A DNA stretch of 64,000 nucleotides from an uncultured Syntrophobacteraceae bacterium. GTDB taxonomy: Bacteria > Desulfobacterota > Binatia > UBA9968. The stretch covers positions 16,772-80,771 of the forward strand of contig CAYOJC010000007.1 of assembly GCA_964404195.1 (NCBI GenBank). Reading direction: 5' to 3'. Both the position numbers and the translations under genes were made by a program. The notes under the pieces were generated by a model. It was not told the DNA's origin and searched no databases. It saw only the letters and a program-made list of their open reading frames with translations. The stretch's first letter is position 1, and each line of letters starts with the position of its first letter. Shown here piece by piece: positions 1 to 64,000 of this stretch.

Positions 1-130
1 CAAGGAGCCGAGCGGTTTCCGCTTGCAAATTACCAACGAGGATTCGGCGACCTTCGCCGCGCATGCGAGCGTAAAGGCGGCGTAAAAAAGGCGTGAGGCG
101 GCGACAGAAAAGAATTTTCGATTTGCAATC

Positions 131-168
131 CTTAGGCTTCGCTCAGGACAGGTTTTGGATTTTGGATT
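131..168. repeat. Dispersed intergenic repeat: CCTGTCCTGAGCGAAGCC module plus TCCAAAA heptamer tract (reverse orientation)
   Basis: cttaggcttcgctcaggacaggttttggattttggatt is the reverse complement of the module at 49623-49683. The GAGCGAAGCCGAAGG core also occurs at 32761-32786. Confidence 0.7.
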
Positions 169-183
169 AGATAGCCCCTTTTT

Positions 184-272
184 CCCTCGCCCTTTGGGAG
201 AGGGTTAGGGTGAGGGCCGTTAGGCTTGCAAGCGGCCCCCTCACCTCTATCCTCTCCCCCAAGGGGGCGAGG
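184..272. repeat. G/C-rich palindromic REP-like element (CCCTCNCC...GGGAGAGGG...GGTGAGGG type)
   Basis: Arm 184-216 (ccctcgccctttgggagagggttagggtgaggg) pairs with arm 236-272. A second copy of the same motif lies at 13655-13699. The short ORFs through it (132..365, 167..424) look repeat-derived. Confidence 0.7.
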
Positions 273-290
273 AATGAGCGGAGAAAGGCG

Positions 291-1287
291 ATGAAACGAA
301 AAATAGTTTCTGTGTTGCTGGCAATTCTGTCTCTGAGTTTGCTCCATCCCGCCGAGGCGCAGCAACCGAAGAAAATCCCGCGGATAGGGTATCTATCGTC
401 GCAAGACTCAGCTCGTGAGTCCACCCGTTCCGAGGCAATTCGACTGGCTCTGCGCGCGCTTGGCTACATAGAAGGACAAAACATCGCCACGGAGTACCGA
501 TATACGGAGGGGAAGGTCGATCGGGCGCCTGAGCTTGCGGCGGAGCTGGTGCGTCTCAAGGTTGATATCATCGTGGTAGCCGGAGGGAGCGGGACGATCC
601 GGGCGGCCAAGAACGCGACCAAGACGATTCCCATTGTGATGGGGGGCACTTCCGAACGATCCTGTCGAAGCAGGCCTGGTTGAAAGCCTTGCCCGTCCCG
701 GCGGCAACATCACCGGCATTACAAACCTTACCACAGAACTAGGCGGTAAGCGGCTGGAGCTGCTCAAAGAAGCCGTTACCAAAATGGCCCGTGTCGCGGT
801 TCTCTACGAACCGGCCATTCCGGCCGCTGTACTCGAGGTGAAAGAGGATCTCCCAGTCGCGGTGCGTGCGCTGCGGTTGACTATTCAACCTTGGGAGGTA
901 CGAGCTGCGGACGATATCGACAAGATTTTTGCTGCGATGAGCAAGCAGCGCCCAGATGGACTCTATGTGCCCGTCGGGGGCCCGCTAATGGCTGCTAATG
1001 GAAAACGGATCGCGGACTTTGCGTTAACGAGCCGGTTACCGTCGGTGTACGGCCGCCGAGAAGGTGTAGATGCCGGTGGGCTCATGTACTACGGGGCGGA
1101 TCTCACGGACAGCTACAGGCGCGTCGCATATTTCGTGGACAAGATCCTGAAGGGCGCCAAGCCCGTCAACCTGCCCGTGGAGCAGCCGACGAAATTTGAG
1201 CTGGTGATTAATCTCAAGACAGCGAAGCAGATCGGCGTCACAATTCCTCAGTCGGTGCTGTACCGGGCGGACAAGGTAATCAAATGA
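291..1287 (+). pseudogene. ABC transporter substrate-binding protein (COG2984/ABC_sub_bind-like), frameshifted
   Basis: Two ORFs (210..683 and 784..1287) together align end to end with the paralogs at 2438, 48645 and 51321. The reading frame switches inside a G6 run at 641-646. Removing one G gives IPIVMGALPNDPVEAGLVESLARPGGNITG, which matches the paralogs. Confidence 0.8.
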
Positions 1288-1317
1288 GGCGCTTCCGGGT
1301 TTACCGTGAAAAAGTAA

Positions 1318-1427
1318 TCACCACGAAGGCACGAAGGACACGAAGGTTTCAGATAGGCACTTTTTAGCTTCGTGATATCCGCGTCTCTGCGGTGTGGAAA
1401 TCTTCGGAGATTGCACCGCGGAGACGC
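1318..1427. repeat. Composite intergenic repeat: CACGAAG nonamer tract plus a long hairpin
   Basis: ccacgaaggcacgaaggacacgaagg (1321-1346) belongs to the CTTCGTG/CACGAAG family seen at 32681, 38268 and 47140. A 14-bp stem gcgtctctgcggtg (1381-1394) pairs with caccgcggagacgc (1414-1427) with 1 mismatch. Confidence 0.65.
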
Positions 1428-1657
1428 TGAGGCCGCTGAGAAGATCGAATGAAGATATCATCTTAAACAAAACCTCTGCGAACTCTGTGTCTCCGTGGTG
1501 AATGTTCTTCACACTTAACCCGGAAACGCCATTTTTAGAAGCCTTCCGGCCTGACGCCTCCTCTTGGCCACCGGTTACTTCAGGGATGGTTGCTTTCAAT
1601 CGTCGGCGAAAGATACAATGACGATGATCGAAGTCTACCTGGCAAGAGGATTTCAAG

Positions 1658-1954
1658 ATGGGAAACACACAAGTCCCGCTGGTGATGGAAGAGATCACTG
1701 ACCCTGAAGAGCTTGCCAAAGCGCGGGCGCAACGCGAGCGATTCGATCGTAACACCGCCTGGTTGCAAGTGCATGCGACGGAAGTTTACCGGGGTTATCG
1801 TGGCAAGTGCATCTGTGTTGCCGGCGAAGAACTGTTCGTCGCCGACACGCCTGAACAGGCACTAGCCCTGGCCACAGCGGCCCATCCTGAAGATGATGGC
1901 AGCTTTCTCCGCTACATCCCCCGCGAAAAAATAGACCGCATCTATGCGAATTGA
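1658..1954 (+). CDS. Small DUF5678-like protein
   Basis: 98-aa ORF. The segment YRGKCICVAGEELFVADTPEQAL resembles DUF5678-type small proteins (recalled, not searched). It overlaps the downstream protease gene by 11 nt. Confidence 0.55.
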   Translation: MGNTQVPLVMEEITDPEELAKARAQRERFDRNTAWLQVHATEVYRGYRGKCICVAGEELFVADTPEQALALATAAHPEDDGSFLRYIPREKIDRIYAN

Positions 1955-2381
1955 CGGCGAGTGGCTTCTGTGCGACGACGGCATCCTGCGCCCGGTGATC
2001 CGCGGCGAGATTCTGGCGAGTGACGGTACGTGGCAACGGGCTGAATTCCTGGTCGATACCGGCGCCGACCGCACCGTGTTTAGCGCGCCGGTGTTGGCGT
2101 CGCTCCGTCTCCAGCCCGTCGTAACTCAAGCTCGTCTCGGCGGTGTAGGGGGCGTGGTCAATTCGGTCGTGGTAGAAACCCAGGTTAGGCTCACTCGCGA
2201 GGAGTCTGGCAAAGTCGTGTTGCGAGGACAGTACGCAGCCGTCACCGAGCTACAAGCACTCGACATGAGCGTACTGGGCCGAGACATTGCCGGTTTGTTC
2301 GCAGTGGTTGTCGATCGGCCTGGCAATGTCGTCTGCCTGCTCGGACAACGACATTATTATACCATTGAGCCAAGATCATGA
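1944..2381 (+). CDS. Retropepsin-like (clan AA) aspartic protease
   Basis: FLVDTGADRTVF carries the D-T-G-A active-site motif. VLGRDI near the C-terminus carries the G-R-D motif of retropepsins. At 145 aa it is the size of a single-lobe protease. Confidence 0.7.
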   Translation: MRIDGEWLLCDDGILRPVIRGEILASDGTWQRAEFLVDTGADRTVFSAPVLASLRLQPVVTQARLGGVGGVVNSVVVETQVRLTREESGKVVLRGQYAAVTELQALDMSVLGRDIAGLFAVVVDRPGNVVCLLGQRHYYTIEPRS

Positions 2382-2408
2382 TTTGGGGAGATAAGGTCAT
2401 AAGACGAC

Positions 2409-2528
2409 ATTTTTGATTTTCGATTGCCGATTTTAGATTGGGGGAAAAATACATGAACAAAACATTTCGAATTCGGTTTGGTTTCTCTCGCTCCGACAAT
2501 CGGAAATCTAAAATCCAAAATCGAAAAT
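2409..2528. repeat. Inverted pair of A/T-rich GATTTTN / TCCAAAA-type heptamer tracts
   Basis: The left arm 2409-2440 (atttttgattttcgattgccgattttagattg) is near-complementary to the right arm 2497-2528 (caatcggaaatctaaaatccaaaatcgaaaat). Confidence 0.65.
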
Positions 2529-3502
2529 GGGTGGGGATCTTCGCTATTGCTCTTACATTCGTCTTTGGCGGGGCTGTGGCCACGGCGCAGCAGCCGGCGA
2601 AAGTCTGGAAGATCGGCGTGCTTGTTTCGAGCACGGCGGCATTGAATGCGTCGCGAGACGAACCGCTCCGGCAAGGGCTGCGCGACCTCGGCCACGTCGA
2701 GGGCAAGAACATCGTCTTCGAGTACCGTTACGCGGAGGGTAAACTGGACCGCTTACCGGCTCTTGCCGCCGAGCTGGTCAATATGAAAGTCGACGTGATC
2801 GTCGCCGGCGGCTCCCGGGTGGCCGTGGCCGCGAGGGAGGCGACCAGCACGATTCCGATCGTCGTGTCGGGCGTCGGCAGTCTCGCCGAGGCCGGATTGG
2901 TCCGCACCTTCTCGAATCCGGGAGGGAACGTGACGGGCGTGTCCAGGGTTTCGCCGGATTTCTTCGGCAAGCGGCTCGAGCTTTTGCGAGACACCGTTCC
3001 CAAGGCGTCGCGCGTGGCGGCGCTCGGCAATCCCGATACTCCGGGATACGACGCCAGGTCGAAAGACTTCGACCTCAGCGTGCGCGCGGTGGGGCTGACG
3101 CTGCAGCATTTGTCGGCGCGAAATCCCAATGATTTCGAAAGCGCGTTCGGCACCGCCGCTAAAGGACGCGCGGACGCTTTGGTCGTGATGCCGGACGCGC
3201 TGTTCCACAGCTTTCCGTCACGGATCGTGGAACTGGCGTCAAAGCACAAACTGCCGACGATCTACGATCGAACCGACTTCGTCGAAGCCGGCGGGCTGAT
3301 GAGCTACGGGGTGAGCCTGGCCGATTTATCCCGCCAGTCGGCCTGGTACGTGGATCAGATTCTTAAAGGCAGCAAGCCCGCCGATTTGCCTCTGGTGGAG
3401 CCGATCAAGTCCCAGTTCGTCGTCAATTTGAAAGCCGCCGAGCAGATCGGTCTCACGATACCTTCAAAGGTTCTGGTGAAGGCGGATAAAGTCATCAAGT
3501 GA
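2438..3502 (+). CDS. ABC transporter substrate-binding protein (COG2984/ABC_sub_bind-like)
   Basis: Shared motifs: KIGVL, GKNIVFEYRYAEGKLDRLPALAAELV, KVDVIV, IPIV, NPGGNVTG, LKAAEQIGLTIPSKVLVKADKVIK. The first ~31 codons run through the repeat, so the true start may be the GTG at 2531. Confidence 0.85.
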   Translation: MGEKYMNKTFRIRFGFSRSDNRKSKIQNRKWVGIFAIALTFVFGGAVATAQQPAKVWKIGVLVSSTAALNASRDEPLRQGLRDLGHVEGKNIVFEYRYAEGKLDRLPALAAELVNMKVDVIVAGGSRVAVAAREATSTIPIVVSGVGSLAEAGLVRTFSNPGGNVTGVSRVSPDFFGKRLELLRDTVPKASRVAALGNPDTPGYDARSKDFDLSVRAVGLTLQHLSARNPNDFESAFGTAAKGRADALVVMPDALFHSFPSRIVELASKHKLPTIYDRTDFVEAGGLMSYGVSLADLSRQSAWYVDQILKGSKPADLPLVEPIKSQFVVNLKAAEQIGLTIPSKVLVKADKVIK

Positions 3503-3521
3503 TGGAGAACGGCAGCCGCAA

Positions 3522-3737
3522 ATGGAGAATAAAATACTGCTCGGCTTTGTGCTGTTGGCTTTAGCGATCGCGTTTCACGCGCTGGCCGGCCGCTTCGATA
3601 TCCTCTCGGTCGGCGACGCCGAGGTCGGCGCGATCTATCGTATAGACCGGCTGACCGGCAGGCTATGGATTTGCGCCAACGACCAGTGCCTGCAAGTTCA
3701 GGACATGGACCGGAAGCAGAGCGGCCAGAGAGCCTGA
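3522..3737 (+). CDS. Hypothetical small secreted or membrane protein
   Basis: 71-aa ORF with a hydrophobic N-terminus (ILLGFVLLALAIAFHALAG). I recognise no family. Confidence 0.35.
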   Translation: MENKILLGFVLLALAIAFHALAGRFDILSVGDAEVGAIYRIDRLTGRLWICANDQCLQVQDMDRKQSGQRA

Positions 3738-3920
3738 ACGCCCCCCTTCCCGGGGAATTAATTGCTGCGTTTGCGGTGTCGTCCCTCGTGGAATTCAGGA
3801 GTTTTCCCATTGCTGTAAACCGGCCGCCGATTAGAATGGTTTGGGAACGGCTTTTAACACGGGCCGGCGCGCACTCTCCACGACCTGGTGTAGACATGTG
3901 GGTGTAACCCGAGAGATCTG

Positions 3921-5828
3921 ATGGATCTGAAAAAAAACGTTTGCAGGTCGGTCCTGGTTTTTTCGATCCTTGCCGGTGTTAATAGTCCGCCTGAACTCGT
4001 TGTCGCAGCCGATCGAGCCGTACTGTCGCCACGCCTGGACTCCTCCAAACTCGTCGTCCGAATAGAGCCTGAACGCCAAGAAGTAACCCAAGGAGATCCG
4101 GCGGTTTTTAAAAGCAAAACGGTTGCGGCTCCAGACAGGCGGCTCAATGAGTATTGGAGAGGGCCCGGCGACCAAAGTGGGAAAGGCCGCTCCTTCAGCG
4201 TGAACACCCGTCTACTTAGCCCCGGAGAATACCCAGTCGTTCTTGAGGTAGGCGATAGTCCGGAGGCTAGACCTCAGGCGACGGCTACTTTAGTCGTAAA
4301 GCCGAGGAAAACCAGGACGACTCCTCTACCGGAAGGGCGACCGGAGGTTAGTAGCCCGGCGGAGCCTCCGGTCAAACGAAAGCTGCCAAGAGATGTTGGG
4401 CCGCCTCCTACATCGGATGCAACGCTGGATTCTGGCGGACGGCGGAGACAGCCGGTTAAACCACCGCCATCGGAAAGCCCTAAAGCATCCAAACTCGTCG
4501 CCACGATATATCCCGACCATCGCGATGTGACGCAAGGAGAGTCGGCTGTCTTTGAAAGCAAAACGCGTTCTGCCCCAAACAGCCGGCTCAATGAGTCCTG
4601 GACCGGACCTGGAAGACAGCGCGCGCTGGGTCGTTCCTTCAGCGTCAATACCGATGAACTCAGGCCCGGAAAATATCGCGTGAAACTTGATGTCAGTAAC
4701 AACTTGGAGGAATCAGCTTACGCATTCGCCATTTTAGAGGTAATACCGAAGAAGGTTAGGACGCCTCCCCCATCGGAACCGCCGCCGGTAGTTGGTAGAC
4801 TGCCGGAACCGCCGAGAAGACCGAAGCCGACCATCTCGCGGCTTAGTGCCAGAATAGATCCTGAGTATCAAGAAGTAATACAGGGAGAGCCCGCCTTTTT
4901 TGAAAGTAACACGGTTTCGGATTCAAACAGCCGAATCACTGAGTTTTGGATAGGACCCGGGAAACAGAGAGAGCGGGGTCGCTCCTTCAGCGTGAACACC
5001 GGCGAACTCGAGCCCACGAAGTATCGAGTGATCCTTGACGTTCGGGATGATCGAGAGGGCAAAGATCAGGCGGTGGCCACTTTTGTGGTAAGACCAAAAC
5101 CAAATCCACCGAGGGAAGGGCTGCCATTGGTCCCACCAGGTTCGCCGTCAAATTTAGGCGAACCGCTGGACTCGCCCGTTCAGAATGAGGTCGCGCCGCA
5201 GTCCTCACCGAAGGCCCCGACACGCCCGGTCGAACCACCGGCGCCTACGGTTGAAAAGAAAGTTGCGCGGCCTTCCCCGAAGAAGTCACCGGTGCTACCG
5301 CCTGTAGCCCGGATTGTACCTAGACTGTTGGAAGTTGGAGGGGGAGAAATTGCCATTTTCGACGGCAGTCAATCCCGCGGCTCGATTCAGGAAACATCTT
5401 GGAAGCTGGACCCTTCGGGGGCGCAAGGAAATAACCGGTCATTTGAAATAAATACCGCGCAGTTGAAGCCGGGTTCCTATAACGTGATTCTCGACGTGGT
5501 CGACAATCAGGGTCTCAGAGCCACAGACACTGCTGTTTTGATTCTCAGAACTCCTAAGGGAATCGATTGGGCGCTGATCTTAGAATTCATGGCCGCGGGA
5601 ATTGTAGGAGGAGCTATTGGATGGTGGTTTACGAAGGGCGGAACATTTCCACCAGGAACGGACATTCGAGTTGTCTCAAGCAGTGGCGCGGGCCGCCAGG
5701 AGGTCCAATCCGAGATGGACATCTTTTCGGCGCCGGTGCTTCGGATAAGAAGCCGCTCCGAGACCAGCCTTATGGCGGTCGACTCGGATGCGGTTATCGT
5801 CAAGGAAGTGCGGAGGATTCATGAGTGA
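3921..5828 (+). CDS. Membrane-anchored protein with four PKD/Ig-like repeats and Pro-rich linkers
   Basis: It has a signal peptide. Four ~86-aa repeats lie at about nt 4047-4304, 4491-4751, 4839-5096 and 5301-5558; the first three share QG.(P/S)A.F.S.T......R..E.W.GPG.Q...GRSFSVNT..L.PG.Y.V.L.V, the fourth matches it only loosely. A TM helix ALILEFMAAGIVGGAIGWWF is followed by a ~65-aa tail. Confidence 0.8.
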   Translation: MDLKKNVCRSVLVFSILAGVNSPPELVVAADRAVLSPRLDSSKLVVRIEPERQEVTQGDPAVFKSKTVAAPDRRLNEYWRGPGDQSGKGRSFSVNTRLLSPGEYPVVLEVGDSPEARPQATATLVVKPRKTRTTPLPEGRPEVSSPAEPPVKRKLPRDVGPPPTSDATLDSGGRRRQPVKPPPSESPKASKLVATIYPDHRDVTQGESAVFESKTRSAPNSRLNESWTGPGRQRALGRSFSVNTDELRPGKYRVKLDVSNNLEESAYAFAILEVIPKKVRTPPPSEPPPVVGRLPEPPRRPKPTISRLSARIDPEYQEVIQGEPAFFESNTVSDSNSRITEFWIGPGKQRERGRSFSVNTGELEPTKYRVILDVRDDREGKDQAVATFVVRPKPNPPREGLPLVPPGSPSNLGEPLDSPVQNEVAPQSSPKAPTRPVEPPAPTVEKKVARPSPKKSPVLPPVARIVPRLLEVGGGEIAIFDGSQSRGSIQETSWKLDPSGAQGNNRSFEINTAQLKPGSYNVILDVVDNQGLRATDTAVLILRTPKGIDWALILEFMAAGIVGGAIGWWFTKGGTFPPGTDIRVVSSSGAGRQEVQSEMDIFSAPVLRIRSRSETSLMAVDSDAVIVKEVRRIHE

Positions 5829-6390
5829 TCCCCAGTTGACGCTCAAGAGATTCTTTTTCGATGAAGCTTCAGACGGTCGCCGGGCGATCGAGCAGAGCGG
5901 CGCCGGTCAACAGCTCTCTAAAGCGCTCGACAAAGTGCCGGCGTCATTGCGGGACAAGGCCAGGCAAGAGTTGGACACGAAGCTCGGGGAGGCTCTGGAC
6001 GTGGACCTGGTCCAGGTCCTGCTCGGAGGCTGGAATAAGTACCGGCAGCTACAACAATTTCGTGATCGTGCCAAGTACCCGAAGGACCAAATCTGTTTAC
6101 TCTCTCTCGCCAGCCACAGCATGAAGTCTTCCCACCGTATCACGTTTGAAATCGTGGCTGGGGAGGTCCCGCTGTTCCGGCTCGAGTTCGACGCCGTCGT
6201 GGCGCTGACGCTTGAAGGAATTGTGCTCAAGGTGCGCGACGCGCGGATCCGGGAGATCTCGAACGGGCGCTGCCGGGGCAAAGGGACGCTTCAGTTGAAG
6301 GGCACAGTGATCTTCGAAAAGGAGAGCCCGTACTTCGACCTTCCGGGTCGAATCGATCTCGGCGATGGGATCGAGATACCGGGGTCCTGA
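5821..6390 (+). CDS. Hypothetical protein, translationally coupled to the PKD-repeat protein
   Basis: The ATG at 5821 overlaps the upstream stop codon (ATGAGTGA). The ORF is 189 aa and I recognise no domain. Confidence 0.6.
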   Translation: MSDPQLTLKRFFFDEASDGRRAIEQSGAGQQLSKALDKVPASLRDKARQELDTKLGEALDVDLVQVLLGGWNKYRQLQQFRDRAKYPKDQICLLSLASHSMKSSHRITFEIVAGEVPLFRLEFDAVVALTLEGIVLKVRDARIREISNGRCRGKGTLQLKGTVIFEKESPYFDLPGRIDLGDGIEIPGS

Positions 6391-6430
6391 TTTAATATTC
6401 GATCAAGGTTCCACTACCCTTAAGTCGGGG

Positions 6431-6625
6431 TCAGGAGGCTTTTTTCGAGGGTTGAACGTTCTCCGGCCACCCTCCTCCGCCGTACTCCAGCCCGCGCTCG
6501 TAACCGTCGTGGAAGGACTTTTGACTGTATTCGTTCGGATAATCGGCGATGCCATTGCGCCGCAGGTCTTCGACTGCACGCTTGGCGTCGTTCAAAGTAG
6601 CAAAGATTCCTATGACGGGATTCAT
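6431..6625 (-). CDS. Small hypothetical protein (possible YflT-like stress-protein N-domain)
   Basis: 64-aa ORF. MNPVIGIFATLNDAKRAVEDLRRNGI resembles the general-stress YflT-type N-terminus. This is a weak call. Confidence 0.45.
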   Translation of the reverse strand: MNPVIGIFATLNDAKRAVEDLRRNGIADYPNEYSQKSFHDGYERGLEYGGGGWPENVQPSKKAS

Positions 6626-6707
6626 AAATTTTATTAACAGACGGCGAACCCCGCTCCAATCGGGGAAATCCCGCAGGAAGGTAAAGCGGGCAGGCTAACC
6701 TCCCGAG

Positions 6708-6735
6708 TTGCCGTCGGGCGGCTACCGTGTATAAT
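6708..6735 (+). promoter_or_regulatory. Putative sigma70-type promoter of the usp gene
   Basis: TTGCCG (6708-6713), a 16-nt spacer, then TATAAT (6730-6735). It lies ~45 nt upstream of the 6778 start. Confidence 0.4.
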
Positions 6736-6777
6736 TACCCGACCCGAGCCCGCGCCAACCACGAAAGGAGAATCGCG

Positions 6778-7299
6778 ATGAGGCTGTTGGACTTCAGGAG
6801 AATTCTCTGCCCGGTGGATCTCTCCAGCTCTTCCCTGGAGGCGCTCAAGCTGGCCGTCAAGATGACCCAGGCCAGCGGAGCGACGCTGTATCTGCTGCAC
6901 GTCATCGACAATCCCTTTGACGAACTCTATATGAGTTCGATCGCTCAGGCCGACCCCGCGCTCCTCGGGCTGTATAAAAGCGAGCCCTTGAAGCGCGCTC
7001 GAATCGTGCGCGCGACGGAAGATCACTCCGAGGTGCTGCTCAAACAGTTCTCCAACGAATGGGTCGGCGCGCTGCCTAAAGTGAGATATCGGATCGAGAG
7101 CGGCAATCCTTTCGAAGCCATTCTCGATACCGCGGAAACGACGCGAGCGGACCTCATCGTCCTCGCCACGCACGGCAGGACCGGCATCAAAAGACTCATC
7201 ATCGGAAACGTCGCCGAGAAGGTTGTCCGTCACGCGTCTTGCCCAGTGCTGATCGTATCGCCGCGCGCCGCCAGACGCCGCCGGAGCGGCAAGGCCTAG
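6778..7299 (+). CDS. Universal stress protein (UspA family)
   Basis: Motifs: RILCPVDLS, LYLLHV, ADLIVLATHGRTGIKRLIIGNVAEKVVRHASCPVLIV. An RBS gaaaggag precedes the ATG at 6778. Confidence 0.85.
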   Translation: MRLLDFRRILCPVDLSSSSLEALKLAVKMTQASGATLYLLHVIDNPFDELYMSSIAQADPALLGLYKSEPLKRARIVRATEDHSEVLLKQFSNEWVGALPKVRYRIESGNPFEAILDTAETTRADLIVLATHGRTGIKRLIIGNVAEKVVRHASCPVLIVSPRAARRRRSGKA

Positions 7300-7373
7300 C
7301 GGCCTGGAATCGATTCCCGTTTTCCGATATAGGATAAAAAATAATTCTAGCGTTGCGAAAGGAGGAAGTTGGA

Positions 7374-8111
7374 ATGGCAGAAGCAATAAAAGAGATCGTT
7401 GCTCCTAACGATCCGGCGTTGACCTCGGAGATGGTGCAATTCCCGGGTCCGGCTGGAACGGTAAAAGGCTATCTTTCCCGCCCGAAAGATGGGAGGAGCC
7501 TGGGGACCGTTATTGTGATTCACGAAAATCGCGGGCTCGTCGACCACATCAAAGACGTCGCGCGCCGGTTCGCAAAGGAGGGCTTCGCCGCTTTAGCGGT
7601 GGATTTGATGTCGCGCATCGGGGGAACGGACCAGTTCAAAACTCCCGAGGAGGCGATCGAAGCGATCAAGAAAATCAACGGCAACATGGTCGTGGAAGAT
7701 CTCACGAGCGCCGTCGCCTATTTGAAGAAGCAAAGTTTCGCCAACGGCAGGGTCGGTGTGGTCGGTTACTGTTGGGGAGGAGGGCAGTCGCTTAATTTCG
7801 CCACCAAGTGCAAAGATTTAAACGCAGCGGTGGTTTACTACGGCCGCAACCCGGATCCCCTCGATCAGGTGCAGAATATTCCCTGCGCGGTGCTCGGAAA
7901 TTACGGGGGAGACGACGCCAACATCATGCCCGGAGTGGAGCCCTTAAAGGCGGCGTTGGAGAAGTTCGGCAAAACCGCCGATATCAAAGTCTACCCGGCG
8001 GCCAAGCACGCGTTCAACAACAATACCAACGCGGATCGCTATAATCCGGAAGCGGCGAAAGACGCGTGGCAGAGAACGGCAAGCTTCTTTAAGAAAAATC
8101 TGGCGGCGTAA
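7374..8111 (+). CDS. Dienelactone hydrolase family protein
   Basis: Motifs: VIVIHENRGL, GVVGYCWGG (Cys nucleophile motif), and a C-terminal KHAF. An AGGAGG RBS lies upstream of the ATG at 7374. Confidence 0.85.
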   Translation: MAEAIKEIVAPNDPALTSEMVQFPGPAGTVKGYLSRPKDGRSLGTVIVIHENRGLVDHIKDVARRFAKEGFAALAVDLMSRIGGTDQFKTPEEAIEAIKKINGNMVVEDLTSAVAYLKKQSFANGRVGVVGYCWGGGQSLNFATKCKDLNAAVVYYGRNPDPLDQVQNIPCAVLGNYGGDDANIMPGVEPLKAALEKFGKTADIKVYPAAKHAFNNNTNADRYNPEAAKDAWQRTASFFKKNLAA

Positions 8112-8115
8112 ACAG

Positions 8116-8185
8116 GACTGAGTAATGAGTGCTGAGGACATGTAGGGGCGTGATGAATCACGCCCCTACAAAACAGCACTCAGTC
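8116..8185. repeat. Long palindromic REP-like element between convergent genes (core GTAGGGGCGTGAT-NN-ATCACGCCCCTAC)
   Basis: A perfect 13-bp stem lies at 8142-8169, with outer arms gactgagt/cagcactcagtc. The same core recurs at 12629-12651. It probably acts as a bidirectional terminator. Confidence 0.7.
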
Positions 8186-8509
8186 TTTTTTTTGCAGCTC
8201 CGGACGTTCTCCGACGGCTTTGCGGGCCAACTCCGGATCGATGACGTAAGGTCCCTCGGTAACGTCGCTCCAAATCTGTTTGGTGAGATCCGCATTTCCG
8301 CCCGACAGAACGAACGACAACCCGCCGAAGATCAATCCCAAGCCAACGGATATCGCCTTCATCGGAACGAAAATCGCGTTGCCGGCGGTCAGGCCGACGC
8401 CGACTCCCGCCGTCTCGATGGGATCGGCCGATTTGAGCGATACGGGAGAAAGAATCACGGTCACGACAATGGCGACGATCAGCGGCGCAAGCTTCTTCGA
8501 ATGGCGCAT
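8180..8509 (-). CDS. Hypothetical small membrane protein
   Basis: 109-aa ORF with Gly-rich hydrophobic segments (APLIVAIVVTVIL, GLGLIFGGLSFVL). Confidence 0.5.
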   Translation of the reverse strand: MRHSKKLAPLIVAIVVTVILSPVSLKSADPIETAGVGVGLTAGNAIFVPMKAISVGLGLIFGGLSFVLSGGNADLTKQIWSDVTEGPYVIDPELARKAVGERPELQKKD

Positions 8510-8514
8510 AGCGG

Positions 8515-8793
8515 TTATCCTTTCAGAGCGAATAAATTAGACTTGAACGCGTTGACGCCGTGCGACGGGTTCCAGTAGCGCCGCACGCCGAAATAGTAGC
8601 AGCAGCTTTCGTTGTCCATGTCGTTGTTGAAAACGCGCAGTTGCCCGTCCTGCCAGCGCACGCGCGCGAGGCAGGTGCCGCCGGGAACCGACGAGGTCAT
8701 CGCCTCCACCACGACGCCGATGCCCCATTGCTCATAGTTGTTATGAGAGACCTCGTCGCCGACGCGCAGAAATAATCTTTTTCTTTCGGACAC
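8515..8793 (-). CDS. Hypothetical protein (possibly DUF3553-like)
   Basis: 92-aa ORF containing a GDEVSH....WGIGVVVE motif. It lies in tandem with 8180..8509. Confidence 0.45.
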   Translation of the reverse strand: MSERKRLFLRVGDEVSHNNYEQWGIGVVVEAMTSSVPGGTCLARVRWQDGQLRVFNNDMDNESCCYYFGVRRYWNPSHGVNAFKSNLFALKG

Positions 8794-8834
8794 GGCTCTG
8801 CCCTATCAATTTCAAACATAACAATCTTGGAGTT

Positions 8835-9725
8835 TTACGTCAACGGTCGAGAAACACGGTTGAGAAACGCCGTCACGGCTTGCGCCAGCCCCTCGGGATT
8901 GTCGTGGTGGACCATGTGACCGGCGTCCTCAATTTCAGCGTGAGAGCGGTCGGCGATGGCGCTCAGTCTTTCCTCCAAATCGGGTCGGGGAGTCTGGCGG
9001 CTCTTTGCGCCGTCGACGATCAGGACCGGGCAATGGATGCGGCGGAAAAATTCCACGGCCTGTCCAGCATAAAACGGTTGCGGCGCTACCGTGCGGTGCA
9101 GCGGATCGAATTTCCATACCCACTTGCCGCTCTCGATTTGTTTCATTCCCGAGCTTGCCAGCTCCAGCGCCAGCTCCGGCTTCAACCGCGGATTCTTTCG
9201 GCGCAGCCGTTCCGCGGCCTTCTCCAGCGTCGCGTACTCCACGACCTTTCTTTGGCGCAAGCCCTTAAGTTCTGCGAGCCATCTTTCCATGCGCGGCGGC
9301 GTATCGACAAACCGCATCGCGATCGGCCCGATGCCCTCGACCAGAACGAGCTTTCGAACCTTTTCGGGAAACGTGCCGGCATAGAGAAACGAGATCGTCC
9401 CTCCCATCGAATGGCCGATCAGCGATATTTTTTCCACGTCCAAGGATTCGAGCAAACACTCCAGGTCCCAGAGATAATCCGGAAAATGGTAATAGCCGCC
9501 GGCGCCCACCCAGCCGCTGTCGCCATGCCCCCGGCAGTCCGGGGCGACGATCCACATCGGCTTGGAGGATTTTTTTTCCAGCGCGGCGACGAACGTATCC
9601 CAGCTTTGCGCGTGATCCAGGAAGCCGTGGATGAGAACCAACGGCTCCGCCGCTCGCTCCCCCCATTCGAGATAATGAATTTTCAGTCCGCGCACGTCGA
9701 TCGTGCGATCTCTCGAGGGCTTCAT
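8835..9725 (-). CDS. Alpha/beta-fold hydrolase
   Basis: HGF...SW oxyanion region (LVLIHGFLDHAQSW), nucleophile elbow GHSMGG, and a C-terminal DAGHMVH. Confidence 0.85.
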   Translation of the reverse strand: MKPSRDRTIDVRGLKIHYLEWGERAAEPLVLIHGFLDHAQSWDTFVAALEKKSSKPMWIVAPDCRGHGDSGWVGAGGYYHFPDYLWDLECLLESLDVEKISLIGHSMGGTISFLYAGTFPEKVRKLVLVEGIGPIAMRFVDTPPRMERWLAELKGLRQRKVVEYATLEKAAERLRRKNPRLKPELALELASSGMKQIESGKWVWKFDPLHRTVAPQPFYAGQAVEFFRRIHCPVLIVDGAKSRQTPRPDLEERLSAIADRSHAEIEDAGHMVHHDNPEGLAQAVTAFLNRVSRPLT

Positions 9726-10201
9726 CGGGAAATTTTTCTCAGAGGAGTTTCGACGAAATCGTTTTTGGTATCCGCCCAGGCATAAGCGCAGATGCGCTTG
9801 ACGGCGCGGTCATAAATCGAGATGACGATTTGAGCCGTCTCGGGAAACGTAGGCTCGCCGAAGGGCATGGCGAACGCCTTATCTTCCTCGGAAAAGTAAG
9901 CCTCGTGCCCGGGATGGGAATGATAAAAAGCTTTGCTCTTGGCGCCGGCCGCCGTGGCTTCGTCGAGGGTTGCTTCCAACTCTTTGGGATCCATCGCGTA
10001 CGCGATCGTCGCCTCGCGCGGATAGGTTTCCGGGTCCAGCGCGTGAAGCTGATTCTGTATGTTCTTGAACCGCCGGACTTCTTCACGGCCGCCGTAATCC
10101 AGAACGACGCCGCAGCACTCTTCGGGAAAAGCATCGACGGCGTGGCGCGAAATCTCCGCCCAGGCGGATTCCGTCAAAGTGATTTCCGATGGAGATCTCA
10201 T
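9722..10201 (-). CDS. JAB/MPN (JAMM) metallopeptidase, Mov34/Mec+ family
   Basis: EECCGVV plus HSHPGHEAYFSEED gives the E...HxH...S..D JAMM motif. It overlaps the downstream hydrolase gene by 4 nt. Confidence 0.85.
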   Translation of the reverse strand: MRSPSEITLTESAWAEISRHAVDAFPEECCGVVLDYGGREEVRRFKNIQNQLHALDPETYPREATIAYAMDPKELEATLDEATAAGAKSKAFYHSHPGHEAYFSEEDKAFAMPFGEPTFPETAQIVISIYDRAVKRICAYAWADTKNDFVETPLRKISR

Positions 10202-10318
10202 GGGTCGTTCAGGAGATTATCACCGAAAATTCCTTTATCACAGCTTGACGCTGCGCGGGAGCATTTCGGTGCATGTTTGCCTCGGGTCGAGGCGGTAAAG
10301 AATCGGTCGGCAACAGAT

Positions 10319-10990
10319 TCAGTCGGACCGGCGAGCGTTTCTGTGGTAGTCGTGGTAGGTCGCAAGGACTCTTGTGGCGTATTCCAGCGGCACATCCGTC
10401 TCTTCCGCCAAATCGCTTTTGAGCCGGGTCGGGCCGCGATTGTAGGCCGTCAAGGCGAGCGTCAGGTCCTGAAAAATCCGCTGCAATGAATGAAGATAAA
10501 AGACCCCGAGCTTGATGTTGACGATCGGGTTGTCGAGATCGGGATCGTCATCGCTGAAGTGTTTGTCGGCTCGGTACGCGGACCTTCTCTGGTCGGCGAG
10601 ATCTTTGGCGAATTCGGGCTGGATCTGCATCAGCCCACGAGCCCCGTCCTCCGCGGCAGCAGTGTGCTGAAACCCGCTTTCAACCGTAATGATCGCGAGA
10701 ACGAGCAGCGGATCCAGTGCATGGCGCCGGCTTTCCGTCTGAACGGTCCTGGACAGGGACCAGACCGAATTGTCGTTGGCGTCGGCCATCTTTTTTTTGA
10801 CTACCGAGTAGATATTCAGCAACTCGGCGGCCTCATGGCCGTTCGTTCCGTACCGCTCGACCCAATGGGCGCTTCCCGGCTTGAATAGCTGGCCCGGCGC
10901 GAGCAGCACAACCGAATAGATAAGCCCAGTGGCAAGGATGGGGTTCCGCTTAAACCTCGGCAGGCGAAAGCTTTTATTGTTGAATTTCAT
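10319..10990 (-). CDS. Lytic transglycosylase (SLT domain)
   Basis: AIITVESGFQ...ARGLMQI...AYN motif series. The start is taken at the MKFNNKSF ATG (10990); the ORF stays open up to 11053. Confidence 0.8.
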   Translation of the reverse strand: MKFNNKSFRLPRFKRNPILATGLIYSVVLLAPGQLFKPGSAHWVERYGTNGHEAAELLNIYSVVKKKMADANDNSVWSLSRTVQTESRRHALDPLLVLAIITVESGFQHTAAAEDGARGLMQIQPEFAKDLADQRRSAYRADKHFSDDDPDLDNPIVNIKLGVFYLHSLQRIFQDLTLALTAYNRGPTRLKSDLAEETDVPLEYATRVLATYHDYHRNARRSD

Positions 10991-11092
10991 AAGGGGGAAA
11001 AGACCCTGGAGCAGGGGTTGAGCGTTTGGTTGGAGTAGGCTGAAGAATAACAAAGGGGTGTTTAATTGTCAAACGCGCGAGGAGAGAAAATA

Positions 11093-11134
11093 CAACTAAT
11101 AGATATAGCCTACGCGGAGGGATTCTATTAGTTG
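11093..11134. terminator. A/T-rich hairpin downstream of UbiD paralog 1
   Basis: Perfect 11-bp stem CAACTAATAGA (11093-11103) / TCTATTAGTTG (11124-11134) with a 20-nt loop. Its function (terminator or operator) is not established. Confidence 0.35.
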
Positions 11135-11179
11135 CAAATCGCGGGAGCGGCGCGATCGCTGAATAGACCGGCCAATTCG

Positions 11180-12613
11180 TCAGCGCGGCTTTCGCAGAAT
11201 GGGGCCCCATTTTTCGCGCACCTGCCGCTCGTATTCCGGCGTGAAGGTCATATGCTTGCCGAACTGCTCGATCCAGTCCCAGGGTTTGCAGGCGTCGATC
11301 AGCACCCGGCCGCAGGTCAGGTCCCACGATTCCCGCTTCTTCGGACTCATGATCGGATCGACGCGCGTGCTCACCGTGCCGCGCACGATGTCGATCTGCT
11401 CTTCGGGCAGGCAGCGCGTGGTCATGGCCCAGAGCACGTCGTTGAGATTCGACGGATCGATGTCTTCGTCAACCACGACGTAATACCGGTAGGCGCTGTT
11501 AGAGCCGCGGACGCCGACCGCCGTGAGCAGCGCCATCTTCGCATGGCCGGCAAAGGCCTGCTTGAGCGAGATGACGATGAAAAGCCCGTTGGCGTGCGCC
11601 CACACGCCGCGGATGCCGGGCAGCGCGCTTTTCTCCAGCGCGTCCCAGACCGCGATCGCGGCGTGCGTGATCGTGCCGACGCTGATATTGCGGTTGTTCT
11701 GATGCGGGCCGGTAAGGATCGGGTCGTTACGGTGATAGATCGCCTTGATCTTGATGACCGGCTGGGGATGCGGTTCCTGGCTGTAGTAGCCCGGCCATTC
11801 GCGGTACGGCCCTTCGGTGCGCGCGTCCTCTTCAGGCGGCGGCACTTCGCCTTCTATTGCAATTTCCGCCGCCGCCGGGATCGGGAGCCCGGTCATCTCG
11901 CCTTTGATGATATCGATCGGATGGCCCGCCATTCCTCCGGCGACCTCCAGCTCCGATTTTCCCCAGGGCGAGCTTCCCGTCGAGGCTTGAAACAATTCAA
12001 CCTGCTGGCCGTAGCAGGCGACCACGGGACACGCCTTGCCCTTGGCCCAATATTTTTTCGCGATGATCATCCCGTGATGATGGGGCTCGACGAAAAATCC
12101 CACGGTCTTCTCGTCGTGGATCATCTGCCGGTAAGTCCCCATGTTGACCCAGCCCTCGTCCGGGTCGCGGTTGATGACGAGCGTCGTCGTGCCGATGTAG
12201 CGGCCGCCTTCCAGCATGCGCCACTTGGGCGTGGGGAATTTTAAAATATTGACTTTGTCGCCGCGGTCCTGGTTCTCCAGGATCGGCCCCGAGGCGACTT
12301 CGCGCGGCGGAATGAGAACGGTTTCTTTTCGCTTTTCCTTCATCGCGCGCGCGATCTCCAGGTCGCTCAGGTCCATCGGAATGCCGAGCGCCAGCGCCTG
12401 CTTCTTAGGGTTGTTCTGAAGATTGGTAAGCGCGCGAAAGCCCGCCGGATATCCCGGGATCTTGTCGAAGATCAGCACCGGGTTGTCTTCGGTTTCCTGC
12501 ATCATCTGCGAGATTGCGCCGATCTCCAGGTCCCAATGCGCGCCCTCGACGACGCGCAGCATGCCGAGCTTGTCGAGCGCGTCGAGATAGTCTCTCAAAT
12601 CGCTGTATCCCAT
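11180..12613 (-). CDS. UbiD-family (prFMN-dependent) decarboxylase, paralog 1
   Basis: 477 aa. The N-terminus MGYSDLRDYLDALDKLGMLRVVEGAHWDLEIGAI is typical of UbiD/Fdc-like enzymes, and family-like similarity runs the full length. Confidence 0.9.
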   Translation of the reverse strand: MGYSDLRDYLDALDKLGMLRVVEGAHWDLEIGAISQMMQETEDNPVLIFDKIPGYPAGFRALTNLQNNPKKQALALGIPMDLSDLEIARAMKEKRKETVLIPPREVASGPILENQDRGDKVNILKFPTPKWRMLEGGRYIGTTTLVINRDPDEGWVNMGTYRQMIHDEKTVGFFVEPHHHGMIIAKKYWAKGKACPVVACYGQQVELFQASTGSSPWGKSELEVAGGMAGHPIDIIKGEMTGLPIPAAAEIAIEGEVPPPEEDARTEGPYREWPGYYSQEPHPQPVIKIKAIYHRNDPILTGPHQNNRNISVGTITHAAIAVWDALEKSALPGIRGVWAHANGLFIVISLKQAFAGHAKMALLTAVGVRGSNSAYRYYVVVDEDIDPSNLNDVLWAMTTRCLPEEQIDIVRGTVSTRVDPIMSPKKRESWDLTCGRVLIDACKPWDWIEQFGKHMTFTPEYERQVREKWGPILRKPR

Positions 12614-12628
12614 ACGGTCCTTTCTTAC

Positions 12629-12651
12629 AGGGCGTGATTAATCACGCCCCT
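12629..12651. repeat. REP-like palindrome GGGCGTGAT-TA-ATCACGCCC
   Basis: It has the same core as 8142-8169 and lies between the SBP and UbiD genes. Confidence 0.65.
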
Positions 12652-12664
12652 ACAAACATCTTGT

Positions 12665-13645
12665 TTAGGGTTTCCAGCCGCTTGCCTTCAGCTCGTCGTT
12701 CGCCTTGCGCACAAAGCTCAAGTCGAAGATGTCGCCGGTTTTAATGTCGCGCTGAACCTTCGTAGTTCTTTTCATATCGTCGACGATCGTTTGAAGAATC
12801 TTATCATCGCTGAAACCCTGCCGTAGAATCAGCTTGGATTCGATGTCATAGATCGCAATCGCCATCTCGCGGTCCGTCAACCTCAAAGCGTCCATCATAT
12901 ACTTGATCGCCGGCTCCCGTTTGCTGATGAAGAAATTTATTCCCTTGAGGCTCGCGCGGATGAATTTGAAAAGCTTCCCAGGGTTTTGTTTGATCTTTTC
13001 GTCCGACGTTGCCAATCCGCCTTGGACAAGATTGGCGAAATCACCGGCCGATGCCAGCTTGGTGAAGCCTTCCTTTTGCGCCTTGATGCTCGTCCCGGTG
13101 TTGAAGAGCGTTGCCTGAATCGCCTTGGCCTTCATCGCCGGAAAGCGCACTTCGTCTCCTCCCATCACGACGAGATTCAGATCTTTGACCGGATCCAACC
13201 CGTTTTGCTTCAAGATCTCCCTGGCAACGACGGCGAGCGAGCCTTCCGGAGACATGATTGCCACGTTGGTCCCGCGAAGTTGGGCCATCGATTTGATATT
13301 GGGCTGGGCGATGAGGTCCCATGAGGGCTTGTCTTGAAAGACCGCGAGGATTTTGACGGGAACTCCCCGGACCGCCGCCGCAAGGGCGCTGCCGGCATTG
13401 GTGAAGAAGTCGATCTCTCCCGCCAGCGCGATCCTGATGGCGATCTCGCCGCGGATGCTGAGCAACTCCACGTTGAGTCCTTCTTCACGCATATAGCCTT
13501 CCTTCTGCGCGATGATGAGGCAGTACGTCGAAGAATTCATCGAAGGATAGGCGACGCGGACATTTTCCGCCGCCGGGGCGGAGGAATGATTTAGCAGCAG
13601 GCAGAAGTAAATGAGAACGGCGAAGGGCAGGCGTTTGATGGGCAC
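12665..13645 (-). CDS. ABC transporter substrate-binding protein (NMT1/THI5-like, NitT/TauT family)
   Basis: 326 aa with a signal peptide. It resembles aliphatic sulfonate/nitrate/bicarbonate-type SBPs and matches the permease/ATPase type at 18073-19919. Confidence 0.8.
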   Translation of the reverse strand: MPIKRLPFAVLIYFCLLLNHSSAPAAENVRVAYPSMNSSTYCLIIAQKEGYMREEGLNVELLSIRGEIAIRIALAGEIDFFTNAGSALAAAVRGVPVKILAVFQDKPSWDLIAQPNIKSMAQLRGTNVAIMSPEGSLAVVAREILKQNGLDPVKDLNLVVMGGDEVRFPAMKAKAIQATLFNTGTSIKAQKEGFTKLASAGDFANLVQGGLATSDEKIKQNPGKLFKFIRASLKGINFFISKREPAIKYMMDALRLTDREMAIAIYDIESKLILRQGFSDDKILQTIVDDMKRTTKVQRDIKTGDIFDLSFVRKANDELKASGWKP

Positions 13646-13654
13646 TGAATTTCT

Positions 13655-13699
13655 CCCTCACCCCTTCCCTCTCCCGCTGGGAGAGGGCGAGGGTGAGGG
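13655..13699. repeat. G/C-rich palindromic REP-like element (second copy)
   Basis: ccctcaccccttccctctcccgctgggagagggcgagggtgaggg is self-complementary and belongs to the same family as 184-272. Confidence 0.7.
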
Positions 13700-13704
13700 T
13701 AAAG

Positions 13705-14925
13705 CTAGTCGATGACGCCTTCTTTTACCAGAGCTTCGTAATCCGAGCGGGACAATCCGAGCAAGTCGCAGTAGAAATATTCGTTGTGCTCGCCGAGCAG
13801 CGGATCGCGCTTGGTGGGGCCGGGCGGCGTTTTGCCGAGGAGAAACGGCGGCCGTTGGTAATGCATCTTGCCGATCTCGGGATGCTCCAGCTCGACCCAT
13901 TGCGGCCGCTGCTTAAGTTGAGGATCTTCGTAAACGTCGCACATCCGGTTGACGACTCCGGCTTTGACTCCGGCCTTCTGAAGTTTTTCCATTACATCGC
14001 GCGCCGTCAAGCTGCGAGTCCACTCGCCGATTTTAACGTCGAGCTCGTCTTCATTGGTCTTGCGGGCTGCGTGCGAAGAGAATTTTTTATTCGCGCTCCA
14101 AGCCGGATTTCCCATCACGCGGTACAGCGCCTTCCACTCCGCCTCTGTACTCACGCTGATAACGCACCACAGGTCGTCGCCTTTGCACGGGTAAGCGCCG
14201 TGCGGCGCGGCGTCGGGGTCGCGATTGGCGTTGCGCCCGGCGACCCTGCCATTCACTTTGTAATCCAAAAGAATCGGCGCCAGGTACTGGAGGCCGGTCT
14301 CGTATTGCGCCGTGTCGATATAATTGCCCTTGCCGGTGCGCCGCTTATAATCTAGCGCCGCAAGAATTGCGACGGCGCCGTACGCGACCGCGATGTAGTC
14401 GATGTAGGGGCCGTAGAGAATTTGTGGCGGGCCGTCCGGATAGCCCGTGAGATGCGTGAATCCCGCCAGCGACGAGAGCTGCGAGCCGAACCCGGCGTGA
14501 TGCGCGTGCGGTCCGCTCTGCCCGAGGTTCGAGCTCGAGAGCATGATGAGATCGGGCTTAACTTTCTTCAAATCCTCGTAGCCGAGTCCAAGACGCCCCA
14601 TCGTGCCGGGACTGAAATTTTCGATCACGACGTCCGCCCAGGCGACGATATTTTTCGCCAGCTCGGTGGCCTTCGGCGTTTTCTTGAGATTGATCGTGAT
14701 GTCGAGCTTGTCGTTGTTGCACAGGGCGAAAAGCCCCGAGCGATTGAGGCCGTGAATGTTGTCTTTGTACGGCGGATAGTGCGCGCGGAACCCGTCCGGC
14801 CGCACCTTCGATTCTATGTGAACGACCGTCGCGCCGTGATCGGCCAGATGCTTGCCGACTACCGGCCCGGCGGCGAACGCGGCGAACTCGACGATCTTAA
14901 CGCCCTTCAAAGACTGCACGTTCAA
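13705..14925 (-). CDS. Family III CoA-transferase (CaiB/BaiF type), subunit B candidate
   Basis: 406 aa. The N-terminus LKGVKIVEFAAFAAGPVVGKHLADHGATVVHIE is typical of class III CoA-transferases. It overlaps the upstream paralog by 4 nt. Confidence 0.9.
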   Translation of the reverse strand: MNVQSLKGVKIVEFAAFAAGPVVGKHLADHGATVVHIESKVRPDGFRAHYPPYKDNIHGLNRSGLFALCNNDKLDITINLKKTPKATELAKNIVAWADVVIENFSPGTMGRLGLGYEDLKKVKPDLIMLSSSNLGQSGPHAHHAGFGSQLSSLAGFTHLTGYPDGPPQILYGPYIDYIAVAYGAVAILAALDYKRRTGKGNYIDTAQYETGLQYLAPILLDYKVNGRVAGRNANRDPDAAPHGAYPCKGDDLWCVISVSTEAEWKALYRVMGNPAWSANKKFSSHAARKTNEDELDVKIGEWTRSLTARDVMEKLQKAGVKAGVVNRMCDVYEDPQLKQRPQWVELEHPEIGKMHYQRPPFLLGKTPPGPTKRDPLLGEHNEYFYCDLLGLSRSDYEALVKEGVID

Positions 14926-16187
14926 ATCACTCCTTTACGCTTGTGCTCTTCCAGCTCATCGCGCGTCATCCCCAACTCTCCACAATATACTTCTTCATTA
15001 TGCTCTCCGATCCGCGGAGCGCGCCGCCAGATCCGGCAGGCGCCCTCGCTGAACTTGGCAAAGCCGCCGGGGTAGGTAATCGAACAACCGAGCTCCGGAT
15101 GATCGACCTCCTGCCAGAAATCCCGCGCGGCGTGCTGCGGATCTTCGAATATTTCCTTCACGCTCGCGACCGGGTAACCCAGCATTTCCCGCTTGACTAC
15201 TTCTTTAAAAAATTCCGCCTTCGTCACGCCTGTGAAAAAACGGGCGATCGGCTCTTCCATCCGGTCGATCTCTTCCTGCGTCACCTTGGCGATGTCGAAG
15301 GTCTGCCAATCTTTCTGCTTCAAAAAATCCGGCGCCATTCCCTTGCTGTCCATCCACTCGACCAGGGCTTGATTGGTTCTGCGTCCCGCCTCGCCGCCGT
15401 AGATGATGAAATTCAGATAGCCGTCTTTGCAGGGCCAGAAGACGCGCATCTTCGCGCCGGTGATGCTCCGTCCGGTCATGAACGAGCCGGCGCGTTTTTC
15501 CAGATGGCGATTCAGATCCCAGAACGTGTGCGCGTGGGAGAACGCCCACAGGAGGCAGGCCTGTGCGGATACGTCCACGTGCTGGCCTTCGCCCGACTCT
15601 TGCCGGTGGTAGTGGGCGACCAGAGCGCCCATGGCCGCGTACGATCCGGTCCACGAGTACGACTGCGGAAACGTGACGCGAAGCGGCGGACGGTCGGGAT
15701 CGCCGGTGAGGGACATGCAGCCGGAGAGCGCCATGATCTCGATATCCGACGCGTGGAACTTGCTGTAGGGTCCGGTCTGGCCGAAAGGCGTAATCGAGGT
15801 GAAGACGAGTTTTGGATTCAGCCGGTTCAGCGCCGAGTAGCCGATTTTGAGTTTGTTGAGATACCCCGGCGTGAAGCTTTCGATGACGAAATCGGCCTTG
15901 GCCGCAAGCTGAGAGAAGATTTTGCGCCCTCTCGGCAATTCGAGATTGAGCGTGATGCCGCGCTTGTTGTTGTTGAAGCCGAACCAGTAGAGGCTTTTCT
16001 CCGGATCGCGCTCGTCTTTGAAGAACGGGCCGAGCCTGCGGGCGGGATCGCCGCCCGGCCGCTCGATCTTGATCACGTCCGCGCCCAGATCGCCCAGGAC
16101 TTTGCCGCAGAGAAATCCCAGCTCGTCGGTCAAATCCAGGACGCGGTACGGAGCGAGCAAACCTTGGTTTCTATTTCCGGCAAGCAT
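14922..16187 (-). CDS. Family III CoA-transferase (CaiB/BaiF type), subunit A candidate
   Basis: YRVLDLTDELGFLCGKVLGDLGADVIKIERPGGDP is the canonical N-terminus. The start is taken at the ATG at 16187 because the ORF's first 17 codons run through a terminator hairpin. Confidence 0.9.
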   Translation of the reverse strand: MLAGNRNQGLLAPYRVLDLTDELGFLCGKVLGDLGADVIKIERPGGDPARRLGPFFKDERDPEKSLYWFGFNNNKRGITLNLELPRGRKIFSQLAAKADFVIESFTPGYLNKLKIGYSALNRLNPKLVFTSITPFGQTGPYSKFHASDIEIMALSGCMSLTGDPDRPPLRVTFPQSYSWTGSYAAMGALVAHYHRQESGEGQHVDVSAQACLLWAFSHAHTFWDLNRHLEKRAGSFMTGRSITGAKMRVFWPCKDGYLNFIIYGGEAGRRTNQALVEWMDSKGMAPDFLKQKDWQTFDIAKVTQEEIDRMEEPIARFFTGVTKAEFFKEVVKREMLGYPVASVKEIFEDPQHAARDFWQEVDHPELGCSITYPGGFAKFSEGACRIWRRAPRIGEHNEEVYCGELGMTRDELEEHKRKGVI

Positions 16188-16196
16188 GATGAATTT

Positions 16197-16236
16197 AAAA
16201 AAAAGGGCAGGGGATTCAGACCCCTGCCCTTTTTTC
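16197..16236 (-). terminator. Rho-independent (bidirectional) terminator between UbiD paralog 2 and the CoA-transferase genes
   Basis: AAAAAAAA-GGGCAGGGG-attcaga-CCCCTGCCC-TTTTTT: a perfect 9-bp GC stem flanked by A and T runs. Confidence 0.75.
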
Positions 16237-16302
16237 ACCTACAGTGGGCTCGCGCTCATTCCTTCTGCTCCTTACGAACACGAATCACGAGCACGAACAC
16301 GA

Positions 16303-17883
16303 TTACCTTCCCGTGCGCGCCAGGGAATGAACCCAGCCGACCATGCGTGATTTAGCGTTCTGAATATCTTTGTCACTAAAAAATTTCTTGAGATCGACTT
16401 TGCCGACCGGGTAGACCGGGCGCATGAAGTCGCTCTCGTAGCCGAACGGCACGGTCGCGTCGATGCCCATGCCGCCTTCGAAGCTGGTGTTGGATGCCGT
16501 CCATTCTTTCTCGCCGGCGGTCATGCGCTCGGCCGGCATAAAGGTCTGGCCGCGTCCGCCCGGCAGCGGATTGATGATGTCGGTCTTGGGATTCACGCGC
16601 GTCGTGAGACACCACATGACGTCGTCCATGTCGTACGGATCGGTGTCTTCGCTGACGGCGATGACGAGGCGCGAGCCCTGTGACGTGGCGAGGATCGCGG
16701 CCATGAAGTTGCGCTGCCAGCCTTCTTCGATCTTGTTGCGCTTCTTGACCTGGATAATCGCTCCACCCCAATCGGTCATGCAATAAGGAATGTTCACGTC
16801 CATGACGATGCCGGGCTGCATGCGCTCGCACAGCTCGAACATAGCCGCCTCGCGCACGGTCGTATCGATGTTATGGTCGTCGAGGGTATGGACGCCGAGC
16901 GGAAAAATAATCGGCTTGGACTCGCGCTTGCGTGTGGTCACGGCGGTGACGTGGAACGTCGGCGCTTTGTACGCCTTGCCCATGTAGCCGGCCCATTCCG
17001 GATGGAAATGAAAGCGGCCCTGAATCCCGGCCTTCTCCGACTCCGCCGTTTCGAAGCGGCGGTCGCGCGGATTGACATAGCCTTCGAGCACGACTTCCGC
17101 ATCGGCGACCGCCAGTGCATCGACGGTGCGTGCTTTCACCAGCCGCACGGGAGCGCCTTGGATGGCGCCCGCGCTGCCGACTTCATCGCAGCCTTGCGGA
17201 AGAATGACGTAGTCGAAACCGGCGCCCGCCATCAACGTGCAGGACGGCGGCAAGCCGAAGTTCATCGTGATCGGCACCAGCTTTTTCTCTTTGTAATACT
17301 TGGTGACGACCTGCCACATGTGCGAGCCGGGGGAGATCTGAAACGTACCGACGTTGCCCCAGCGGAAGTTCATCCGGTTGTAGCCGAGGTCGGTGCCGCC
17401 GTCGAAGTACTCGCCCGAGATCAGCCGGTTGCCCGAACCGACGGTCAATTCGGGCTCGAGGTCGGTGTGCCGGATCGGCACGACGAATTCAGCGGCGTCG
17501 ATCGGCTTCTCGTAAACTTCTTCCTGCACCGGCGCGTCTTTTTGGTCGATGATGACGGGCTTCAAAGGATGGGTCAGCGCATAGGCCAACTTTCTCGTGC
17601 GGTCGGCATGGTCTTTCCAGCCGAACATTTTACCGATGACGTTCATGTCGCCGAAAAGGTTCGTGACGCAGCGATGCTTCGGCTTGCCTTTGATGTTGTT
17701 GAAAAGGATCGGGCAACCGCCGTCCAGTTGTTTCTGGATGCCGGTGATCTCCAGGTTGGGATCGACCTCTTTATCCGTGACGATAAGATCGCCTTCCTGC
17801 TTGAGCCATTCGAGGGTACTGCGCAGGTCTCGGATAGCCTCGGACCGCGGGGCCCCAGAGACTTTCTCCATGGGCTTGCTCAT
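16303..17883 (-). CDS. UbiD-family (prFMN-dependent) decarboxylase, paralog 2
   Basis: 526 aa with UbiD-like organisation (LRSTLEWLKQEGDLIVTDKEVDPNLEITGIQK...). It diverges from paralogs 1 and 3. Confidence 0.88.
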   Translation of the reverse strand: MSKPMEKVSGAPRSEAIRDLRSTLEWLKQEGDLIVTDKEVDPNLEITGIQKQLDGGCPILFNNIKGKPKHRCVTNLFGDMNVIGKMFGWKDHADRTRKLAYALTHPLKPVIIDQKDAPVQEEVYEKPIDAAEFVVPIRHTDLEPELTVGSGNRLISGEYFDGGTDLGYNRMNFRWGNVGTFQISPGSHMWQVVTKYYKEKKLVPITMNFGLPPSCTLMAGAGFDYVILPQGCDEVGSAGAIQGAPVRLVKARTVDALAVADAEVVLEGYVNPRDRRFETAESEKAGIQGRFHFHPEWAGYMGKAYKAPTFHVTAVTTRKRESKPIIFPLGVHTLDDHNIDTTVREAAMFELCERMQPGIVMDVNIPYCMTDWGGAIIQVKKRNKIEEGWQRNFMAAILATSQGSRLVIAVSEDTDPYDMDDVMWCLTTRVNPKTDIINPLPGGRGQTFMPAERMTAGEKEWTASNTSFEGGMGIDATVPFGYESDFMRPVYPVGKVDLKKFFSDKDIQNAKSRMVGWVHSLARTGR

Positions 17884-18072
17884 TTCGTTCCTCCGGTAAT
17901 TGGGGTTTCTTGCGCGGCTTCAAGACCGCGATCGCGGCCCGGCCGTTCTTAAGGATTAGGTCTATGCTTCTTTCCCGAATCGTGTGATCAGCGCGATCAG
18001 GAAGTGTCTTTCATCAATTAACAGAGAATTTTCTTTATCCTATGCGACCCAAAAAGTCAACCTATAGACGGA

Positions 18073-19011
18073 GTGAATCCTCTTACGTTGACAGGGTTTC
18101 AGGGGCGTCATACGATGCTTCGAGCCATGGGAGAAAACAATTCGATGTCGTCGATCGATGACGCGCGCGTGGACGATGCTGCGGCGCTGGACGGCGCCGC
18201 AAGCGCTTCAATGGTCGGCTCCGCGCGCAAGCCAAAGGCTCACGTCACTCTGTATAACAATTTTCTCCGGATCGCCTCGATCCTCACGTTGCTGTTTATC
18301 TGGTGGCTGCTCAGCCTGATTTTTCCGCCGACGTTGGTGCCGAAGCCGTGGGACACGTTTGCCGAGGTGGGCGCGATCGTCAACTCGGGAGATCTTTTCG
18401 TCGAGATGAGCAACACGCTGCGCCGCGTCCTGATCGGATTCGCCCTGGCGATGATCGTCAGCACTCCGCTCGGGATTTTCATGGGGACGCTCCGCAGCCT
18501 GGAAAGTTTTTTCGAGCCGCCGGTGATTTTGGGCCTCACGATGCCGGGCCTCATCTGGGCCGTGCTCGCGATCATGTTTTTCGGTTTGACGGAGATAAGC
18601 GCGTACGCGGCGGTCGCGATTACGATTCTGCCCATGCTCACGATCAGCATCTGGCAGGGAAGCAAATCGATCGACAAAGATTTGATCGACATGAGCACGG
18701 TCTTCCACGCCGGCCCGTGGTCGAAGGTCGTGGACGTTATATTGCCTCAGCTCGTCTCGCACATCCTGGCGGCGATCCGCTACGGCCTCGGGCTCGCCTG
18801 GAAAGTGGTCGTCGTCGTCGAGATGTTCGGCTTCAGCAACGGCGTCGGCTATCGAGTGGTCCGCGGCTTCAACACCTTTTCGATGAAGGCCGTGCTCGCC
18901 TGGACGATTACGTTTCTCGTCGTCATGGTCGTGATCGAGTTCGGCATGATCGGCTGGCTCGAGAAGAGCGTCACGCGCTGGCGCCCGCGCGTCGAGGCGT
19001 GGAGGCGGTAG
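18073..19011 (+). CDS. ABC transporter permease (NitT/TauT family)
   Basis: Multi-TM protein with a binding-protein-dependent transport signature region (...STVFHAGPWSKVVDVILPQL...). The start is uncertain (GTG 18073 or ATG 18115). Confidence 0.85.
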   Translation: MNPLTLTGFQGRHTMLRAMGENNSMSSIDDARVDDAAALDGAASASMVGSARKPKAHVTLYNNFLRIASILTLLFIWWLLSLIFPPTLVPKPWDTFAEVGAIVNSGDLFVEMSNTLRRVLIGFALAMIVSTPLGIFMGTLRSLESFFEPPVILGLTMPGLIWAVLAIMFFGLTEISAYAAVAITILPMLTISIWQGSKSIDKDLIDMSTVFHAGPWSKVVDVILPQLVSHILAAIRYGLGLAWKVVVVVEMFGFSNGVGYRVVRGFNTFSMKAVLAWTITFLVVMVVIEFGMIGWLEKSVTRWRPRVEAWRR

Positions 19012-19022
19012 TGGCGCTCGTC

Positions 19023-19116
19023 GCAGTTCAAAATGAAAATTGCAAAGTTTAAAAGGCAAATTTTGGCCCGCGCCCCTCTTCCATTTTGCATTTTGCATTT
19101 TGCATTTTGCATTGGG
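19023..19116. repeat. GCAAAAT-heptamer hairpin element (copy 1, reverse orientation)
   Basis: ATTTTGC x4 in perfect tandem at 19083-19110 faces a degenerate complementary arm at 19023-19066. Its reverse complement is homologous to 54320-54418. Confidence 0.8.
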
Positions 19117-19142
19117 TGGGAGCCTGAAGGCGGGAGGAGATA

Positions 19143-19919
19143 GTGGCCTACGTCAGCGTTAATCGCGCGGTGAAGTATTTTTCGCGCGAAGACGGCTCGG
19201 AGATGCTGGTGCTGAACGGCGTCTCGTTCGAAGCCAGAGAGCACGGCATTACCGCGCTGCTGGGGCCGTCGGGCTGCGGCAAGTCCACGCTGCTCAACGC
19301 CATCGCCGGGCTGGAGAAATTGGATGGCGGCGAAATCGAGTTTCGAAAGGCGCACGAGGGCTCGAAGGCGCGCGACCCGAGACTGGGTTATGTCTTCCAA
19401 GACCCGCGGCTCCTCAACTGGAAGCGCGTGGAGGGGAATCTTACCTTCGCGCTGAAAGGCATGAAGATTCCTCGCAACGAGTGGGAGCGGCGTCTGGTTA
19501 AATATCTCGACCTGGTCGGCCTCGGCGAATTTCGCCGGCAGTACCCGCTCTATCTTTCCGGCGGCATGCGCCAACGCGTCGACCTCACGCGGGCTCTCGC
19601 CGTCGAGCCGGAACTGCTCTTAATGGACGAGCCTTTCAGCAAGCTCGACCAGTTGACCTCCCGCAAGCTGCGCCAGGACGCGGTCGCGATCTGCGCGCGC
19701 CTCGAGCAGACCGCGATTCTCGTCACGCACGACGTGGAGGAGGCGGCTTATATGGGCGACCGGATCGTGATCTTCTCCGCCCGCCCCGCGCGTATCGTCG
19801 AGGTCGTGGACAATCCGCTGGCGCTCGCCGAGCGCGACTTCGACGATCTGAAGTTCATTCAATTCAAGAACAAGCTGTTGAATACCGTGCTGAAACTCGT
19901 GGATCAGGAGGGAACATGA
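19143..19919 (+). CDS. ABC transporter ATP-binding protein (NitT/TauT family)
   Basis: Walker A GPSGCGKST, signature LSGGMRQR, Walker B LLLMDEPFS. GTG start. Confidence 0.92.
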   Translation: MAYVSVNRAVKYFSREDGSEMLVLNGVSFEAREHGITALLGPSGCGKSTLLNAIAGLEKLDGGEIEFRKAHEGSKARDPRLGYVFQDPRLLNWKRVEGNLTFALKGMKIPRNEWERRLVKYLDLVGLGEFRRQYPLYLSGGMRQRVDLTRALAVEPELLLMDEPFSKLDQLTSRKLRQDAVAICARLEQTAILVTHDVEEAAYMGDRIVIFSARPARIVEVVDNPLALAERDFDDLKFIQFKNKLLNTVLKLVDQEGT

Positions 19920-20935
19920 AGAAGGCATTAGGCAACAGGCAACAGGCAATAGCAAAAACAATCTGTGCGGTCGCTTGCGTTGTCGTCGCGATGATTGCGC
20001 TGGTGACAGGCAAACAAATCAATGCCGCGGAGTTGCCGACGATCGAGGTCGGGTTGCCGGACGACGGGCTGTTCGGTTTGGGCGGCCAATATATTTTGGA
20101 CAAAGGACTCGACAAAAAGAATGGCTTCGTGATGAAGCCGCGCTGGGCCGGCGTGCCGGAGATTCAGCGGCTGCTCGGCATCAAAGCGATTTCCGTCGGG
20201 CTGATGACGCCGGAAGCCGGTCTCCGCGCGAACGTCGCCGGTGTTCCGATACGCCTCCTGCAGCCGTACCAGACGAGCCATATGTATGTCCTGGTGCGAA
20301 AGGATTCTCCGTATAACTCGGTGGAAGATCTCAAAGGCAAACCGGTTGCGCTCACTTCGGAAGTCACGACGCTCTACAACCTTTTCGACTTCATGATGCG
20401 GAAGCGCGGCATGAACGTCGAAAAAGATTTTCAACTCAAGAAACTCGCCGCTCCGGTGATCATCGCGGTTTTGGAAAAAGGCGATGTGGAAGCCGGCCTT
20501 CTCTGGGAAGCGCACATCTCGCGTCTGCTCACGAGTGGAAAATACAAAACGATCCTGGGCTTTCGCGACGAGCTGTCGCGCCTGCTCAACGTCAAGGTCA
20601 TGCCGGTGGTCTGGCTCGCCGGTCTCGAACCATGGGTGAAAGAAAACGCGGCGCTCGTCCCCAAGCTGCGCGCCGCGTGGACCGAAGCGTATCGCGGGCT
20701 GCAGAACGACGAAGCGCATTTCAAAAAATACGCCAAGCAGTTCTTCGGACTGGAGAAACCCGAGGAGCTGGCCGCCGCCTGGCCGCGCACCAAAATATTT
20801 TTGCTTCCATCTGATTTTACCTGGCCCGAGGCGGCCACGCTGAAAGCGCAAAAGAGCTGGCTCCGAGAAGGCGTCGAGATGGGAATGTTTCCCAAAGAGG
20901 CAGAGAGTTTGATCGACGGGATGTACGCGCCGTAG
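19916..20935 (+). CDS. ABC transporter substrate-binding protein (NMT1-like)
   Basis: Signal peptide. ATGA start/stop overlap with the ATPase gene. NMT1/SsuA-like length and composition. Codons 4-13 are encoded by a GGCAACA heptamer tract. Confidence 0.8.
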   Translation: MKKALGNRQQAIAKTICAVACVVVAMIALVTGKQINAAELPTIEVGLPDDGLFGLGGQYILDKGLDKKNGFVMKPRWAGVPEIQRLLGIKAISVGLMTPEAGLRANVAGVPIRLLQPYQTSHMYVLVRKDSPYNSVEDLKGKPVALTSEVTTLYNLFDFMMRKRGMNVEKDFQLKKLAAPVIIAVLEKGDVEAGLLWEAHISRLLTSGKYKTILGFRDELSRLLNVKVMPVVWLAGLEPWVKENAALVPKLRAAWTEAYRGLQNDEAHFKKYAKQFFGLEKPEELAAAWPRTKIFLLPSDFTWPEAATLKAQKSWLREGVEMGMFPKEAESLIDGMYAP

Positions 20936-20992
20936 AGCGGCAGCGTGAACGATTAAGTGCTCTAACGGAAAAAGAATGGCGAGAGACTCGCT

Positions 20993-21616
20993 ATGAACTG
21001 CTCATCCAGTCGCAATCTCTTGCTCCTTATTTTCTGCTGCACTTTTCTCTCATGTATAGGGTGTGGAGCCTTGACGGAGATCAGCATCACGGACACGCAG
21101 TTCAAGAGTTCGATTATCGCAACGAACGACGAGGAAGATTTCAGAGGATTTTTCTTCGACTCTTCGGACGTGCTGATACCGCGTGATTACCTGGCCGATA
21201 CGTGGGAGAATCACGTCGGCAGCTCGATTCGAATCGTGGAAGGAAAGCATCGGGTCCTCTTCATAGATCTGTTCAAAAATCCGGTGCCGGGCATGATCGA
21301 CGAGGAGTTCGGCTATAAGCTGTTAATTCAATTCTCTCCCGACTCGGACAAAGACGCGATTTATTTTTCGGACTCATCGGATAGCAGCACGGCGATTGCC
21401 CATTACTTCCACTTCGGCCCGGGTTCCGTTCACTGCTGGTGGACCCAGCCGGTGGGTAAAATCGATTTGCGGAGGACCTCTTCAGATACGCTCGATGGGG
21501 AATTGAACCTGACTTTCCTTGCTGAATCTTCCACGAAACTGTGCCAGGGCCGTTCCGTCTCATTTCGCGGCAAGTTCTCTGTGCCAAAGCGAAGCGATAG
21601 GAAGCTCTTCCGGTGA
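20993..21616 (+). CDS. Hypothetical lipoprotein
   Basis: The N-terminus LLLLIFCCTFLSCIGCG is lipobox-like. It lies in a low-G+C region and I recognise no family. Confidence 0.55.
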   Translation: MNCSSSRNLLLLIFCCTFLSCIGCGALTEISITDTQFKSSIIATNDEEDFRGFFFDSSDVLIPRDYLADTWENHVGSSIRIVEGKHRVLFIDLFKNPVPGMIDEEFGYKLLIQFSPDSDKDAIYFSDSSDSSTAIAHYFHFGPGSVHCWWTQPVGKIDLRRTSSDTLDGELNLTFLAESSTKLCQGRSVSFRGKFSVPKRSDRKLFR

Positions 21617-21694
21617 GCAAATGTTGAACCTACCATCTGTCCCGACGGCTGCTACGATGAAAGTACAGAAGTTTTTGAGCAATAAAATTAACGG

Positions 21695-22123
21695 ATGAAC
21701 GATCGAGTGATAGAGCCGGACGGGAGCCAGGACTTTGGGCCGTGCGAGTGCTGCGGCGACAACAGCCGCACCGTCTGGGGATTGGTTCACCGAGATAACT
21801 GCACGGAGGCTGCTTACTTCGTACACTGGTCGCTCGGCAAGGTCGCCGACAAGGGCGCGTATATCGACCTCATCCTTGGGCCCTGGGGTGAGGGAACCGA
21901 CCGAGCCGATCGGTACGCAGTCTCGCTGGAATTTCGCCAGGGATTCGGAGTCAAAATTATTGATGCCAGCGTACGAAATATTGCGCGTCATAGCATGGTG
22001 GGGCGAGGGCTGGTGCGAGAGGACGTCGTTATGACGCCACTGGCTCAGGAAGTCTTTGAGATCCTGGATTTCATCTGGGTACAGGATGGGCGCATCGCAG
22101 AAGTGACGGGAGAAGTCCCTTAA
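21695..22123 (+). CDS. Hypothetical protein with N-terminal CxCC motif
   Basis: 142-aa ORF (GPCECCGDNSRTVWG...). The antisense ORF 21560..22237 was judged less protein-like. Confidence 0.5.
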   Translation: MNDRVIEPDGSQDFGPCECCGDNSRTVWGLVHRDNCTEAAYFVHWSLGKVADKGAYIDLILGPWGEGTDRADRYAVSLEFRQGFGVKIIDASVRNIARHSMVGRGLVREDVVMTPLAQEVFEILDFIWVQDGRIAEVTGEVP

Positions 22124-22191
22124 CTTTGTGAGCATATTATCAAGATTCAAGACTTGATTCTGAAAGACTTGTGGGCTAACCGAGTCGAAAC

Positions 22192-23217
22192 ATGCGATAC
22201 GACGAAAACGATATTGATTTCTCAACGCTTGATCCATCGGTCTTCGAAGAACTGTGCTTTGATCTTTTAATCCGTTTGGGGTTTCAAGAACTCCAGTGGC
22301 GCCGGGCAGGTGCGGACAGTGGTCGCGACATTGAAGGCAAATGGCTGGTTCAGTTGCCTATTATCGGTGCCTCTCAAGAGACTTGGGCTATCGAGTGTAA
22401 GCACTATTCTCGTGGCGTTCCGCCCGATGCTTTGTCATCAAAGTTTTCCTGGGCCGACGCAGAAAGACCAGATCGTCTGCTGATATTTGTGAGCTCGCAT
22501 TTGACGAACGGTGCAAGAGACTGGCTCTCGAAACGTAAGAAGCAGGTGTCTTACCGGGTGCACGTTGTCGAAGGCAAGACGCTCCGCCAGCAACTGATCG
22601 CTTACGATGAGTTGGTTGAGCGCTACTTTGGCGGCCGATACGCCCGTCTATTAAGTCAGGCATTTGAGTCGTGGGCTCTTCATGGACTCATTCCATCCCT
22701 CGAGACACTTGGCATCTTGCTAAACCACATAGACCCAACGAAGCTAACGATCGACGAGGTCGCATTCCTATGGTGTGTTCGGCTCTTCAGGAAGGACGAA
22801 ATCCATAGTTGGGAGGAGGGCGAAGAAAAGACTTTTCCGGGAAGCGTTCTTTTAGATCAGTTAAGTGCAAGTACGAACATGTGCGCGAGCGTAATCGATC
22901 CATACCACAGCGTGATCTTTCATGGGACTTCAATATCGAGCACGGGGCGTCTCACCGAGGATGAGAGCAAGCAGGACCATTCCTATTTCGCGGAGATCCT
23001 GGTAGACCGCGGCCAAGGCCCACGGATTGCACTGTACGCTTATCATGCCTCCGGCACTGGGAGTGGCTGCGAAGTTCTTGTAGTCGCTGGTGCACGTCCA
23101 GAGGCATCAGTACGTTATCTGCAAACCAACGCCTACGTAGCATTCAGGCAGACTGAAGCGCTTATGTTGGAGCGGTATTCTGCAAGATCTCGACGAACTG
23201 ATGTCCGAGAAACGTAA
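22192..23217 (+). CDS. Mrr-like PD-(D/E)xK restriction-endonuclease-domain protein with an unknown C-terminal half
   Basis: FEELCFDLLIRLGF...GADSGRDIEG...WAIECKHY matches Mrr_cat-type D...ExK architecture. I do not recognise the ~190 C-terminal residues. Confidence 0.65.
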   Translation: MRYDENDIDFSTLDPSVFEELCFDLLIRLGFQELQWRRAGADSGRDIEGKWLVQLPIIGASQETWAIECKHYSRGVPPDALSSKFSWADAERPDRLLIFVSSHLTNGARDWLSKRKKQVSYRVHVVEGKTLRQQLIAYDELVERYFGGRYARLLSQAFESWALHGLIPSLETLGILLNHIDPTKLTIDEVAFLWCVRLFRKDEIHSWEEGEEKTFPGSVLLDQLSASTNMCASVIDPYHSVIFHGTSISSTGRLTEDESKQDHSYFAEILVDRGQGPRIALYAYHASGTGSGCEVLVVAGARPEASVRYLQTNAYVAFRQTEALMLERYSARSRRTDVRET

Positions 23218-23310
23218 ATGGGGACAGAGAACATGAAGGAGGACTTTACTGATCATTTGCGCTTCAGCCTGTCACCATAAGCGTCCTTGTCTGAGTCTGA
23301 GTGTCGGAGC

Positions 23311-23502
23311 CTATTTTGGCAGAAAATCTTCCAACCTAACCGTCTCCCAACCCATCGGCTTCAATCTTTCGAACGGCATGCGCGCTTCTTTGCCGGCGCA
23401 CAGCGGCGGCGTGGTCGCGTCGATAATCACCTTGCCGCCGACGCGGTGCCAGTACTGTCCGCCGGGAGGGATGGGCTCGTCGCCGGTCGGGTCTATCGGA
23501 TG
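23311..23502 (-). pseudogene. Displaced 3' fragment (63 codons plus TAG) of the UbiD paralog 3 gene, copy C
   Basis: My translation gives HPIDPTGDEPIPPGGQYWHRVGGKVIIDATTPPLCAGKEARMPFERLKPMGWETVRLEDFLPK*. The intact gene ends ...HPMDPTGDEPIPPGGQYWHRVGGKVIIDATKPPLCAGKEARLPFERLKPMGWETVRLEDFLPK*. Confidence 0.85.
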
Positions 23503-23575
23503 GGCCGAAGAAAATGTACCGGGAGTCTTTTCTGCTCCCGCTTATCCCGCGCGCCATTAGACGCCTTAACTCACT

Positions 23576-23589
23576 TCATGTATACATGA
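23576..23589. promoter_or_regulatory. Perfect 14-bp palindrome, candidate TA operator
   Basis: TCATGTATACATGA lies 4 nt upstream of the GTG start of the DUF4258 gene. Confidence 0.4.
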
Positions 23590-23592
23590 GTT

Positions 23593-23934
23593 GTGGCCGA
23601 GCGTAAGCTCCCGGACGATCCTACATCATTCATCCGTGACTGCCTTCACGGTGGCCGGATTTTGTGGACGTACCATGTCAACATGCGCTTGGGACGGAGG
23701 TTCATCGCCCGCGAGACGATTATCTTGGCCGCCGACAGCTACGAAATTGTCGAGGCCTACCCGGAGGACAAATACTTTCCGAGTTATCTGCTCCTTGGCC
23801 GACAGGGCGAGGAGACGTTTCATGTGCTGTTTGGAGCCGATGTAGATGGTCAGAACGTTCGACTTGTCACGGCATATTATCCCAGCCCCGAGGAGTGGGA
23901 AATCGATTTGAAAACACGAAGGAGGTCCTCATGA
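23593..23934 (+). CDS. DUF4258-domain toxin-like protein
   Basis: ILWTYHVNMRLGRRFIARETI...IVEAYPEDKYFPSYLLLG....ETFHVLF......VRLVTAYYP matches the DUF4258 pattern as I recall it. Confidence 0.75.
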   Translation: MAERKLPDDPTSFIRDCLHGGRILWTYHVNMRLGRRFIARETIILAADSYEIVEAYPEDKYFPSYLLLGRQGEETFHVLFGADVDGQNVRLVTAYYPSPEEWEIDLKTRRRSS

Positions 23935-24152
23935 AGTGCACGGTTTGTGGCGCCGGTATGAATCGGATCAAGACCGACCTGCCGTTTAAGTTGTCGGAAG
24001 ACCGCATTGTCATCTTCAAGCAACTGCCGGTCTTGCAGTGTAAAGCGTGCCGCGAATATCTGATTGAGGATGCTGTTATGGCGCGCATCGACACTTTGCT
24101 TAGGCAGGCAGACAGTACGGCTGAACTCGAAGTGATCCGCTACGCCGCGTGA
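23931..24152 (+). CDS. YgiT-type zinc-finger (MqsA-family) antitoxin-like protein
   Basis: MKCTVCG...VLQCKACREYLI gives two CxxC pairs. ATGA overlap with the DUF4258 gene. Confidence 0.75.
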   Translation: MKCTVCGAGMNRIKTDLPFKLSEDRIVIFKQLPVLQCKACREYLIEDAVMARIDTLLRQADSTAELEVIRYAA

Positions 24153-24158
24153 GAGCCC

Positions 24159-24313
24159 TCACTTCGGCAAAAAATCTTCCAACCTCACCGTCTCCCACCC
24201 CATCGGCTTTAATCGCTCGAACGGCAGACGCGCTTCTTTGCCGGCGCAGAGAGGCGGCTTGGTCGCATCGATGATTACTTTGCCGCCGACGCGATGCCAG
24301 TACGGTCCGCCGG
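24159..24313 (-). pseudogene. Displaced 3' fragment (about 50 codons plus TGA) of the UbiD paralog 3 gene, copy B
   Basis: It encodes ...GGPYWHRVGGKVIIDATKPPLCAGKEARLPFERLKPMGWETVRLEDFLPK*, identical to the intact gene end except for one residue at the junction. ORF 24159..24485 is a chimera of this fragment with unrelated sequence. Confidence 0.85.
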
Positions 24314-24357
24314 AGCTTTTTCTTGCTAAATGGGGTTTTGCCAGGCACAATCGCGGC

Positions 24358-24549
24358 ATGACAAAAATGTCGCGAGTTCCGTCCAGGAAGGCTGAGTCAC
24401 GTTTCTCGGATGGACTTAGACCCGAGTACAAGAGGTCGGACTTCGGTGAGATAGTTCGCGGACAATACGCGCGACGCGTAAGCAAAGCGACAAACGTTAT
24501 CGTCCTTGATCCGAAAATGGCAAAGGCGTTTCCGAACGAGGGAAGATGA
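24358..24549 (+). CDS. Small antitoxin-like ORF (uncertain)
   Basis: 63 aa. EYKRSDFGEIVRGQYARRV...NVIVLDPKMAKAFPNE resembles a motif I associate with small TA antitoxins. It appears C-terminally short. Confidence 0.35.
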   Translation: MTKMSRVPSRKAESRFSDGLRPEYKRSDFGEIVRGQYARRVSKATNVIVLDPKMAKAFPNEGR

Positions 24550-24654
24550 TAAGGGAACAGTCCCTTTTTCAGCCTTCTACAGTCTGGTCAGGCGTGCGAT
24601 GAGCACCGAGGTCTGCTATACTTACGAGTAGCTCTGGAGCATCGGAGGTGTGAA

Positions 24655-24876
24655 ATGAGCAAGATCATAGAAGCAGTTTTCGACGGAAAGGTACTTCGTC
24701 CCAAAGACGCACTCACGCTTGAGCCGAATACTCGCGTGCGGATTACAATCGAACCCGTAGAGCCAATTGCCAAAGGGGACGTTTCATTTCTGGATACCGC
24801 CCTATCACTGAAGTTGGATGGCCCGCACGATTGGGCGGTGAAAATTGGGCGCTCATGTGACTGTCCACGACTATGA
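24655..24876 (+). CDS. DUF104 (AF2212-like) antitoxin-family protein
   Basis: MSKIIEAVFDGKVLRPKDALTLEPNTRVRITIEP is the typical DUF104 N-terminal beta-domain. Confidence 0.6.
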   Translation: MSKIIEAVFDGKVLRPKDALTLEPNTRVRITIEPVEPIAKGDVSFLDTALSLKLDGPHDWAVKIGRSCDCPRL

Positions 24877-24921
24877 TCCCGAAATATATGAACCGGATCA
24901 CAGGACAAGGAGAAAAACAAA

Positions 24922-25152
24922 ATGAAATGCGTGTTTTGTAAGCAGGGCAAGACCCACCCTCAGAAAGTGACGGTCGAGCGTCACAACCAGGCTGGTGAGC
25001 CGATTGCGGTCATCCATAACTTTCCTGCCGAGGTTTGCGAGGTCTGTGGGGAAGAATACTATTCAGCGAAGGACTGGCAGAAAGCCGAGCGCTTGCTTGC
25101 CAAGTCTCCTATCAAGGTGACTAGAGTGCCGGTCTATGAGCTGCATCCGTAA
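24922..25152 (+). CDS. YgiT-type zinc-finger protein (MqsA-like, no HTH)
   Basis: MKCVFCKQG...AEVCEVCGEEYY gives two CxxC pairs. 76 aa. Confidence 0.7.
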   Translation: MKCVFCKQGKTHPQKVTVERHNQAGEPIAVIHNFPAEVCEVCGEEYYSAKDWQKAERLLAKSPIKVTRVPVYELHP

Positions 25153-25179
25153 GAAAACGGTCTAGCGCTACCCTCACCC

Positions 25180-26568
25180 TCACTTCGGCAAAAAATCTTC
25201 CAACCTGACCGTCTCCCAACCCATCGGCTTTAACCTTTCAAACGGTAGCCGCGCTTCTTTGCCGGCGCAGAGGGGCGGCTTGGTCGCGTCGATGATGACC
25301 TTGCCGCCGACGCGATGCCAGTACTGTCCGCCGGGGGGAATGGGCTCGTCGCCGGTCGGGTCCATCGGGTGAATGCGCGTGCCGGGGATGATGACCATGT
25401 CTTCCTGCGGGTTGCAGCGCGTGTTGATCGCCCACAAAACTTCCCAGTAATTAAAAATATTCACGTCCTCGTCGACCGCAATCGCGATCTTCGGATGGAG
25501 AATCGGGCTCGACAGCACGCCCATCAAAACTTGCTTGGCCTCGCCGTAAAAGCGCGGCGTCATCTGCACGACGATGCCGAAGAGTCCGGGCAGAACCAAC
25601 AGGTTGTGCAGGTTGACGTAGCCGCCGATGTGTCGGATGTGGTTGTAGACCGCGACGCCGAACGGTACTTTGTGAAAGATGCAGCCTTCGACCTCCGAGC
25701 CGTTCTGAATCGCCTTGAAGATGGCGTCGTGGCGCATGGTGATGCAGTCGATCTCGATCACCGGATTTTTTCCCATGCCCGCGACGTAGTAGTCGTGGAA
25801 CTCGGAGAACGGCCCTTCCTCCTCGCGCACATTCGGCAGTATTCTTCCCTCCAAAACGATCTCCGCGTCGTACGGAACTTCCAGATCGTTGGTCTCGCAC
25901 TTGACGACTTTCGCCGGCTCGCCGATGAGCCCGCCGGCCAGCTCCAGCTCGTCCATCTCGAACGGCCCCGTGGTGGCGGCGGCCATGTAATATAAAGGAT
26001 GGTGGCCGATGAAGATCGCCACCGGCGTCGGCTCGTTCCGCTCCTCGTGCTTCGTGAGAATGGCCCGCGTGTGGCGCGGGACGATGAGCGCGCCGGTCTT
26101 GCGCGGTCCTTTGATTTGCAAGCGATGAAAAGCGACGTTGCGCACACCCGTGTCCGGGTCGCGCGCCACCAGCAGGCCCGACGCTATATAAGGAGTCTCC
26201 TCGCTGCCCGCGACATGCGCGGGAAGCTTAGTGAGATCGACCTGATCGCCCTTCAAAATAATTTCCTTTACCGGTCCGGTCGAGACTAGTTCCGTCGGTT
26301 GCCGCTTGAGCGCGCGCTCCGCTGCGGTGGGAATTAGCTTCTCGACCGTCGTGCCGTAGGCCAGCGCGGCGTGGCGCAGGTTCGCGGGCGCCATGCCGAG
26401 GCTTTTCCACTTCGGGAATCCCGCCACGTTTTCGAACAACAGCGCTTTCTCCCTCGACTGGTAGAGCAGCGCGCCCATCTGCGTGTGCGGATGAACGGGC
26501 TTGGTGATGTGAATCAGCTCTCCCGCAGTCTCAAGTTCTTGAATCCACGTGCGCATGTCCTTGGGCAT
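25180..26568 (-). CDS. UbiD-family (prFMN-dependent) decarboxylase, paralog 3 (intact)
   Basis: 462 aa. The N-terminus MPKDMRTWIQELETAGELIHITKPVHPHTQMGAL is typical of UbiD. Its last ~63 codons recur at 24159-24313 and 23311-23502. Confidence 0.9.
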   Translation of the reverse strand: MPKDMRTWIQELETAGELIHITKPVHPHTQMGALLYQSREKALLFENVAGFPKWKSLGMAPANLRHAALAYGTTVEKLIPTAAERALKRQPTELVSTGPVKEIILKGDQVDLTKLPAHVAGSEETPYIASGLLVARDPDTGVRNVAFHRLQIKGPRKTGALIVPRHTRAILTKHEERNEPTPVAIFIGHHPLYYMAAATTGPFEMDELELAGGLIGEPAKVVKCETNDLEVPYDAEIVLEGRILPNVREEEGPFSEFHDYYVAGMGKNPVIEIDCITMRHDAIFKAIQNGSEVEGCIFHKVPFGVAVYNHIRHIGGYVNLHNLLVLPGLFGIVVQMTPRFYGEAKQVLMGVLSSPILHPKIAIAVDEDVNIFNYWEVLWAINTRCNPQEDMVIIPGTRIHPMDPTGDEPIPPGGQYWHRVGGKVIIDATKPPLCAGKEARLPFERLKPMGWETVRLEDFLPK

Positions 26569-26707
26569 GTCTACCTCCTACGATCCGTCAGTCGAAACGT
26601 ATGCTATCTCGCCTCGCTGTTTCAAGCACGAACCCGCTCTTTACAGTGCTTTCAAGGGCTGATATCAGTGCGGATGGTTTAATTCAGGGAGGGTCGAAGA
26701 AAACGCT

Positions 26708-29700
26708 ATGACAACAGGCATTAGCCGCTCGCGGGGGAATGGGCTTCTTTTAATCGCGCTGCTCTGCTTCTTTTTGTCGGGCTCCGCCGGTCTGATCTAC
26801 GAAGTCGTATGGACCCGCATGCTGACCCAGATATTCGGCAATACCACCTACGCCATCGCCACCGTCCTGGCCGCGTTCATGGCCGGCCTCGCCGTGGGAA
26901 GTTATCTCTTCGGCCGGATCGCCGATCGCGGTAAAAACGATTTTCTGCTCTATGGCCTTCTCGAAGCCGGAGTCGGCATTTACGGCCTGGTCGTCCCGTG
27001 GTTATTCGACGCGGGCCGGCGGCTCTATATTCCGCTATTTCACTTGAACGACGCCTATCCGATGGTCTTCAACCTGCTGCTCTTCCTTTTGTCCTTCGTT
27101 CTGCTCGTGCTGCCCACGCTGCTCATGGGGGCGACGCTTCCGGTTCTGAGCCGCTTTTTCATCAAGAGCTTCGACCAGATCGGCCGCCGCGTCGGCGACC
27201 TTTACGCAACCAATACGTTCGGGGCGGTCCTGGGCTGCGCCGTATCCGGCTATTATTTAATTCCCAGCTTCGGCATGCGCACGACGGTGCACGTCGCCGC
27301 CGCGCTCAATCTTGCGATCGCCGTGGTCATCTTGATCGTGGACCGGCTGCGCGACCGGGTAGCGAGCGAGCCGGCCGCCGCGGTTGAAGAAGCGGAGCCG
27401 AGCGCGGAAGTCTCCGGAGCCGCGCCCTCGAATCTGGGCTGGGTGCTGCTGCTCTCCTTCGGCCTTTCCGGAATGGCCGCGCTCGTCTACGAGAACGCGT
27501 GGACGCGCGCTCTCACGCTCGTGATCGGGAGTTCCATTTATTCTTTCACGACGATGCTGGTGACTTTCCTCGTCGGCCTTGCTCTCGGCGGATTTCTCTA
27601 CGCCCGGCTGATGGGGGACCGGGAAGTCAGAATGGCCACGTTCGGCGTGATCGAGCTGTTGGTCGGACTGACCGCGCTGGCGACGATCCCGCTTTTCGGC
27701 AGGCTGCCGCTGATCTTTCTCCGGCTGATGCATGGATTCGGCGACTCGTTCCATCTGTTTCTCTCGATCCAGATCGCCACCGCAGCGCTGGTGATGTTCC
27801 TGCCGACGTTGCTTCTCGGGATGACCTTCCCACTCGTCGCGCGCCTCTTCACCCAGAGTCTTTATCGCATCGGCAGCAGCGTGGGAACCTCCTACGCGGC
27901 CAACACTCTCGGCGCCATCGTGGGCGCCTTCGCCGGAGGTTTTATTTTTATTCCCCAGCTCGGCGTACAGAACTCGATTATCCTGGCCGTGATCTTGAAT
28001 CTCGTCGTCGGATGGTTCCTGATCGTCGCCGATCCGCGCATGTCCCTCGTGCCCCGCATTGCGCTGGGCCTGGTCGTTCTCGCGGCGGCCATATTGATCC
28101 CCTGGAAGACGCCCCGTTGGGACCGCCACGTCATGACCAGCGGCGTGACGGTATACAGCGACCGCTACGAGAGCCTGCACCGCGACTCGCTCCGCGTCGA
28201 GGAGATGCACCGCGACGACATCCTCTATTATAAGGAGGGCTTGACCGCTACCGTCAGCGTCCACCAGAGCACCGGCAGCGAGTACCGTTATTTCAGGACC
28301 AACGGAAAAATCGACGGCTCCCACGGCGACGCTTTGAGCCAGCTCATGACCGGCTACATCCCGATGCTGTTTCATCCGCGCGGCGACCGGGCGGCGGTGA
28401 TCGGGCTCGGCACCGGTATGACGACGAGGGCCGTCGCGTCGTTTCCCGTGCGCGAGGTCGAGGTGCTCGAGATCGAGCCCGCGATGCGCGAAGCCACGAC
28501 CTACTTTAACGACAGGAACGGCAAGATTCTGGAAAATCCCAAAGTGCGCCTGATTCCCACCGACGGCCGCAACTATATTCTCGCCACTCCGAAAGTGTAC
28601 GACATCATCGCCGCCGAGCCGTCCAATCCCTGGATCGCCGGCATCGCCAATCTTTACACGCGAGAATTTTACGGCGTCGTGAAGTCGAAGCTCAAGCCGG
28701 ACGGAATCTTTGCGCAATGGTTCCATAACTATTCCATGTCGCCGGACGATTTTCGCATGGTCTTTCGCACGTTCGCTGAGGCGTTTCCTTATATGACGGT
28801 CTGGGGAATGAAAGAAAGCGATTTCCTCATGGTCGGGAGCATGCAGGAACAGGTCTTCCGCCATTCGGAGCTGAAGGAAGTCTTTGCGAAAAATCGTATT
28901 CTCAGGGCGGACTTCGATGCGCTGGGCCTCAGCGACCCGTACGCCGTTCTAGGATTTTATCGAATGGGCAGAGAGGGCGCGCTCGGCTTCAGCGAGGGGG
29001 CGACGCTCAATACGGACGACGGCGCCCAGTTGGAGTTCTCCGCGCCCAAGAGTCTCGGACGCGCCACTTCGGAGCTTAATCGCAAACTGATGAATCCCTT
29101 TCTCGCCGATGCGCCCTGGAAGGCGTCCGCCGGCGCCTCCGAGGCTCTCGGCCACTATTATCTCGCCCAGGCCCACGAGGCCAACGGATGGCACACCCGC
29201 GCGCTTGAGGAGATCGAGCGGGCGATCGCGCTGGAGCCGCCGAACGCCGATTTTTACGTGCTCAAAACTAAAATTCTTCTCGAAGCGGAAAAAAGCGCCG
29301 AAGCGGCCAAGGCGGCCGTCACCGCGTTGGAGCGTTCGCCGCAAACGCTGAGGGCCATCCTCGCGCTCAGCGGAGATTTCTACCTGCCCGAGGCGAAGGT
29401 GATTTACGCAAAAGCGATCGAGATGAAGAGCAAAGAGGTGCTGCCCTATCTGGGCCTGGGGAAGATCGCTCTTTATTATCATCAATTGCCCGAGGCGGAA
29501 AAATGGTTCGAGCAGGCAAGGCAAATGCAACCGGAGCACGCCGGGGTGCTGATGGCCTGGGGCCGTTTGTACCTGGAAAAAGGGGAAACGGAAAAGGCGA
29601 AAGAGTTTCTGGAGCAGGCCAAAGAAAAGGGCGAAGATTCCGACGTTCTTTACAGCGCGCTCGGGGAAGCGTATCGCAAGCTCGGGCTGTGGCAGGAGGC

Positions 29701-29890
29701 CGCCGGCGCTTACCGCCGCGCGCTGAAATTCAGAAGGAGCAACGTCGACTGGCGGCGCAACCTCGGTATTGCGCTGGCGAACCTGGGAAGAACGAGAGAG
29801 GCGGAGCTGAAATTTCGCGAAGTCCTGTCCATCAGCTCCGATGACGCGGAAGCGTGGCAGGAGCTGAAGAAACTAGGCAAAAGATACTGA
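26708..29890 (+). CDS. Fused polytopic membrane / spermidine-synthase-like / TPR-repeat protein
   Basis: 1060 aa. The first ~470 aa contain many TM helices. A Rossmann-type methyl/aminopropyl-transferase motif follows (VIGLGTGMTTRAV...VLEIEP...DGRNY...DIIAAEPSNPW). The C-terminal ~280 aa are TPR-like. Confidence 0.85.
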   Translation: MTTGISRSRGNGLLLIALLCFFLSGSAGLIYEVVWTRMLTQIFGNTTYAIATVLAAFMAGLAVGSYLFGRIADRGKNDFLLYGLLEAGVGIYGLVVPWLFDAGRRLYIPLFHLNDAYPMVFNLLLFLLSFVLLVLPTLLMGATLPVLSRFFIKSFDQIGRRVGDLYATNTFGAVLGCAVSGYYLIPSFGMRTTVHVAAALNLAIAVVILIVDRLRDRVASEPAAAVEEAEPSAEVSGAAPSNLGWVLLLSFGLSGMAALVYENAWTRALTLVIGSSIYSFTTMLVTFLVGLALGGFLYARLMGDREVRMATFGVIELLVGLTALATIPLFGRLPLIFLRLMHGFGDSFHLFLSIQIATAALVMFLPTLLLGMTFPLVARLFTQSLYRIGSSVGTSYAANTLGAIVGAFAGGFIFIPQLGVQNSIILAVILNLVVGWFLIVADPRMSLVPRIALGLVVLAAAILIPWKTPRWDRHVMTSGVTVYSDRYESLHRDSLRVEEMHRDDILYYKEGLTATVSVHQSTGSEYRYFRTNGKIDGSHGDALSQLMTGYIPMLFHPRGDRAAVIGLGTGMTTRAVASFPVREVEVLEIEPAMREATTYFNDRNGKILENPKVRLIPTDGRNYILATPKVYDIIAAEPSNPWIAGIANLYTREFYGVVKSKLKPDGIFAQWFHNYSMSPDDFRMVFRTFAEAFPYMTVWGMKESDFLMVGSMQEQVFRHSELKEVFAKNRILRADFDALGLSDPYAVLGFYRMGREGALGFSEGATLNTDDGAQLEFSAPKSLGRATSELNRKLMNPFLADAPWKASAGASEALGHYYLAQAHEANGWHTRALEEIERAIALEPPNADFYVLKTKILLEAEKSAEAAKAAVTALERSPQTLRAILALSGDFYLPEAKVIYAKAIEMKSKEVLPYLGLGKIALYYHQLPEAEKWFEQARQMQPEHAGVLMAWGRLYLEKGETEKAKEFLEQAKEKGEDSDVLYSALGEAYRKLGLWQEAAGAYRRALKFRRSNVDWRRNLGIALANLGRTREAELKFREVLSISSDDAEAWQELKKLGKRY

Positions 29891-29922
29891 CAGGCAATAG
29901 GCAACGGGCATTAGGCAATAGG
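29891..29922. repeat. GGCAATA-type heptamer tandem tract
   Basis: caGGCAATAGGCAACGGGCATTAGGCAATAGG fills the 39-nt gap between the TPR-protein stop and the proC start. Confidence 0.75.
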
Positions 29923-29929
29923 AAAAGAG

Positions 29930-30748
29930 ATGCTCAAAGAGAAGATAGGCGTGATCGGCGCGGGCAAGATCGGCTCCGCCATCATGCGCGGAGTGATCGG
30001 CGCCGGCCTGGTCGGTAAAAAGCAGGTCATGGCGAGCGACGTGAGCAAGGCGCTCAGGCAGTCCGCCGCGGCGGAGCTCGGGATCGAAGCCACGCCGAGC
30101 AACGCCAAGGTCTGTGAATTCGCCGACATCGTGATCCTTGCGGTCAAGCCCCAGATCGTCGATTCCGTGCTCAAAGAGATCGCGGGAAAATTGGGCAAAA
30201 CGAAGCTCCTGGTCTCGGTCGCGGCGGGCGTTCCGCTCGAGCGCATCGAGAAGAATTTGGCCAAAGGCGCGCGCGTGGTTCGGGTCATGCCCAACATTCC
30301 TTGCGTGGTGGGCGCCGGCGCTTCCTGCTATGCTGGAGGAGCGCATGCGATCGTCAAGGATCTAGAAAGGGTCGGTTCGATCTTGAACAGTTTCGGCGTC
30401 GGCTTGCCGTTGGAGGAAAAATATTTAGACGCGGTCACCGGACTCAGCGGCAGCGGTCCGGCCTATGTATTCCTCTTTATCGAGTCGCTGGCCGACGGCG
30501 GAGTTCAAGTGGGTCTCAGCCGGGAAGTGGCGCTCAAGCTCGCGCTCCAGACCGTTTACGGCTCCGCGCGCATGGCGCTCGAAAGCGGCAAGCATTTGGG
30601 CGAGCTCAGAGACGAAGTCACCTCCCCCGGCGGGACCACGATCGCCGGTCTCTATGCTTTGGAGAAGGGCGGCATGAGGGGGACCGTGATGGAAGCCGTG
30701 CTGCAGGCGACCCGCCGCTCTCAGGAGTTGGGGAAGGGAAAATCGTGA
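29930..30748 (+). CDS. proC: Pyrroline-5-carboxylate reductase
   Basis: IGVIGAGKIGSAI NADP-binding motif, RVMPN, SGSGPAY and SPGGTT motifs. 272 aa. Confidence 0.92.
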   Translation: MLKEKIGVIGAGKIGSAIMRGVIGAGLVGKKQVMASDVSKALRQSAAAELGIEATPSNAKVCEFADIVILAVKPQIVDSVLKEIAGKLGKTKLLVSVAAGVPLERIEKNLAKGARVVRVMPNIPCVVGAGASCYAGGAHAIVKDLERVGSILNSFGVGLPLEEKYLDAVTGLSGSGPAYVFLFIESLADGGVQVGLSREVALKLALQTVYGSARMALESGKHLGELRDEVTSPGGTTIAGLYALEKGGMRGTVMEAVLQATRRSQELGKGKS

Positions 30749-31998
30749 ACGCGCTGAATCCGCTGGAAGCCGACAGCGAAGTCCGGCTCCTGGCGCACAT
30801 CGCCGATTTCATGGGGACCTCGATGCCCCTGGAGGAGGTCATCACCGCGGCGATGCGGTTTACTTCGGCGATGATGGGGGCGGACGGATCTTCGATTCTT
30901 CTCTTGGACCGCGAGCAAGACCAGCTCAATTTTTTCATCGCGCTGGGCGAAAAGGCGAACCAGCTCAAAAACATGACGCTGGCCAAGGGCGAAGGCATCG
31001 CCGGCTTCGTGGCCTCAACCGGGCTGCCGATGGTCGTCTCCGACGTCCGCCGCGAGGCGCGCTTTTCCAAACGCGTCGATCAGACGACCGGCTTCAAGAC
31101 GCGCGCGATCGCCTGCGTGCCGCTCAAGGTGAGAGGAGAGATCAAGGGCGTCATCGAGGTGGTGAGCAAGAAAGCGGGGCTCTTCGGCGACAAGGAGCTC
31201 GACATGCTCACCGCGATCGCGGGGCCGGTCGCGATCATGATCGACAACGCCAGATTGATTCAGGAAGTCAAGACGCTGCACGATAAGTTGGGAGAGGCGA
31301 GCCGTCTCAAGGCCGAGTTTCTCGCCACGATGACGCACGAAATGCGCACGCCGATCAATATCGTGATCGGCAACCTCGATTTGCTTTTGGGCGGCTTTCT
31401 CGGCGAGACCAACGAGCGGCAGCGGAAATGCATCGAGACCTCGCTGCGTAATTCCGGGGAGGCGCTCAATCTGGTGAGCAGCATTTTGGACCTGTCCCGT
31501 TTCGAGGCGGGTCAAGTCGTTATCCGCGTCGAAGAGTTTCGTCTCGAAGAAATCTGGACCGAGCTGGAGGTATTGTTCCGCATCGGACTCAGCGGCAAAC
31601 CCGTGGAACTTTGCTGGGAGATAGCGGGCGCGCTTCCCGCGCTGAAGAGCGATCGGATGAAAGTCAAGGAAATCTTGAGCAACATCGTTTTCAACGCGGT
31701 GAAGTATACCGACAAGGGGCAGGTTCGAGTCACCGCCGCTCCGACCGCGTCGGGCGACCAAATAGAGATCGAGATCAAAGATACGGGGGTAGGAATTTCC
31801 CATGAGTCTTTGCCTCTTATCTTCGAGCCGTTCCGCCAGGTGGAAGGCTCGTCGAGCCGGAGCCTCGGCGGCGTCGGCCTGGGCCTCGCCATCGCCAAGA
31901 GGCTGCTCAATCTGCTTCATGGCAAGGTGGAAGTGGAGAGCGAGGTGGGCAAGGGAACGACCTTCCGAATCACGATGCCGGTCCGGTATGCGGCGTGA
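30745..31998 (+). CDS. GAF-domain sensor histidine kinase
   Basis: The GTG at 30745 overlaps the proC stop (GTGA). GAF-like N-terminal half, H-box THEMRTPIN, N-box NAVKYT, G-boxes DTGVGI and GGVGLGLAI. Confidence 0.85.
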   Translation: MNALNPLEADSEVRLLAHIADFMGTSMPLEEVITAAMRFTSAMMGADGSSILLLDREQDQLNFFIALGEKANQLKNMTLAKGEGIAGFVASTGLPMVVSDVRREARFSKRVDQTTGFKTRAIACVPLKVRGEIKGVIEVVSKKAGLFGDKELDMLTAIAGPVAIMIDNARLIQEVKTLHDKLGEASRLKAEFLATMTHEMRTPINIVIGNLDLLLGGFLGETNERQRKCIETSLRNSGEALNLVSSILDLSRFEAGQVVIRVEEFRLEEIWTELEVLFRIGLSGKPVELCWEIAGALPALKSDRMKVKEILSNIVFNAVKYTDKGQVRVTAAPTASGDQIEIEIKDTGVGISHESLPLIFEPFRQVEGSSSRSLGGVGLGLAIAKRLLNLLHGKVEVESEVGKGTTFRITMPVRYAA

Positions 31999-32048
31999 CT
32001 ATTTTGGGTTGCCGATTTTGGTTTAATCGAAAATCAAAAATCGTTCGA

Positions 32049-32186
32049 CTGAGAGTGTGTGAAAAAATCGCCGATCGCCCTTCGACGGGCTCAGGACGAA
32101 CGGCTAAGTGCTTGAACTTCCATCGATGTTATCCCGTTCGTGATGAGCTTGTCGAACCATGAACGAATTTTTTCACACACTCTGAG
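32049..32186. mobile_element. 138-bp palindromic MITE-like element with 17-bp perfect terminal inverted repeats
   Basis: AGAGTGTGTGAAAAAAT at 32052-32068 is matched by its perfect complement at 32167-32183. Internal arms ggctcaggacgaacgg and ccgttcgtgatgagc also pair. A/T-rich heptamer tracts flank it (32001-32043, 32198-32216). Confidence 0.65.
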
Positions 32187-32293
32187 CTCACGACGAAGTC
32201 TAAAATCGAAAATCGGGTGACTTGACACTATTTCAAACTTTAGCTAGTTTTGCGGAAGAGCAGAATCAATATCGACCGGCCAAGGAGGACGTG

Positions 32294-32662
32294 ATGAAAA
32301 CCGTTAGATGGCTTGCAGTTCTGTCGTTGCTGTTGTGCGGGTTCTTAGGCATCAGCTCGGCTCAAGAAGAGAAAGAGAAAAAATCGACCAAAGCGAAAGA
32401 CGTGGAAGTGGAGGGCGTCATCAGCGCCGTCGGGCAGCGCACCATCACCTTTCAGGTCGAGCGCAAGGGAAAGGTCCGGGAAGAGGTCGTCGGCGTCGAT
32501 GATAAGACCGACATCGAGAAAGAGGGGCAGAAAATTAAATTGAAAGATCTGGAAGAAAAGGACAAGGCTGCCATCAAGTACGAGCCCGATGCGTATACCC
32601 CGGCTCAGTCCGTCAAAGTGGTCGGCAAAGGAGAATTGAAGAAAACCGGAGGAGACGACTAA
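32294..32662 (+). CDS. Small secreted Lys/Glu-rich protein
   Basis: RBS aaggagg, then the ATG at 32294. Signal peptide MKTVRWLAVLSLLLCGFLGISSA. 122 aa. Confidence 0.6.
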   Translation: MKTVRWLAVLSLLLCGFLGISSAQEEKEKKSTKAKDVEVEGVISAVGQRTITFQVERKGKVREEVVGVDDKTDIEKEGQKIKLKDLEEKDKAAIKYEPDAYTPAQSVKVVGKGELKKTGGDD

Positions 32663-32664
32663 CC

Positions 32665-32786
32665 CCGATGATTCATCGACCTTAAAAACTTCGTGACCTT
32701 CGTGCTCTTCGTGGTGATAAGCTTTTTGACCACGAAGGACACGAAGCACACGAAGAAAGAACCTGCCCTGAGCGAAGCCGAAGGGC
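32665..32786. repeat. CTTCGTG/CACGAAG nonamer hairpin element plus GAGCGAAGCCGAAGG module
   Basis: ttcgtgaccttcgtgctcttcgtggtgataagctttttgaccacgaaggacacgaagcacacgaag is nearly identical to the cores at 38268-38350 (reverse) and 47266-47318. Confidence 0.8.
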
Positions 32787-32818
32787 CGAAGGACGAACCC
32801 AACGTATTCACCATCCCG

Positions 32819-33742
32819 TCAACTCCGATAGAAATCCGCTCGGTCGCCGCCGACCACCGAGAGATCCAGCGATTCTTCATCCCTTAAAATATGGAAGGAG
32901 ATCCGGTCGCCCGGTCTCTTCTTCCATATCTCCCTATAGAGATCGGGACGGGAGCGGACCTCCTGCCGCTCCACTTTGGTGATGATGTCTCCCTCCTTGA
33001 GGCCGCACTTCTCGGCCGGCCCTCCGGGAACCACGCCCGCGATAACGACGTGCCCTCCCATGTGCTGCGGATAAAAGCCGAGCCAGGGGCGTGGGACGCG
33101 GCTGCGCACCCGCCCGTGCTGCTTCAACTCCTGCTCGTGCCGCAGATAGAATTCAATGGGTATGGCGAGCGAGAATCTTCCGATGTCGTTCAAGTTGAGG
33201 GAAACCACCCCCATCAGCCTGCCCCTGAAGTCCGCCAGCGTTCCGCCGCCGAAGCCGGGGTTGAAAGCGCTCAGGCGAATGCTTTTATCCAGCATGTATT
33301 CCCAGTGGCCGTCGTAGCCTTCCATGGAGGTTACGTAGCCGCCGTTGATTCTTCTCGCCGGTCCTCCGATGCTGGCGACGATCAGCGCGGGCTCTCCCAG
33401 TTTTAACTCTTCAGGGGGCGAAGGACGAAGAAACGGAAGACCCTTGCCCGGGATTTTCACGAGCGAGAGGCCTGTTTCCTGATCCTGCGCCGCGAGCTCA
33501 CCGGGATATTGCTCGCCGTCGGGCAAAGTGACCGTGATGGACTCCGCTCCGACGGTGACATAGTGGACCGTCAGGATGTATCCGTCGGGATCGACGATCG
33601 TCCCCGATCCGGCCCGTTCCGCTCCCAGATTTCGCGTGGACGGATGAATCTGCGGCACCGATACTTTGATATCGACCGTGGAGGGAAGGATGGAATGGAT
33701 CAGCCCGATATGCCCGTTCACGTATGCCTCCAAACCGGCCAC
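32819..33742 (-). CDS. HtrA/DegP-like trypsin-fold plus PDZ protein, catalytic residues apparently substituted
   Basis: GSGTIVDPDGYILT...ITVTLPDG...LSLVKI...NPGFGGG... follows the S1C layout and is followed by a PDZ-like WLGF...GGPAEKCGLKEGDII. NPGFGGG replaces the expected GNSGG. Confidence 0.75.
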   Translation of the reverse strand: MAGLEAYVNGHIGLIHSILPSTVDIKVSVPQIHPSTRNLGAERAGSGTIVDPDGYILTVHYVTVGAESITVTLPDGEQYPGELAAQDQETGLSLVKIPGKGLPFLRPSPPEELKLGEPALIVASIGGPARRINGGYVTSMEGYDGHWEYMLDKSIRLSAFNPGFGGGTLADFRGRLMGVVSLNLNDIGRFSLAIPIEFYLRHEQELKQHGRVRSRVPRPWLGFYPQHMGGHVVIAGVVPGGPAEKCGLKEGDIITKVERQEVRSRPDLYREIWKKRPGDRISFHILRDEESLDLSVVGGDRADFYRS

Positions 33743-33759
33743 AAAGCTCCAGTTTCATC

Positions 33760-33851
33760 GTTGCGCTCGACCGACTCGCTCGACGTACTGAAAAAAGTAC
33801 GCCTCCGCTCGTCGATCTTCGCGCGCCTTGAATCTGGACCTTTTTGACCGG
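33760..33851. repeat. Dispersed ~95-bp hairpin repeat (CTCGCTCGRCGTAC-N7-GTACGCC...TCGCGCGCC...ACCTTTTTGA)
   Basis: It is colinear with 62111-62205, with matching blocks ctcgctcg.cgtac, gtacgcct.cgctcg, tcgcgcgcct and atctg.acctttttga. Confidence 0.75.
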
Positions 33852-33863
33852 TTTGAAAAAAAC

Positions 33864-34868
33864 TCATAGAGACACGCTTCCATCTCCGATGTGATCGTTT
33901 GCCCCGGCACCGAGACGCGAATCTTCCGGGAAGAGCTTCCCCTGCCACGTGTCTCTTCTTTCCAGCTCCGTGTTGATCGCGTTGTGGACGCCGATTTTAT
34001 TGATCGACCACTCGGGCGCGAGGGTGAGATCGCGGTAAGTCTCTCCGCTGAAGCGGTGGATCACGATCTCGGGAGCGAGCCGCTCGAGAAAATCGATCGC
34101 GAGAGCGATGTAGTCCTCGCGGCTTAAGATCTCGAAGGCGCGAGAAAGATAAATCTCCTCCAGGACCGTGTTCTTGATGACGTGCAGGTTGTGCAGCTTC
34201 ACGCCGTCGATTCCTATCCGGTTCAGCAGCGACGGCGTTTGTAGGATTTCTTCGCAAGTTTCTGTGGGGAAGCCGAGGATCAAATGAGCGCACAGCCGAA
34301 GATCCCGGGATTTGCCGCGCTCGACCGCATCGATAAATTCCCTGAGACCGTGGCCGCGGTTCACCCATTGCAAAGTCTTGTCGTGCATCGATTCGAGGCA
34401 GAGCTCCAGCCAGAGATACGTGTGGCGCGCCAGATCGGCTATGAGCTCGAGGACGTCGTCCGGCACGCAGTCCGGGCGCGTCGAAATGGCCAGACCGGCG
34501 ACGCCGAGAAAATCCAGCGCCTCGCGATAAAATCGTTCGAGCTTCGTCAACGGCCCATACGTATTGCTGTAGCTCTGAAAGTAGGCGATGAACTTCTCGG
34601 TCCGGTGCCGCTTTCTCAGCGCTTCGGTCCCGCGCTCCAATTGCTCGGTCACGGACATGCCCGGGCGAAAGCCATCGGGCGTATGGCCCGCGTTGTTGCA
34701 GTAGATGCAGCCGCCGGTGGCGACCAGCCCGTCACGGTTCGCGCAGGTAAAATCCATTCTGAGGCCGACCTTGTACACGCGGCTTTGGAAAGTGTTCTTG
34801 AGGTTCGATTGGAACGAGTTGTAGCGCTTGCCGCCCCAATTATTTGTTAGCTGAAGAGGAAAGTTCAT
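33864..34868 (-). CDS. Radical SAM protein, TIGR01212 (YhcC-like) family
   Basis: KVGLRMDFTCANRDGLVATGGCIYCNN is the characteristic N-terminal Cys cluster region of this family. 334 aa. Confidence 0.88.
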   Translation of the reverse strand: MNFPLQLTNNWGGKRYNSFQSNLKNTFQSRVYKVGLRMDFTCANRDGLVATGGCIYCNNAGHTPDGFRPGMSVTEQLERGTEALRKRHRTEKFIAYFQSYSNTYGPLTKLERFYREALDFLGVAGLAISTRPDCVPDDVLELIADLARHTYLWLELCLESMHDKTLQWVNRGHGLREFIDAVERGKSRDLRLCAHLILGFPTETCEEILQTPSLLNRIGIDGVKLHNLHVIKNTVLEEIYLSRAFEILSREDYIALAIDFLERLAPEIVIHRFSGETYRDLTLAPEWSINKIGVHNAINTELERRDTWQGKLFPEDSRLGAGANDHIGDGSVSL

Positions 34869-34929
34869 GCGCCGCCAAATGAGGTAAGGAAACGGTTAAC
34901 AGACTGAGTTTCGTTTCTCAAGAGCGAGT

Positions 34930-35886
34930 TTATTTCTTCGACTCCTGTTTTTCCTCGGCGGCGAAATCGGCCGGCTGCTTGCGCAGCATCGGATAAAAAA
35001 TCTCGTCGATCGTGTACACGGCAGGGCTTCCCTCCGCCCTGGCGTAGTATCCGTCGGCGCTCTTGCCGCCGACCTGGAGCGCCGCCAGGTTTTTTCCGTC
35101 CTTGCCGTCGATAGAAATTTTGAGCGCGGGGCGATCGAGGCCGTATTTTTTGAGATCGGTAGGTTGGTCGTCGGCAAAGGTTTTCACCCTTAGTCGCGTC
35201 AGCGCCGCGAGGTACTCGCTCACCGCGTCGGCTCCGGCATTTCTTTTGACTGGCGCTTCGAGCGTCCACTGTTCTTTCTCGCCCTTGACGAGAACGAGAG
35301 CTTGCCCGGGTGGCATCTGAATCTCGACCTTGGTCGCTTGCTGCGCGGGAAACGTGACGATCGTCTTGTCTCTCAAATCGTTCGGCTGCTTCTCCAGCGC
35401 TAGCACGATCGAACCGTCGGTAAGATAGACCGTGGGATCGCTGCCGCGCCGGACGTATGCCGAATCGCCCAGCGGAGTTTTAGCGCCCACGGCGAAAGTC
35501 GGCAGGGTCAGGCCGTTCTTCAGCGTGATCGAGACTTTGATGGCAGGCGGCTCGAGGCCGAAGCTTTTCAAGTCCGCGCCGCCGGGTTTTTTCTCTAACG
35601 TTCTCTTGAGGTCGCTCGCGGCGAGCGCGGCGAGCAGGCTTCCGACGGTCGCGTCGTCCGCGTCGGCGCGCACGGGCTGGACGAGCTTCCATTTCCCTGA
35701 AGGATCTTTTTGGATTTGGATCGCCCGGTTGGGATAGGTGAGATCGATAGCCGCCGCTTCGTCCGGCTTGAAATCGAGCAGCTTCTCGATTTTTCCTTTG
35801 TCGCCTTTGGCAAGCTCGAAGAAATAAACGTAACCGCCCAGAGCGATCAAGAGGACGGCCAAGATGAGCGTTTTCAGCCGCCGCAC
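34930..35886 (-). CDS. DUF4340-domain protein (GldG-associated)
   Basis: N-terminal TM MRRLKTLILAVLLIALGGYVYF, and a conserved position downstream of a GldG-like gene. Confidence 0.7.
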   Translation of the reverse strand: MRRLKTLILAVLLIALGGYVYFFELAKGDKGKIEKLLDFKPDEAAAIDLTYPNRAIQIQKDPSGKWKLVQPVRADADDATVGSLLAALAASDLKRTLEKKPGGADLKSFGLEPPAIKVSITLKNGLTLPTFAVGAKTPLGDSAYVRRGSDPTVYLTDGSIVLALEKQPNDLRDKTIVTFPAQQATKVEIQMPPGQALVLVKGEKEQWTLEAPVKRNAGADAVSEYLAALTRLRVKTFADDQPTDLKKYGLDRPALKISIDGKDGKNLAALQVGGKSADGYYARAEGSPAVYTIDEIFYPMLRKQPADFAAEEKQESKK

Positions 35887-35890
35887 GTTT

Positions 35891-37432
35891 TTATCTCCTC
35901 CGCCACCATACGGAGAGACCGATGATGAGGAGGATTTCCGGGAGGATCAGAAAAGAGAGGTAGAATATCGCGGCGCCTTCTCCTTCGGTCAACTGGAGGC
36001 GCGAGGAGCGGACCGAGCGCGGCCGGATGGAGATCATCTCTTCCTGCCCAACCAGCCAGTTCGCCGCGTTGAGAAAAAAATCCCGGTTGAAGAAGATATT
36101 GATGTACCGGTTGTTGGCAAACGCGGCGCTTCCGACCGCCACCACTTTCGCCTCGCCCTCTTTCTCGATACCGAGTTTTTTGAGATTGGCGCTGACCGCG
36201 ACGGCGACCGAGATCGGCCCCTTCTTGTCCTCAGGTCCCAGAGCGGCCCTGCCTTGCTTGAAGATGCCGTTCACATCTTTCTCCGCCCAGCTCGTCGCGC
36301 TGGTCTGGGCCAGGGAGGTCGCTTCGAGTTTGTCTTTGCTTTCGTTGACGGGCTCGACGGACCGGACCAGTGGAAAGAGCGTGCGCTCTTTGAACTCGCG
36401 CGTGATCGGATGGGCCTTGTCGTAATTCTCCGCGATAGGCTCCACTCCCAGCGTGGGACCGGCGAAGAGGCGGATCTGCTGGTCCACGACGATGTCGTCG
36501 CCCACCTCCACGCCCCAGTTGCGGAGAAACGTCTTGAGGCTATCGCCGCCCGGCGAAGGCAGCAGCGCCAGGAGCCGGCCGCCGTTTTTCAAATAATCGT
36601 CGATCGCCTCGATCTCATGGTCGAGCAGCGGTTTTGCCGGCGCGGCCACGATGAGGAGCGAAGTTTCCGGCGGAACTTTCTCCTGCGTCGAGAGCAGGAA
36701 CTCCTTCACCTGATAATTTTCGTTCCCCAGGGCAGCTTTGGCCGCGGCGTACCCCTGCGGGGTTTCCTTGTCGTCGAGTTTCGGCTCGCCGTGACCGGTG
36801 AGGAACAGGACGTTTTTCTTCGTCGCCTTGGTGAGCTTGATGATCGCGTTGGTAACCCCCTCCTCGGTGTTGTCGGTGATGTTCGTGGATTCCTGCCCGT
36901 AGCTCAAGTGGAGCGTGTTCATCTGTTGGATCTTGAACTGCTTGGCCATTTCCGGATTCCGGTCGGGATCGACCGCGGTGAATTTAACCCGCGGCGACTG
37001 ATACGTGTAACTCTTGATGAGATCGGTCGCCTTGGGGTTCTCGCCTTTTTCAAAGAAGCCGTAAATCTGCAAATCCTGATCGAGCCCGCCGATCACCTTG
37101 ACGGTCTGTGGCGAGAGGCTGAACACTTTCCCCTCGGTGAGATCCCACCGATGGTGATAGCGGGTGTTGAGAAAATTGACGAGAACCAGGACGCCTATGA
37201 GAAGCAGGGAATAGATGACGGCGTTGAGCCCGTAGCGCGTCGAGCGGCGGCGCAGCGAAGCGGCCAGATTGCGCCCCTGAGTTACGAGATAGGCCGCGAG
37301 ACACAAGACGCCCAACGCCAGATGGATCAGGACGTAAGGATCCATTGCGTTGCCGGTGAAAATGAGGGCGATGAGACCGAAGACGGTGAGAACGATGCCG
37401 GCAATCCCGGAAATCTGTAGGATCTTTCTCAT
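35891..37432 (-). CDS. GldG-like ABC-type auxiliary component (ABC_transp_aux domain)
   Basis: 513 aa. N- and C-terminal TM anchors flank a large periplasmic domain. It lies downstream of the ABC-2 permease and ATPase genes. Confidence 0.8.
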   Translation of the reverse strand: MRKILQISGIAGIVLTVFGLIALIFTGNAMDPYVLIHLALGVLCLAAYLVTQGRNLAASLRRRSTRYGLNAVIYSLLLIGVLVLVNFLNTRYHHRWDLTEGKVFSLSPQTVKVIGGLDQDLQIYGFFEKGENPKATDLIKSYTYQSPRVKFTAVDPDRNPEMAKQFKIQQMNTLHLSYGQESTNITDNTEEGVTNAIIKLTKATKKNVLFLTGHGEPKLDDKETPQGYAAAKAALGNENYQVKEFLLSTQEKVPPETSLLIVAAPAKPLLDHEIEAIDDYLKNGGRLLALLPSPGGDSLKTFLRNWGVEVGDDIVVDQQIRLFAGPTLGVEPIAENYDKAHPITREFKERTLFPLVRSVEPVNESKDKLEATSLAQTSATSWAEKDVNGIFKQGRAALGPEDKKGPISVAVAVSANLKKLGIEKEGEAKVVAVGSAAFANNRYINIFFNRDFFLNAANWLVGQEEMISIRPRSVRSSRLQLTEGEGAAIFYLSFLILPEILLIIGLSVWWRRR

Positions 37433-37442
37433 AAAAGGCCGG

Positions 37443-38216
37443 CTAACTCTGGCGCGAGGACTCCACGGCGCGGTGGGTGAGGAAGAGACTCAAAACGATC
37501 AGGCTGAGAAAATAGACGATGTCGCGAGTGTCGATAATGCCTTTGACCATCTCGCCGAAATGTTCGACGACTGAGAGATATTTGAGCGTGTTTCCCAGCG
37601 CGAATCCGGTGGTTTCCGCCGGCCAGGAGATGACGTAGAGGAGCAGCAGAATGACGAAGCAAGTCACGGCGGCGACGATCTGGTTCTCGGTCAGCGACGA
37701 AGTGAGCAACCCCACCGAGACGAAAACCGCGGCGAGAAGGAAGAGTCCGAGATAACCCGCGGCGACGATCCCGAGCTCCGGGTTGCCGTAGAGCAAAAGA
37801 ATCGCCGGGTAAATTGCCGTGAGCAGGATCATCACGGCGAGGAACGCGAGGGCGCCCAAGAGCTTGCCCAGAACGATTTCGGTCACCCTGAGGGGCGAGG
37901 TCAGAAGCAGCTCGTAGGTTCCGCTCCTCTTTTCTTCCGCGAACGCCCGCATCGTGATGATCGGAATCATGATCACGAGCACGATCGTGAGATTGTGTAA
38001 GAGCGGCGCCATAACGTACTCGTTCAAGTTAAGACTCTGCAGACCTTCGGTGTTTTGCAGGCCGGTGTAAAGACTCAACATGTAAGTGAAGCGGAACAGC
38101 AAATTGAAGAAAAACCACCCGCCCAAGAGCAGAAAACCCGTGAGCACGACGTAGGCGATCGGAGAAAGGAAAAGAGAGCGGATCTCTTTCCCGGCAATGG
38201 TCAGAATGTTACGCAT
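37443..38216 (-). CDS. ABC-2 type transporter permease (GldF-like)
   Basis: 257 aa with about 6 TM helices. N-terminus MRNILTIAGKEIRSLFLSPIAYVVL. Confidence 0.85.
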   Translation of the reverse strand: MRNILTIAGKEIRSLFLSPIAYVVLTGFLLLGGWFFFNLLFRFTYMLSLYTGLQNTEGLQSLNLNEYVMAPLLHNLTIVLVIMIPIITMRAFAEEKRSGTYELLLTSPLRVTEIVLGKLLGALAFLAVMILLTAIYPAILLLYGNPELGIVAAGYLGLFLLAAVFVSVGLLTSSLTENQIVAAVTCFVILLLLYVISWPAETTGFALGNTLKYLSVVEHFGEMVKGIIDTRDIVYFLSLIVLSLFLTHRAVESSRQS

Positions 38217-38443
38217 GTTAGCTCGGATAATTCGCAGTTAAACATCCTCTCCGTAGGATACGTCTTCTTCCCCTGCGCCTCTTCCTTCGTGTGCTTCGTG
38301 TCCTTCGTGGTCAAAAAGTTTATCACCACGAAGAGCACGAAGGTCACGAAGTTTTTTAGTCCTCGCGCCAAGACGCAAAGAACGCTTTCCTTATCTAGAG
38401 TGTGTCGCAATCCTTCCTCGGTTGATGAGTAATCCAGGCCGGA
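38217..38443. mobile_element. 227-bp modular MITE-like repeat filling the ATPase-permease intergenic gap (short copy, reverse orientation)
   Basis: Its reverse complement is colinear with 46955-47057 plus 47267-47390. All modules are shared: gcctggatta.tcatc, gacacact.tagat.aggaaagcgttcttt, gcgcgagga.taaaaaac, the CTTCGTG hairpin, and cggagaggatgtttaac.g.gaattatcc. Confidence 0.85.
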
Positions 38444-39175
38444 TCAGGCGCTCGCTTCTTTGGACTCGACTTCTTTGGAAATATAGCGGAGAAAAACTTC
38501 TTCCAGGCTCGCGCCCTGAGCCAGCTCCTTCAAATTCTTTTCCACCACGACTCTGCCTTCGTTGATGATGACGACTTTGCCGCAAATCTGCGACACCTCC
38601 GGCAGGATATGAGTGGAAAGAATGACGGTCCGGTCGGCGGCCAGCTCTTTGATCAAGCCGCGGATCTCGATGATCTGCCTGGGGTCGAGGCCGATGGTGG
38701 GCTCGTCGAGGATGAGCACCGGCGGACTATGGATCAGCGCCTGGGCCAAACCGACGCGCTGCCGGTAACCTTTGGAGAGCCGGCCGACGATGCGCGAGGC
38801 GACCTCGGTGAGAAAACATTTTTCCAGCACTCTGTCCAGCGCCCCAGCGAGCTCGCTTCTCTTGACCCCTTTGATGCGCCCGACAAACTTCAAATAGGAG
38901 CTCACGGTCATGTCATGGTAGAGCGGCGGATTTTCCGGCAGGTAACCGATGCGCCGGCGGGCCTCGTGCGCTTCGGTCGAGACGTCGAATCCTTCCACGA
39001 CGGCGGTTCCTTCGGTCGCCGGCATGAAGCCGGTGACGATCCGCATCGTCGTCGTCTTGCCGGCGCCGTTCGGTCCGAGCAGTCCCAGGATCTCTCCCCG
39101 CTCGGCGGTGAACGAGACATTCTGGATGGCGCGAAATTCGCCGTAGTACTTCGTGAGGCCTCGCACTTCAACCAT
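38444..39175 (-). CDS. ABC transporter ATP-binding protein (GldA-like)
   Basis: Walker A GPNGAGKTT, signature LSKGYRQR, Walker B LILDEPTIGLD. Confidence 0.92.
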   Translation of the reverse strand: MVEVRGLTKYYGEFRAIQNVSFTAERGEILGLLGPNGAGKTTTMRIVTGFMPATEGTAVVEGFDVSTEAHEARRRIGYLPENPPLYHDMTVSSYLKFVGRIKGVKRSELAGALDRVLEKCFLTEVASRIVGRLSKGYRQRVGLAQALIHSPPVLILDEPTIGLDPRQIIEIRGLIKELAADRTVILSTHILPEVSQICGKVVIINEGRVVVEKNLKELAQGASLEEVFLRYISKEVESKEASA

Positions 39176-39363
39176 ATTAGATCAAACCATGTAAACGGTT
39201 GATCCCTCTTTGTCAAGAATTCATCCTCTGCGGCAGAGAACCTGCCCTCCCTTCGATAAACTCAGGGCGGTGAGGAGGCTCGAACCACAGCGGAAGCCGA
39301 TGGGTGTACCGGCAGTGGGGGAGTTGCCTAAGTCGCGTCTCAAAGGTTATCATCCCCTTCGAC

Positions 39364-39909
39364 ATGTTGAGAAAAATCTTTCCGCTATTATTCGTCGTTG
39401 TTTTAAGTCCCGGCTGCATGCCGGAACAGATCCCGAAAGAGGCGCTGCAATTGACGGAAGAAAGCCCCGCGCGGCGCAAGTTGGAAACCCGGCGCTTCGA
39501 AACCACAGACGAGCAAGCGCTGCTCGATGCGGCCGGCGCGGTTGTTAAAGCTCTGGGATTTACGATCGATGCCACCAGCAAAGAGCTGGGACTGATCGCG
39601 GGCTCGAAGAAGGAGTCGCCATACAACATCGGCGGAATGGCGACCTCGGCGGCGGTGGCCGTCATCAGCTCCGCGTTGAGCTTTCCGACCTCGATGCCCT
39701 ACAGTAAAGATCAGATGATCCGGGCGTCGGTGATCGCCAGACCTGCGGAAGACGGCAACAGCACTGCCGTGCGGATAACCTTTCAGCGGATCGTCTGGGA
39801 CACCGAAGGGAAAGTAGCCAAATCCGAGCTGCTCGAAGATCCCGCGGAGTACCAAGCTTTTTTTGAAAAGCTCGCCAAGGGGCTGGCTCTGGACGCGCAT
39901 GAGTTCTAA
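39364..39909 (+). CDS. Hypothetical lipoprotein (paralog 1)
   Basis: MLRKIFPLLFVVVLSPGC lipobox. It shares a RRFET.D..ALLDA...V...LGF.ID pattern with the next gene. Confidence 0.6.
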   Translation: MLRKIFPLLFVVVLSPGCMPEQIPKEALQLTEESPARRKLETRRFETTDEQALLDAAGAVVKALGFTIDATSKELGLIAGSKKESPYNIGGMATSAAVAVISSALSFPTSMPYSKDQMIRASVIARPAEDGNSTAVRITFQRIVWDTEGKVAKSELLEDPAEYQAFFEKLAKGLALDAHEF

Positions 39910-40336
39910 AATTCCGCAGGCACTCCTCGGCATCGGTGTTTGCTTGCATCTTCTTGTCTGCCTGAGCGGCTGCGAATACGCCGTACGCGACGCGGCGCCG
40001 GAACCCGAAAGGCAGCTCCAGCTGGCAAATATTCGTAGCCGTGCTTTCGCGACGGCCGACCGAGACGGGACGCTGCGCGTTATCGCGGCGACCTTACAGG
40101 ATTTGGGTTTTCACGTAGACCGCGCCGATTATGCTCTCGCTTCGGTCAGCGGGACGAAATTGGATCGTTATCTTCTTCGCTTGACCGTGACGGTCATTCC
40201 TCGGGGCACGACTCGGCTGCTGGTTCGAGCCAACGCCCGATACGACGTGACGCCGGTTTTAGAGCCGGAGCTGTACCAAAAATTCTTTGCCACGTTGTCC
40301 CATGCGCTCGTCCTCGAGGCGCAAACCGCCGATTGA
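39899..40336 (+). CDS. Hypothetical lipoprotein (paralog 2)
   Basis: LLVCLSGC lipobox. It overlaps the previous gene by 11 nt and has similar domain order (RSRAFATADRDGTLRVIAATLQDLGFHVD). Confidence 0.6.
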   Translation: MSSKIPQALLGIGVCLHLLVCLSGCEYAVRDAAPEPERQLQLANIRSRAFATADRDGTLRVIAATLQDLGFHVDRADYALASVSGTKLDRYLLRLTVTVIPRGTTRLLVRANARYDVTPVLEPELYQKFFATLSHALVLEAQTAD

Positions 40337-40421
40337 GAATCGGCTAAGTCTTTGCTCGGCCGACAATTCGGAAGTCCGCAGAAAATCAGAACCTTTTTTG
40401 CCTTTCCGGCGTTCATTTAGC

Positions 40422-40449
40422 TTGACAATAGAGGCCGAATCGCTATATT
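40422..40449 (+). promoter_or_regulatory. Putative sigma70-type promoter of the yceD-rpmF-plsX-fab operon
   Basis: TTGACA (40422-40427), a 16-nt spacer, then TATATT (40444-40449). It lies 30 nt upstream of the yceD ATG. Confidence 0.5.
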
Positions 40450-40478
40450 TTAATCTCGTCGTTTCACAATCCGGAACC

Positions 40479-41006
40479 ATGAAGATTTTCGTCGCACAGA
40501 TCGCTGAAACGCCTAAAGAACTGAGCTTCACCGAGGGGACCGAAGAGTTGGACCGGCTTTATGCCGGAGACGCCAGGGACTTTCACTTTCCCCGGCAGCT
40601 CGATGTCCAAGTAACCTATTATCGATCAGGAGCGGATCTGTTTTTTCACGGCCGGATCGGCGGGACCGTCGAAGGCTTTTGCAGCCGTTGTCTCAAAGAC
40701 TATTCGTTCCCGCTCAAGAAAGAGTTCGATTTCATCCTGGCGCCCGGCACGCGGTCTCCCAAGAGCAAGGAGCTGAATCAAGAGGAAATGGGGCTGAGTT
40801 TCTACAGCGAAAAAGAGATCGATCTCACGCCGTTTGTTCGGGAGCAGTTCTTGCTGGCTCTGCCGACGCGCCCGCTTTGCGGAGAAGATTGCCGCGGGCT
40901 TTGTCCGGGCTGCGGCGCCGAGCTCAACGAAGACTCCTGTCGCTGCTCTTTTTCCCAAGGCGACCCACGGGTGATGCTTTTCCGTGACATGAAGTTGCAG
41001 CAGTAG
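40479..41006 (+). CDS. yceD: YceD/DUF177 family protein
   Basis: C-terminal LCGEDCRGLCPGCGAELN...C.C motif, and a conserved position immediately upstream of rpmF. Confidence 0.8.
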   Translation: MKIFVAQIAETPKELSFTEGTEELDRLYAGDARDFHFPRQLDVQVTYYRSGADLFFHGRIGGTVEGFCSRCLKDYSFPLKKEFDFILAPGTRSPKSKELNQEEMGLSFYSEKEIDLTPFVREQFLLALPTRPLCGEDCRGLCPGCGAELNEDSCRCSFSQGDPRVMLFRDMKLQQ

Positions 41007-41072
41007 CCCACCGTCGATTTTTCAGGCCGTTCCTTCCGCCTCAGGCGGAAAGAAGAGAAGGGATATAAACAG

Positions 41073-41255
41073 ATGCCGGTGCCGAAGCGAAGAACTTCGA
41101 AGAGCAAAAAAAACAAGCGCCGATCCCATGATGCTCTAACTGCGCCACAGTTGAGCACCTGTTCCAAGTGCGGCGAAGCCGTGCTTCCTCATCGCGCCTG
41201 CCCGAGTTGCGGCCATTATCGCGGCAGGCAGGTGCTTCCGGTGGAAGAAGCCTGA
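41073..41255 (+). CDS. rpmF: 50S ribosomal protein L32
   Basis: MPVPKRRTSKSKKNKRRSH...CSKCGE...H.ACPSCG.Y. 60 aa. Confidence 0.95.
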   Translation: MPVPKRRTSKSKKNKRRSHDALTAPQLSTCSKCGEAVLPHRACPSCGHYRGRQVLPVEEA

Positions 41256-41268
41256 GTTCCCGCCTCCT

Positions 41269-42384
41269 ATGTTGAAGATTGCCGTTGACGCGATGGGCGG
41301 CGACCGCGCTCCAGATGCGGTCATCGAAGGAGCGCTGTTGGCTGCCGCAGACCTCGCCGTGCGCGTCGTTCTGGTCGGCGACAGAGAAATCATCGAACAG
41401 AAACTTTCCAAGCACGGCGCTCTGCGAGCCGCCGTCGAGGTTGTGCCCGCGGCCCAATCGATTGCCATGGATGAATCGCCCAGCGCGGCGTTGAGAAGGC
41501 GCGATTCATCGATGAAAGTAGCCTATGGGCTCATGAAGCAGGGAGAGGTCCAGGCGGTGGTCAGCGCGGGCAACTCCGGCGCCATGATGGCGCTCGGGAT
41601 GTTCGTCGTCGGCAATCTGCCGCAAGTGGACCGGCCGGCGATCCTGGTTGTGATTCCCACTCCCGGCAAGGGCACGGTGATTATCGACGCCGGCGCTAAC
41701 GTGGACTGTAAGCCGAGCCAACTGGTTCAATTCGGCCTCATGGGTTCCATCTACGCCGAACAGGTCTTAGGCGTTACCTCCCCGCGCGTGGGAGTGTTGA
41801 GCAACGGAGAAGAACAGGGCAAGGGAAACGATCTCACGCGCGCGACGAGCGAGCAGATTTCCGCCGCCCCGTTGAATTACATCGGCTACGTCGAGGGAGG
41901 GGATATCTTTAACGACAAGGTCGACGTCGTCGTTTGCGACGGCTTTACGGGCAACGTGACGCTCAAGACGATGGAAGGCCTGGCGGGTTTCATGATGCGA
42001 ACACTCAAAGGAGCGTTTCAACAAAGCGTGCTAAGCCGCGCCGGATATCTCTTGAGCCGGAGATCCTTGCGCCGCGCGTTTGTGCGCTTGGACCACACCG
42101 AATATGGGGGAGCGCCTTTGCTCGGTTTGAACGGGGTTGCCATCGTCGCCCACGGCGGCTCGGGTCCGAAGGAAATCAAAAACGCCATTCGTATAGCGCA
42201 GGAGGCGGTTTCACACGACGTCAATCGCCACATCATAGAGATGCTGGGAGAAGCCAACGACACACAGCCGGAGACAGCGGAAAAACTCCCGCGCAGGTTC
42301 TGGCAGCGAGTCAAATCAAAGTTCGGCGATAAATCGGCTTCCGAGGAAGTAAGAAAAGAGAGCAAAGGTGGAGGAAAAAGCTAA
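41269..42384 (+). CDS. plsX: Phosphate:acyl-ACP acyltransferase PlsX
   Basis: KIAVDAMGGD, VSAGNSGA and DGFTGN motifs, plus the rpmF-plsX-fab context. It has a ~30-aa charged C-terminal extension. Confidence 0.93.
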   Translation: MLKIAVDAMGGDRAPDAVIEGALLAAADLAVRVVLVGDREIIEQKLSKHGALRAAVEVVPAAQSIAMDESPSAALRRRDSSMKVAYGLMKQGEVQAVVSAGNSGAMMALGMFVVGNLPQVDRPAILVVIPTPGKGTVIIDAGANVDCKPSQLVQFGLMGSIYAEQVLGVTSPRVGVLSNGEEQGKGNDLTRATSEQISAAPLNYIGYVEGGDIFNDKVDVVVCDGFTGNVTLKTMEGLAGFMMRTLKGAFQQSVLSRAGYLLSRRSLRRAFVRLDHTEYGGAPLLGLNGVAIVAHGGSGPKEIKNAIRIAQEAVSHDVNRHIIEMLGEANDTQPETAEKLPRRFWQRVKSKFGDKSASEEVRKESKGGGKS

Positions 42385-43306
42385 GGTCGCCTTTGTTTTC
42401 CCCGGTCAGGGCTCGCAGTACGTAGGGATGGGGAAGGATCTCTACGAGCGATTCGACGCGGCCAAACGAATTTTCCTGGAGGCGGAGGAGGCTGCGCAAC
42501 TGCCTCTTCGTCGCCTCTGTTTCTCCGGTCCGGAAGAGGAGCTCAAACTCACCGAATATACTCAACCCGCTATTCTGACGGTCTCGGTCGCCGCCCTGCG
42601 CGTCCTTGAGGCCGAATTTTGCATTCAACCGCTGTGTGTCGCGGGCCATAGTTTGGGCGAGTACAGCGCGCTGGTCGGCGTTGGGGCGCTTGCCTTCGCA
42701 GACGCGGTCAGGGTAGTACGGGAGCGGGGAAGGTTGATGCAACAGGCCGTCCCTCGGGACACGGGCGCCATGGCGGTTTTTTTTGGCCTGGCCGCGGCGG
42801 AGGTGCAGCAAATATGCAACGAAGCCGGTAACGGCGAGGTCGTCGCCCCGGCAAATTTTAACGGCGCGGGACAAATCGTCATCGCCGGGGCGAAGGCGGC
42901 GGTCCTTCGGGCGATGGCGCTGGGCCGCGAGCGCGGCGCGAAAAGAGTGCTCGAGCTCCCGGTGAGCGCGCCGTTTCACTGCCCGTTGATGCTCCCCGCG
43001 TCGGAGGGATTGAAGAAAGTGCTGGACACGATCCAGATCAAACCTTTTTCCATCGGCGTAATCACCAACGTCGAGGCCGCGCTCAACCGGGATTCCACAA
43101 AGGTGAAATCTCTGCTGATCGAGCAGGCGGTGCGCCCGGTGCGCTGGGAGGAGTCGGTTCGATGCTTAGAGGAATTGGGCTGTGAGCGCGTCCTGGAAAT
43201 CGGGCCTGGAAAGGTCCTGAGCGGTCTGATCAAAAGAATCAGCCCGAAGCTCAAGGCGGACAATATCGAAACTCCCGAGGACTTGAAGAAGGTAAGTAAG
43301 CAGTAG
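42368..43306 (+). CDS. fabD: Malonyl-CoA:ACP transacylase
   Basis: FVFPGQGSQ and the GHSLGEYSAL active-site Ser motif. GTG start. It overlaps plsX by 17 nt. Confidence 0.93.
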   Translation: MEEKAKVAFVFPGQGSQYVGMGKDLYERFDAAKRIFLEAEEAAQLPLRRLCFSGPEEELKLTEYTQPAILTVSVAALRVLEAEFCIQPLCVAGHSLGEYSALVGVGALAFADAVRVVRERGRLMQQAVPRDTGAMAVFFGLAAAEVQQICNEAGNGEVVAPANFNGAGQIVIAGAKAAVLRAMALGRERGAKRVLELPVSAPFHCPLMLPASEGLKKVLDTIQIKPFSIGVITNVEAALNRDSTKVKSLLIEQAVRPVRWEESVRCLEELGCERVLEIGPGKVLSGLIKRISPKLKADNIETPEDLKKVSKQ

Positions 43307-43368
43307 GCAGAAAGCAGTAAGCAGCAAAGGATAACGGGCTTTATCCTGCTTACTGCATACTGCCTACC
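43293..43368. repeat. AGCAGTA/GGCAGTA-heptamer hairpin overlapping the fabD stop
   Basis: gtaagtaagcagtaggcagaaagcagtaagcagcaaaggataa / ttatcctgcttactgcatactgcctac. The arms are complementary and heptamer-periodic. Confidence 0.8.
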
Positions 43369-43389
43369 GGGATTTGGATTGAAGCAGGC

Positions 43390-44136
43390 GTGACTTTACA
43401 GGGTCGCATAGCCTTGGTGACCGGCGGGAGCCGGGGAATCGGCAGGGCCGTGGTCCTGGCGTTGGGACACCGTGGGGCGCGCGTCGTGGTCAATTACCGG
43501 GGCAACCATTCGGCCGCCGAGGAAACGCTCAGGCAGCTATTGGCGGCTGGGGGAAGCGGGGAGCTCTGCCCTTTCGACGTTTCCCAGGAGGCGCAGGTGG
43601 ACGAGGCGGTAAAAAAAATCGTTGACCAACACAAAAAAATTGATATTGTAGTCAACAATGCGGGCGTGACCTCCGACAATCTTTTAGTTCGGCTCAAGCC
43701 GGAGGATTGGGACCGGGTGCTCGGGATCAATCTCAAAGGCACGGTCCATTGCACCAAGGCCGTGTGTCGCGGCATGATTCGCGCGCGCTACGGCCGGATC
43801 ATCAACATGGCGTCCGTCGTGGGCCAAATGGGAAACGCGGGCCAGTCGGCGTATGCCGCTGCCAAGGCGGGGATAATCGGCTTCACGCGCGCGATGGCGC
43901 GGGAGCTGGCGTCTCGCGGAATTACGGTGAACGCGGTGGCGCCGGGCTACATCGACACGGAGATGACGGAGAAATTGCCGGGCGATCTCAAGGAGGAGTT
44001 CCTGAAGTCGATACCTTTGGGCCGGTTCGGTTCCGGCGAGGACGTGGCCGAAACGGTATCCTTCCTTGCGGGCCCCGGGGGCGGTTACATTACGGGACAG
44101 GTTATCAATGTTAACGGTGGACTTTTGATGGCGTAG
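43390..44136 (+). CDS. fabG: 3-oxoacyl-ACP reductase
   Basis: TGGSRGIG, NNAG and YAAAKAG (YxxxK) motifs. 248 aa. Confidence 0.93.
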   Translation: MTLQGRIALVTGGSRGIGRAVVLALGHRGARVVVNYRGNHSAAEETLRQLLAAGGSGELCPFDVSQEAQVDEAVKKIVDQHKKIDIVVNNAGVTSDNLLVRLKPEDWDRVLGINLKGTVHCTKAVCRGMIRARYGRIINMASVVGQMGNAGQSAYAAAKAGIIGFTRAMARELASRGITVNAVAPGYIDTEMTEKLPGDLKEEFLKSIPLGRFGSGEDVAETVSFLAGPGGGYITGQVINVNGGLLMA

Positions 44137-44163
44137 GAAAATTGCCAAGAGGAGGTGAGACGA

Positions 44164-44400
44164 ATGGCATCATCTGTAGAGGCCAGGGTGAAGGAAATAG
44201 TATGCGAGCAGTTGGGCGTCAGCGAGGACGAGGTGACCCCCGAGGCCTCATTCGTAGAGGATCTGGGCGCCGACTCGCTGGACATCGTCGAGTTGGTGAT
44301 GGCTCTGGAAGAAGAGTACGAAATGGAGATTTCCGACGAAGACGCGGAAAAGATCAAAACCGTTCAGGACGTCATTGGCTACATCGAGAGCCACAAGTAG
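44164..44400 (+). CDS. acpP: Acyl carrier protein
   Basis: [17 protein letters not shown] contains the phosphopantetheine Ser (DSL). 78 aa counted from the ATG at 44164. Confidence 0.95.
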
Positions 44401-44473
44401 CACAGACCGCAGACAAGAAAGCAGAGGATAAGCGCCGCTCATCGCGGGCGCTTACCTGTCATGCCAAAAAGCT

Positions 44474-44524
44474 AATCGCAGGAGCCCGGGTGGCGAACCG
44501 CCGCTCTCCTGCGATTTTCTTTTC
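44474..44524 (+). terminator. Rho-independent terminator after acpP
   Basis: 11-bp stem AATCGCAGGAG / CTCCTGCGATT followed by TTCTTTT. Confidence 0.7.
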
Positions 44525-44575
44525 ACCAGCAGCGAGATAGTGAGAGCCGTGTCAGGACGTTGATCGGGAGTCTTT

Positions 44576-45046
44576 GTGATCGTCATCGGCAGCGACCACG
44601 GCGGAGTCGCGCTTAAGGATTTTTTGGTGCAAAAGCTGCGCTCAAAAAACCTTGAGGTGAAAGATCTCGGGACGCAAGGAAGCGACTCGGTGGACTATCC
44701 CGATTTTGCCAGGCTCGTCGCGCTCGAGGTCGCCAAGGGCGAGGCCGAGCGGGGAATTCTCATGTGCACCAGCGGCGTCGGCATGTCGATCGTGGCCAAC
44801 AAGTTTCCGGGCGTGCGCGCGGCTCTGGTGCACGAGGTCCAAGGCGCGCGTATGAGCCGCGAGCATAACGACTCGAACATTTTGATCCTGGGCGGCGGCG
44901 TAGTCGATCCGGCGGTAGCCGAACAGATTCTTGACGCCTGGCTGGAAACGCCGTTCGCCGGCGGCCGGCATCAGCGCCGCATCGATAAAATCTCCCAAGT
45001 CGAGCGGGAGCTCGGAACACGCGTCGAGAAAGACCGTAACGATTAA
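44576..45046 (+). CDS. rpiB: Ribose-5-phosphate isomerase B
   Basis: IVIGSDHGG, CTSGVGMSIVANK and ARMSREHNDSNIL motifs. GTG start. Confidence 0.9.
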   Translation: MIVIGSDHGGVALKDFLVQKLRSKNLEVKDLGTQGSDSVDYPDFARLVALEVAKGEAERGILMCTSGVGMSIVANKFPGVRAALVHEVQGARMSREHNDSNILILGGGVVDPAVAEQILDAWLETPFAGGRHQRRIDKISQVERELGTRVEKDRND

Positions 45047-45058
45047 AGAGGGGAAGCT

Positions 45059-46318
45059 TTGAAAGTGTCTTTTTTGCAGCAAACAGATCCCGACGTATAT
45101 GCGGCGATTCAGAAGGAGACTACGAGGCTCGAGGAGAACCTGGAGCTGATCGCGTCGGAAAACGCGGTGAGCGAGGCGGTGTTGGAAGCCCAGGGCTCGG
45201 TCATGACCAACAAGTACGCCGAGGGATATCCAGGCCGCCGCTACTACGGCGGCTGCGAATTCGTCGATGTCGTGGAGGAGCTGGCGATCGCGCGCGCCAA
45301 AGAGTTATTCGGAGCCGATCACGTCAATGTCCAGCCGCATTCCGGCTCGCAGGCCAACATGGCGGTCTATTTTTCTCAGCTCCAGCCGGGCGACACGATC
45401 CTCAGCATGGATTTGACCCACGGCGGGCACCTGACGCACGGCAGCCCGGTCAATTTTTCCGGGAAATTTTTCAAGGTTGTTCCCTACGGCGTGCGGCGAT
45501 CCGACGAAAGAATCGACTACGATGCCATGAGGGAGCTCGCGCGGCAGCACCGCCCGAAGATGATCGTCGTCGGCTACAGCGCCTACCCGCGCGAGATCGA
45601 TTTCCGTCCCTTCCGCGAAGCCGCGGACGAGGCCGGCGCGGTGATCATGGTGGACATCGCGCACTTCGCGGGTCTCGTGGCGGCCGGCATCCATCCCTCG
45701 CCGGTGCCGCACGCCGAGTTCGTCACCACGACGACGCACAAGACGCTGCGCGGCCCGCGCGGCGGCCTGATCATGTGCCGCGAGCCGTTCGCCAAAACCC
45801 TCAACTCCTCGGTCTTCCCCGGCATTCAGGGCGGGCCGCTCATGCACGTGATCGCGGCCAAGGCGGTTGCGCTCAAAGAAGCGCTCGCGCCGGAGTTCAA
45901 GCTCTACCAGCAACAGATCGTGAAAAACGCCAAGGCGCTGGCCGCGGCGCTGATGCAAAAAGGGTTCAAGCTGATCTCGGGCGGCACCGACAACCATTTG
46001 ATGCTGGTCGATCTCCGGCAGTCGGAGCTGACCGGCAAGGTGGGTCAGGAGACGCTGGACAAGGCGCGGATCACGGTCAACCGAAATACCGTTCCCTTCG
46101 AGACCCGCTCGCCGTTTGTGACCAGCGGCATTCGTATCGGCACGCCCGCTGTGACGACGCGCGGGATGAAGGAAAAAGAGATGGAAACCATCGCCGGGTT
46201 TATCGCGCGGGTCTTGAACAACGTCGGAAATGAATCTGTGCTCAAATCGGTCGGCGACGAGGTGCGTGAGCTGTGCAAGAAGTTTCCGATCTATCCGAAT
46301 CGGATTCAAAGGCGGTAG
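45059..46318 (+). CDS. glyA: Serine hydroxymethyltransferase
   Basis: [19 protein letters not shown] and [13 protein letters not shown] (PLP-Lys) motifs. The start may be the TTG at 45059 or the GTG at 45065. Confidence 0.95.
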
Positions 46319-46409
46319 GCGATAGGCTGTAGGCGGTAGGCAGAAAAATGCAATTAAGGACTCCGGATCTTACTAACGCCTATCGCCTAATGCCTACCGC
46401 CTGTTTTTT
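46311..46409 (+). terminator. GGCGGTA-heptamer hairpin plus T6 run between glyA and nrdR (terminator-like repeat)
   Basis: The left arm ggcggtaggcgataggctgtaggcggtaggcag (46311-46343) is complementary to cgcctatcgcctaatgcctaccgcctg (46377-46403). TTTTTT (46404-46409) follows and abuts the nrdR ATG. Confidence 0.6.
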
Positions 46410-46922
46410 ATGAAATGCCCTTTCTGCCACGAAACTGAAAATCGAGTCATCGACTCGCGCTTGAGCAAGGACGCCAATATGATCCGGCGCCGCCGGGCGT
46501 GCGAGAAATGTTTGAGGCGTTTTACGACGTACGAGCGCGTCGAAGAAACGATGCCGCTCGTGGTCAAGAAGGACGGCCGCCGGGAAGGTTACGATCGGGT
46601 CAAGGTCGTCAACGGGCTCAAACGCGCGTGCGAGAAGCGGCCGGTGAGCATCGACACGATCGAAGCGGTGGCCGACCGGATCGAGCGCGGACTTCAGGAG
46701 CGGGGAGAAAAGGAAGTTCCCAGCTCGGTGATCGGCGAAGCCACCATGAAAGAGCTGCACGATATCGACGAGGTCGCCTATGTCCGGTTCGCGTCGGTCT
46801 ATCGCTCATTCAAGGACATCAACGAGTTCATGGTCGAGCTCGAAGAGCTGTTGAAGGAGCGCAAGGGCCTGTCCTCGAAGCCATCGCCGCAAAAGCAGAA
46901 GAAGGGGCCGGAGACTCGGTAG
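46410..46922 (+). CDS. nrdR: Transcriptional repressor NrdR
   Basis: [17 protein letters not shown]....RRRR.C..C..RFTT.E zinc ribbon followed by an ATP-cone. Confidence 0.93.
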
Positions 46923-46954
46923 TCTTGATGCGCGATGAACGCCGATCGGTGACT

Positions 46955-47390
46955 AGCCTGGATTATTCATCGACCGAAAAAAGATCGTGACACACTTAGA
47001 TGAGGAAAGCGTTCTTTAAGTCTTGCGCGAGGATTAAAAAACTTCGTGACCTTCGTAATACTATGCCTGTAAGTTTTCGCGGTTTGCGCAAATTTTCTTG
47101 CGCACCGATCCTAAGTTGCGGAATCGACAAGAAAATACGATCTCACCACGAAGCACACGAAGGCCACGAAGGATTCGTATATTTTATACTTTTGAACTTC
47201 GTGCTCTTCGTGACCTTCGTGGTGAAATGTCTGTTTCTGCTTTGGTTGCGGCGTAGCCGCGCTAGGCTCTTCGTGGTGATAAACTTTTTGACCACGAAGG
47301 ACACGAAGCACACGAAGGAAGAGGCGCAAAGGAACAAGGCGTATCCCCTACGGAGAGGATGTTTAACGGTGAATTATCCCGGGTAGCTCG
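46955..47390. mobile_element. Modular MITE-like repeat, long copy carrying a ~205-bp nested insertion
   Basis: It is colinear with the reverse complement of 38217-38443, except for extra DNA at about 47058-47266 inserted inside the CTTCGTG tract. That insert contains its own CACGAAG/CTTCGTG hairpin (47146-47222). Confidence 0.8.
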
Positions 47391-47428
47391 CCGGTCTTTC
47401 GTCGCAAAATTATGATATGTAAACCCGT

Positions 47429-48535
47429 ATGGCGCGATCGAATTCGACGGAGCGCGATGAAGCCGACAAGCGATATATGCGCATGGCGCTCGGCCTCGCG
47501 CTCAAAGGCGCCGGCCGGACAAGCCCCAATCCCATGGTTGGAGCGGTCCTGGTGCGCGGCCGGAGCGTCGTCGCCACGGGTTACCACCGGCGGGCCGGCG
47601 GCGCTCATGCCGAGATCGTCGCGCTCAAGCGCGCGGGAAAAAGAGCGCGCGGAGCGACTCTCTACATTAACCTCGAACCCTGCAGCCACCATGGCCGGAC
47701 GCCGCCCTGCACGCTCTCGCTCATAAACGCTGGCGTAAAAACCGTCGTCGCGGGAATGGCGGATCCCAATCCGCTGGTCTCCGGCGGAGGCCTTCGGAAA
47801 CTCCGCCGGGCCGGTGTTCAGGTCCGCGTCGGAATCCTCGCAGAAGAATCCCGCAAGCTGAACGAGGCTTTCACCAAGTATATCACCCGCCGTAGTCCCT
47901 TCGTCATCCTGAAAATCGCCGCCTCGCTTGACGGGAAGATCGCGACTCGCAGCGGCCATTCACGCTGGATCACGGGTCCGAAAGCGCGCCGCATCGTGCA
48001 TGAGATGCGCAATTGCGTGGACGCGGTTCTCGTCGGAGCGGGCACGGTCATCGCGGACGATCCTCAACTCACCTGCCGCATCCCAGGCGGACGCAATCCT
48101 CTAAGAGTTGTCGTGGACGGCCATCTCCGCATCCCAACGACGATCCGTTTACTGCGCGAGCCGGGGAGGACCGTTGTAGTCACCGGCCCGCGCGCTCCAT
48201 CAAGAAAGGTGAGGGCGATTGAGCGCTCAGGAGCGGAGGTCTGGCGTTTGCCGCTCAGCGACGGCGCGGTCCCATTCGCGTCTTTGCTCCGTGAGTTAGG
48301 GAAGAGGGGAATCGTGAGCGTGATGATCGAAGGCGGCGCGACGACCGCCGCCCGGGCGCTCCAAGAAAAGGTTGTCGATAAGATTTGTTTCTTTTATGCT
48401 CCCAAAATCATCGGCGGGGATGGCATGACCATGATAGGGCCGCTTGGGGTCAGGAAGATGAGCCACTCAAGGCAAATCAACCGGATCGAGGTTGCCAGGG
48501 TCGGCAAAGATTTTCTCGTTACCGGCTATCTGTAA
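47429..48535 (+). CDS. ribD: Bifunctional riboflavin biosynthesis deaminase/reductase RibD
   Basis: SPNPMVGAV, HAE...L and PCSHHGRTPPC deaminase motifs, plus a C-terminal reductase domain (KIAASLDGKIA). Confidence 0.92.
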   Translation: MARSNSTERDEADKRYMRMALGLALKGAGRTSPNPMVGAVLVRGRSVVATGYHRRAGGAHAEIVALKRAGKRARGATLYINLEPCSHHGRTPPCTLSLINAGVKTVVAGMADPNPLVSGGGLRKLRRAGVQVRVGILAEESRKLNEAFTKYITRRSPFVILKIAASLDGKIATRSGHSRWITGPKARRIVHEMRNCVDAVLVGAGTVIADDPQLTCRIPGGRNPLRVVVDGHLRIPTTIRLLREPGRTVVVTGPRAPSRKVRAIERSGAEVWRLPLSDGAVPFASLLRELGKRGIVSVMIEGGATTAARALQEKVVDKICFFYAPKIIGGDGMTMIGPLGVRKMSHSRQINRIEVARVGKDFLVTGYL

Positions 48536-48644
48536 GCAACGCGACAGGCTCCGCCAAAAAGATAGGCGGATCAGCCCCCGCCACAATGCACGGCGGGTCC
48601 GCCTCAGGAGGATCAGGCTGAAACAGTAAGCAGGAGAAAACTTT

Positions 48645-49616
48645 ATGAAAAAAAAGATCGTCGTCGCGCTCACGGTGTGCGGGGCGAGGGCAGAGGCGCA
48701 GCAGCTAACGAAAAGTCCCCGGATAGGATACTTAGCTGGTTCCTCCCCTTCCGCTGCCTCGGCTCGCATTGAGGCGTTCCGGCAGGGTTTGCGCGAGCTT
48801 GGCTACGTGGAGGGGAAAAACATTGTCATTGAGTATCGATATGCAGAGGGAAAACTAGATCGCCTCCCCTCGCTCGCGGCCGAGCTAGTGCATCTCAAGG
48901 TAGATATCATCGTCACCGCCGGTCCGATACCAACTCGTTCCGCTAAGGAAGTAACTTCCACGATTCCCATTGTCATGACGCAGGATCCCGATCCTGTTGG
49001 CAATAGTTTCGTCGCCAGTCTGGCGCGGCCTGGCGGAAACATTACTGGATTGGCAACCCTTGCCCCGGAGATAAGCGGGAAACAACTGGAGCTTCTGAAG
49101 GAGATCGTTCCCAAGCTCTCGCGCGTGGCCGTCTTCGGGACTTCGATCTTCCCAGGCAACGCACAAGCGTTAAAAGAGATCGAACTCGCCGCAAAGGCGT
49201 TCGGGGTGAAGCTTCAATACCTAGACGTACTAGGTCCCAAGGATATCGAGACTGCATTCCGAGCCGCCGGCAAGGGGCGGGCTGAAGCAATCCTTATGAT
49301 GGTGGCGGGTGGCGTCGCCGGTGCTCACCGAACAGAGATTGTCGAACTCGCGGTAAAGAGCCGGCTCCCGGCGATATACGAAAGGCGAGAATATGTGGAC
49401 GATGGTGGCCTCTTATCCTATGGGACAAACTTCGTTAACTTGTCCCGGCGTGCTGCTACGTATGTGGACAAGATTTTGAAAGGCGCCACGCCCGCCGACC
49501 TGCCGGTGGAACAGCCGACAAAGTTCGAGTTCATCATCAGTCTGAAAGCGGCGAAGCAGATCGGCCTCATGATTCCGCCGAACGTGCTGGCCAGAGCCGA
49601 TAAAGTAATCCGATGA
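48645..49616 (+). CDS. ABC transporter substrate-binding protein (COG2984/ABC_sub_bind-like)
   Basis: It shares with its paralogs PRIGYL, GKNIVIEYRYAEGKLDRLPSLAAELVHLKVDIIV, IPIVM, ARPGGNITG and PVEQPTKFEFIISLKAAKQIGLMIPPNVLARADKVIR. Confidence 0.88.
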   Translation: MKKKIVVALTVCGARAEAQQLTKSPRIGYLAGSSPSAASARIEAFRQGLRELGYVEGKNIVIEYRYAEGKLDRLPSLAAELVHLKVDIIVTAGPIPTRSAKEVTSTIPIVMTQDPDPVGNSFVASLARPGGNITGLATLAPEISGKQLELLKEIVPKLSRVAVFGTSIFPGNAQALKEIELAAKAFGVKLQYLDVLGPKDIETAFRAAGKGRAEAILMMVAGGVAGAHRTEIVELAVKSRLPAIYERREYVDDGGLLSYGTNFVNLSRRAATYVDKILKGATPADLPVEQPTKFEFIISLKAAKQIGLMIPPNVLARADKVIR

Positions 49617-49622
49617 TCGAAC

Positions 49623-49683
49623 AATCCAAAACCTGTCCTGAGCGAAGCCGAAGGATCGGAAATCTAAAATCCAAAATCGGAAG
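49623..49683. repeat. TCCAAAA tract / CCTGTCCTGAGCGAAGCCGAAGG module / TCTAAAA-TCCAAAA tract
   Basis: aatccaaaacctgtcctgagcgaagccgaaggatcggaaatctaaaatccaaaatcgg belongs to the same family as 131-168. Confidence 0.75.
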
Positions 49684-49849
49684 CCGGGCGGATAGGGTAG
49701 TACGGTAAGGCGACACCGAATGATTTGCGATACAAAGATTGTTCGCATTGTCGTTTCGCGCGTCGAGGTGCGTTTCGAGCCAGAAGAAATCGCGCTGGTC
49801 GACTCGGAAGTCTGGTGAAGTTTTCTACTTCAGAGTAAGGGTCAGAGTC

Positions 49850-51208
49850 GTGATACTGCTCGAACTGCTCAAGCAATCCGAAGGCAAAACGCTGGAGTTT
49901 AAGCGAGACTTATCGTCCCCAGACGGCATAATGCGTTCGATCGTCGCGTTCGCCAATACGGCAGGAGGCACAGTGCTGATTGGAGTAGAGGACAAGTCGC
50001 GGCACGTTCGCGGCGTTAAGGAGCCGCTCGCTGTGGAAGAGCGCTTGGCCAATCTGATTAGCGATAACATCGTGCCCAAGCTGGTACCAGAGTTGGATTT
50101 ACTTCCCTGGCGTCGTACGCACGTCCTCGCCTTGCAAGTGTTTCCAAGCCCAGCGCGGCCCCACTATTTGAAGACCTTTGGAGTGGAAAATGGCGTCTAC
50201 GTTCGTGTGGGCTCCACTAACCGCCGCGCGGATGCCGAGATGATCGCGGAACTGCGGCGGTTTGCGCGGGGCGAAAGCTTCGACGAACAACCGATGCCGG
50301 AACTCGACTCTGAAGCGCTTGACTTCAGAGTAGCTTCCGAGCTGTTTGCTCCAGTACGTCGCCTGAAACCCCACGATCTGGAAGGTCTAAAATTGATCAC
50401 CAGACATCAAGGCCGGAAGGTGCCAACGGTTGGTGGAATATTACTTTTTGGAAAAGAGCGGGAGCGATATTTTCCCGATGCATGGATACAGGCGGGCCGA
50501 TTCCGGGGAAAAGATCGCAGCCACATTCTCGACACCGTGGAGATCCGTGCCCCCTTGCCGCTTGCCGTGGAACAGGCAATCGCGTTTGTCCGCAAACACG
50601 ACACTCGAGCGGCGGAAATTGGCACGGTGCGAAGAATCGAGCGGTGGGGCTTGCCACCGGCCGCGGTGCGGGAAGCGCTGATCAACGCCGTGGTTCATGC
50701 GGATTATGCCCAGCGCGGCGCGCCGGTCCGCATATCGATATTTGACGACCGCTTGGAGGTAGAAAACCCCGGACTCTTACCCTTCGGTCTTACGATCGAA
50801 GACCTCCGCCATGGCATATCGAAGCTGCGAAACCGAGTCCTGGGGCGAGTTTTTTACTTACTCGGACTGATCGAACAGTGGGGCAGCGGAGTCGAGCGGA
50901 TGACAGTTGCCTGCCACAACGCCGGACTGGCAGCGCCGCACTTGGAGGAGATTGGCACCCATTTCCGAGTCTCGTTGTACACTGCGCGTGACTATTCGCT
51001 CCGTGTGGATGAGATTGAAAAGGCGATTCTCCACGCAATGGCGGGTGGCAACGGATTATCCACTCAGGAAATCGCCGCCAAGATCGAACGTTCGGCGCGG
51101 GCCACTCGCACACGGTTGCTTGCGCTGGTTGCGCGCGGTTTGGTCGCTGAAGTCGGCACAAGTCCGCAAGACCCCAGACGAAAGTATTTCCTTTTGGACC
51201 GGAAATGA
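49850..51208 (+). CDS. AlbA_2 (Schlafen-like) / HATPase_c_4 / wHTH protein ('putative DNA-binding ATP-binding protein')
   Basis: EGKTLEFKRDLS....IVAFANTAGGTVLIGVED is the AlbA_2 region. ALINAVVHADY....PVRISIFDDRLEVENPG is HATPase_c_4-like. The C-terminus is wHTH-like (LSTQEIAAKIERSARATRTRLLALVARGLV). The GTG 49850 start is inferred. Confidence 0.78.
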   Translation: MILLELLKQSEGKTLEFKRDLSSPDGIMRSIVAFANTAGGTVLIGVEDKSRHVRGVKEPLAVEERLANLISDNIVPKLVPELDLLPWRRTHVLALQVFPSPARPHYLKTFGVENGVYVRVGSTNRRADAEMIAELRRFARGESFDEQPMPELDSEALDFRVASELFAPVRRLKPHDLEGLKLITRHQGRKVPTVGGILLFGKERERYFPDAWIQAGRFRGKDRSHILDTVEIRAPLPLAVEQAIAFVRKHDTRAAEIGTVRRIERWGLPPAAVREALINAVVHADYAQRGAPVRISIFDDRLEVENPGLLPFGLTIEDLRHGISKLRNRVLGRVFYLLGLIEQWGSGVERMTVACHNAGLAAPHLEEIGTHFRVSLYTARDYSLRVDEIEKAILHAMAGGNGLSTQEIAAKIERSARATRTRLLALVARGLVAEVGTSPQDPRRKYFLLDRK

Positions 51209-51364
51209 TCGCGAGTCACGATTGGAACTTTTTGTGATATTTATTTCCTCCGAAACTTGGTTACTAAACGGCATTGTCGTTCGCTCGGGCGATACGTCTG
51301 ACAATTGCGGGGACTAAGACATGACTGAAACATCTCGAACTGCATTTCCGTGGTTCCAACCCGA

Positions 51365-51398
51365 CAATCTAAAATCGAAAATCCAAAGTCTAAAATCG
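51365..51398. repeat. TCTAAAA/TCGAAAA/TCCAAAG heptamer tract
   Basis: caatctaaaatcgaaaatccaaagtctaaaatcg lies immediately upstream of the likely SBP start at 51399. Confidence 0.7.
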
Positions 51399-52358
51399 AT
51401 GGGGCTTGTCGCCATCGGTGTCGCATTCGCGCTGTGTGGGGGTGTGGTCGAGGCGCAGCAGCCGGGGAAGATCCCTTGGGTCGGTTATCTGGCTGACGCC
51501 GGCTCGTCTCCCCACCAAGCGTTTTTGCAAGGGCTGCGCGATCTCGGCTACGTCGAGGGCAAGAACATCGGTTTTGTATTTCGGACGACGGAGGGGAAAA
51601 CTGAACGGCGCCCCGAACTCCTCGCCGATTTGGTCCGTCTGAAAGTGGACATCATTTTCGCGGATGGTACCGGCCCGGCCCTGGCCGCCAAGAAAGCCAC
51701 CAGCACGATTCCAATTGTGATGACGGGCGCTACCGATCCAGTGGGGACGGGGCTCGTCGCCAGCCTAGCTCGGCCTGGCGGGAATATAGCGGGACTGACA
51801 AACGTTGCCGGAGAGTTGGGCGGAAAACTTTTGGACCTACTCAAGGAGATCGTTCCAGGACTCAGTCGTGCGGCCATTCTGAGGACGGCGGGTCCAGCGA
51901 ATGACCTCTTTGTAAAAGAGATGGAGGTTCCCGCCCGAGCGTTGGGAGTGCAGCTTATCCCCGTGCTGGTTCAGGGACTGGACGATATCGAGGGCGCATT
52001 TCGAGCCATGACCAAAGAACGGGCTAATGGTATTGTCATGCGTCTCCCGTCGAGTGTCTATTTTGCTCACTTCAAGCGAGTAGCGGAATTAACAGTGAAA
52101 TATCGTCTACCGGCTATCTCCACATCGGTATCTTGGGTGGATGCCGGAGGCCTCATAGGATACGGGCAGGACTCCAACATTAGCTACCGCCGCGCAGCCA
52201 CCTACGTTGACAAAATTCTCAAGGGCACGAAACCGGCTGACTTGCCAGTGGAGGCGCCAATGAAGTTCGATCTGGTGATCAATCTGAAGGCGGCCAAGCA
52301 GATCGGTCTCACGATTCCGCCGAACGTGTTGGCGCGGGCGGACAAGGTGATCAAATAA
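51399..52358 (+). CDS. ABC transporter substrate-binding protein (COG2984/ABC_sub_bind-like)
   Basis: Signal peptide MGLVAIGVAFALCGGVVEA, then the family motifs GKNIGFVFRTTEGK..R.PELLADLVRLKVDIIF, IPIVM, ARPGGNIAG and LKAAKQIGLTIPPNVLARADKVIK. The ORF is open from 51321, but that part is repeat-encoded. Confidence 0.85.
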   Translation: MGLVAIGVAFALCGGVVEAQQPGKIPWVGYLADAGSSPHQAFLQGLRDLGYVEGKNIGFVFRTTEGKTERRPELLADLVRLKVDIIFADGTGPALAAKKATSTIPIVMTGATDPVGTGLVASLARPGGNIAGLTNVAGELGGKLLDLLKEIVPGLSRAAILRTAGPANDLFVKEMEVPARALGVQLIPVLVQGLDDIEGAFRAMTKERANGIVMRLPSSVYFAHFKRVAELTVKYRLPAISTSVSWVDAGGLIGYGQDSNISYRRAATYVDKILKGTKPADLPVEAPMKFDLVINLKAAKQIGLTIPPNVLARADKVIK

Positions 52359-52490
52359 GGCAGAAGGCAGCAAGTAAAGAACAAGGCGCAAAGCGCGAAG
52401 AGCTGAGGGTTGAGAGAGCTAAGAGTCAGGAACTGCGAATCTCTTGGCTCTAAGCTCTGGGGCCTTGGCTAGAGAAAGAACAAAGAGCAG

Positions 52491-53111
52491 ATGTTTACCG
52501 GCATTATAGAAGATGTAGGGACGGTTGACCGCTGGCAGATGCGCAGAGGCGCCGGGGTGTTGACGTTGACCACGCGGCTGCCGCTCGGCGAGATGAAGAT
52601 CGGATCGAGCCTTGCAGTCAACGGCGTCTGTCTCACTGTCGTTGCCAAGGCCGCGCGGCGCGTGACGGTCGATGTCTCCCCTGAGACGATCAAGCGGACG
52701 AACTTCAGCAAGCTTAAGGCCGGCGACCCGGTCAATCTTGAGCGGCCACTCAGGCTCAACGATCGCCTGAGCGGCCATCTGGTGACGGGCCACGTCGATG
52801 GGGTCGGCGTTGTAGAGGAAATCAGCAAGCAAGGAAAGTTCACCTTCTATAGCTTTCGGGTTCCGGCCGCTTTGGGCCGGCTGCTGGTGCCCAAGGGATC
52901 AGTCGCGGTCGACGGGATAAGCCTCACCGTCAACGACTGCGGGCAGCGTCATTTTTCGCTTGCAGTCATCCCGCACACTCTCCAGCACACTAATTTGCGC
53001 GACCGTGGGGTTGGTGATAAAGTCAACATCGAAACCGATTTGATCGGAAAATATGTTCAGCGACTGCTCCCTCTAAAGCCATGCCTGTCTCCAACATCGA
53101 AGAAATCCTAG
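52491..53111 (+). CDS. ribE: Riboflavin synthase (alpha chain)
   Basis: [25 protein letters not shown] and [12 protein letters not shown] show the duplicated beta-barrel motifs. Confidence 0.9.
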
Positions 53112-54304
53112 ACGAAATCCGCGCAGGCCACCTGGTCATTCTCGTGGACGACGCAGGTCCCGACAGCGAGGGCTTTCTCTGCGCCGCGGCCGAAAAAATT
53201 ACCACCGAAGCGGTCAATTTCATGATGCTCCACGGCCGCGGGTTGATCTGTCTCGGCCTCACCGAAGAGAGAATGAAACACCTCGGCCTCCCGCTCATGG
53301 TGCCGGAGAGCAGCTCGAAAATCGTCGGGTCCCTGGGCGCGTCGATCTCGCTCCGCGCCGACGCCAGCTCGGCCGCTTCCGCCGCGAGCCGGGCGCATAC
53401 GATCAGGGCGGTGGTTGCAAAAGAAACCAGGCGCAGCGATCTGGCCGTTCCCGGTTATGTCTTTCCCGTTCAGGCGCGGAACGGCGGCGTGCTGGTGCGC
53501 TCGGCGCGAATCGAAGCGGCGGTGGATCTGGCCCGCCTGTCCGGCCGGGAACCCGCCGGCGTTATTTGCCAAATATTGCAGGATGACGGATCGGTGGCTT
53601 TCACCCCTTACCTGGAAAGCTTCGCCGCGCGGCACCAACTGAAGCTCGTCTCGATCGCCGACTTGATCGCCTATCGCTTGCGCAGCGAATGTCTGGTGAA
53701 GCGCGTCGCCGAATCCGAATTTCCCACCATTGACGGCGGCGTCTACAAGGCGGTCGTCTATACCAACAATGCCGATGCCTACGAGCACATCGTGCTGGTG
53801 AAAAACGAAATCCGCAAGGGCGACGCCGTGCTGGTGCGCATGCATTCGGAGTGTCTTACGGGCGATGTTTTTGGCTCGGAGCGCTGCGACTGCGGCGAGC
53901 AGATCCGTCAATCGCTCAGGAGGATCGACCAGGAAGGGAAGGGCGTGCTGGTCTACATGCACCAGGAGGGAAGGGGCATAGGGCTCACCAACAAGATCAG
54001 GGCATACGCGCTGCAGGACCAGGGGATGGATACGGTCGAGGCCAATCTCGAATTGGGCTTCAAAGAGGATCTCAGAGATTACGGCATCGGGGCGCAGATC
54101 CTGCGCGACCTGGGCGTGCAGAAACTGCGCTTGCTCACGAACAATCCGCGCAAAATCATCGGGCTGGAAGGATACGGGCTCACCGTCGTGGAGCGGGTGC
54201 CGATCGAAGTTCTGCCACAGGCCTCGAACATCGAATACCTGCGCACCAAGCAGCAGAAGTTGGGACACCTCTTTTCAAAGCTGGAAGCCAAATCCGGGAA
54301 ATGA
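53081..54304 (+). CDS. ribBA: RibBA-type fusion: GTP cyclohydrolase II with an N-terminal DHBP-synthase-like domain that appears degenerate
   Basis: The C-terminal half has the canonical [30 protein letters not shown] and TNNPRK motifs. The N-terminal half aligns to RibB but reads [23 protein letters not shown] and VICQI where RibB has DDEDRENEGD, PGH(V/I)FP, R(G/A)GHTEA and V(L/I)CE(L/I). Confidence 0.88.
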
Positions 54305-54319
54305 GAGCCGGGCCTGGCT

Positions 54320-54418
54320 CAATGCAAAATGCAGAATGCAAATTTCAAAATGCAAAATGAATGAAAAATCGGCCGAGATTTTGAACTTTGCATTTTGCAG
54401 TTTTCATTTTGCATTGCG
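54320..54418. repeat. GCAAAAT-heptamer hairpin element (copy 2) between ribBA and ribH
   Basis: caatgcaaaatgcagaatgcaaatttcaaaatgcaaaatg ... ctttgcattttgcagttttcattttgcattg. It is homologous to the reverse complement of 19023-19116. Confidence 0.8.
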
Positions 54419-54423
54419 CGTTT

Positions 54424-54891
54424 ATGGTTAAAGTGATCGAGGGGCCGCTCGATGCCCGGGGCATGAAGTTTGGAATTATCGTGAGCCGCTTCAATAGCTC
54501 GGTCACCGAACGACTGCTGGAGGGCGCGCTCGAAGCTTTGAAAACGCACGGCGGGGAAGAGCGGGACATCGACGTGGTGCGCGTGCCGGGCGCTTTTGAG
54601 ATTCCTCTTCTGACGAAGAAGCTGGCCGCCAGCGGCAAGTACGATGCTCTGATCTGTCTCGGCGCGGTGATCCGCGGCGACACGCCTCATTTCGAATACA
54701 TTGCCGAGGCCGTCACCCGCGGCATCGGAGCGGTCGTCCTGGAACATCGGCTGCCGATTTCTTTCGGCGTCTTGACGACCAACAACGTGGAACAAGCGAT
54801 GGAGCGGGCCGGTACGAAGAGCGAGAACAAGGGATTCGAGGCGGCCCTCACGGCCATCGAGATGGCCGGCCTGAACCGGGCAATCAAGTAG
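54424..54891 (+). CDS. ribH: 6,7-dimethyl-8-ribityllumazine synthase
   Basis: [30 protein letters not shown] and FGVLT motifs. The start is taken at the ATG at 54424, downstream of the repeat. Confidence 0.92.
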
Positions 54892-54993
54892 GAAGAGGAA
54901 TTAAGGATTAGGATTTGGGAATTAGGGATTGGGGATTGAACAGCCGTTCAAGGGTTTTCTCTTCCCCAATTCCTAACCCCCAATCCCTAATGC
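54892..54993. repeat. GGGATTA/GGGAATT-heptamer hairpin between ribH and nusB
   Basis: The left arm ggaattaaggattaggatttgggaattagggattggggattg is complementary to ccccaattcctaacccccaatccctaatgcc. Confidence 0.8.
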
Positions 54994-55002
54994 CTATTTA
55001 TT

Positions 55003-55413
55003 ATGGGTATCCGAAGAAACGCTAGAGAGCTGGCGCTGCAGGCGCTGTATCAGATGGAAGTTACCGGAGATACATCGCCTCGAGCGCTCGATCTGTTTCT
55101 AAGCCACTTCGAGGGCGGTGGCGAGGCTAAGGTTTTCGCGCGGCAACTGATATCCGGCGTAATGGACAATCGGGAGCGGATCGACACGATCATCGCCAAG
55201 TCCGCGGAAAACTGGAAGCTCGAGAGGATGGCCAAAGTCGATCTTCTGATCCTGCGCATGGCGACCTATGAGCTGCTCTTCTGTCCGGACATACCGATGA
55301 ACGTGAGTCTCGACGAGGCCATTGAGATCGGCAAGCGCTTCGGATCGGCCGACTCGCCGACCTTTATCAACGGAGTGCTGGATCAGGTGGCCGCGGCAAC
55401 CGGCGCAAAATAG
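55003..55413 (+). CDS. nusB: Transcription antitermination factor NusB
   Basis: RRNARELALQALYQ N-terminus, E.I..AK.FG......F.NGVL motif, and the rib-nusB context. Confidence 0.92.
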   Translation: MGIRRNARELALQALYQMEVTGDTSPRALDLFLSHFEGGGEAKVFARQLISGVMDNRERIDTIIAKSAENWKLERMAKVDLLILRMATYELLFCPDIPMNVSLDEAIEIGKRFGSADSPTFINGVLDQVAAATGAK

Positions 55414-55428
55414 TTCAGTGAACGAGCG

Positions 55429-58026
55429 ATGGACGACAAATATCATCCTCAAGAAGTCGAGGAGAAGTGGCAAAGGATCTGGGAGGAAAAAAAGAGCTTC
55501 CGCGCCACGGAGGACTCTTCCCGGCCGAAGTACTACGTTCTGGAGATGTTCCCCTATCCCTCCGGCAGGATTCACATGGGGCACGTCCGCAACTACTCGA
55601 TCGGCGACGTGGTCGCGCGCTATAAAAAAATGCGCGGCTTAAACGTGCTCCATCCGATGGGTTGGGACGCGTTCGGCCTGCCGGCGGAGAACGCCGCGAT
55701 CGAGAGAAAAACCCACCCGGAAAACTGGACCCGGGAGAACATCCTTTATATGAGGACCCAGTTGAAGCGCATGGGCCTCTCCTACGATTGGGAGCGCGAG
55801 ATCGCGACCTGCGAGCCGGAATACTACCGCTGGAACCAGTGGATTTTTTTAAAGTTCTACGAGCGCGGACTTGCCTACAAAAAAGCCTCGTCGGTGAACT
55901 GGTGCCCTTCCTGCGAAACGGTCCTGGCCAACGAACAGGTGATCGACGGGGGCTGCTGGCGCTGCGAGACGCCCGTGGTTCAAAAGAATCTGGAGCAATG
56001 GTTTTTTCGCATTACCGACTACGCCGAGGAGTTGCTTCGCGACCTCGACCGCCTTCAAGGTTGGCCCGACAAAGTCGTTACGATGCAGCGGAACTGGATC
56101 GGAAAGTCGATCGGCGCCGAGATACTTTTCCCGCTCGCCGGCCGGCAGGGCGCCGTCCGCGTTTTTACAACGCGCCAGGACACCGTTTATGGCGCGACGT
56201 TTCTTTCGCTGGCGGTCGAGCATCCATTGGCGCTGGAGCTTTCCCGCGGGACTTCGCAAGAGAGCGCGGTGAAGGAGTTCGTCGAACGAATTCAGAAAAT
56301 CAGCCACGCGCGGCGCGGTGAAGAGGACGCCGAGAAGGAAGGGTTCATTACCGGCGCGTATTGCGAGAACCCATTTACCGGAGAGAAGATTCCCATCTAT
56401 CTCGCAAACTTCGTTCTCATGGAATACGGCACGGGCGCGGTCATGGCTGTGCCGGCGCATGACCAGAGGGACTTCGAGTTCGCCAAAAAGTACGGCCTGC
56501 CGGTTCGAGTCGTGATTCAGCCTAAAGACACTCCACTCAAGGCGGAGGAGATGACCGAGGCGTACCTCGAAGACGGGATCATGGTCAATAGCGGTCCGTT
56601 CTCCGGGCTTTCGAGCCATGAAGGAAAAGAGAAGATCGCGCTCTTTCTGGAAGAAAAAGGCTGGGGCAAAAAGGACATCCGCTATCGCCTGCGCGACTGG
56701 GGCATTTCCCGGCAGCGCTACTGGGGCACGCCGATTCCGATCGTCTATTGCGACAAGTGCGGCATCGTTCCGGTGCCTGAAGATCGACTTCCCGTAACGC
56801 TGCCGCGCGACGTGCCGTTTACCGGAAAGGGCGGCTCTCCGCTGCTCGATAGTAAGAACTTCCTCGATACGTCTTGCCCAAAGTGCGGCGGCGCGGCGCG
56901 CCGCGAGACCGACACCATGGACACGTTCGTGGACTCGTCGTGGTATTTTCTCCGATATGTCTCGCCGAGATTCGACTCGGCGCCGTTCGACTCCAAGAGC
57001 GCTACCGCCTGGATGCCCGTGGATCAGTACATCGGCGGCGTCGAGCACGCCGTGCTCCACCTCCTCTATGCCCGCTTTTTTACAAAGGCGCTGAGGGACT
57101 TGGGCCTCACCAAAATCGGCGAGCCTTTTACGAACCTGCTCACTCAAGGGATGGTCTGTAAGGAGACCTATCGCTGTGAACAGCATGACTGGCTTTTTCC
57201 CGGAGAGATCGTGGGTTCGGACCAGGCGGGATGGCGCTGCCCGAAGTGCAACCGGCCGGTTGAAAAAGGCCGCGTGGAGAAAATGTCCAAGTCGAAGAAA
57301 AATATTATCGACCCCGAAGAGCTGATCGCGGCTTACGGGGCGGATACCGCGCGCCTTTTTACCCTCTTTGCCGCTCCTCCCGAGAAAGATCTCGAATGGA
57401 GCGCCCAGGGAGTCGAAGGGGCTTTTCGTTTTCTTACGCGCCTGTGGCGTTTTGTCTTTCAAAATAAGGAGTCGCTGGCGGTCGTCCGGTCGGACCTTTT
57501 CCAAGGAGAGCTTCCCCCGGATCTCAGAAATCTCCGCCGCCTGACTCATCGGACCATCAAGAAAGTGACGGAAGACATCGAAACGCGGTTTCATTTCAAC
57601 ACCGCGATCGCCGCGATCATGGAGCTGCTGAACGCCGTCACCGCCGCCGCCAAGGATGGACCGGAATCCAAGCGACAGCTGCCCGTCGTCAAGGCGGCGC
57701 TGGAAGCCATTGTGGCGCTGCTTTACCCGTTCGTGCCGCATGTGGCGAGCGAGCTCTGGGAATCGCTGGGCCAAAAAATTCCGTTGGATTTAGCTCCCTG
57801 GCCGGAGTATTCCAAAGAAGCGATGGAAGAAGAAAGCTTGTTGATCGTGGTCCAGGTTGACGGTAAGGTGAGGAGTAAAATCACGGTGCCCGCGGATGCC
57901 AGCAGCGAGTATATCAAGGAAGAAGCGCTCGCCGATCCCAAGGTCAGGGGATTTCTTTCGGGCAAAGAAATCCAGCGGGTCGTCCAGGTGCCGCGCCGCC
58001 TGGTGAACATCGTGCTGGAGGGATGA
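55429..58026 (+). CDS. leuS: Leucyl-tRNA synthetase
   Basis: [16 protein letters not shown] (HIGH-type), KMSKSKKN (KMSKS) and the CP1 editing region. 865 aa. Confidence 0.97.
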
Positions 58027-58062
58027 GTATGAAGAAGGCAGAAGGCCCTTCGACGGGGCTCA

Positions 58063-58130
58063 GGGCAGGCAGTAGGCAGCAGGCAGTAGGCAGTTCGGCA
58101 ATCCAAAATCCAAAATCTAAAATCCAAAAT
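58063..58130. repeat. GGCAGTA heptamer tract directly followed by a TCCAAAA heptamer tract
   Basis: gggcaggcagtaggcagcaggcagtaggcagttcggc followed by aatccaaaatccaaaatctaaaatccaaaat. It is preceded by the ccttcgacggggctcagg module (58046-58063). Confidence 0.8.
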
Positions 58131-58139
58131 GGGCGGGCG

Positions 58140-58709
58140 GTGCTTGGTTTATTTTTGCTGCTGGGCATGGGCTGCGGATATCAATTTTCCGGCAGAGGCG
58201 AGGAATTTCCCAAGGACGTCCGTACCGTCTTTGTCGAGCCGTTCCTGAACAGGACGCACGAAGTCGGTCTTGAAAGAGAATTTACCGCGACCCTCAAGAG
58301 CGAATTGCATCAGAGAGGGCAGCTCCAGGTGGTCGACAGCCTCGACCAGGCGGATGCCGTTCTTAGCGGCGTGGTGCGCACGTTCGACAGCCGCGTGGTA
58401 GGAGTCAACCGCTACGATGAGGCGCTACAGTATGAGATGGTTCTCGTTGTCGATATGGGTCTTCGCCGGCGCTCGCCGGACCAACTTCTCTGGCGCACTC
58501 AGGGCGCCAGGTTTTCGGATCTTTTCGCCGGGGCGCGAGGCGCGGTGGTGACAACCTCTTCCGATTTTCGCTCGCGGACGCTGAATCCGGGAGATGTGCG
58601 CCAGTTCACGGATATCCAGCTTAGCGAGACATTGAAGCAGGATGCCCGAGGACGATTAGTGCAAGCGGCGGCGCGCGATTTGCACTCCCGCCTCCTCGAG
58701 CTGTTTTAA
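58140..58709 (+). CDS. lptE: LptE-like LPS-assembly lipoprotein
   Basis: Lipobox LLLGMGCGYQF, and a conserved position directly after leuS. The ORF is open from 58023, but those codons are repeat DNA. The GTG 58140 start is inferred. Confidence 0.6.
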   Translation: MLGLFLLLGMGCGYQFSGRGEEFPKDVRTVFVEPFLNRTHEVGLEREFTATLKSELHQRGQLQVVDSLDQADAVLSGVVRTFDSRVVGVNRYDEALQYEMVLVVDMGLRRRSPDQLLWRTQGARFSDLFAGARGAVVTTSSDFRSRTLNPGDVRQFTDIQLSETLKQDARGRLVQAAARDLHSRLLELF

Positions 58710-58817
58710 CGGGCGGTTGTTATTCGTTACGGGTTGATTGCTTACTCGATACTCGCAGAGTAGCGACCAATACGTGGCCGGACGTTTCGCTAGTCAACCG
58801 ATAAACCAGTAACTATT

Positions 58818-59090
58818 TTATTGAGCGGTTGCGGGGCGGCTGGCCGAGCGGGACAAGCGGGAAAGCCAGCGAGAGGCCGTGTTGTTCTTGAGGATTCCTT
58901 TACTTACTGCTTTTCCCAACTCCCGGGTGACTTCGCGCAGTTGAGCGGAGATTTGTTCGCGATCTTTCGCTTCGATCGCCTGGCGGGCTTTCTTAATGAG
59001 AGTTCTGATCCTGGATTTCACATCCTTGTTCGTTGCACGCCTTTTAAGACTTTGCCGGTACCGCTTGATCGCCGATGGATGAATAGCCAA
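58818..59090 (-). CDS. rpsT: 30S ribosomal protein S20
   Basis: MAIHPSAIKRYRQSLKRRATNKDVKSRIRT... 90 aa. Confidence 0.95.
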   Translation of the reverse strand: MAIHPSAIKRYRQSLKRRATNKDVKSRIRTLIKKARQAIEAKDREQISAQLREVTRELGKAVSKGILKNNTASRWLSRLSRSASRPATAQ

Positions 59091-59557
59091 AAGTAACCTC
59101 CGTTGAAATGATTACTTCGTCTATCATTTAGCTCCCAACGAGTCAACGAAGGCAATTTTTCAGAATACGCCGGCTACTATTTCGGGAGCTTCTCTCTATT
59201 TTGGATTCAATGACCGAAACATGCCTCCAGGTCGCCTCAAGAGCCCTGGTTTGGGATGGCACTCTCGGAGCAAATTTTTCCAAGTCACCAATTTCATACG
59301 AATTTTGCTGCGAAGATTTTGGGCAATTCGTTGCCCTTAGCGAGTTTTAGCCTTCCGACTCGATCCCGCCAGCACTTATCAACAAGTTATGCACAGCTTT
59401 TTGTGCGTTTCGGCTTTTTTGTCGATATCTAAAGCTAGGTTTTTCTGTGAAGATTTTGCTCGGGCGGTTGGGAATTCCAACCGTGACGACGCGGCGATGA
59501 AAAAAAAGATTATAAATTTTCGTCGAGTTCTGTTAAAATCCCTTTGCTTTGCAACCG

Positions 59558-61642
59558 ATGACCACGCGCCTCAAAAGTGAAAAAAGTTTTCTGTTCCGTT
59601 TTATCTGCTGGACTCTCGGCTCCATCTCCGCCGTCGGTTTAATCAGCGTCGCTGCGGTCCTTTATTACTTCGGACACGATCTGCCCAGCCGGTTGGATTT
59701 AAAGTCGGCCTACCGCCCGGCCGTGATCAGCACGGTCTATGATGTCCGCGGACAGCCGATCGGCGAATTCTACCACCAGCGGCGGATAGTTGTTCCGTTG
59801 GATCGAATGCCTCCTCACGTCATTCAGGCGCTCCTGGCCGCGGAGGATTCGCGCTTTTTCGCGCACGGGGGCGTGGACGTATTCGCCATTATGCGGGCGG
59901 TCTTTTCCAATCTAAGGAGGAGAGCGGTCCGCGAGGGGGCAAGCACGATTACGCAGCAATTGGTGCGCGGTTTTTTTCTCACGCCGGAAAGAACGTTGGG
60001 GCGCAAAATCCGCGAAGCGATCCTGGCCTACCGAGTCGAAAAAAACCATACGAAAGAGGAAATTCTCTATCTCTATCTCAACCAGGTCTATTTCGGCCAC
60101 GGTAATTACGGTATCGAGGCCGCCAGCCGGGATTATTTCGGCAAGGGCGTCGATCAACTGAGTCTGGCCGAAGCGGCGCTGCTGGCCGGTCTGCCGAGAT
60201 CGCCGAGCCGGAACTCGCCTTATCGGGATTTCTTTGCCGCTACGAAACGGCAACGCTACGTTCTCAGGAGAATGTTGCAGGAGAAATTCATCAACGAGGC
60301 GGCATACCAGGAAGCGCTTCAAACTCCGGTTCGTCTGTCGCCCGCTCCGGCGCTCAATTCTCAAATCGCGCCGTACTTTGTCGAGTATGTGCGCCGCGTC
60401 ATAGGGGATCGCTACGGGTTCGGTCCGCTGCTGCAAGGCGGGCTTCAGATCTATACGACTCTCGACGGCGACGTCCAGCTCGCCGCCCAAAAGGCGCTGC
60501 GAGAGGGTCTCAATGAAATTCGTCTTCGGGTTCGCAAAAAATCCCGCACGCCTCCCCGCGACGCGCAAGGCGAGGTCGAAGGGGCGCTGCTCGCTATGGA
60601 TCCGCGGACCGGAATGGTGCGGGCGCTCGTCGGCGGTTACGATTTTTATCAGAGCCAGTTCAATCGCGCGCTGCAAGCCAAGCGCCAGCCCGGCAGCGCC
60701 TTCAAGCCGATCATCTATTCCGCCGCCTTGGAGGCGGGCTACTCGGAGCTGTCGATCGTGCCGGATGCTCCGCTCGTCTTCCGCATGGCGCCGGGTAAGT
60801 TCTGGCGGCCGCAGAACTACGACAACCGCTTCGTCGGACCGGTCACTTTGCGGAGCGCGCTCGCCCATTCGTTAAACAGCGTCGCCATACGGCTGGCGCA
60901 GCGCGTCGGACTGGAGCGGGTCATCCAGCAGGCGCGCAAGCTCGGCATCGAATCTCCATTGGAAAAAAATCTTTCTCTGGCATTGGGCTCGGCCTCGGTC
61001 TCGCTTCTCGAAATGGTCCGCGCCTTCGGCGTGTTCGCCGGCGGAGGCAATCTCGCCGAGCCGCTTTTCATTCTGAAGGTGACCGATCGATATGGCAACG
61101 TCCTGGAAGAGAGCGAGCCAACATCCAAGGCGGTCCTTTCTCCCGAGATCGCCTATGTGCTTACCGACATGCTGAAGAACGTGGTCCAGAGCGGAACGGC
61201 CAGGGCGGCGGCCAAGCTCGGTCCCAACGTCGCCGGTAAAACCGGAACGACGAGCGACTTTCGCGACGGCTGGTTTATCGGCTATACCCCCGAATTTGTC
61301 GCCGGTGTTTGGGTCGGCTACGACGATCATCGGCCCCTGGGAGACAAGGAGACGGGCGCCAATACCGCGCTGCCGATTTGGCTCAACTTTATGAGCGGTG
61401 CAGGCCAGGGGAACAGCCCGGCGGAATTTCCCGTGCCGGAAGGGATCAATTGGCTGGAGGTCAATTTGAGCGAGCGTTATCCTCTCCCCGTCTTCGAAAG
61501 CTCACCGGTGGCGAGAATTCCGTATGCGTCGATGAGCAAGACAGCCTCGGTGCCGGCCAATACGGCGTTGGATAAAACGATCGATCCGGACGCCAAATTG
61601 TCGGCGGCCGATCTCGACGAGCGCGGCGATAAGCTTCCTTAA
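59558..61642 (+). CDS. mrcA: Class A penicillin-binding protein (PBP1A-type transglycosylase/transpeptidase)
   Basis: GT51 motifs EDSRFFAHGG, GASTITQQ and RKIREA. Transpeptidase motifs SAFKP, SLN and KTGTT. An N-terminal TM anchor is present. Confidence 0.9.
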   Translation: MTTRLKSEKSFLFRFICWTLGSISAVGLISVAAVLYYFGHDLPSRLDLKSAYRPAVISTVYDVRGQPIGEFYHQRRIVVPLDRMPPHVIQALLAAEDSRFFAHGGVDVFAIMRAVFSNLRRRAVREGASTITQQLVRGFFLTPERTLGRKIREAILAYRVEKNHTKEEILYLYLNQVYFGHGNYGIEAASRDYFGKGVDQLSLAEAALLAGLPRSPSRNSPYRDFFAATKRQRYVLRRMLQEKFINEAAYQEALQTPVRLSPAPALNSQIAPYFVEYVRRVIGDRYGFGPLLQGGLQIYTTLDGDVQLAAQKALREGLNEIRLRVRKKSRTPPRDAQGEVEGALLAMDPRTGMVRALVGGYDFYQSQFNRALQAKRQPGSAFKPIIYSAALEAGYSELSIVPDAPLVFRMAPGKFWRPQNYDNRFVGPVTLRSALAHSLNSVAIRLAQRVGLERVIQQARKLGIESPLEKNLSLALGSASVSLLEMVRAFGVFAGGGNLAEPLFILKVTDRYGNVLEESEPTSKAVLSPEIAYVLTDMLKNVVQSGTARAAAKLGPNVAGKTGTTSDFRDGWFIGYTPEFVAGVWVGYDDHRPLGDKETGANTALPIWLNFMSGAGQGNSPAEFPVPEGINWLEVNLSERYPLPVFESSPVARIPYASMSKTASVPANTALDKTIDPDAKLSAADLDERGDKLP

Positions 61643-61752
61643 GCGCTATCCGATTGATCGTAATACAACCCCCTTGCAAGTGTTTGGTAGTTGTGCAATA
61701 AAATTTGCTTAACAAGCAGGCTCTTTAGTTGTGGGAAAGGAGGTGAACAAAG

Positions 61753-62007
61753 ATGGAAAAACGAGTTGCTTCATGGTCAGTGGTGGCCCTCTTTACTTTG
61801 AGTCTAGCGTTTGCCGGTTGCGGTAAGAAGGAAGAACCGCCTCCGCCTCCTCCGGCTCCCGCGCCAGCGGCGCCGGCGGCTCCGGAAAGCGGCGCGCCCG
61901 GTCAGCCCGGCGCGATGGCTCCTGCCCCCGGCAGCGAACCAGCGCCCGCAGCGCCAATGGCTCCCGGCGACAAGCCGGCAGAGAAAAAAGCGGAAAAAAC
62001 CAAGTAA
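61753..62007 (+). CDS. Small Pro/Ala-rich lipoprotein
   Basis: RBS ggaaaggagg, lipobox LAFAGC, then a low-complexity PPPPPPAPAPAAPAAP stretch. Confidence 0.6.
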   Translation: MEKRVASWSVVALFTLSLAFAGCGKKEEPPPPPPAPAPAAPAAPESGAPGQPGAMAPAPGSEPAPAAPMAPGDKPAEKKAEKTK

Positions 62008-62039
62008 GGCTGCTTTCGCCTGATTGGTTTTAGCACCTG

Positions 62040-62076
62040 AAAAAGGGGAAGGGTTTCAATCCTTCCCCTTTTTTGT
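62040..62076 (+). terminator. Rho-independent terminator
   Basis: AAAAGGGGAAGG-gtttcaat-CCTTCCCCTTTTTT. Confidence 0.8.
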
Positions 62077-62110
62077 AACTTCCAGAGCGATCCTAAAGGC
62101 CCATCTGCTT

Positions 62111-62205
62111 CGTTGCGCGCCTATCGTCTCGCTCGGCGTACGAGAAGAGTACGCCTGCGCTCGCCGATTGGTCGCGCGCCTCGCATCTGAACCTTTTTGA
62201 TCGCT
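62111..62205. repeat. Dispersed ~95-bp hairpin repeat (second copy of the 33760-33851 family)
   Basis: cgttgcgcgcctatcgtctcgctcggcgtacgagaagagtacgcctgcgctcgccgattggtcgcgcgcctcgcatctgaacctttttgatcgc. It is bracketed by an 11-bp inverted repeat, ccagagcgatc (62083-62093) and gatcgctctgg (62199-62209). Confidence 0.75.
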
Positions 62206-62308
62206 CTGGTTTGATCGTTTTGGGATCAGAGTTATTGCAGAACTCTGTGGACGAGCCAAGGAGCCAATCCCGAAAATTAAGTAACGCGACGTGGCGGCGA
62301 ACCCATAC

Positions 62309-63031
62309 ATGACGTTTACGGAGCATCTGGAAGAGCTCCGTTGGCGGCTGCTCAAGTCCCTCGGGGCGGTCGCGCTGGCATTTGGATTGTGTTACCTCGA
62401 ATCGGACAGGATCTTCGCTTTCATGGTTGCGCCGCTTCAACAGATCCTTCGGCCGGGCCAGAGTCTTATCGGCACGGGAGTGACCGAGGCTTTTTTTATC
62501 GAAATGAAGGTTGGAATAGTCGGCGGGGTTTTTCTCGCCTGCCCGGTGATCTTCTACCAGATCTGGCGTTTTCTCGCCCCGGGTCTGCTCGGCGCCGAAA
62601 AAAAAATGGTTATTCCCTTTGTGTTCTGCGCCACGTCTTTTTTTCTTGGCGGCGCCTATTTCTGCTATCGCATCGTCCTGCCGGTCGCGTTCAGCTATTT
62701 TATCGATCAATACCTCTCGCTCTCCGTCTCTCCGGAGATCCGCATCGGCGAGTATTTCAGTTTTTTTTTCCGCATGGTGCTGGCCTTTGGGATTACGTTC
62801 GAGATGCCCGTATTTACCTTCTTTCTGGTGCGCTTGGGGATCGTGAACTATCACTTGATGTGGAGATCGTTTCGCTATGCTATAGTCCTCATCTTTATCG
62901 CCGCCGCAATCCTGACGCCCACGCCGGACATCATCAATCAATCGCTGCTGGCGGCGCCGATGCTGGTGCTCTATCTGTTGAGCATCTTAGTCGCCTATAT
63001 CTGGCGCAAAGAGCGTCCCAAAACAACCTGA
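62309..63031 (+). CDS. tatC: Twin-arginine translocase subunit TatC
   Basis: MTFTEHLEELRWRLLKS N-terminus and six predicted TM segments. An alternative GTG start lies at 62291. Confidence 0.9.
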   Translation: MTFTEHLEELRWRLLKSLGAVALAFGLCYLESDRIFAFMVAPLQQILRPGQSLIGTGVTEAFFIEMKVGIVGGVFLACPVIFYQIWRFLAPGLLGAEKKMVIPFVFCATSFFLGGAYFCYRIVLPVAFSYFIDQYLSLSVSPEIRIGEYFSFFFRMVLAFGITFEMPVFTFFLVRLGIVNYHLMWRSFRYAIVLIFIAAAILTPTPDIINQSLLAAPMLVLYLLSILVAYIWRKERPKTT

Positions 63032-63046
63032 AGAAAGGACCCCCTG

Positions 63047-64000
63047 ATGATCTTATTTGTAATCGCCGTTAGCTTCGGCTCGTTGCTGTTTGCGGTCTAT
63101 CTGGCGCGCTGGGTGCTGCGCAAGGACACCGGGACGCAGGCCATGCAAGAGATTTCCAACGCCATCAAAGAAGGGGCCGAAGCCTTTCTGGCGCGGCAGA
63201 ACAAAACCATCGTTACGCTGGCCGTCGTGCTGGCGGCGTTGATCTTCATCCTTTACGGTTTCGTGCGCGCGCCGAATTCGGCCGATCCTGTCCAGCCGCT
63301 GGAGCTGGCCTTCTGGACGACCCTTTCCTTCGTGCTCGGCGCGTTGTGCTCGGTGATCGCGGGCTATATCGGGATGTGGGTGTCGATCCGGGCCAACATC
63401 CGCACCGCCTCGGCCGTAAGAACAAGTTTGAATGACGCGCTGCGCATCGCGCTTCGCGGCGGGGCGGTTTCCGGATTGTTCGTAGTCGCGATGAGCCTGC
63501 TCGGGGTCGGCGGGCTCTACGCTCTGCTCCAATCGATGGGCCACGACCCGCAGAAAATCCCGTTCACGATCGTCGGCTACGGCTTCGGCGCCTCTTTCGT
63601 CGCTCTTTTCGCCCAGCTCGGCGGAGGAATTTTCACCAAGGCGGCGGACGTCGGCGCCGACCTGGTGGGAAAAGTAGAAGCGGGGATACCGGAAGACGAT
63701 CCGCGCAATCCGGCGGTCATCGCCGACCTTGTGGGAGACAACGTCGGGGATTGCGCCGGCAGAGGCGCCGACCTCTTCGAGTCCACCGCCGCGGAAAATA
63801 TCGGCGCGATGATTCTCGGCGTCGGCCTGTTCCCGTACTTCGGACTCAAGGGCATTTTGTTTCCCCTGGTCGCCCGCGCTTTAGGATTGATCGCTTCCAT
63901 CGTCGGCGTCATGGTCGTCAAGACCGAGGAAAAAGGCGACCCGATGGCCGCTCTCAACCGCGGCTACTACGTGACGACGTTTCTGGCAATCGTTGGATTT
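63047..64000 (+). CDS. hppA: Membrane-bound proton/sodium-translocating pyrophosphatase (5' part; runs off the window)
   Basis: This ORF is open to the window end and is absent from the ORF track. It carries MQEISNAIKEGAEAFLARQ and GGGIFTKAADVGADLVGKVEAGIPEDDPRNPAVIADLVGDNVGDCAGRGADLFES, which are canonical H+-PPase motifs. Confidence 0.9.
   Translation, partial: MILFVIAVSFGSLLFAVYLARWVLRKDTGTQAMQEISNAIKEGAEAFLARQNKTIVTLAVVLAALIFILYGFVRAPNSADPVQPLELAFWTTLSFVLGALCSVIAGYIGMWVSIRANIRTASAVRTSLNDALRIALRGGAVSGLFVVAMSLLGVGGLYALLQSMGHDPQKIPFTIVGYGFGASFVALFAQLGGGIFTKAADVGADLVGKVEAGIPEDDPRNPAVIADLVGDNVGDCAGRGADLFESTAAENIGAMILGVGLFPYFGLKGILFPLVARALGLIASIVGVMVVKTEEKGDPMAALNRGYYVTTFLAIVGF

Follow-up and report, generated by a model that had tools for sequence, protein, structure and literature searches.

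A Binatia gene cluster with a phthaloyl-CoA decarboxylase ortholog as a probable o-phthalate activation and decarboxylation module

In denitrifying bacteria, two enzymes turn o-phthalate, a building block of plasticisers, into benzoyl-CoA. The known pathway consists of this pair, a CoA-transferase and a decarboxylase, and its intermediate, phthaloyl-CoA, is described as "extremely unstable", with high levels of the decarboxylase serving to capture it (PMC13040137). Whether the same chemistry is encoded in an uncultured Syntrophobacteraceae bacterium of the Binatia, and for which substrate, is the question raised by the stretch of DNA analysed here, a window of 64,000 nucleotides of contig CAYOJC010000007.1 (assembly GCA_964404195.1). 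A sequence-only reading had proposed a phthalate-type cluster for this locus and had left its substrate unnamed. The proposal is largely supported, as the decarboxylase and both transferases match phthalate enzymes of Aromatoleum aromaticum EbN1, and similarity to characterised enzymes makes o-phthalate the most probable substrate. We put at about three in four the probability that the region has at its core a module that first activates o-phthalate and then decarboxylates it.

Gene prediction and Pfam searches (E-values 1e-17 to 1e-102) found all genes where they had first been placed: on the minus strand a UbiD decarboxylase, two CoA-transferases, an NMT1-type substrate-binding protein (SBP) and another UbiD, and facing them on the plus strand a permease, ATPase and SBP (18073-19011, 19143-19919 and 19916-20935). 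No regulator gene lies within the cluster. The features are as follows.

11180 to 12613, minus strand: UbiD1, predicted PhdA-like UbiD decarboxylase of a free acid substrate (best PDB match 7PDA)
12665 to 13645, minus strand: SBP1, NMT1/SsuA-type substrate-binding protein (Pfam NMT1, 2e-22)
13705 to 14925, minus strand: CoA-transferase subunit B, family III, BbsF-like, with predicted translational coupling to subunit A (Pfam CoA_transf_3, 1.4e-102)
14922 to 16187, minus strand: CoA-transferase subunit A, family III, BbsE-like, predicted catalytic, 421 aa (Pfam CoA_transf_3, 3e-82)
16198 to 16236, minus strand: intrinsic terminator belonging to the decarboxylase gene (stem of 9 bp, GGGCAGGGG, lengthened by A/U pairs; T8 tail)
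16303 to 17883, minus strand: phthaloyl-CoA decarboxylase ortholog by alignment to PDB 8PMK/8OZ5 (PCD/PhtDa type, UbiD family, 526 aa), previously "UbiD paralog 2"
18032 to 18060, minus strand: predicted promoter of the sigma-70 type for the decarboxylase (TTGACT, 17 nt, TAAAGA)
18088 to 18116, plus strand: importer promoter-like site (TTGACA, 17 nt, TACGAT; consensus scan, 10/12 matches)
18145 to 19011, plus strand: ABC permease, NitT/TauT type (Pfam BPD_transp_1; the open reading frame opens at 18073)
19143 to 19919, plus strand: ABC ATPase (Pfam ABC_tran, 2.8e-30)
19916 to 20935, plus strand: SBP2, substrate-binding protein and candidate phthalate binder (Pfam Phosphonate-bd/NMT1)
20993 to 25179, no strand: lower-GC islet with a 207-aa hypothetical protein, an Mrr-like nuclease (Pfam Mrr_cat) and small cassettes
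25180 to 26568, minus strand: UbiD3, predicted HmfF-like UbiD decarboxylase (best PDB match 6H6V/6H6X)

The decarboxylase at 16303-17883 carries most of the argument. It aligns over its full length and without gaps to the solved phthaloyl-CoA decarboxylase (PDB 8PMK/8OZ5, 881 bits), residues 10-526 falling on 11-527 of 8PMK, and the catalytic-loop stretch RFHFHPEWAGYMGKAYKAPTFHVTA is identical in the two proteins. It is 69-70% identical to both plasmid copies of EbN1 and has the PCD-type catalytic-loop insertion in common with the EbN1 enzyme, while the next PDB family, AroY, reaches only 152 bits and the genome's 50 further UbiD paralogs are at most 28% identical to it. The UbiD N-terminal, Rift-related and C-terminal domains (PF20695, PF01977 and PF20696) all score above their cut-offs. 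Arg, His and Glu columns, which we take from Fdc1 residue numbering to be the prFMN/metal-site positions, are conserved across this protein, the EbN1 enzyme, UbiD1 and UbiD3, so that all three UbiDs keep the family residues whose loss had been named as evidence against the proposal. By sequence, then, the protein is an ortholog of the PCD/PhtDa-type phthaloyl-CoA decarboxylases, beyond mere UbiD likeness; its predicted activity is phthaloyl-CoA to benzoyl-CoA, with the substrate most probably the same at approximately 70-75% identity.

The adjacent transferase pair, both members of which belong to PF02515, points the same way. Subunits A and B are 50% and 49% identical to EbN1 RS22145 and RS22140, respectively, as one-to-one best matches, and the EbN1 order of decarboxylase, A and B is repeated here, with tight coupling of the pair in both. 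Clustering with CaiB or Frc had been suggested as a sign of another function, but the subunits group with neither; besides the match to the EbN1 phthalate pair, their nearest solved structure is BbsEF, the best PDB matches being 9fn0_A for subunit A (256 bits) and 9fn0_B for subunit B (262 bits). The catalytic role of the family III Asp is known from Frc and CaiB. Alignments place Asp at this column in subunit A and RS22145, as in the three other family III paralogs of the genome and the aligned PDB enzymes, and Gly in subunit B and RS22140. Because the catalytic Asp is kept in subunit A only, with Gly in its place in subunit B, a heteromer is expected, in agreement with the earlier suggestion drawn from a 4-nt gene overlap. 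That overlap holds if subunit B starts at TTG 14925 and becomes a 2-nt gap if it starts at the in-frame GTG 14919; AAGGAG lies upstream of both. Subunit A most likely starts at ATG 16187 and not at GTG 16238, since the latter reading would translate the terminator hairpin. The pair is thus a candidate enzyme of the succinyl-CoA:o-phthalate CoA-transferase type, a specificity that 49-50% identity does not fix.

If these assignments are correct, the heteromeric transferase would move CoA, probably from succinyl-CoA, onto o-phthalate, subunit A supplying the catalytic Asp and the Gly-bearing subunit B serving as scaffold, and the prFMN-dependent decarboxylase would at once strip the free ortho carboxyl to give benzoyl-CoA. 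The control elements of the locus bear on how the two enzymes may be balanced. A leader of about 140 nt separates the promoter-like site of the decarboxylase gene from GGAGGA and the ATG, and an alignment of 12 related loci shows that the TTGACTTT and ATAAAGAAA blocks, which probably constitute the decarboxylase promoter, are conserved together with GGAGGA. The terminator hairpin (-27.6 kcal/mol, z = -4.6; none of 200 shuffles folds as well), followed by a T8 run, stands between the decarboxylase stop (16303) and the start codon of the first transferase (ATG 16187). Its stem is kept, with varying loops, in 21 of the 24 related loci with transferases downstream, and a terminator is found as well in most loci that carry the decarboxylase without transferases; the hairpin is the decarboxylase's own conserved element. 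The strong terminator noted earlier is real, but it is not the boundary of two equal units. The transferase genes begin 6-14 nt past the T-run, which leaves no room for a promoter, and are therefore most likely expressed by read-through. Such read-through would yield far more decarboxylase than transferase, an excess that fits because the very labile phthaloyl-CoA requires it.

Back-to-back with the decarboxylase promoter lies the importer promoter-like site, the TGTCAA block of which is conserved, in the same 12-locus alignment, in the closest relatives only. The permease probably starts downstream of this site at ATG 18145, behind GGAG, and the permeases of relatives align from residue 53-85 onwards. 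SBP2 is single-copy (one tblastn match in the genome), and permease, ATPase and SBP2 stand beside the decarboxylase in 10-11 of 80 related loci. Neither SBP1 nor SBP2 has a detectable relation to the plasmid-borne phthalate transporters. From its position, the divergent ABC importer with SBP2 is likely the phthalate uptake system of the module.

The cofactor would have to come from elsewhere. As was first reported, there is no ubiX in the window, and the search extended to the whole genome, which had been proposed as a check, finds none in this assembly; of the 20 related genomes searched, however, 18 have ubiX, as do 10 of 11 of the same genus. The conserved sequence flanking ubiX is located here in the first 120-1200 nt of contig C57, and because it falls at this contig end the absence is read as an assembly gap. 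No ubiX lies within 7 kb of the decarboxylase in any of the 80 Binatia loci (967 kb in total), and prFMN would accordingly be supplied by a single unlinked copy.

Benzoyl-CoA would most likely be passed to a class I aryl-CoA reductase. Contig C96 carries four genes in bcrCBAD order whose top family matches are the four Bcr subunits, with C, B, A and D scores of 374, 298, 214 and 185 bits against NCBIfam equivalog cut-offs of 421, 487, 578 and 313; the best PDB match is MbdN, a subunit of 3-methylbenzoyl-CoA reductase (304 bits). Behind the reductase genes of one relative (G177) come BadH-like, hydratase and acyl-CoA dehydrogenase genes. Within the family, 19 of 28 genomes have the reductase genes, but none of the 27 genomes of family f3, which keeps the decarboxylase and transferases, does; the GC3 of the reductase genes is higher than that of their neighbours. 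No Oah or Had scores above cut-off. The aerobic hybrid route (BoxAB, BoxC) is not supported: the top BoxB-like matches, proteins of 382-384 aa, score 216-232 bits where the cut-off is 499, BoxC matches reach at most 74 bits where it is 712, and neither exceeds its cut-off in five relatives either. The C96 cluster is a candidate for the step after benzoyl-CoA.

The distribution of these genes adds a finding that the window alone could not give, and it bears on what the decarboxylase is for. Of the 61 genomes of the order, 58 encode the enzyme, with 80-99% identity and in a fixed position; this near-universal gene brings along a promoter and a terminator of its own, while transferases and ABC importer come and go between genomes. 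One sister genus has the decarboxylase in all eight genomes and a transferase ortholog in none, so that phthaloyl-CoA is made otherwise there or the decarboxylase has another natural substrate. Its core, single-copy and syntenic character, and the fact that in many genomes it stands alone between unrelated genes, might suggest a housekeeping or biosynthetic enzyme beside which the transferases lie incidentally. This we regard as highly improbable, given that the transferase pair directly follows the decarboxylase in 23-28 of 80 loci from several genera and is the one-to-one counterpart of the catabolic EbN1 cluster, and that no biosynthetic neighbours were seen. The same near-universality, far older than industrial phthalates, together with 1106 clusters of the decarboxylase family in metagenomes (at 90% identity) and second pairs in some genomes (decarboxylase approximately 50% and transferase approximately 60% identical), would be in keeping with identical chemistry (CoA activation and prFMN-dependent decarboxylation of an ortho-carboxy aroyl-CoA) on a naturally occurring ortho-dicarboxylate, substituted or heterocyclic. 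We consider that substrate unlikely, though less so than a housekeeping role: the decarboxylase shares its catalytic loop and most of its sequence with enzymes of measured phthaloyl-CoA activity, phthalate also arises naturally, and the characterised transferases are reported to be highly specific for o-phthalate (PMC13040137).

A further question is how much of the neighbourhood belongs to the pathway. Three divergent UbiDs within 15 kb are indeed present, as first described, and could form one route in which SBP1 and SBP2 serve the uptake of benzene polycarboxylic acids and UbiD1 and UbiD3 strip these down to o-phthalate ahead of CoA activation. Within the genus UbiD1 and SBP1 directly follow the transferases, and the earlier expectation that the third UbiD would abut the cluster were the islet removed is borne out in the relative L090, where the UbiD3 ortholog lies upstream of the decarboxylase gene and ends 306 bp short of it. 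The genome encodes 51 UbiDs and approximately 113 SBP1-like binding proteins (113 tblastn matches), and 18 of the UbiDs have such a protein within 3 kb. Yet UbiD1 is found in only 7, SBP1 in 6 and UbiD3 in 2 of the 80 related loci, and the decarboxylase-transferase core stands without them. UbiD3 forms a transcription unit of its own that converges with the importer and lies behind the mobile islet, which has a GC3 of 0.54-0.65 against 0.72-0.82 in the cluster, is shorter or absent in relatives and is outside the pathway. UbiD1 is closest to PhdA, the phenazine-1-carboxylate decarboxylase (7PDA, E 1e-128), and shares 42-46% identity with several of the genome's other UbiDs; comparison with RS22170, the UbiD beside the EbN1 cluster, showed that the two are not orthologs. 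The best match of UbiD3 is HmfF, the furan-2,5-dicarboxylate decarboxylase (6H6V/6H6X, E about 3e-69 to 1e-68). A single pathway across the 15 kb is therefore quite improbable, and the three UbiDs do not make one pathway set; UbiD1 with SBP1 probably forms a separate SBP-plus-UbiD module, and UbiD3 likewise, both of which may serve as neighbouring modules for aromatic acid decarboxylation.

One wider suggestion can be made, although we think it rather unlikely: phthaloyl-CoA decarboxylation may long have been passed down vertically as a core trait in an order of Binatia from soil and groundwater that, with 51 UbiDs and approximately 113 binding proteins in this genome, live by importing and decarboxylating carboxyl-rich aromatic acids, phthalate being the last dicarboxylate, the one that needs CoA activation. 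If true, the plasmid-borne "xenobiotic" pathway of denitrifiers would have been recruited from this large environmental pool and would not have evolved recently.

Compared with known systems, the C96 genes have the C-B-A-D order of class I aryl-CoA reductases (BcrCBAD of Thauera; MbdONQP, PDB 9G87), but their subunits stay under the equivalog cut-offs and are unlinked to the phthalate cluster. UbiD1 and UbiD3 share full-length UbiD architecture and the Arg/His/Glu positions with PhdA and HmfF, differing in that they are part of the 51-member expansion and dispensable for the phthalate core. BbsEF, the benzylsuccinate CoA-transferase (PDB 9FN0), is likewise a heteromeric family III enzyme and the nearest solved structure to both subunits, but is less similar than the EbN1 pair and is partnered by beta-oxidation genes of the toluene pathway instead of a UbiD decarboxylase. 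The closest counterpart is the Rhodocyclales cluster of phtSa/phtSb transferase, phtDa decarboxylase and phtDb UbiX, known from EbN1 plasmid 2 (NC_006824.1) and Thauera chlorobenzoica (PDB 8OZ5, 8P02, 8PMK), with which the locus shares gene order, tight coupling, the Asp/Gly split and the gapless decarboxylase alignment. All known clusters contain ubiX according to a review (PMC13040137), whereas the Binatia cluster has no linked copy; it also lacks the IclR regulator, and its importer is of the ABC and not the TAXI-TRAP type, although one of the EbN1 decarboxylase copies also adjoins an ABC importer. Where EbN1 has a gap of 27 nt between decarboxylase and transferase, the Binatia have a conserved strong terminator, and whereas the Rhodocyclales cluster is plasmid-borne beside IS elements, that of the Binatia is chromosomal, syntenic and order-wide.

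The core of the cluster is predicted, on sequence grounds, to be a genuine phthalate-type activate-then-decarboxylate module in a new lineage. The sequence-only reading had raised this as a question, which is now answered in its favour by the match to the PDB entry 8PMK, the orthologs in Aromatoleum aromaticum EbN1, the gene order and an Asp/Gly split between the transferase subunits. The kind of enzyme module is already known and the lineage is what is new; among the papers searched, none ties Binatia to phthalate, UbiD or benzoyl-CoA. All the genes previously named were recovered at their coordinates by ORF listing and Pfam/NCBIfam scans:

16303-17883, minus strand: UbiD-family protein (paralog 2, hereafter the decarboxylase)
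14922-16238 as first listed, minus strand: family III CoA-transferase (subunit A)
13705-14925, minus strand: family III CoA-transferase (subunit B)
12665-13645, minus strand: NMT1-type binding protein (SBP1)
11180-12613, minus strand: second UbiD (UbiD1)
18073-19011, plus strand: ABC permease
19143-19919, plus strand: ABC ATPase
19916-20935, plus strand: binding protein (SBP2)
25180-26568, minus strand: third UbiD (UbiD3)

Subunit A most likely starts at ATG 16187 and not at GTG 16238, because the latter would put a hairpin inside the protein, and the ABC permease probably starts at ATG 18145. The 4-nt overlap proposed for the transferase genes holds if subunit B starts at TTG 14925, but is lost if the start is the in-frame GTG 14919, which lies equally well behind AAGGAG.

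Searched against all PDB sequences, the decarboxylase matches ‘phthaloyl-CoA decarboxylase’ (8PMK; 8OZ5/8P02) at 881 bits, its alignment to 8PMK running gapless from residue 10 to the C-terminus, and the runner-up family is the protocatechuate decarboxylase AroY at 152 bits. A tblastn search of plasmids with this protein returned one record, plasmid 2 of EbN1, which carries two copies of the decarboxylase; the window protein is 69–70% identical to both. A catalytic-loop insertion is common to the decarboxylase and the EbN1 enzymes, and the Arg, His and Glu positions of the family are kept. It stands apart from the 50 other UbiD paralogs of its genome, with ≤28% identity to any of them.

The transferases follow the same pattern as the EbN1 pair, with subunit A 50% identical to RS22145 and subunit B 49% to RS22140, cross-comparisons at 25–28% and the genes in the same order. 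Chain by chain, the closest solved structure for both subunits is the heteromeric benzylsuccinate CoA-transferase. In alignments, the column of the conserved family III Asp holds Asp in subunit A and RS22145 and Gly in subunit B and RS22140, so the pair is expected to function as a heteromer in which a single subunit is catalytic; the split itself is a derived feature that the window pair shares with its counterpart in a cultured phthalate degrader. The same two-step logic, CoA activation and then decarboxylation, is described in a review (PMC13040137).

A strong terminator had been proposed between the decarboxylase and the transferases, and both its computed fold and its conservation in relatives agree with this. 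The hairpin at 16198-16236 (-27.6 kcal/mol, z = -4.6) is followed by T8. Of 24 related loci in which the transferases come next, 21 have the stem GGGCAGGG, with differing loops, 3' of the decarboxylase gene; a terminator is also present there in most loci with the decarboxylase alone. Upstream of the decarboxylase, a promoter-like TTGACT-17-TAAAGA and a GGAGGA ribosome-binding site are kept across genera, back-to-back with a TTGACA-17-TACGAT element directed at the ABC importer. The transferase ATG follows the T-run after only 6–14 nt. Given the conserved terminator, the promoter-like elements and this short gap, we infer that the transferases would be expressed by read-through, at a level below that of the decarboxylase. 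A 6-codon mini-ORF 5' of the terminator was considered as an attenuator leader and rejected, as its spacing varies among relatives. Phthaloyl-CoA is extremely labile, and high decarboxylase levels offset this (PMC13040137); the conserved terminator between decarboxylase and transferases is a simple possible means against build-up of the labile intermediate.

The absence of ubiX noted earlier for the window was confirmed by profile and tblastn searches, and none was found in the 99.4%-complete, 194-contig assembly with Pfam Flavoprotein, the NCBIfam ubiX model or tblastn (queries: EbN1 UbiX and same-genus UbiX). True loss from this genome was nevertheless rejected and an assembly gap preferred, since 10 of 11 same-genus genomes have ubiX and the ubiX-flanking DNA of two such genomes corresponds to bases 118-1200 on contig C57, placing ubiX ~450 bp past the end of that contig. 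Nor was any ubiX found near the decarboxylase in 80 related loci (967 kb in total). The genome would be a natural example of one unlinked ubiX having to provide prFMN for dozens of UbiD enzymes, 51 in all.

As for the fate of benzoyl-CoA, the aerobic Box route was rejected, with no BoxB or BoxC above cut-off in this genome or five relatives, and a search of the genome for the Oah/Had ring-cleavage genes gave none above cut-off, the matches being generic crotonases and alcohol dehydrogenases. Contig C96 ends with four genes in bcrCBAD order (14240-18443, L029), whose best matches are the four class I benzoyl-CoA reductase subunits, all below equivalog cut-offs, and whose best solved match is the 3-methylbenzoyl-CoA reductase MbdN. 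In a relative (G177), BadH-like, hydratase and acyl-CoA dehydrogenase genes come after the same bcrCBAD-like set. Of 28 genomes in family f1, 19 have this set, against 0 of 27 in family f3; with this distribution and the below-cut-off scores, the class I aryl-CoA reductase-like cluster is a candidate, not an established, next step after benzoyl-CoA. The cluster on C96 has a GC3 of 0.75–0.85 against 0.56–0.68 for its neighbours, and the contig also carries a UbiD, a radical SAM gene and a molybdopterin oxidoreductase. Separately, two di-iron proteins of 382–384 aa (C25:5183-6337 and C8:37505-38653; L024, L025), conserved in relatives, score 216–232 bits with the BoxB model, far above PaaA and well below the BoxB cut-off.

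Among the 61 genomes sampled from the order, 58 have a decarboxylase ortholog at 80–99% identity; none was found in the sampled genomes of other orders in the class. In f1 the gene occupies a fixed site, flanked on one side by the same MFS-TPR gene and on the other by an SLT/JAB/hydrolase block. The transferase pair, found in 47 of the 61, lies directly downstream of it in f1, divergent in f2 and 25–36 kb off in f3; one genus keeps the decarboxylase in 8/8 genomes, and the pair was found in none of these. Across the 80 loci, the decarboxylase is accompanied by the ABC importer in 10–11, by UbiD1/SBP1 in 6–7 and by UbiD3 in 2. Some relatives carry a second adjacent pair (G183:C212, G166:C82, G022:C231, G188:C180; L114-L116), its decarboxylase ~50% and transferase ~60% identical to those of the window, which may act on another aroyl-CoA as a sister activity.

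The locus' conserved left neighbour in the window (26708-29890) is a 1060-aa protein in which an MFS transporter, a spermidine-synthase-like domain and TPR repeats are fused. The block at 8835-10201 and 7353-8111, comprising a JAB/MPN-domain protein, an alpha/beta hydrolase and a dienelactone hydrolase, stays beside the locus across f1 and f2, and a search for a functional tie gave none. Phthalate-ester hydrolysis by its alpha/beta hydrolase (8835-9725) and its dienelactone hydrolase (7353-8111) was considered and rejected, as the matches were to generic hydrolases only. In composition the cluster genes match their neighbours, and the islet between importer and UbiD3 (20993-25179), which is lower in GC, differs; it encodes an Mrr-like nuclease and carries the last ~50 codons of UbiD3 in further copies, with shorter versions in relatives (L021 4070-4219; L037 2571-2723).

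Metagenomes yielded 1106 clusters of close decarboxylase homologs (E ≤ 1e-100), some of them from MAGs with the labels Alphaproteobacteria and Vicinamibacteria. With a 50%-identical paralog as outgroup, a tree nests the EbN1 enzyme among environmental sequences and places the window clade near the root; the outgroup branch is long and the sample, the top 120 matches to a Binatia query, is biased, and we therefore draw no direction of transfer from it. A few cultured denitrifiers and sulfate reducers are known to use the oxygen-independent route via phthaloyl-CoA, which has been discussed as a recently assembled response to a man-made chemical. The fixed chromosomal site in 58 of 61 genomes of the order, together with more than 1000 metagenome clusters, suggests that soils and aquifers hold a reservoir of this activity that is far larger and older. 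The phthalate enzyme pair is now placed in an uncultivated phylum-level lineage, making Binatia candidate organisms for plasticiser attenuation.

UbiD1 with SBP1, and UbiD3, are probably separate modules. UbiD1 is PhdA-like (7PDA, E 1e-128) and UbiD3 HmfF-like (6H6X/6H6V, E 3e-69 and 7e-68). The 5-Mb genome holds 51 UbiD genes and ~113 SBP1-like NMT1-type genes (e.g. on C43, C1 and C46), and an SBP1-like protein lies ≤3 kb from 18 UbiDs, so that UbiD1 and SBP1 are most simply another copy of a recurrent uptake-plus-decarboxylation module. SBP2, unlike SBP1, is single-copy. A link to known phthalate ABC transporters was sought by tblastn against 72,556 plasmids and rejected, as SBP2 had no match there and SBP1 matched generic binding proteins at 24–30%, none in a phthalate-annotated record.

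EbN1 plasmid 2 is annotated in the order UbiX, UbiD, CoA-transferase, CoA-transferase, TAXI-TRAP transporter. A second UbiX and decarboxylase copy (L006, NC_006824.1, record 74091-82367), with 99.6% identity to the first across the aligned region, adjoins an IclR regulator, an ABC importer and a PhdA-like UbiD (RS22170), without transferases. Orthology of the cluster in the window to this second cluster was rejected by the identities, as RS22170 has its best match in the window's genome on contig C37 (53%), against 40% to UbiD1, and the ABC parts share only 26–40%. All known phthalate clusters are said to contain ubiX (PMC13040137). Binatia differ from these in having ubiX unlinked from the decarboxylase, an importer of the ABC type, and a decarboxylase that has its own conserved promoter and terminator and is a core gene order-wide.

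Follow-up and report, generated by a model that had tools for sequence, protein, structure and literature searches.

How do toxin-antitoxin (TA) operons that carry no recombinase of their own come to lie between repeated ends of a resident gene? The question is raised by a gene of the UbiD family (prFMN-dependent decarboxylases; 25180-26568, minus strand; 462 aa, intact, with matches to Pfam UbiD_N/UbiD/UbiD_C and, above cut-off, to NCBIfam TIGR00148) in the window, the whole 64-kb stretch of DNA that was analysed, which stems from an uncultivated member of the Binatia. Full-length orthologues of this gene, 84-98% identical, are found in Binatia MAGs. It is convergent with an NMT1-type substrate-binding gene (19916-20935, plus strand), and a variable island (20936-25179) separates the two stop codons. 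The first-pass annotation had described the UbiD 3' end as present three times in the window, in one orientation and each time with its own stop codon, and repeat search, blastn and alignment confirm this. Copy C is the last 192 nt of the intact gene (25180-25371, minus strand; stop TGA at 25180-25182), and copies B (24159-24313, minus strand; stop TGA at 24159-24161) and A (23311-23502, minus strand; stop TAG at 23311-23313) are dead, 5'-truncated ends with one and two private substitutions, respectively. The repeat search returns a single family of three direct copies (23315-23502, 24163-24350 and 25184-25371), and blastn identities are 89.9% over 188 nt for A-C, 91.8% over 158 nt for B-C and 88.1% over 151 nt for A-B. 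In gapped alignments the 5' boundaries of copies A and B are at -191 and -154, and the homology of both to the UbiD end stops 0-3 nt past the stop codon. The gene itself stays intact while direct repeats of its 3' end flank the inserts, and no comparable flanking repeat occurs at any other gene in the 64-kb window. The array is present in an independent assembly, a 12.8-kb Logan contig (L001, SRR6868923) which is 100% identical over 10.7 kb, all three copies included, and which speaks against the possibility, voiced with the original observation, of an assembly artefact.

The segments between the copies measure 656 nt (23503-24158) and 866 nt (24314-25179). The first contains cassette 1 (23557-24152, plus strand; Pfam and NCBIfam assignments), which starts with the integron-type sequence TTAGACGC at 23557 and consists of a DUF4258 toxin gene (23593-23934, plus strand; Pfam PF14076, E 1e-13) and a YgiT-finger antitoxin gene (23931-24152, plus strand; TIGR03831 above cut-off) overlapping by 4 nt (23931-23934); only 6 nt separate its end from the stop codon of copy B. 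The second contains, all on the plus strand, an ORF of 62/63 aa (24361-24549) starting 45 nt away from the 5' edge of copy B, a small AF2212-like protein gene (former DUF104; 24655-24876; Pfam PF01954, E 7e-9), the last 22 codons and stop of a DUF4258 toxin gene (24857-24924), and the 76-aa YgiT-type zinc-finger antitoxin gene of cassette 2 (24922-25152; TIGR03831, E 2e-11). The family matches (PF14076 at E 1e-13, TIGR03831 at E 1e-8 and 2e-11) and the 4-nt overlap show the architecture of a predicted type II TA module, small neighbouring genes with a toxin domain and an antitoxin domain, and the operons are convergent with UbiD, their promoter side facing a UbiD fragment. The earlier description of these as small addiction-type genes stands for the DUF4258/YgiT pair, the AF2212-like gene and the second YgiT gene; the label "antitoxin-like" for the 63-aa ORF is unsupported, as this ORF has zero Pfam or NCBIfam matches and no gene call in the Logan contig. 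AF2212-like proteins are usually antitoxin partners of PIN toxins; in the window no toxin gene follows the AF2212-like gene, which is present in this locus only among 158 fetched loci. The toxin remnant, passed over in the first reading, corresponds by tblastn to residues 90-111 of the intact 111-aa toxin of relatives (100% identity); homology with relatives breaks at 24856, a break common to all cassette-2 loci, and the rest of the toxin, intact in relatives, has been lost in the window. The YgiT stop of cassette 2 lies 27 nt from the UbiD stop, to which it is convergent, and the same gene adjoins the UbiD stop in L002, L009, L041, L051, L079 and L109. On the other side of copy A the island holds a Mrr-type restriction endonuclease gene (22192-23217, plus strand; Pfam Mrr_cat, E 2e-10), followed by a conserved 142-aa ORF (21695-22123) and a 207-aa ORF (20993-21616), both with no assigned function. 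The Mrr-type gene has a GC content of 47-53%, against about 60% in the flanks, and is missing in L002, L004 and L106, where a gene end or fragment is directly followed by the 142-aa ORF; it is a further insertion, private to the window lineage.

The history of the site can be read from about 70 orthologous Binatia loci, in which the distance between the UbiD stop and the convergent NMT1-type stop ranges from 2 nt to 7.9 kb. The site is empty in L039 and L099 (2-4 nt) and in L065 (54 nt); the spacer measures 121 nt in L010 and reaches 7.9 kb in L052. Most of the loci have a single gene end; two or three are found in eight distinct relatives, which carry six different TA cassettes among them. 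One cassette is present in L002, L003, L004, L041, L051, L079 and L109, L009 is a further three-copy site, and the contents vary from one occupied relative to another. In L003 an extra cassette and gene end stand ahead of the end and cassette that adjoin UbiD in other genomes, and the newest cassettes are those next to the intact gene. The truncated copy of L002 is followed by native flank, the same that follows the intact stop in L106. A ParE cassette in L052 and L053 is a plain insertion accompanied by no UbiD fragment, possibly the state of a donor. The serial accretion proposed in the first-pass annotation, together with the empty sites and other cassette contents to be looked for in relatives, is thus supported, and so is a varying occupancy of the gene end, by the gene order of L003 and by the empty, one-cassette and three-copy loci. 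In Candidatus Binatia the small spacer between the convergent UbiD and NMT1-type genes is a hot spot for insertions; the window lineage has gained 4.2 kb there in several steps, and at least two of the insertion steps each left a dead, 5'-truncated UbiD 3' end behind a minimal TA operon. Since relatives carry 0, 1 or 2 cassettes at the same spot, the locus is a live footprint of the entry of recombinase-less "addiction" modules.

The mode of entry can be judged in part from the junctions. Across loci the UbiD fragments differ in length (126-191 nt) and begin at four positions (-191, -154/-155, -133 and -126), with no shared core motif or inverted-repeat core found at these boundaries; three independent junctions, with different cassettes and neighbours, fall at -154/-155. 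Other genes are targets too: the cassette-1 family (92% identical toxin) also occurs at a glyoxalase gene (L129), bracketed by about 240 nt of the glyoxalase end, and a TrmI gene on the same contig has a 119-nt duplication of its own. The glyoxalase copies, 20% divergent and with a longest identical run of about 15 nt, differ at 50 sites, 36 of them third codon positions, and the TrmI copies at five sites, all five in third positions. In L063, TA cassettes are flanked by a 5S-rRNA-like gene in three truncated copies, all broken at one and the same base. No recombinase family was found among the window ORFs from 19916 to 26568, in the hot spot of ten relatives bounded on both sides, or among the 25 most frequent of 99 families in 126 downstream ORFs, and the 64-kb window holds no tRNA, as had been claimed. 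The locus had originally been read as site-specific integration of elements into the UbiD 3' end; serial accretion and replacement ends survive from that reading, the gene end as a fixed attachment site finds no support (glyoxalase, TrmI, four boundaries), and no recombinase was seen in the hot spot. A tyrosine or serine recombinase acting in trans on sub-kb non-autonomous elements, which would carry a mimic of the target 3' end as attachment site and cross over at its 5' edge, is unlikely, and keeps some weight because three independent junctions coincide at -154/-155. It would account for an architecture typical of integrase-mediated 3'-end integration (replacement end, synonymous differences, displaced native fragment beside native flank), for the identical break of 3/3 copies in L063 and for the 20% divergence at the glyoxalase gene, which is easier to accommodate with no homology requirement. 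Such an enzyme, however, is encoded neither in the island nor in the hot spot of the ten two-side-bounded loci, the boundaries at one gene are at least four and share no inverted-repeat core, two unrelated gene ends are carried by one cassette lineage, no UbiD-end mimic (an attP-like copy) occurs in 2.9 million viral contigs, and an intact parent element is seen at the UbiD site in 0 of the roughly 70 loci.

The origin of the truncated copies was examined by setting each of eight UbiD fragments against a consensus built from 33 distinct functional ends of the gene. There are 179 differences in total; 166 (129 synonymous, 37 not) are also present in functional alleles, and the remaining 13 are private, two of them synonymous and 11 not, including one stop codon; the private changes of functional ends are 21 synonymous and 8 non-synonymous. 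Co-resident copies are 8-14% apart over their whole length, which is the distance between lineages. As the differences between copies are almost all synonymous and present in functional genes elsewhere, the copies are different alleles and not an in-place duplication that has decayed; on this comparison the truncated ones are young dead alleles, formerly functional and of different origin. The UbiD genes are themselves mosaic: window and L079 are 97.6% identical in the gene body and 92.1% in the last 125 nt, L002 and L004 87.8% in the body and 94.4% in the end, and this discordance, together with patchy clusters of mismatches, argues for frequent homologous exchange. In L009, the last 84-90 nt of fragment 2 are nearly identical to the resident functional end, which points to gene conversion within the array. 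An origin in place, by template switching, tandem duplication of gene end and cassette or staggered-break fill-in, with later replacement of cassette and allele by homologous recombination, could draw on this conversion and on the allelic replacement seen in the mosaic genes, and also on L050, where a second copy 100% identical over 99 nt, 47 nt of it past the stop, looks like a fresh tandem duplication, although this repeat runs up to the end of the contig and could result from the assembly. We regard such an origin as quite improbable, since 8/8 well-defined UbiD pairs are 8-14% apart with about 1% private change in the fragments, where a spread that extends to near-identical pairs would be expected, and since a separate mechanism is needed for the arrival of each different cassette.

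Cassette 1 introduces a further candidate enzyme. Its homologues in the integron arrays L136, L132, L137 and L139-L144 run from G|TTAGACGC to a terminal attC, and the pairing of a G|TTRRRY start with an attC of its own that marks an integron cassette is found in L136, L132 and L139-L144; the family begins G|TTAGAC and has an attC with GCGTCTAAC as its first bases; the arrays, one of them on a Binatia contig, have RYYYAAC...GTTRRRY sites. Integron cassette arrays would be the ultimate source of cassette 1. Insertion by an integron integrase in trans, through attC recombination with a genomic attG site and with the repeats as a by-product, has some further appeal in the glyoxalase site of L129, where a degenerate attC is retained and its G|TTA crossover point overlaps the glyoxalase stop codon; cassette integration at genomic attG sites is on record (Loot et al. 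2024, as cited in PMC12614218). It is nevertheless an improbable route to the present arrays: the window cassette starts CCA|TTAGAC, not G|TTAGAC, it ends 6 nt past its stop codon, neither an attC nor an R''/R' core pair occurs in 20900-25400 of the window, nor an intI in the island, G|TT is read at the cassette-2 junction only while other fragment junctions differ, and the known reaction gives no target duplication of 120-240 nt. Equally hard to credit is an origin from larger integrase-bearing islands or prophages at the UbiD 3' end, deleted down to a TA module that cannot be lost. Islands often carry TA modules, which would be the last part to survive, and the att-like repeats are retained; yet six different units would each have to be cut back to promoter and operon, with a margin of 6-120 nt on each side, the six units contain no residual integrase or structural-gene fragment, no intact parent is present in the roughly 70 loci, and the limits of cassette 1 are those found in integron arrays and not those of a piece of an island. 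An artefact, in which assembly would have joined variants from different strains with a common gene end into a chimeric path, is conceivable for a short-read metagenome assembly and hardly credible here, as a second assembler gave the same 10.7 kb, unique cassette DNA adjoins the truncated copies at well-defined junctions, of a kind that strain hopping in homologous sequence cannot make, identical runs between copies are at most about 30 nt, and arrays of this kind are present in MAGs of unrelated projects.

The explanation we favour, with confidence a little short of even, is recombinase-free, homology-anchored import from other lineages, with an illegitimate far joint in the recipient gene end and retention of the insert by TA addiction. 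The incoming DNA would stem from another Binatia lineage in which a TA cassette already directly follows the UbiD stop. On one side it would recombine homologously within the UbiD gene, and on the other its non-homologous end, just upstream of the TA promoter, would form an illegitimate joint, either by homology-facilitated illegitimate recombination or by single-crossover integration of a circularised fragment. With the neighbouring stop no more than 2-65 nt off, the neighbour gene would be destroyed by a joint in the flank; a joint inside the recipient gene end would be harmless, because the donor supplies a complete replacement end. The product would read gene body, donor end, cassette, truncated recipient end and old flank, and repetition would push older units outwards. 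Ordinarily, what lies between direct repeats would be expected to loop out; selection would act against the loss of a TA module, which would explain why there is essentially only TA content between the repeats, and decay of the toxin would let a unit erode, as in the cassette-2 remnant of the window. Homology-anchored import is consistent with variable occupancy by different cassettes at one site, with the newest unit adjoining the gene while the fragment keeps its native flank, with only 13/179 private differences and between-lineage distances of 8-14%, with third-position differences (most of those at glyoxalase, all at TrmI), with the homologous exchange implied by mosaic UbiD genes, with differing, motif-free boundaries in a hot spot devoid of recombinases, with the same cassette family at the ends of other genes, and with the fragment-less ParE insertions of L052 and L053. 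The RecA-dependent route of homology-facilitated illegitimate recombination, moreover, is established in three transformable species, according to PMC6382021. Against it, random illegitimate joining does not predict three junctions at -154/-155, all fragments measure 119-242 nt although longer ones are not forbidden by the model itself, and the 20% divergent glyoxalase copies need a crossover deeper in the gene or a later allele replacement. Two units (the window 63-aa ORF and an HTH unit in L004) have no recognisable toxin, so addiction cannot hold them now.

More broadly, minimal TA operons may perhaps spread between related genomes without a recombinase of their own, by one-sided, homology-anchored capture at convergent gene 3' ends, a generalisation we think possible and rather doubtful; the gene end would be duplicated, addiction would stabilise this duplication, unstable by itself, and the repeats would serve as portable homology for further stacking and shuffling. 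If true, this would be in effect an "integron without an integrase", and would explain, in concrete and testable terms, the movement of chromosomal TA modules.

To our knowledge, a natural serial footprint combining gene-end duplication with TA cargo has not been reported. The closest parallel in architecture is the integrase-mediated integration of e14 and phage 21 into the 3' end of a protein gene, E. coli icd, with an element-borne replacement end. In both cases a host gene body carries a foreign end, the differences are mainly synonymous, and the native end, displaced and 5'-truncated to 100-200 nt, lies on the far side beside the native flank; e14 and phage 21, however, are kilobases long, have their own integrase and use one fixed core, whereas the units described here are 0.65-0.87 kb of TA genes with several boundaries and no recombinase seen. 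Tandem accretion is known for ICESt1 and CIME in Streptococcus thermophilus, which likewise stack serially at one gene end, the 3' end of fda, with direct repeats of that end between them, some units lacking a recombinase. The CIME repeats are short identical att sites of tens of bp in deletion derivatives of an ICE that this species also carries; those of the UbiD arrays are 126-191 nt long and allelic, no ICE or integrase is found, and the cargo is TA only. The pdif modules of Acinetobacter plasmids, moved by the host enzyme at 28-bp XerC/XerD sites in inverted pairs, are also small, frequently TA pairs, devoid of a recombinase and bounded by repeated sites; inspection by eye shows no dif-like site at the UbiD junctions.

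Integron cassettes resemble the present units as sub-kb promoter-plus-operon modules, often TA, lacking their own recombinase, entering at one end and forming repeat-separated arrays, and off-integron insertion, as noted above, takes place at attG sites; the repeats here, by contrast, are pieces of protein genes and not attC hairpins, and the island contains no attC, attI or intI. Chromosomal TA hot spots of E. coli (relA-mazG, and folA-apaH with ccdO157; PMC7167474) similarly hold TA operons at specific intergenic spots that are empty or otherwise filled in related strains; their integration mechanism is stated there to be unknown, and gene-end duplications or arrays are not described. Homology-facilitated illegitimate recombination in natural transformation (de Vries & Wackernagel 2002; Prudhomme 2002; Meier & Wackernagel 2003; summarised in PMC6382021) is known from selection experiments in the laboratory, in which recipient DNA is usually deleted; the arrays are a natural footprint for which the route is proposed. 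Its illegitimate joint is expected at a microhomology of 3-10 nt shared by donor and recipient, the homologous one being invisible. The combination of one homologous anchor with one illegitimate joint, which places foreign DNA beside a conserved gene and for which a dedicated recombinase is unneeded, is what the two would have in common.

The repeat search of the window finds a single repeat family with three members (23315-23502, 24163-24350 and 25184-25371), and alignment of the copies follows their homology down to the own stop codon of each. The intact gene (25180-26568, minus strand), encoding a full-length UbiD-family decarboxylase, ends in copy C (25180-25371); by blastn, copies A (23311-23502) and C are 89.9% identical over 188 nt, B (24159-24313) and C 91.8% over 158 nt, and A and B 88.1% over 151 nt. 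The three UbiD-gene 3' ends of the first-pass annotation, each with its own stop, are thus confirmed, and gapped alignment places their 5' boundaries at -191 (copy A) and -154 (copy B) from the stop, and their 3' boundary 0-3 nt beyond it. That only small genes lie between the copies is also borne out, both segments holding genes of the toxin-antitoxin (TA) type: the 656-nt segment carries a DUF4258 toxin gene overlapping a YgiT-finger antitoxin gene (cassette 1, 23557-24152), and the 866-nt segment a second YgiT-finger protein, the 3'-terminal 22 codons of another DUF4258 toxin gene (together the remains of cassette 2), an AF2212-like protein and a 63-aa ORF, which had been called antitoxin-like and matches no family. 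The GC content of this island is below that of its flanks, the 64-kb window contains no tRNA, as previously noted, no other gene of the window shows comparable gene-end repeats, and a consensus scan of 23200-25400 for promoters and terminators gave no match. Assembly error is among the less likely explanations: a Logan contig from SRR6868923 is identical across 10.7 kb including the full array, and the three UbiD-end copies are real.

Elsewhere in the window, a family of 57-nt repeats (32704-32760, 38300-38356 and 47266-47322), in which CACGAAG / CTTCGTG is frequent and for which a long hairpin is predicted as single-stranded DNA (-15.1 kcal/mol, z -4.35), looks REP- or MITE-like, and 240-nt DNA repeats at 4044-5091 are due to the four internal repeats of about 115-150 aa (…QGxxAxFxSxT…SFSVNT…PGxYxVxLxV…) of a 635-aa predicted secreted or membrane protein (3921-5828).

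For comparison, 126 loci encoding UbiD relatives were fetched and searched with the last 70 residues of UbiD. The conserved far neighbour is a convergent gene for an NMT1-type binding protein, whose stop is separated from that of UbiD by 2-4 nt in L039 and L099, by 54 nt in L065 and by 121 nt in L010; the distance rises to 4,248 nt in the window and to 7,922 nt in L052. Given this range, from 2 to 7,922 nt, positions 20936-25179 of the window are inserted DNA in a hypervariable hot spot. The first-pass annotation had called for empty sites and for other cassette contents at the same site, and relatives provide both, the former in L039, L099 and L065. Most orthologous loci have a single gene end, seven have two (L002, L003, L004, L041, which is the same as L118, L051, L079 and L109), as apparently does L050, and L009 and the window have three. 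Contents vary between loci: six of them have cassette 2, a DUF4258/YgiT pair, followed by a 126-nt gene-end fragment, L003 has a DUF6036-type nucleotidyltransferase pair, L004 an HTH/MqsA-like gene and L009 a Phd-type gene, and L050, L052 and L053 each have a ParE pair. Every hot-spot cassette is convergent with UbiD and has its promoter side facing the truncated fragment. In a search for other contexts of the cassettes private to the window, the last contig examined proved to be the same locus.

Some features of these loci deserve separate mention. A 142-aa cysteine-rich ORF without family match (21695-22123 in the window) directly follows the UbiD end or the last fragment in many Binatia loci, among them L002, L004, L008, L009, L041, L106 and L109. 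The UbiD orthologue at the empty site of L039 (5541-6700) aligns by blastn with the window gene in three pieces (5541-6157, 6160-6522 and 6524-6699), part of the window gene having no match, and judging from this alignment it may be a pseudogene. In L050, a 99-nt stretch at 4850-4948, spanning 51 nt before to 47 nt after the UbiD stop, is repeated with 100% identity at 5683-5781, at the extreme contig end; this is either a fresh tandem duplication of the whole unit of gene end and ParE cassette or an assembly-end effect.

The order of insertion can be read from the loci with two gene ends. In L106, a relative that has no TA cassettes, the intact stop precedes the sequence that L002 has after its truncated copy, which means that the fragment in L002 sits on the native flank. 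In L003, a different cassette and a fresh gene end are placed in front of cassette 2, which follows the second gene-end copy there and adjoins the intact gene in six other loci; this layering indicates that newcomers enter beside the intact gene and displace older units outwards. In the window, homology to cassette 2 ends at 24856, within the toxin gene, and we infer that a deletion fused this unit to the AF2212-type unit. A gene for an Mrr-type restriction endonuclease (22192-23217), lower in GC than its surroundings, separates copy A from the conserved 142-aa ORF; it shows no gene-end repeat, occurs in this lineage only among the fetched loci, and is a further private insertion. Identification of the native copy by comparison with the closest relative, L079, was blurred by recombination patches.

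The copies behave as alleles of the gene. Third codon positions account for 19 of 25 differences between A and C, 11 of 14 between B and C and 15 of 22 between A and B. When eight fragments were compared with the consensus of 33 distinct functional UbiD ends, 166 of 179 differences recurred in at least one functional allele (129 synonymous, 37 non-synonymous), and 13 were private to a fragment, 11 of these non-synonymous, including a stop codon in L002; among private changes in functional ends the proportion is reversed (21 synonymous, 8 not). The fragments therefore represent real alleles that were silenced recently, their private decay amounting to about 1%. Each differs from the co-resident intact end by 8-14% along its whole length, the ordinary distance between lineages, so that the two copies around a cassette derive from different alleles; either the cassette arrived with a foreign end or one copy was overwritten later. 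Similarity of gene body and gene end is discordant (97.6% vs 92.1% between the window and L079, 87.8% vs 94.4% between L002 and L004) and UbiD mismatches between relatives are clustered, evidently as a result of frequent homologous exchange. That a particular end allele travels with cassette 2 was rejected, as no linkage was found.

Other contigs contain close homologues of cassette 1, with toxins 79-95% identical, and these sequences indicate that gene-end duplication is not specific to UbiD. In L129/L130, from the MAG that is also the source of L003, the homologue is convergent with a glyoxalase gene and bracketed by about 240 nt of its 3' end, in copies 80% identical with 36 of 50 differences in third positions, the fragment being frameshifted. 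About 500 nt away, another duplication (L129:3140-4213) involves the final 119 nt of a TrmI/GCD14 methyltransferase gene and encloses an insert of 836 nt that contains two ORFs, one of 62 aa and one of 123 aa (weak DUF3969); these copies are 96% identical, and their five differences are all synonymous and in third positions. The UbiD-NMT1 hot spot of L063 (10120-14090) contains a gene with weak similarity to 5S rRNA (Rfam 29.7 bits, below the gathering score). Its 3' part recurs there in three 5'-truncated copies, of which two carry a terminator hairpin; they stand between PIN-, RelE- and other TA cassettes, and all break at one base (…CTGGAGGGCT). The cassette-2 toxin family, followed into other genomes and phyla (L146-L157), showed no gene-end repeats.

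Other homologues of cassette 1 reside in textbook integron arrays (L136, L132, L137 and L139-L144), where the cassette starts at G|TTAGACGC and ends in an attC beginning GCGTCTAAC, and the sites between adjacent cassettes are 95 nt long and have RYYYAAC and GTTRRRY cores. The terminal inverted repeats of cassette 1, at first considered as transposon ends, are actually the integron cassette start and the start of its attC. L129 retains a degenerate attC, with its G|TT point overlapping the stop codon of the glyoxalase gene; the window cassette begins at the same TTAGAC as its array homologues but lacks attC. Judged by these sequences, one unit is an integron cassette by descent, not by its structure in the window. 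The array of the Binatia MAG contig L136 (660-2860) comprises HicAB, HicA-HTH and DUF4258-YgiT cassettes with attC sites of about 95 nt between them, the last interrupted by a transposase-like gene, and no intI was found on the stretch examined. In L135 (4960-5600), a homologue lies exactly between the stops of glmS and a convergent HpaB gene, with about 39 nt of truncated attC before the HpaB stop and no duplication.

Neither the island nor the hot spot of the ten relatives in which it is bounded on both sides yielded a recombinase, nor did the 25 most frequent of 99 families of 126 downstream ORFs, and the IMG/VR viral collection gave no element-borne UbiD end, by peptide or by invariant 20-mer. 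UbiD fragments begin at -191, -154/-155, -133 and -126 without a shared motif. Together with the allelic copies and mosaic genes, these results fit a recombinase-free, homology-anchored import, which we prefer tentatively, at slightly less than even chances. Donor DNA of the order gene, end, cassette would recombine homologously within the gene, and its free end would be joined illegitimately in the recipient. With only 2-65 nt between the stop and the convergent neighbour, most viable joints would fall within the recipient's own gene end, which the donor end replaces, giving the observed duplication; the product would be the same if a circularised fragment integrated by a single crossover. 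Homology-facilitated illegitimate recombination is documented in three transformable species (PMC6382021). Addiction would retain TA cargo between repeats otherwise expected to recombine out, which may be why only TA genes are found there. A candidate donor state is seen in L052 and L053, where the ParE cassette lacks a fragment. A process sensing stop codons was dropped as an explanation of repeats ending at the stop, since with a native spacer of 2-65 nt any insertion adjoins it.

The main rival, insertion by a trans-acting site-specific recombinase of units bearing a mimic of the gene end, is improbable on our estimate, and it keeps its place because homology-anchored import leaves three observations unexplained: the position -154/-155 is shared by three junctions whose cassettes and neighbours are unrelated, the truncated copies of L063 share one break, and the glyoxalase copies are too divergent for recombination inside the repeat itself. 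Less likely are duplication in place, against which the allelic difference between the copies speaks, and decayed islands, against which the negative recombinase searches speak. Direct action of an integron integrase is also less likely: the window island has no attC core pairs, and a G|TT integron-type crossover, tried at every fragment junction, fits the cassette-2 junction only.

How TA systems integrate is stated as unknown in a review (PMC7167474), cassettes are known to insert outside integrons at attG sites (PMC12614218), and no description of TA cassettes bracketed by long host-gene-end duplications was found in the literature searched, an incomplete collection. The window locus and about 70 relatives cover a natural range of states, from empty sites through simple insertions and stacks of one to three units to eroded units, and their exact junctions and datable fragments make the question of TA-module movement testable; the data also reveal an integron-type cassette outside any integron, and a hot spot arising merely from two convergent genes with almost no spacer. 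In architecture, the array matches elements that an integrase places in gene 3' ends as well as cis-mobilisable elements accreted in tandem. Of the ICESt1/CIME-like site-specific integration first suggested, the architecture and the serial accretion stand; the recombinase, element-encoded or supplied by a partner, that both systems need was not found here, and the finding is one of serial accretion targeted at a gene end, with bare TA operons as its units.

Follow-up and report, generated by a model that had tools for sequence, protein, structure and literature searches.

The closest precedent that we would name for the locus described here is the e14 prophage at icd/icdC. According to PMC13626634 (citing Hill 1989, Campbell 1992 and Wang 1997), the insertion of e14 or phage 21 at icd of E. 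coli supplies a replacement 3' end of the gene and leaves the old end downstream as icdC, and the two ends differ mainly at synonymous positions. The 3' end of a ubiD-like gene in the 64-kb stretch of DNA analyzed here (henceforth: the window) resembles it in that the end of a metabolic gene appears to have been replaced, with old C-terminal fragments downstream and silent divergence between the ends. However, e14, a prophage of 15 kb, encodes its own integrase and always crosses over at one fixed site, whereas the inserts studied here are toxin-antitoxin (TA) cassettes of 0.65-0.9 kb without an integrase, the truncation points vary, the copies are stacked, and several genes are affected.

In streptococci, integrase-less elements with flanking att repeats accumulate beside the 3' end of a housekeeping gene; these repeats are short identical att cores, and a partner element encodes the known integrase that recognizes them. 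Reviews of these bacteria describe how ICEs, IMEs and cis-mobilizable elements (CIMEs) accrete in tandem where conserved genes end (PMC5704250, PMC7563491). The present locus shares the accumulation of integrase-less elements at the 3' end of a conserved gene, but its repeats consist of diverged coding sequence, 120-230 nt in length, and it has no visible partner element. As for integrons, the integration of cassettes outside integrons, at attG sites (Loot 2024), and the limitation of cassette loss by TA cassettes (Richard 2024) are documented, as cited in PMC12614218. The arrays described below likewise consist of small, TA-rich cassettes in one orientation, one of which appears to begin at a canonical TTAGAC boundary and has its TA pair situated between true attC sites in two other contigs (L135, L136); unlike integron arrays, they contain no attC, attI or intI, and an antisense copy of the host gene end takes the place of attC. 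To our knowledge, insertion at attG is not known to duplicate 100-200 nt of the target.

Two further systems offer partial parallels. In Campbell-type insertion-duplication and homology-facilitated illegitimate recombination (HFIR) one homologous anchor suffices to add foreign DNA, and a circle that carries a 3' gene fragment gives rise to an intact gene plus a truncated copy, as seen here; most of what is known about these processes comes from constructs made in the laboratory and from transformation experiments, and we know of no case in which they act as a natural, recurrent, TA-stabilized builder of cassette arrays. Tycheposon-type islands of marine cyanobacteria are arrays of cargo-only elements with partial copies of the end of the target gene between them. 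Our locus shares this separation of cargo by partial gene ends, but Tycheposons have tRNA targets and dedicated recombinases, whereas here the targets are protein-coding and no recombinase was seen. No account of TA cassettes flanked by long, diverged copies of a gene end came up in our literature search.

The ubiD-like gene and its three 3' ends

The host gene (Table 1) encodes a protein in which the UbiD_N, UbiD and UbiD_C domains all exceed the Pfam cut-offs, and its orthologues in MAGs of Candidatus Binatia exhibit 85-98% amino acid identity. The source is an uncultured soil bacterium. The last 192 nt of the gene (copy A) are found twice more downstream, as the 5'-truncated copies B and C, both of which are in frame, free of indels, frameshifts and internal stops, and retain the stop codon.

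Table 1. Features of the ubiD-like locus (positions in the window)
Feature	Position	Strand	Evidence
Intact UbiD-family decarboxylase gene, 462 aa	25180..26568	minus	Pfam UbiD_N, UbiD, UbiD_C
Copy A, working 3' end, stop TGA	25180..25371	minus	
Imported recombination tract, relative to nearest relative L079	25095..25274	.	difference density
Cassette 1 zinc-ribbon antitoxin, MqsA/YgiT-like, 76 aa, now orphan	24922..25152	plus	weak Pfam MqsA_antitoxin match
Remnant of DUF4258-type toxin gene, last ~21 codons; partner of cassette 1 antitoxin	24856..24921	plus	
AF2212-like small ORF, antitoxin-type; 3' end runs into 24856 breakpoint	24655..24876	plus	Pfam AF2212-like, residues 1-40 only
63-aa ORF, distal part of cassette 1	24358..24546	plus	
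Copy B, displaced 3' end, 50 codons + TGA, 5' side truncated	24159..24311	minus	
Cassette 2, conserved 611-nt unit, promoter region to 2 nt past antitoxin stop	23544..24154	plus	
Cassette 2 zinc-ribbon antitoxin, 73 aa	23931..24152	plus	
Cassette 2 DUF4258 toxin, 113 aa	23593..23934	plus	Pfam DUF4258, E = 1e-13
Copy C, displaced 3' end, 63 codons + TAG	23311..23502	minus	
Mrr_cat restriction-endonuclease-like gene, distal island cargo	22192..23217	plus	Pfam
Two hypothetical genes, 207 aa and 142 aa, at end of low-GC island	20993..22123	plus	

Comparison with relatives revealed that the body of the gene is a mosaic, and copy A is a mosaic as well: over its first ~125 nt it is identical to L079, the nearest relative, but the ~70 nt at its end have diverged and have states in common with copy B. 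The density of differences from L079 delimits an imported tract (24 differences in 180 nt, against 36 in 1140 nt of the surroundings; Fisher p = 1.8e-7), which extends from the final 95 nt of the gene across the spacer into the 3' end of the cassette 1 antitoxin gene. This tract, spanning both the gene end and the cassette flank, is the one direct hint that the two may travel together.

Cassettes and flanking island

All cassettes have TA-type contents and are oriented towards the ubiD-like gene. The orphan antitoxin of cassette 1 is 89-97% identical to an antitoxin whose partner in L001, L008 and L040 is a DUF4258 toxin (the toxins of L001 and L008 match Pfam DUF4258). Homology of cassette 1 with all relatives ends at position 24856, the same breakpoint being found against L001, L008, L040, L051, L079 and L109. 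The AF2212-like ORF that runs into this breakpoint is probably what is left of another cassette, which a putative deletion joined to the first one. The 63-aa ORF has no Pfam match.

Cassette 2 exhibits 90-92% nucleotide identity to units in L128 and L129, which are found in other genomic contexts. Its promoter region contains the palindrome CATGTATACATG (23577-23588), and its antitoxin gene overlaps the toxin gene by 4 nt and ends 6 nt from the stop codon of copy B. The toxin has more than 1000 homologues, and the operon-like adjacency of toxin and antitoxin is kept in more than 10 contexts, as expected of the type II TA module that cassette 2 is predicted to be. At positions 23557-23564 the cassette displays an integron-type boundary, TTAGACGC, which aligns with the attC-flanked copies in L135 and L136, with the preceding base being A, not G; this points to an integron-cassette ancestry.

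Farther from the host gene, no copy of the gene end was found beyond the Mrr_cat gene. The cassette-free relative L106 lacks the Mrr_cat gene, and its ubiD gene is directly followed by the gene for the 142-aa protein, which is a conserved neighbor in most relatives.

Divergence and origin of the copies

A codon-aware alignment of A, B and C, anchored at the stop codon, required no gaps. A and B differ at 13 of 150 coding nucleotides (1, 1 and 11 at codon positions one to three), with a single amino acid change (Q/P); A and C at 20 of 189 (2, 1, 17), with the changes M/I, K/T and L/M, or at 22 of 192 nt if two differences in the stop codon are included; B and C at 19 of 150 (3, 2, 14). Third positions thus account for 11/13, 17/20 and 14/19 of the differences for A-B, A-C and B-C, and non-synonymous differences for 1/13, 3/20 and 3/19, where neutral decay after duplication in place would give about half. 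The Nei-Gojobori method yielded omega values of 0.019 (A-B), 0.046 (A-C) and 0.037 (B-C), with dS of 0.47, 0.53 and 0.72, respectively. Random placement of an equal number of substitutions gave as few amino acid changes in 0 of 20,000 trials, and Fisher tests of synonymous versus non-synonymous differences returned 4e-8, 1e-8 and 1e-9 for the three pairs.

These values bear out the preliminary description of the window, which had reported an almost wholly synonymous divergence from alignment by eye. Its counts for A and C (about 22 in 192 nt, with the same three replacements) were reproduced exactly, and so was the TAG stop of copy C against TGA in the other two; the even spread over codon positions and the frameshifts in B or C that it had named as refuting observations were both absent. 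For A and B it had given about 14 substitutions in 155 nt and one replacement, which it placed at the junction: the single replacement stands, but it is not a junction effect, as P is the usual residue at this site in relatives and Q occurs in A, C, L001 and L002.

The variant states of the copies were compared with a panel of 25 intact ends and the other displaced copies. Only two states in B and two in C are absent from this panel; TAG, P and "ARMPF" are ordinary alleles among relatives, and almost every variant state of B and C is also found in other Candidatus Binatia genomes, in alleles that are functional. This argues strongly that B and C were drawn from a pool of working gene ends and did not decay in place; decay in place without transfer was rejected on the basis of omega and of the shared alleles. 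Since the copies differ almost only at silent sites, each was recently a working gene tail in a different lineage, much as the preliminary description had proposed; in line with this, dS between the copies falls within the range obtained when whole genes are compared between Binatia species (0.31-0.96). At least two transfers between lineages are therefore required to account for three copies that have diverged from one another with such a bias. The same description had at least two of the three ends arriving horizontally with the cassettes: the horizontal origin of the ends is well supported, whereas their physical arrival together with the cassettes is plausible rather than proven. Neither B nor C was found as a working end in any sampled contig, the nearest ends being 8.5-10% away.

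The premise that a displaced fragment is free from selection also held in other genomes, where displaced copies decay: L001 has an in-frame stop, L008 a deletion of 30 nt and L040 six amino acid changes. Such copies are thus indeed unselected, and B and C are young.

Recurrence in relatives and at other genes

Arrays of truncated ubiD ends were found in 10 related contigs, and the silent-site pattern recurs in eight pairs of intact and displaced ends from six genomes (83 of 112 differences at third positions). The truncation points lie about 60, 123, 132, 153, 156, 156 and 192 nt before the stop codon. The junctions at 153, 156 and 156 belong to three unrelated cassettes, fall within 3 nt of each other and lie beside a CGGCGG motif, and another CGGCGG marks those at 123 and 132. 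Clusters of this kind hint that breakpoints are not random and that cutting or joining has a preferred site. On the other side, homology between copies ends sharply 2-8 nt past the stop codon, often at GGTT(T)A, which could be a recombination core.

Sites without cassettes are found in L009, L038 and L106, and the downstream flank of the displaced copy in L001 corresponds to the flank of the intact end in L106. The comparison of L001 with L106, relatives at species-level distance, did not separate the native copy from the foreign one. The phenomenon extends beyond ubiD: in L129 the same 611-nt TA unit is situated at the 3' end of a glyoxalase gene, bracketed by a 227-nt displaced copy of that end (80% nucleotide identity within the pair, with the protein nearly conserved), and the end of trmI is duplicated in the same contig; in L063 halves of a 5S-like gene are repeated. 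L050 contains a near-exact repeat of the gene end and the downstream cassette flank, which reaches the contig end, and copies 1 and 2 of L008 are 96.7% identical.

No integrase, transposase or recombinase was identified among the ~55 ORFs of the window or in any island; the islands of the window and of L001, L002, L003, L008, L040 and L050 encode only TA-type and hypothetical proteins. Neither intI nor attI was found beside the array within the window. The true attC sites of L135 served to build a covariance model, which recovered sites in L135, L136 and L137; at E <= 1 it detected no site in either the window or the ubiD arrays. Inspection of the flanks of B and C by eye for a "split attC" yielded no workable reading, an Rfam search of L135 returned no match, and no tRNA or tmRNA target is present in the window. 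With respect to the icd precedent, the displaced fragments carry the expected mostly synonymous differences (omega 0.02-0.05), whereas the junctions vary from ~60 to 192 nt before the stop, and no integrase is located beside a presumed att site in the islands of the window and six relatives.

Proposed mechanism of insertion

We infer that the locus is made of stacked scars of repeated homology-anchored additive recombination at the 3' end of the ubiD-like gene, with a probability of roughly 55%. Donor DNA from a related but diverged Binatia lineage would comprise a complete gene end followed by a small TA cassette, and the exchange would be anchored by homology within the gene, either by a single crossover with a circular molecule that carries the gene end and the cassette (Campbell-type insertion-duplication) or, equally possible, by one homologous crossover and one illegitimate joint. 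The reading frame would remain intact and the resident end would be displaced downstream as a 5'-truncated fossil. Direct repeats would normally recombine and eject the intervening DNA; addictive TA modules may make the insertions persist, which would account for essentially TA-only cassettes. As the cassettes would originally have been integron gene cassettes, the earliest insertions may go back to an integron integrase. The variety of target genes, the variable junctions and the lack of a recombinase lend indirect support to a homology-driven process; counted against it are the junction clusters at CGGCGG, the sharp GGTT(T)A boundary, the 80% identity of the glyoxalase pair, which is low for homologous recombination, and the Mrr cassette without a distal gene-end copy.

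Some of these points would fit site-specific integration, where the cassettes are integrase-less elements (CIME- or satellite-like) served by a recombinase encoded elsewhere, with attB in the ubiD 3' end and attP carrying the replacement end, as for e14 and phage 21 at icd. Silently diverged displaced ends are found at icd/icdC (PMC13626634), and the clustering of junctions at 153/156/156 and 123/132, the sharp distal boundary, the single orientation of all cassettes and the integron-type boundary of cassette 2 point in the same direction; the entry of integron cassettes into genomes by way of attG sites is known (Loot 2024, cited in PMC12614218). Yet we consider this unlikely: 10 arrays and the 64-kb window contain no integrase, the arrays lack attC, there are at least six different truncation points, and in L129 it is the end of another gene that brackets the TA unit of cassette 2, with other genes behaving alike, so that one enzyme would not be sufficient. 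Moreover, the units of the window and of L129 have in common 13 nt upstream of the canonical G|TT crossover, thus that move was not a canonical integrase event. Because homologous recombination between lineages is rampant (mosaic body, mosaic copy A), the ends may alternatively have been swapped after an exact local duplication, with the working end overwritten later and B and C being earlier resident alleles rather than imports. The near-exact repeat in L050, the closely similar copies of L008 and the tract that replaced the gene end relative to L079 agree with such a course; still, it would need at least two separate replacements, each covering the end, B is as diverged from C as either is from A (dS 0.72), and the L050 repeat, reaching the contig end, could be an assembly effect. 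In addition, B and C are 9-10% away from L079, which the gene body and the first 125 nt of A match, so neither resembles a recent resident allele, and we regard the swap as more doubtful still than site-specific integration.

Selection on the displaced copies themselves, as expressed or functional sequences, could have created the silent bias in place, and the frames of B and C are open, with stops, a TTG-start ORF (24159-24485) running through B. This is highly improbable, as the initial ~400 codons of the protein are missing from the copies, equivalent copies in relatives have been altered by a stop, a deletion of 30 nt, a frameshift or numerous replacements, and nearly all variant states are common to functional alleles elsewhere. 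An assembly or binning artefact, in which reads of several strains were stitched into a false tandem array, deserves even less credence: strain mixtures in a metagenome can yield chimeric repeats, but no two copies have the same flanks, arrays of a similar kind were found in many distinct MAGs and metagenomes, and an independent Logan assembly (L049, reported from 2 samples) has the identical arrangement. The artefact was rejected on account of that assembly and the many MAGs.

Returning to homology-anchored addition, we speculate, with low confidence, that Binatia possess a cassette system without a dedicated recombinase, in which TA cassettes that escaped from integrons travel together with a gene end, insert genome-wide into the 3' ends of conserved genes by ordinary homologous recombination and are locked in by their addictiveness, the gene end assuming the role of attC/attI.

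Implications

The locus records horizontal insertions that happened repeatedly and belong to a broadly known kind. Each displaced gene end preserves, with a time stamp, an allele from another lineage. Such ends show directly that an uncultured soil phylum exchanges DNA across species-level divergence and that cassette arrays turn over more quickly than their host gene accumulates differences. Should the mechanism indeed work without an integrase, it would provide selfish TA modules, including former integron cassettes, with a simple general route into the ends of housekeeping genes without breaking them, and a truncated gene end with silent divergence beside a TA pair would be its signature in any genome.

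Organization of the ubiD locus

The last 192 nt of the ubiD-family gene recur twice downstream of it; the working 3' end is referred to here as copy A, and the displaced, 5'-truncated ends as copies B and C (see table). The small genes found between A and B (cassette 1) and between B and C (cassette 2, a toxin-antitoxin or TA unit) all lie on the plus strand and thus converge on ubiD, in a region of reduced GC content (0.50-0.53, compared with ~0.60 outside). No tRNA gene was found in the window, and no recombinase among the ~55 ORFs encoded across its 64 kb. Two further UbiD-family paralogues, adjoined by CoA-transferase and NMT1-type binding proteins, lack duplicated ends. Elsewhere in the window, three genes interrupt the riboflavin operon, with a Schlafen/AlbA_2 + HATPase_c_4 gene located between two ABC_sub_bind paralogues, the 3' ends of which are the source of repeat family D1. 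Another ABC_sub_bind gene is apparently split, and may be a pseudogene or reflect a sequencing frameshift, while an intergenic 57-nt repeat rich in the CACGAAG motif is present in three copies.

Coordinates of features in the window and in sequences of its relatives
Sequence	Feature	Coordinates	Strand	Remarks
Window	UbiD-family decarboxylase gene	25180-26568	minus	462 aa, all three Pfam domains
Window	Copy A	25180-25371	minus	last 192 nt of ubiD
Window	Cassette 1 (between A and B)		plus	76-aa zinc-ribbon antitoxin, AF2212-like ORF, 63-aa ORF
Window	Copy B	24159-24311	minus	50 codons + TGA; orientation of the gene
Window	Cassette 2 (between B and C)		plus	DUF4258 toxin, 73-aa zinc-ribbon antitoxin; 4-nt overlap
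Window	611-nt unit of cassette 2	23544-24154
Window	Copy C	23311-23502	minus	63 codons + TAG; orientation of the gene
Window	Genes beyond C			Mrr-type nuclease gene, two hypothetical genes
Window	Low-GC region	~20950 to 25180
Window	Divergent tract	25274-25095		180 nt
Window	UbiD-family paralogues	11180-12613; 16303-17883	minus
Window	Riboflavin operon insert	48645-52358		ribD at 47429, ribE at 52491
Window	Split ABC_sub_bind gene	210-1287		ORFs 210-683 and 784-1287
Window	57-nt repeats	32704-32760; 38300-38356; 47266-47322		70-96% identical
L050	Gene-end repeat	4860-4960; 5686-5781
L063	Array of ~100-nt units	10132-13141
L129	glyoxalase gene-end repeat	5727-5953; 6681-6906		227 nt
L129	trmI gene-end repeat	4140-4258; 5095-5213		119 nt, 96%
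L135	Integron-style array	660-2960		Binatia MAG JBFWZL010000232
L136	Integron-style sequence	3862-3974
L137	Integron-style sequence	24-135
L141	Homologue of cassette 2 TA pair	3969-4560

Divergence and origin of the gene ends

Codon alignment of the three copies, anchored at the stop codon, required no gaps. A and B differ at 13 of 150 coding nucleotides (1, 1 and 11 at the three codon positions; 1 amino-acid change; omega, i.e. Nei-Gojobori dN/dS, 0.019; dS 0.47), A and C at 20 of 189, plus 2 in the stop codon (2, 1, 17; 3 changes; omega 0.046; dS 0.53), and B and C at 19 of 150 (3, 2, 14; 3 changes; omega 0.037; dS 0.72). None of 20,000 random placements of the substitutions gave as few amino-acid changes as observed, and Fisher tests on the pairs yielded 4e-8 to 1e-9. 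The nearly purely synonymous divergence noticed in the preliminary description is thus borne out, and its substitution counts and stop codons were right; the Q/P replacement, which it had placed at the junction, is no junction artefact, since relatives usually have P here.

If the end had been duplicated in place and the displaced copy had then decayed neutrally, about half of the differences should be non-synonymous, while third positions hold 83 of 112 differences in eight intact/displaced pairs from six genomes; this model is therefore rejected. B and C have just two states each that are absent from a set of 25 intact ends plus the other copies. They come from the alleles that circulate as working ends, and show hardly any decay. 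Older copies elsewhere do show it, with a stop codon in L001, the loss of 30 nt in L008 and six replacements in L040. The whole-gene dS of the window's ubiD is 0.14 against L079, the nearest relative, 0.31-0.33 against L001/L002 and 0.74-0.96 against L003/L008; the distance of B and C from A is therefore on a par with that between different species. In its body and in the first 125 nt of A, the window's gene matches L079, from which B and C are 9-10% away.

In a test for incongruence, the window's gene differs from that of L079 by ~3%, but by 13% (p = 1.8e-7) in a tract that runs through the last 95 nt of ubiD and the spacer into the start of the cassette. The gene body is mosaic as well, relative to L001 and L002. 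As the tract covers both, the gene end and the adjoining cassette flank appear to have moved together at least once. At least two transfers between lineages are needed. Of the earlier proposal that at least two ends arrived horizontally with the cassettes, the horizontal origin stands firmly, whereas their physical arrival together with the cassettes is plausible, though not proven.

Distribution among relatives

Carriers of the ubiD gene are uncultured Candidatus Binatia, and the arrangement is identical in an independent Logan assembly. The conserved gene order comprises a spermidine-synthase/TPR gene, ubiD, a variable island and an ABC-transporter operon; the site is empty in L009 and L038, where the transporter gene directly follows ubiD, and in L106, where a 142-aa gene does. 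Arrays of truncated ends are confined to a clade with at least ~90% protein identity (the window, L001, L002, L003, L008, L040/L118, L050, L051, L079 and L109), and all their cassettes are of TA type: zinc-ribbon + DUF4258, ParE + Phd, ParE + small partner, an Xre/MqsA-like HTH protein, or a DUF6036/AbiEii-like nucleotidyltransferase. The truncated copies start ~60, 123, 132, 153, 156, 156 and 192 nt before the stop, and homology between copies ends 2-8 nt past it.

In L050, the last ~57 nt of ubiD and the following cassette flank are repeated near-exactly up to the contig end; the repeat is due either to a recent tandem duplication of gene end and ParE cassette or to the assembly. L063, another Binatia contig, has in this ubiD-transporter island a ~100-nt unit in four copies, interspersed with PIN/antitoxin and RelE/RHH cassettes. 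The unit looks like the 3' half of 5S rRNA with a terminator (Rfam 5S_rRNA, 29.7 bits, under the family threshold).

Anatomy and relationships of the cassettes

Homology of cassette 1 to the zinc-ribbon/DUF4258 cassette of six relatives extends from the gene end to position 24856 and then stops; of the toxin gene, just the final ~21 codons are left. Cassette 1 probably represents two cassettes fused by a deletion, in which two toxin genes and one copy of the gene end would have been lost, leaving two orphan antitoxins.

The 611-nt unit of cassette 2 was found in other contexts with 90-92% identity. L129, a contig of the MAG that also contains L002, carries it next to a glyoxalase gene, at the 3' end, where it is bracketed by a displaced copy of that gene's own end with 80% nucleotide identity, a nearly unchanged protein sequence and one frameshift; in the same contig, the 3' end of trmI (GCD14) is duplicated around two small ORFs. 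The TA pair of cassette 2 also occurs in L135 and L136 between repeats with true attC architecture, and the canonical cassette boundary TTAGACGC can be aligned to the left edge of the 611-nt unit in the window, L128 and L129. A model of these attC sites matched nothing in the window or the ubiD arrays. The cassettes are mobile and appear to be integron-derived.

The L135 array is a genuine integron-style one, with HicA/HicB, HicA/HTH and DUF4258/zinc-ribbon cassettes (the third being the TA pair of cassette 2) separated by ~110-nt repeats, whose imperfect 32-bp hairpin pairs CTAAC with GTTAG. L141 has a homologue of this TA pair (toxin 79% identical at the protein level) beginning 32 nt downstream of glmS, in what is classically the attachment region of Tn7; neither transposon genes nor repeats were detected at this locus.

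Possible mechanism and relation to known systems

Homology-anchored additive recombination is the best-fitting explanation: DNA with a gene end and a cassette, as a circle or a fragment, would recombine inside the gene, the frame would be restored and the old end would be left as a truncated fossil. Such a process would explain why truncation points vary and several genes are targeted, why no integrase is seen and why the divergence is silent. Two observations would rather fit a site-specific enzyme acting in trans, a rival that we regard as unlikely: the junctions cluster at two CGGCGG motifs, and at the stop codon the boundary is sharp. A history of duplication followed by swapping, to which the nearly exact repeats of L050 and L008 lend some support, is less likely still.

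The closest precedent is e14/phage 21 at icd, with an icdC fragment that shows synonymous differences (PMC13626634). In streptococci, integrase-less elements accrete at gene 3' ends (PMC5704250, PMC7563491), and integron cassettes can enter the genome at attG sites (Loot 2024, as cited in PMC12614218). Unlike these systems, the ubiD-end arrays have tiny cassettes without integrase or attC, long and diverged repeats and variable junctions, and the habit is spread over several genes.

TA cassettes restrain cassette loss (Richard 2024, as cited in PMC12614218). Under homology-anchored recombination, the addictiveness of TA modules would keep a repeat structure prone to pop-out in place, which may explain both the persistence of such repeats and why only TA cassettes are seen.
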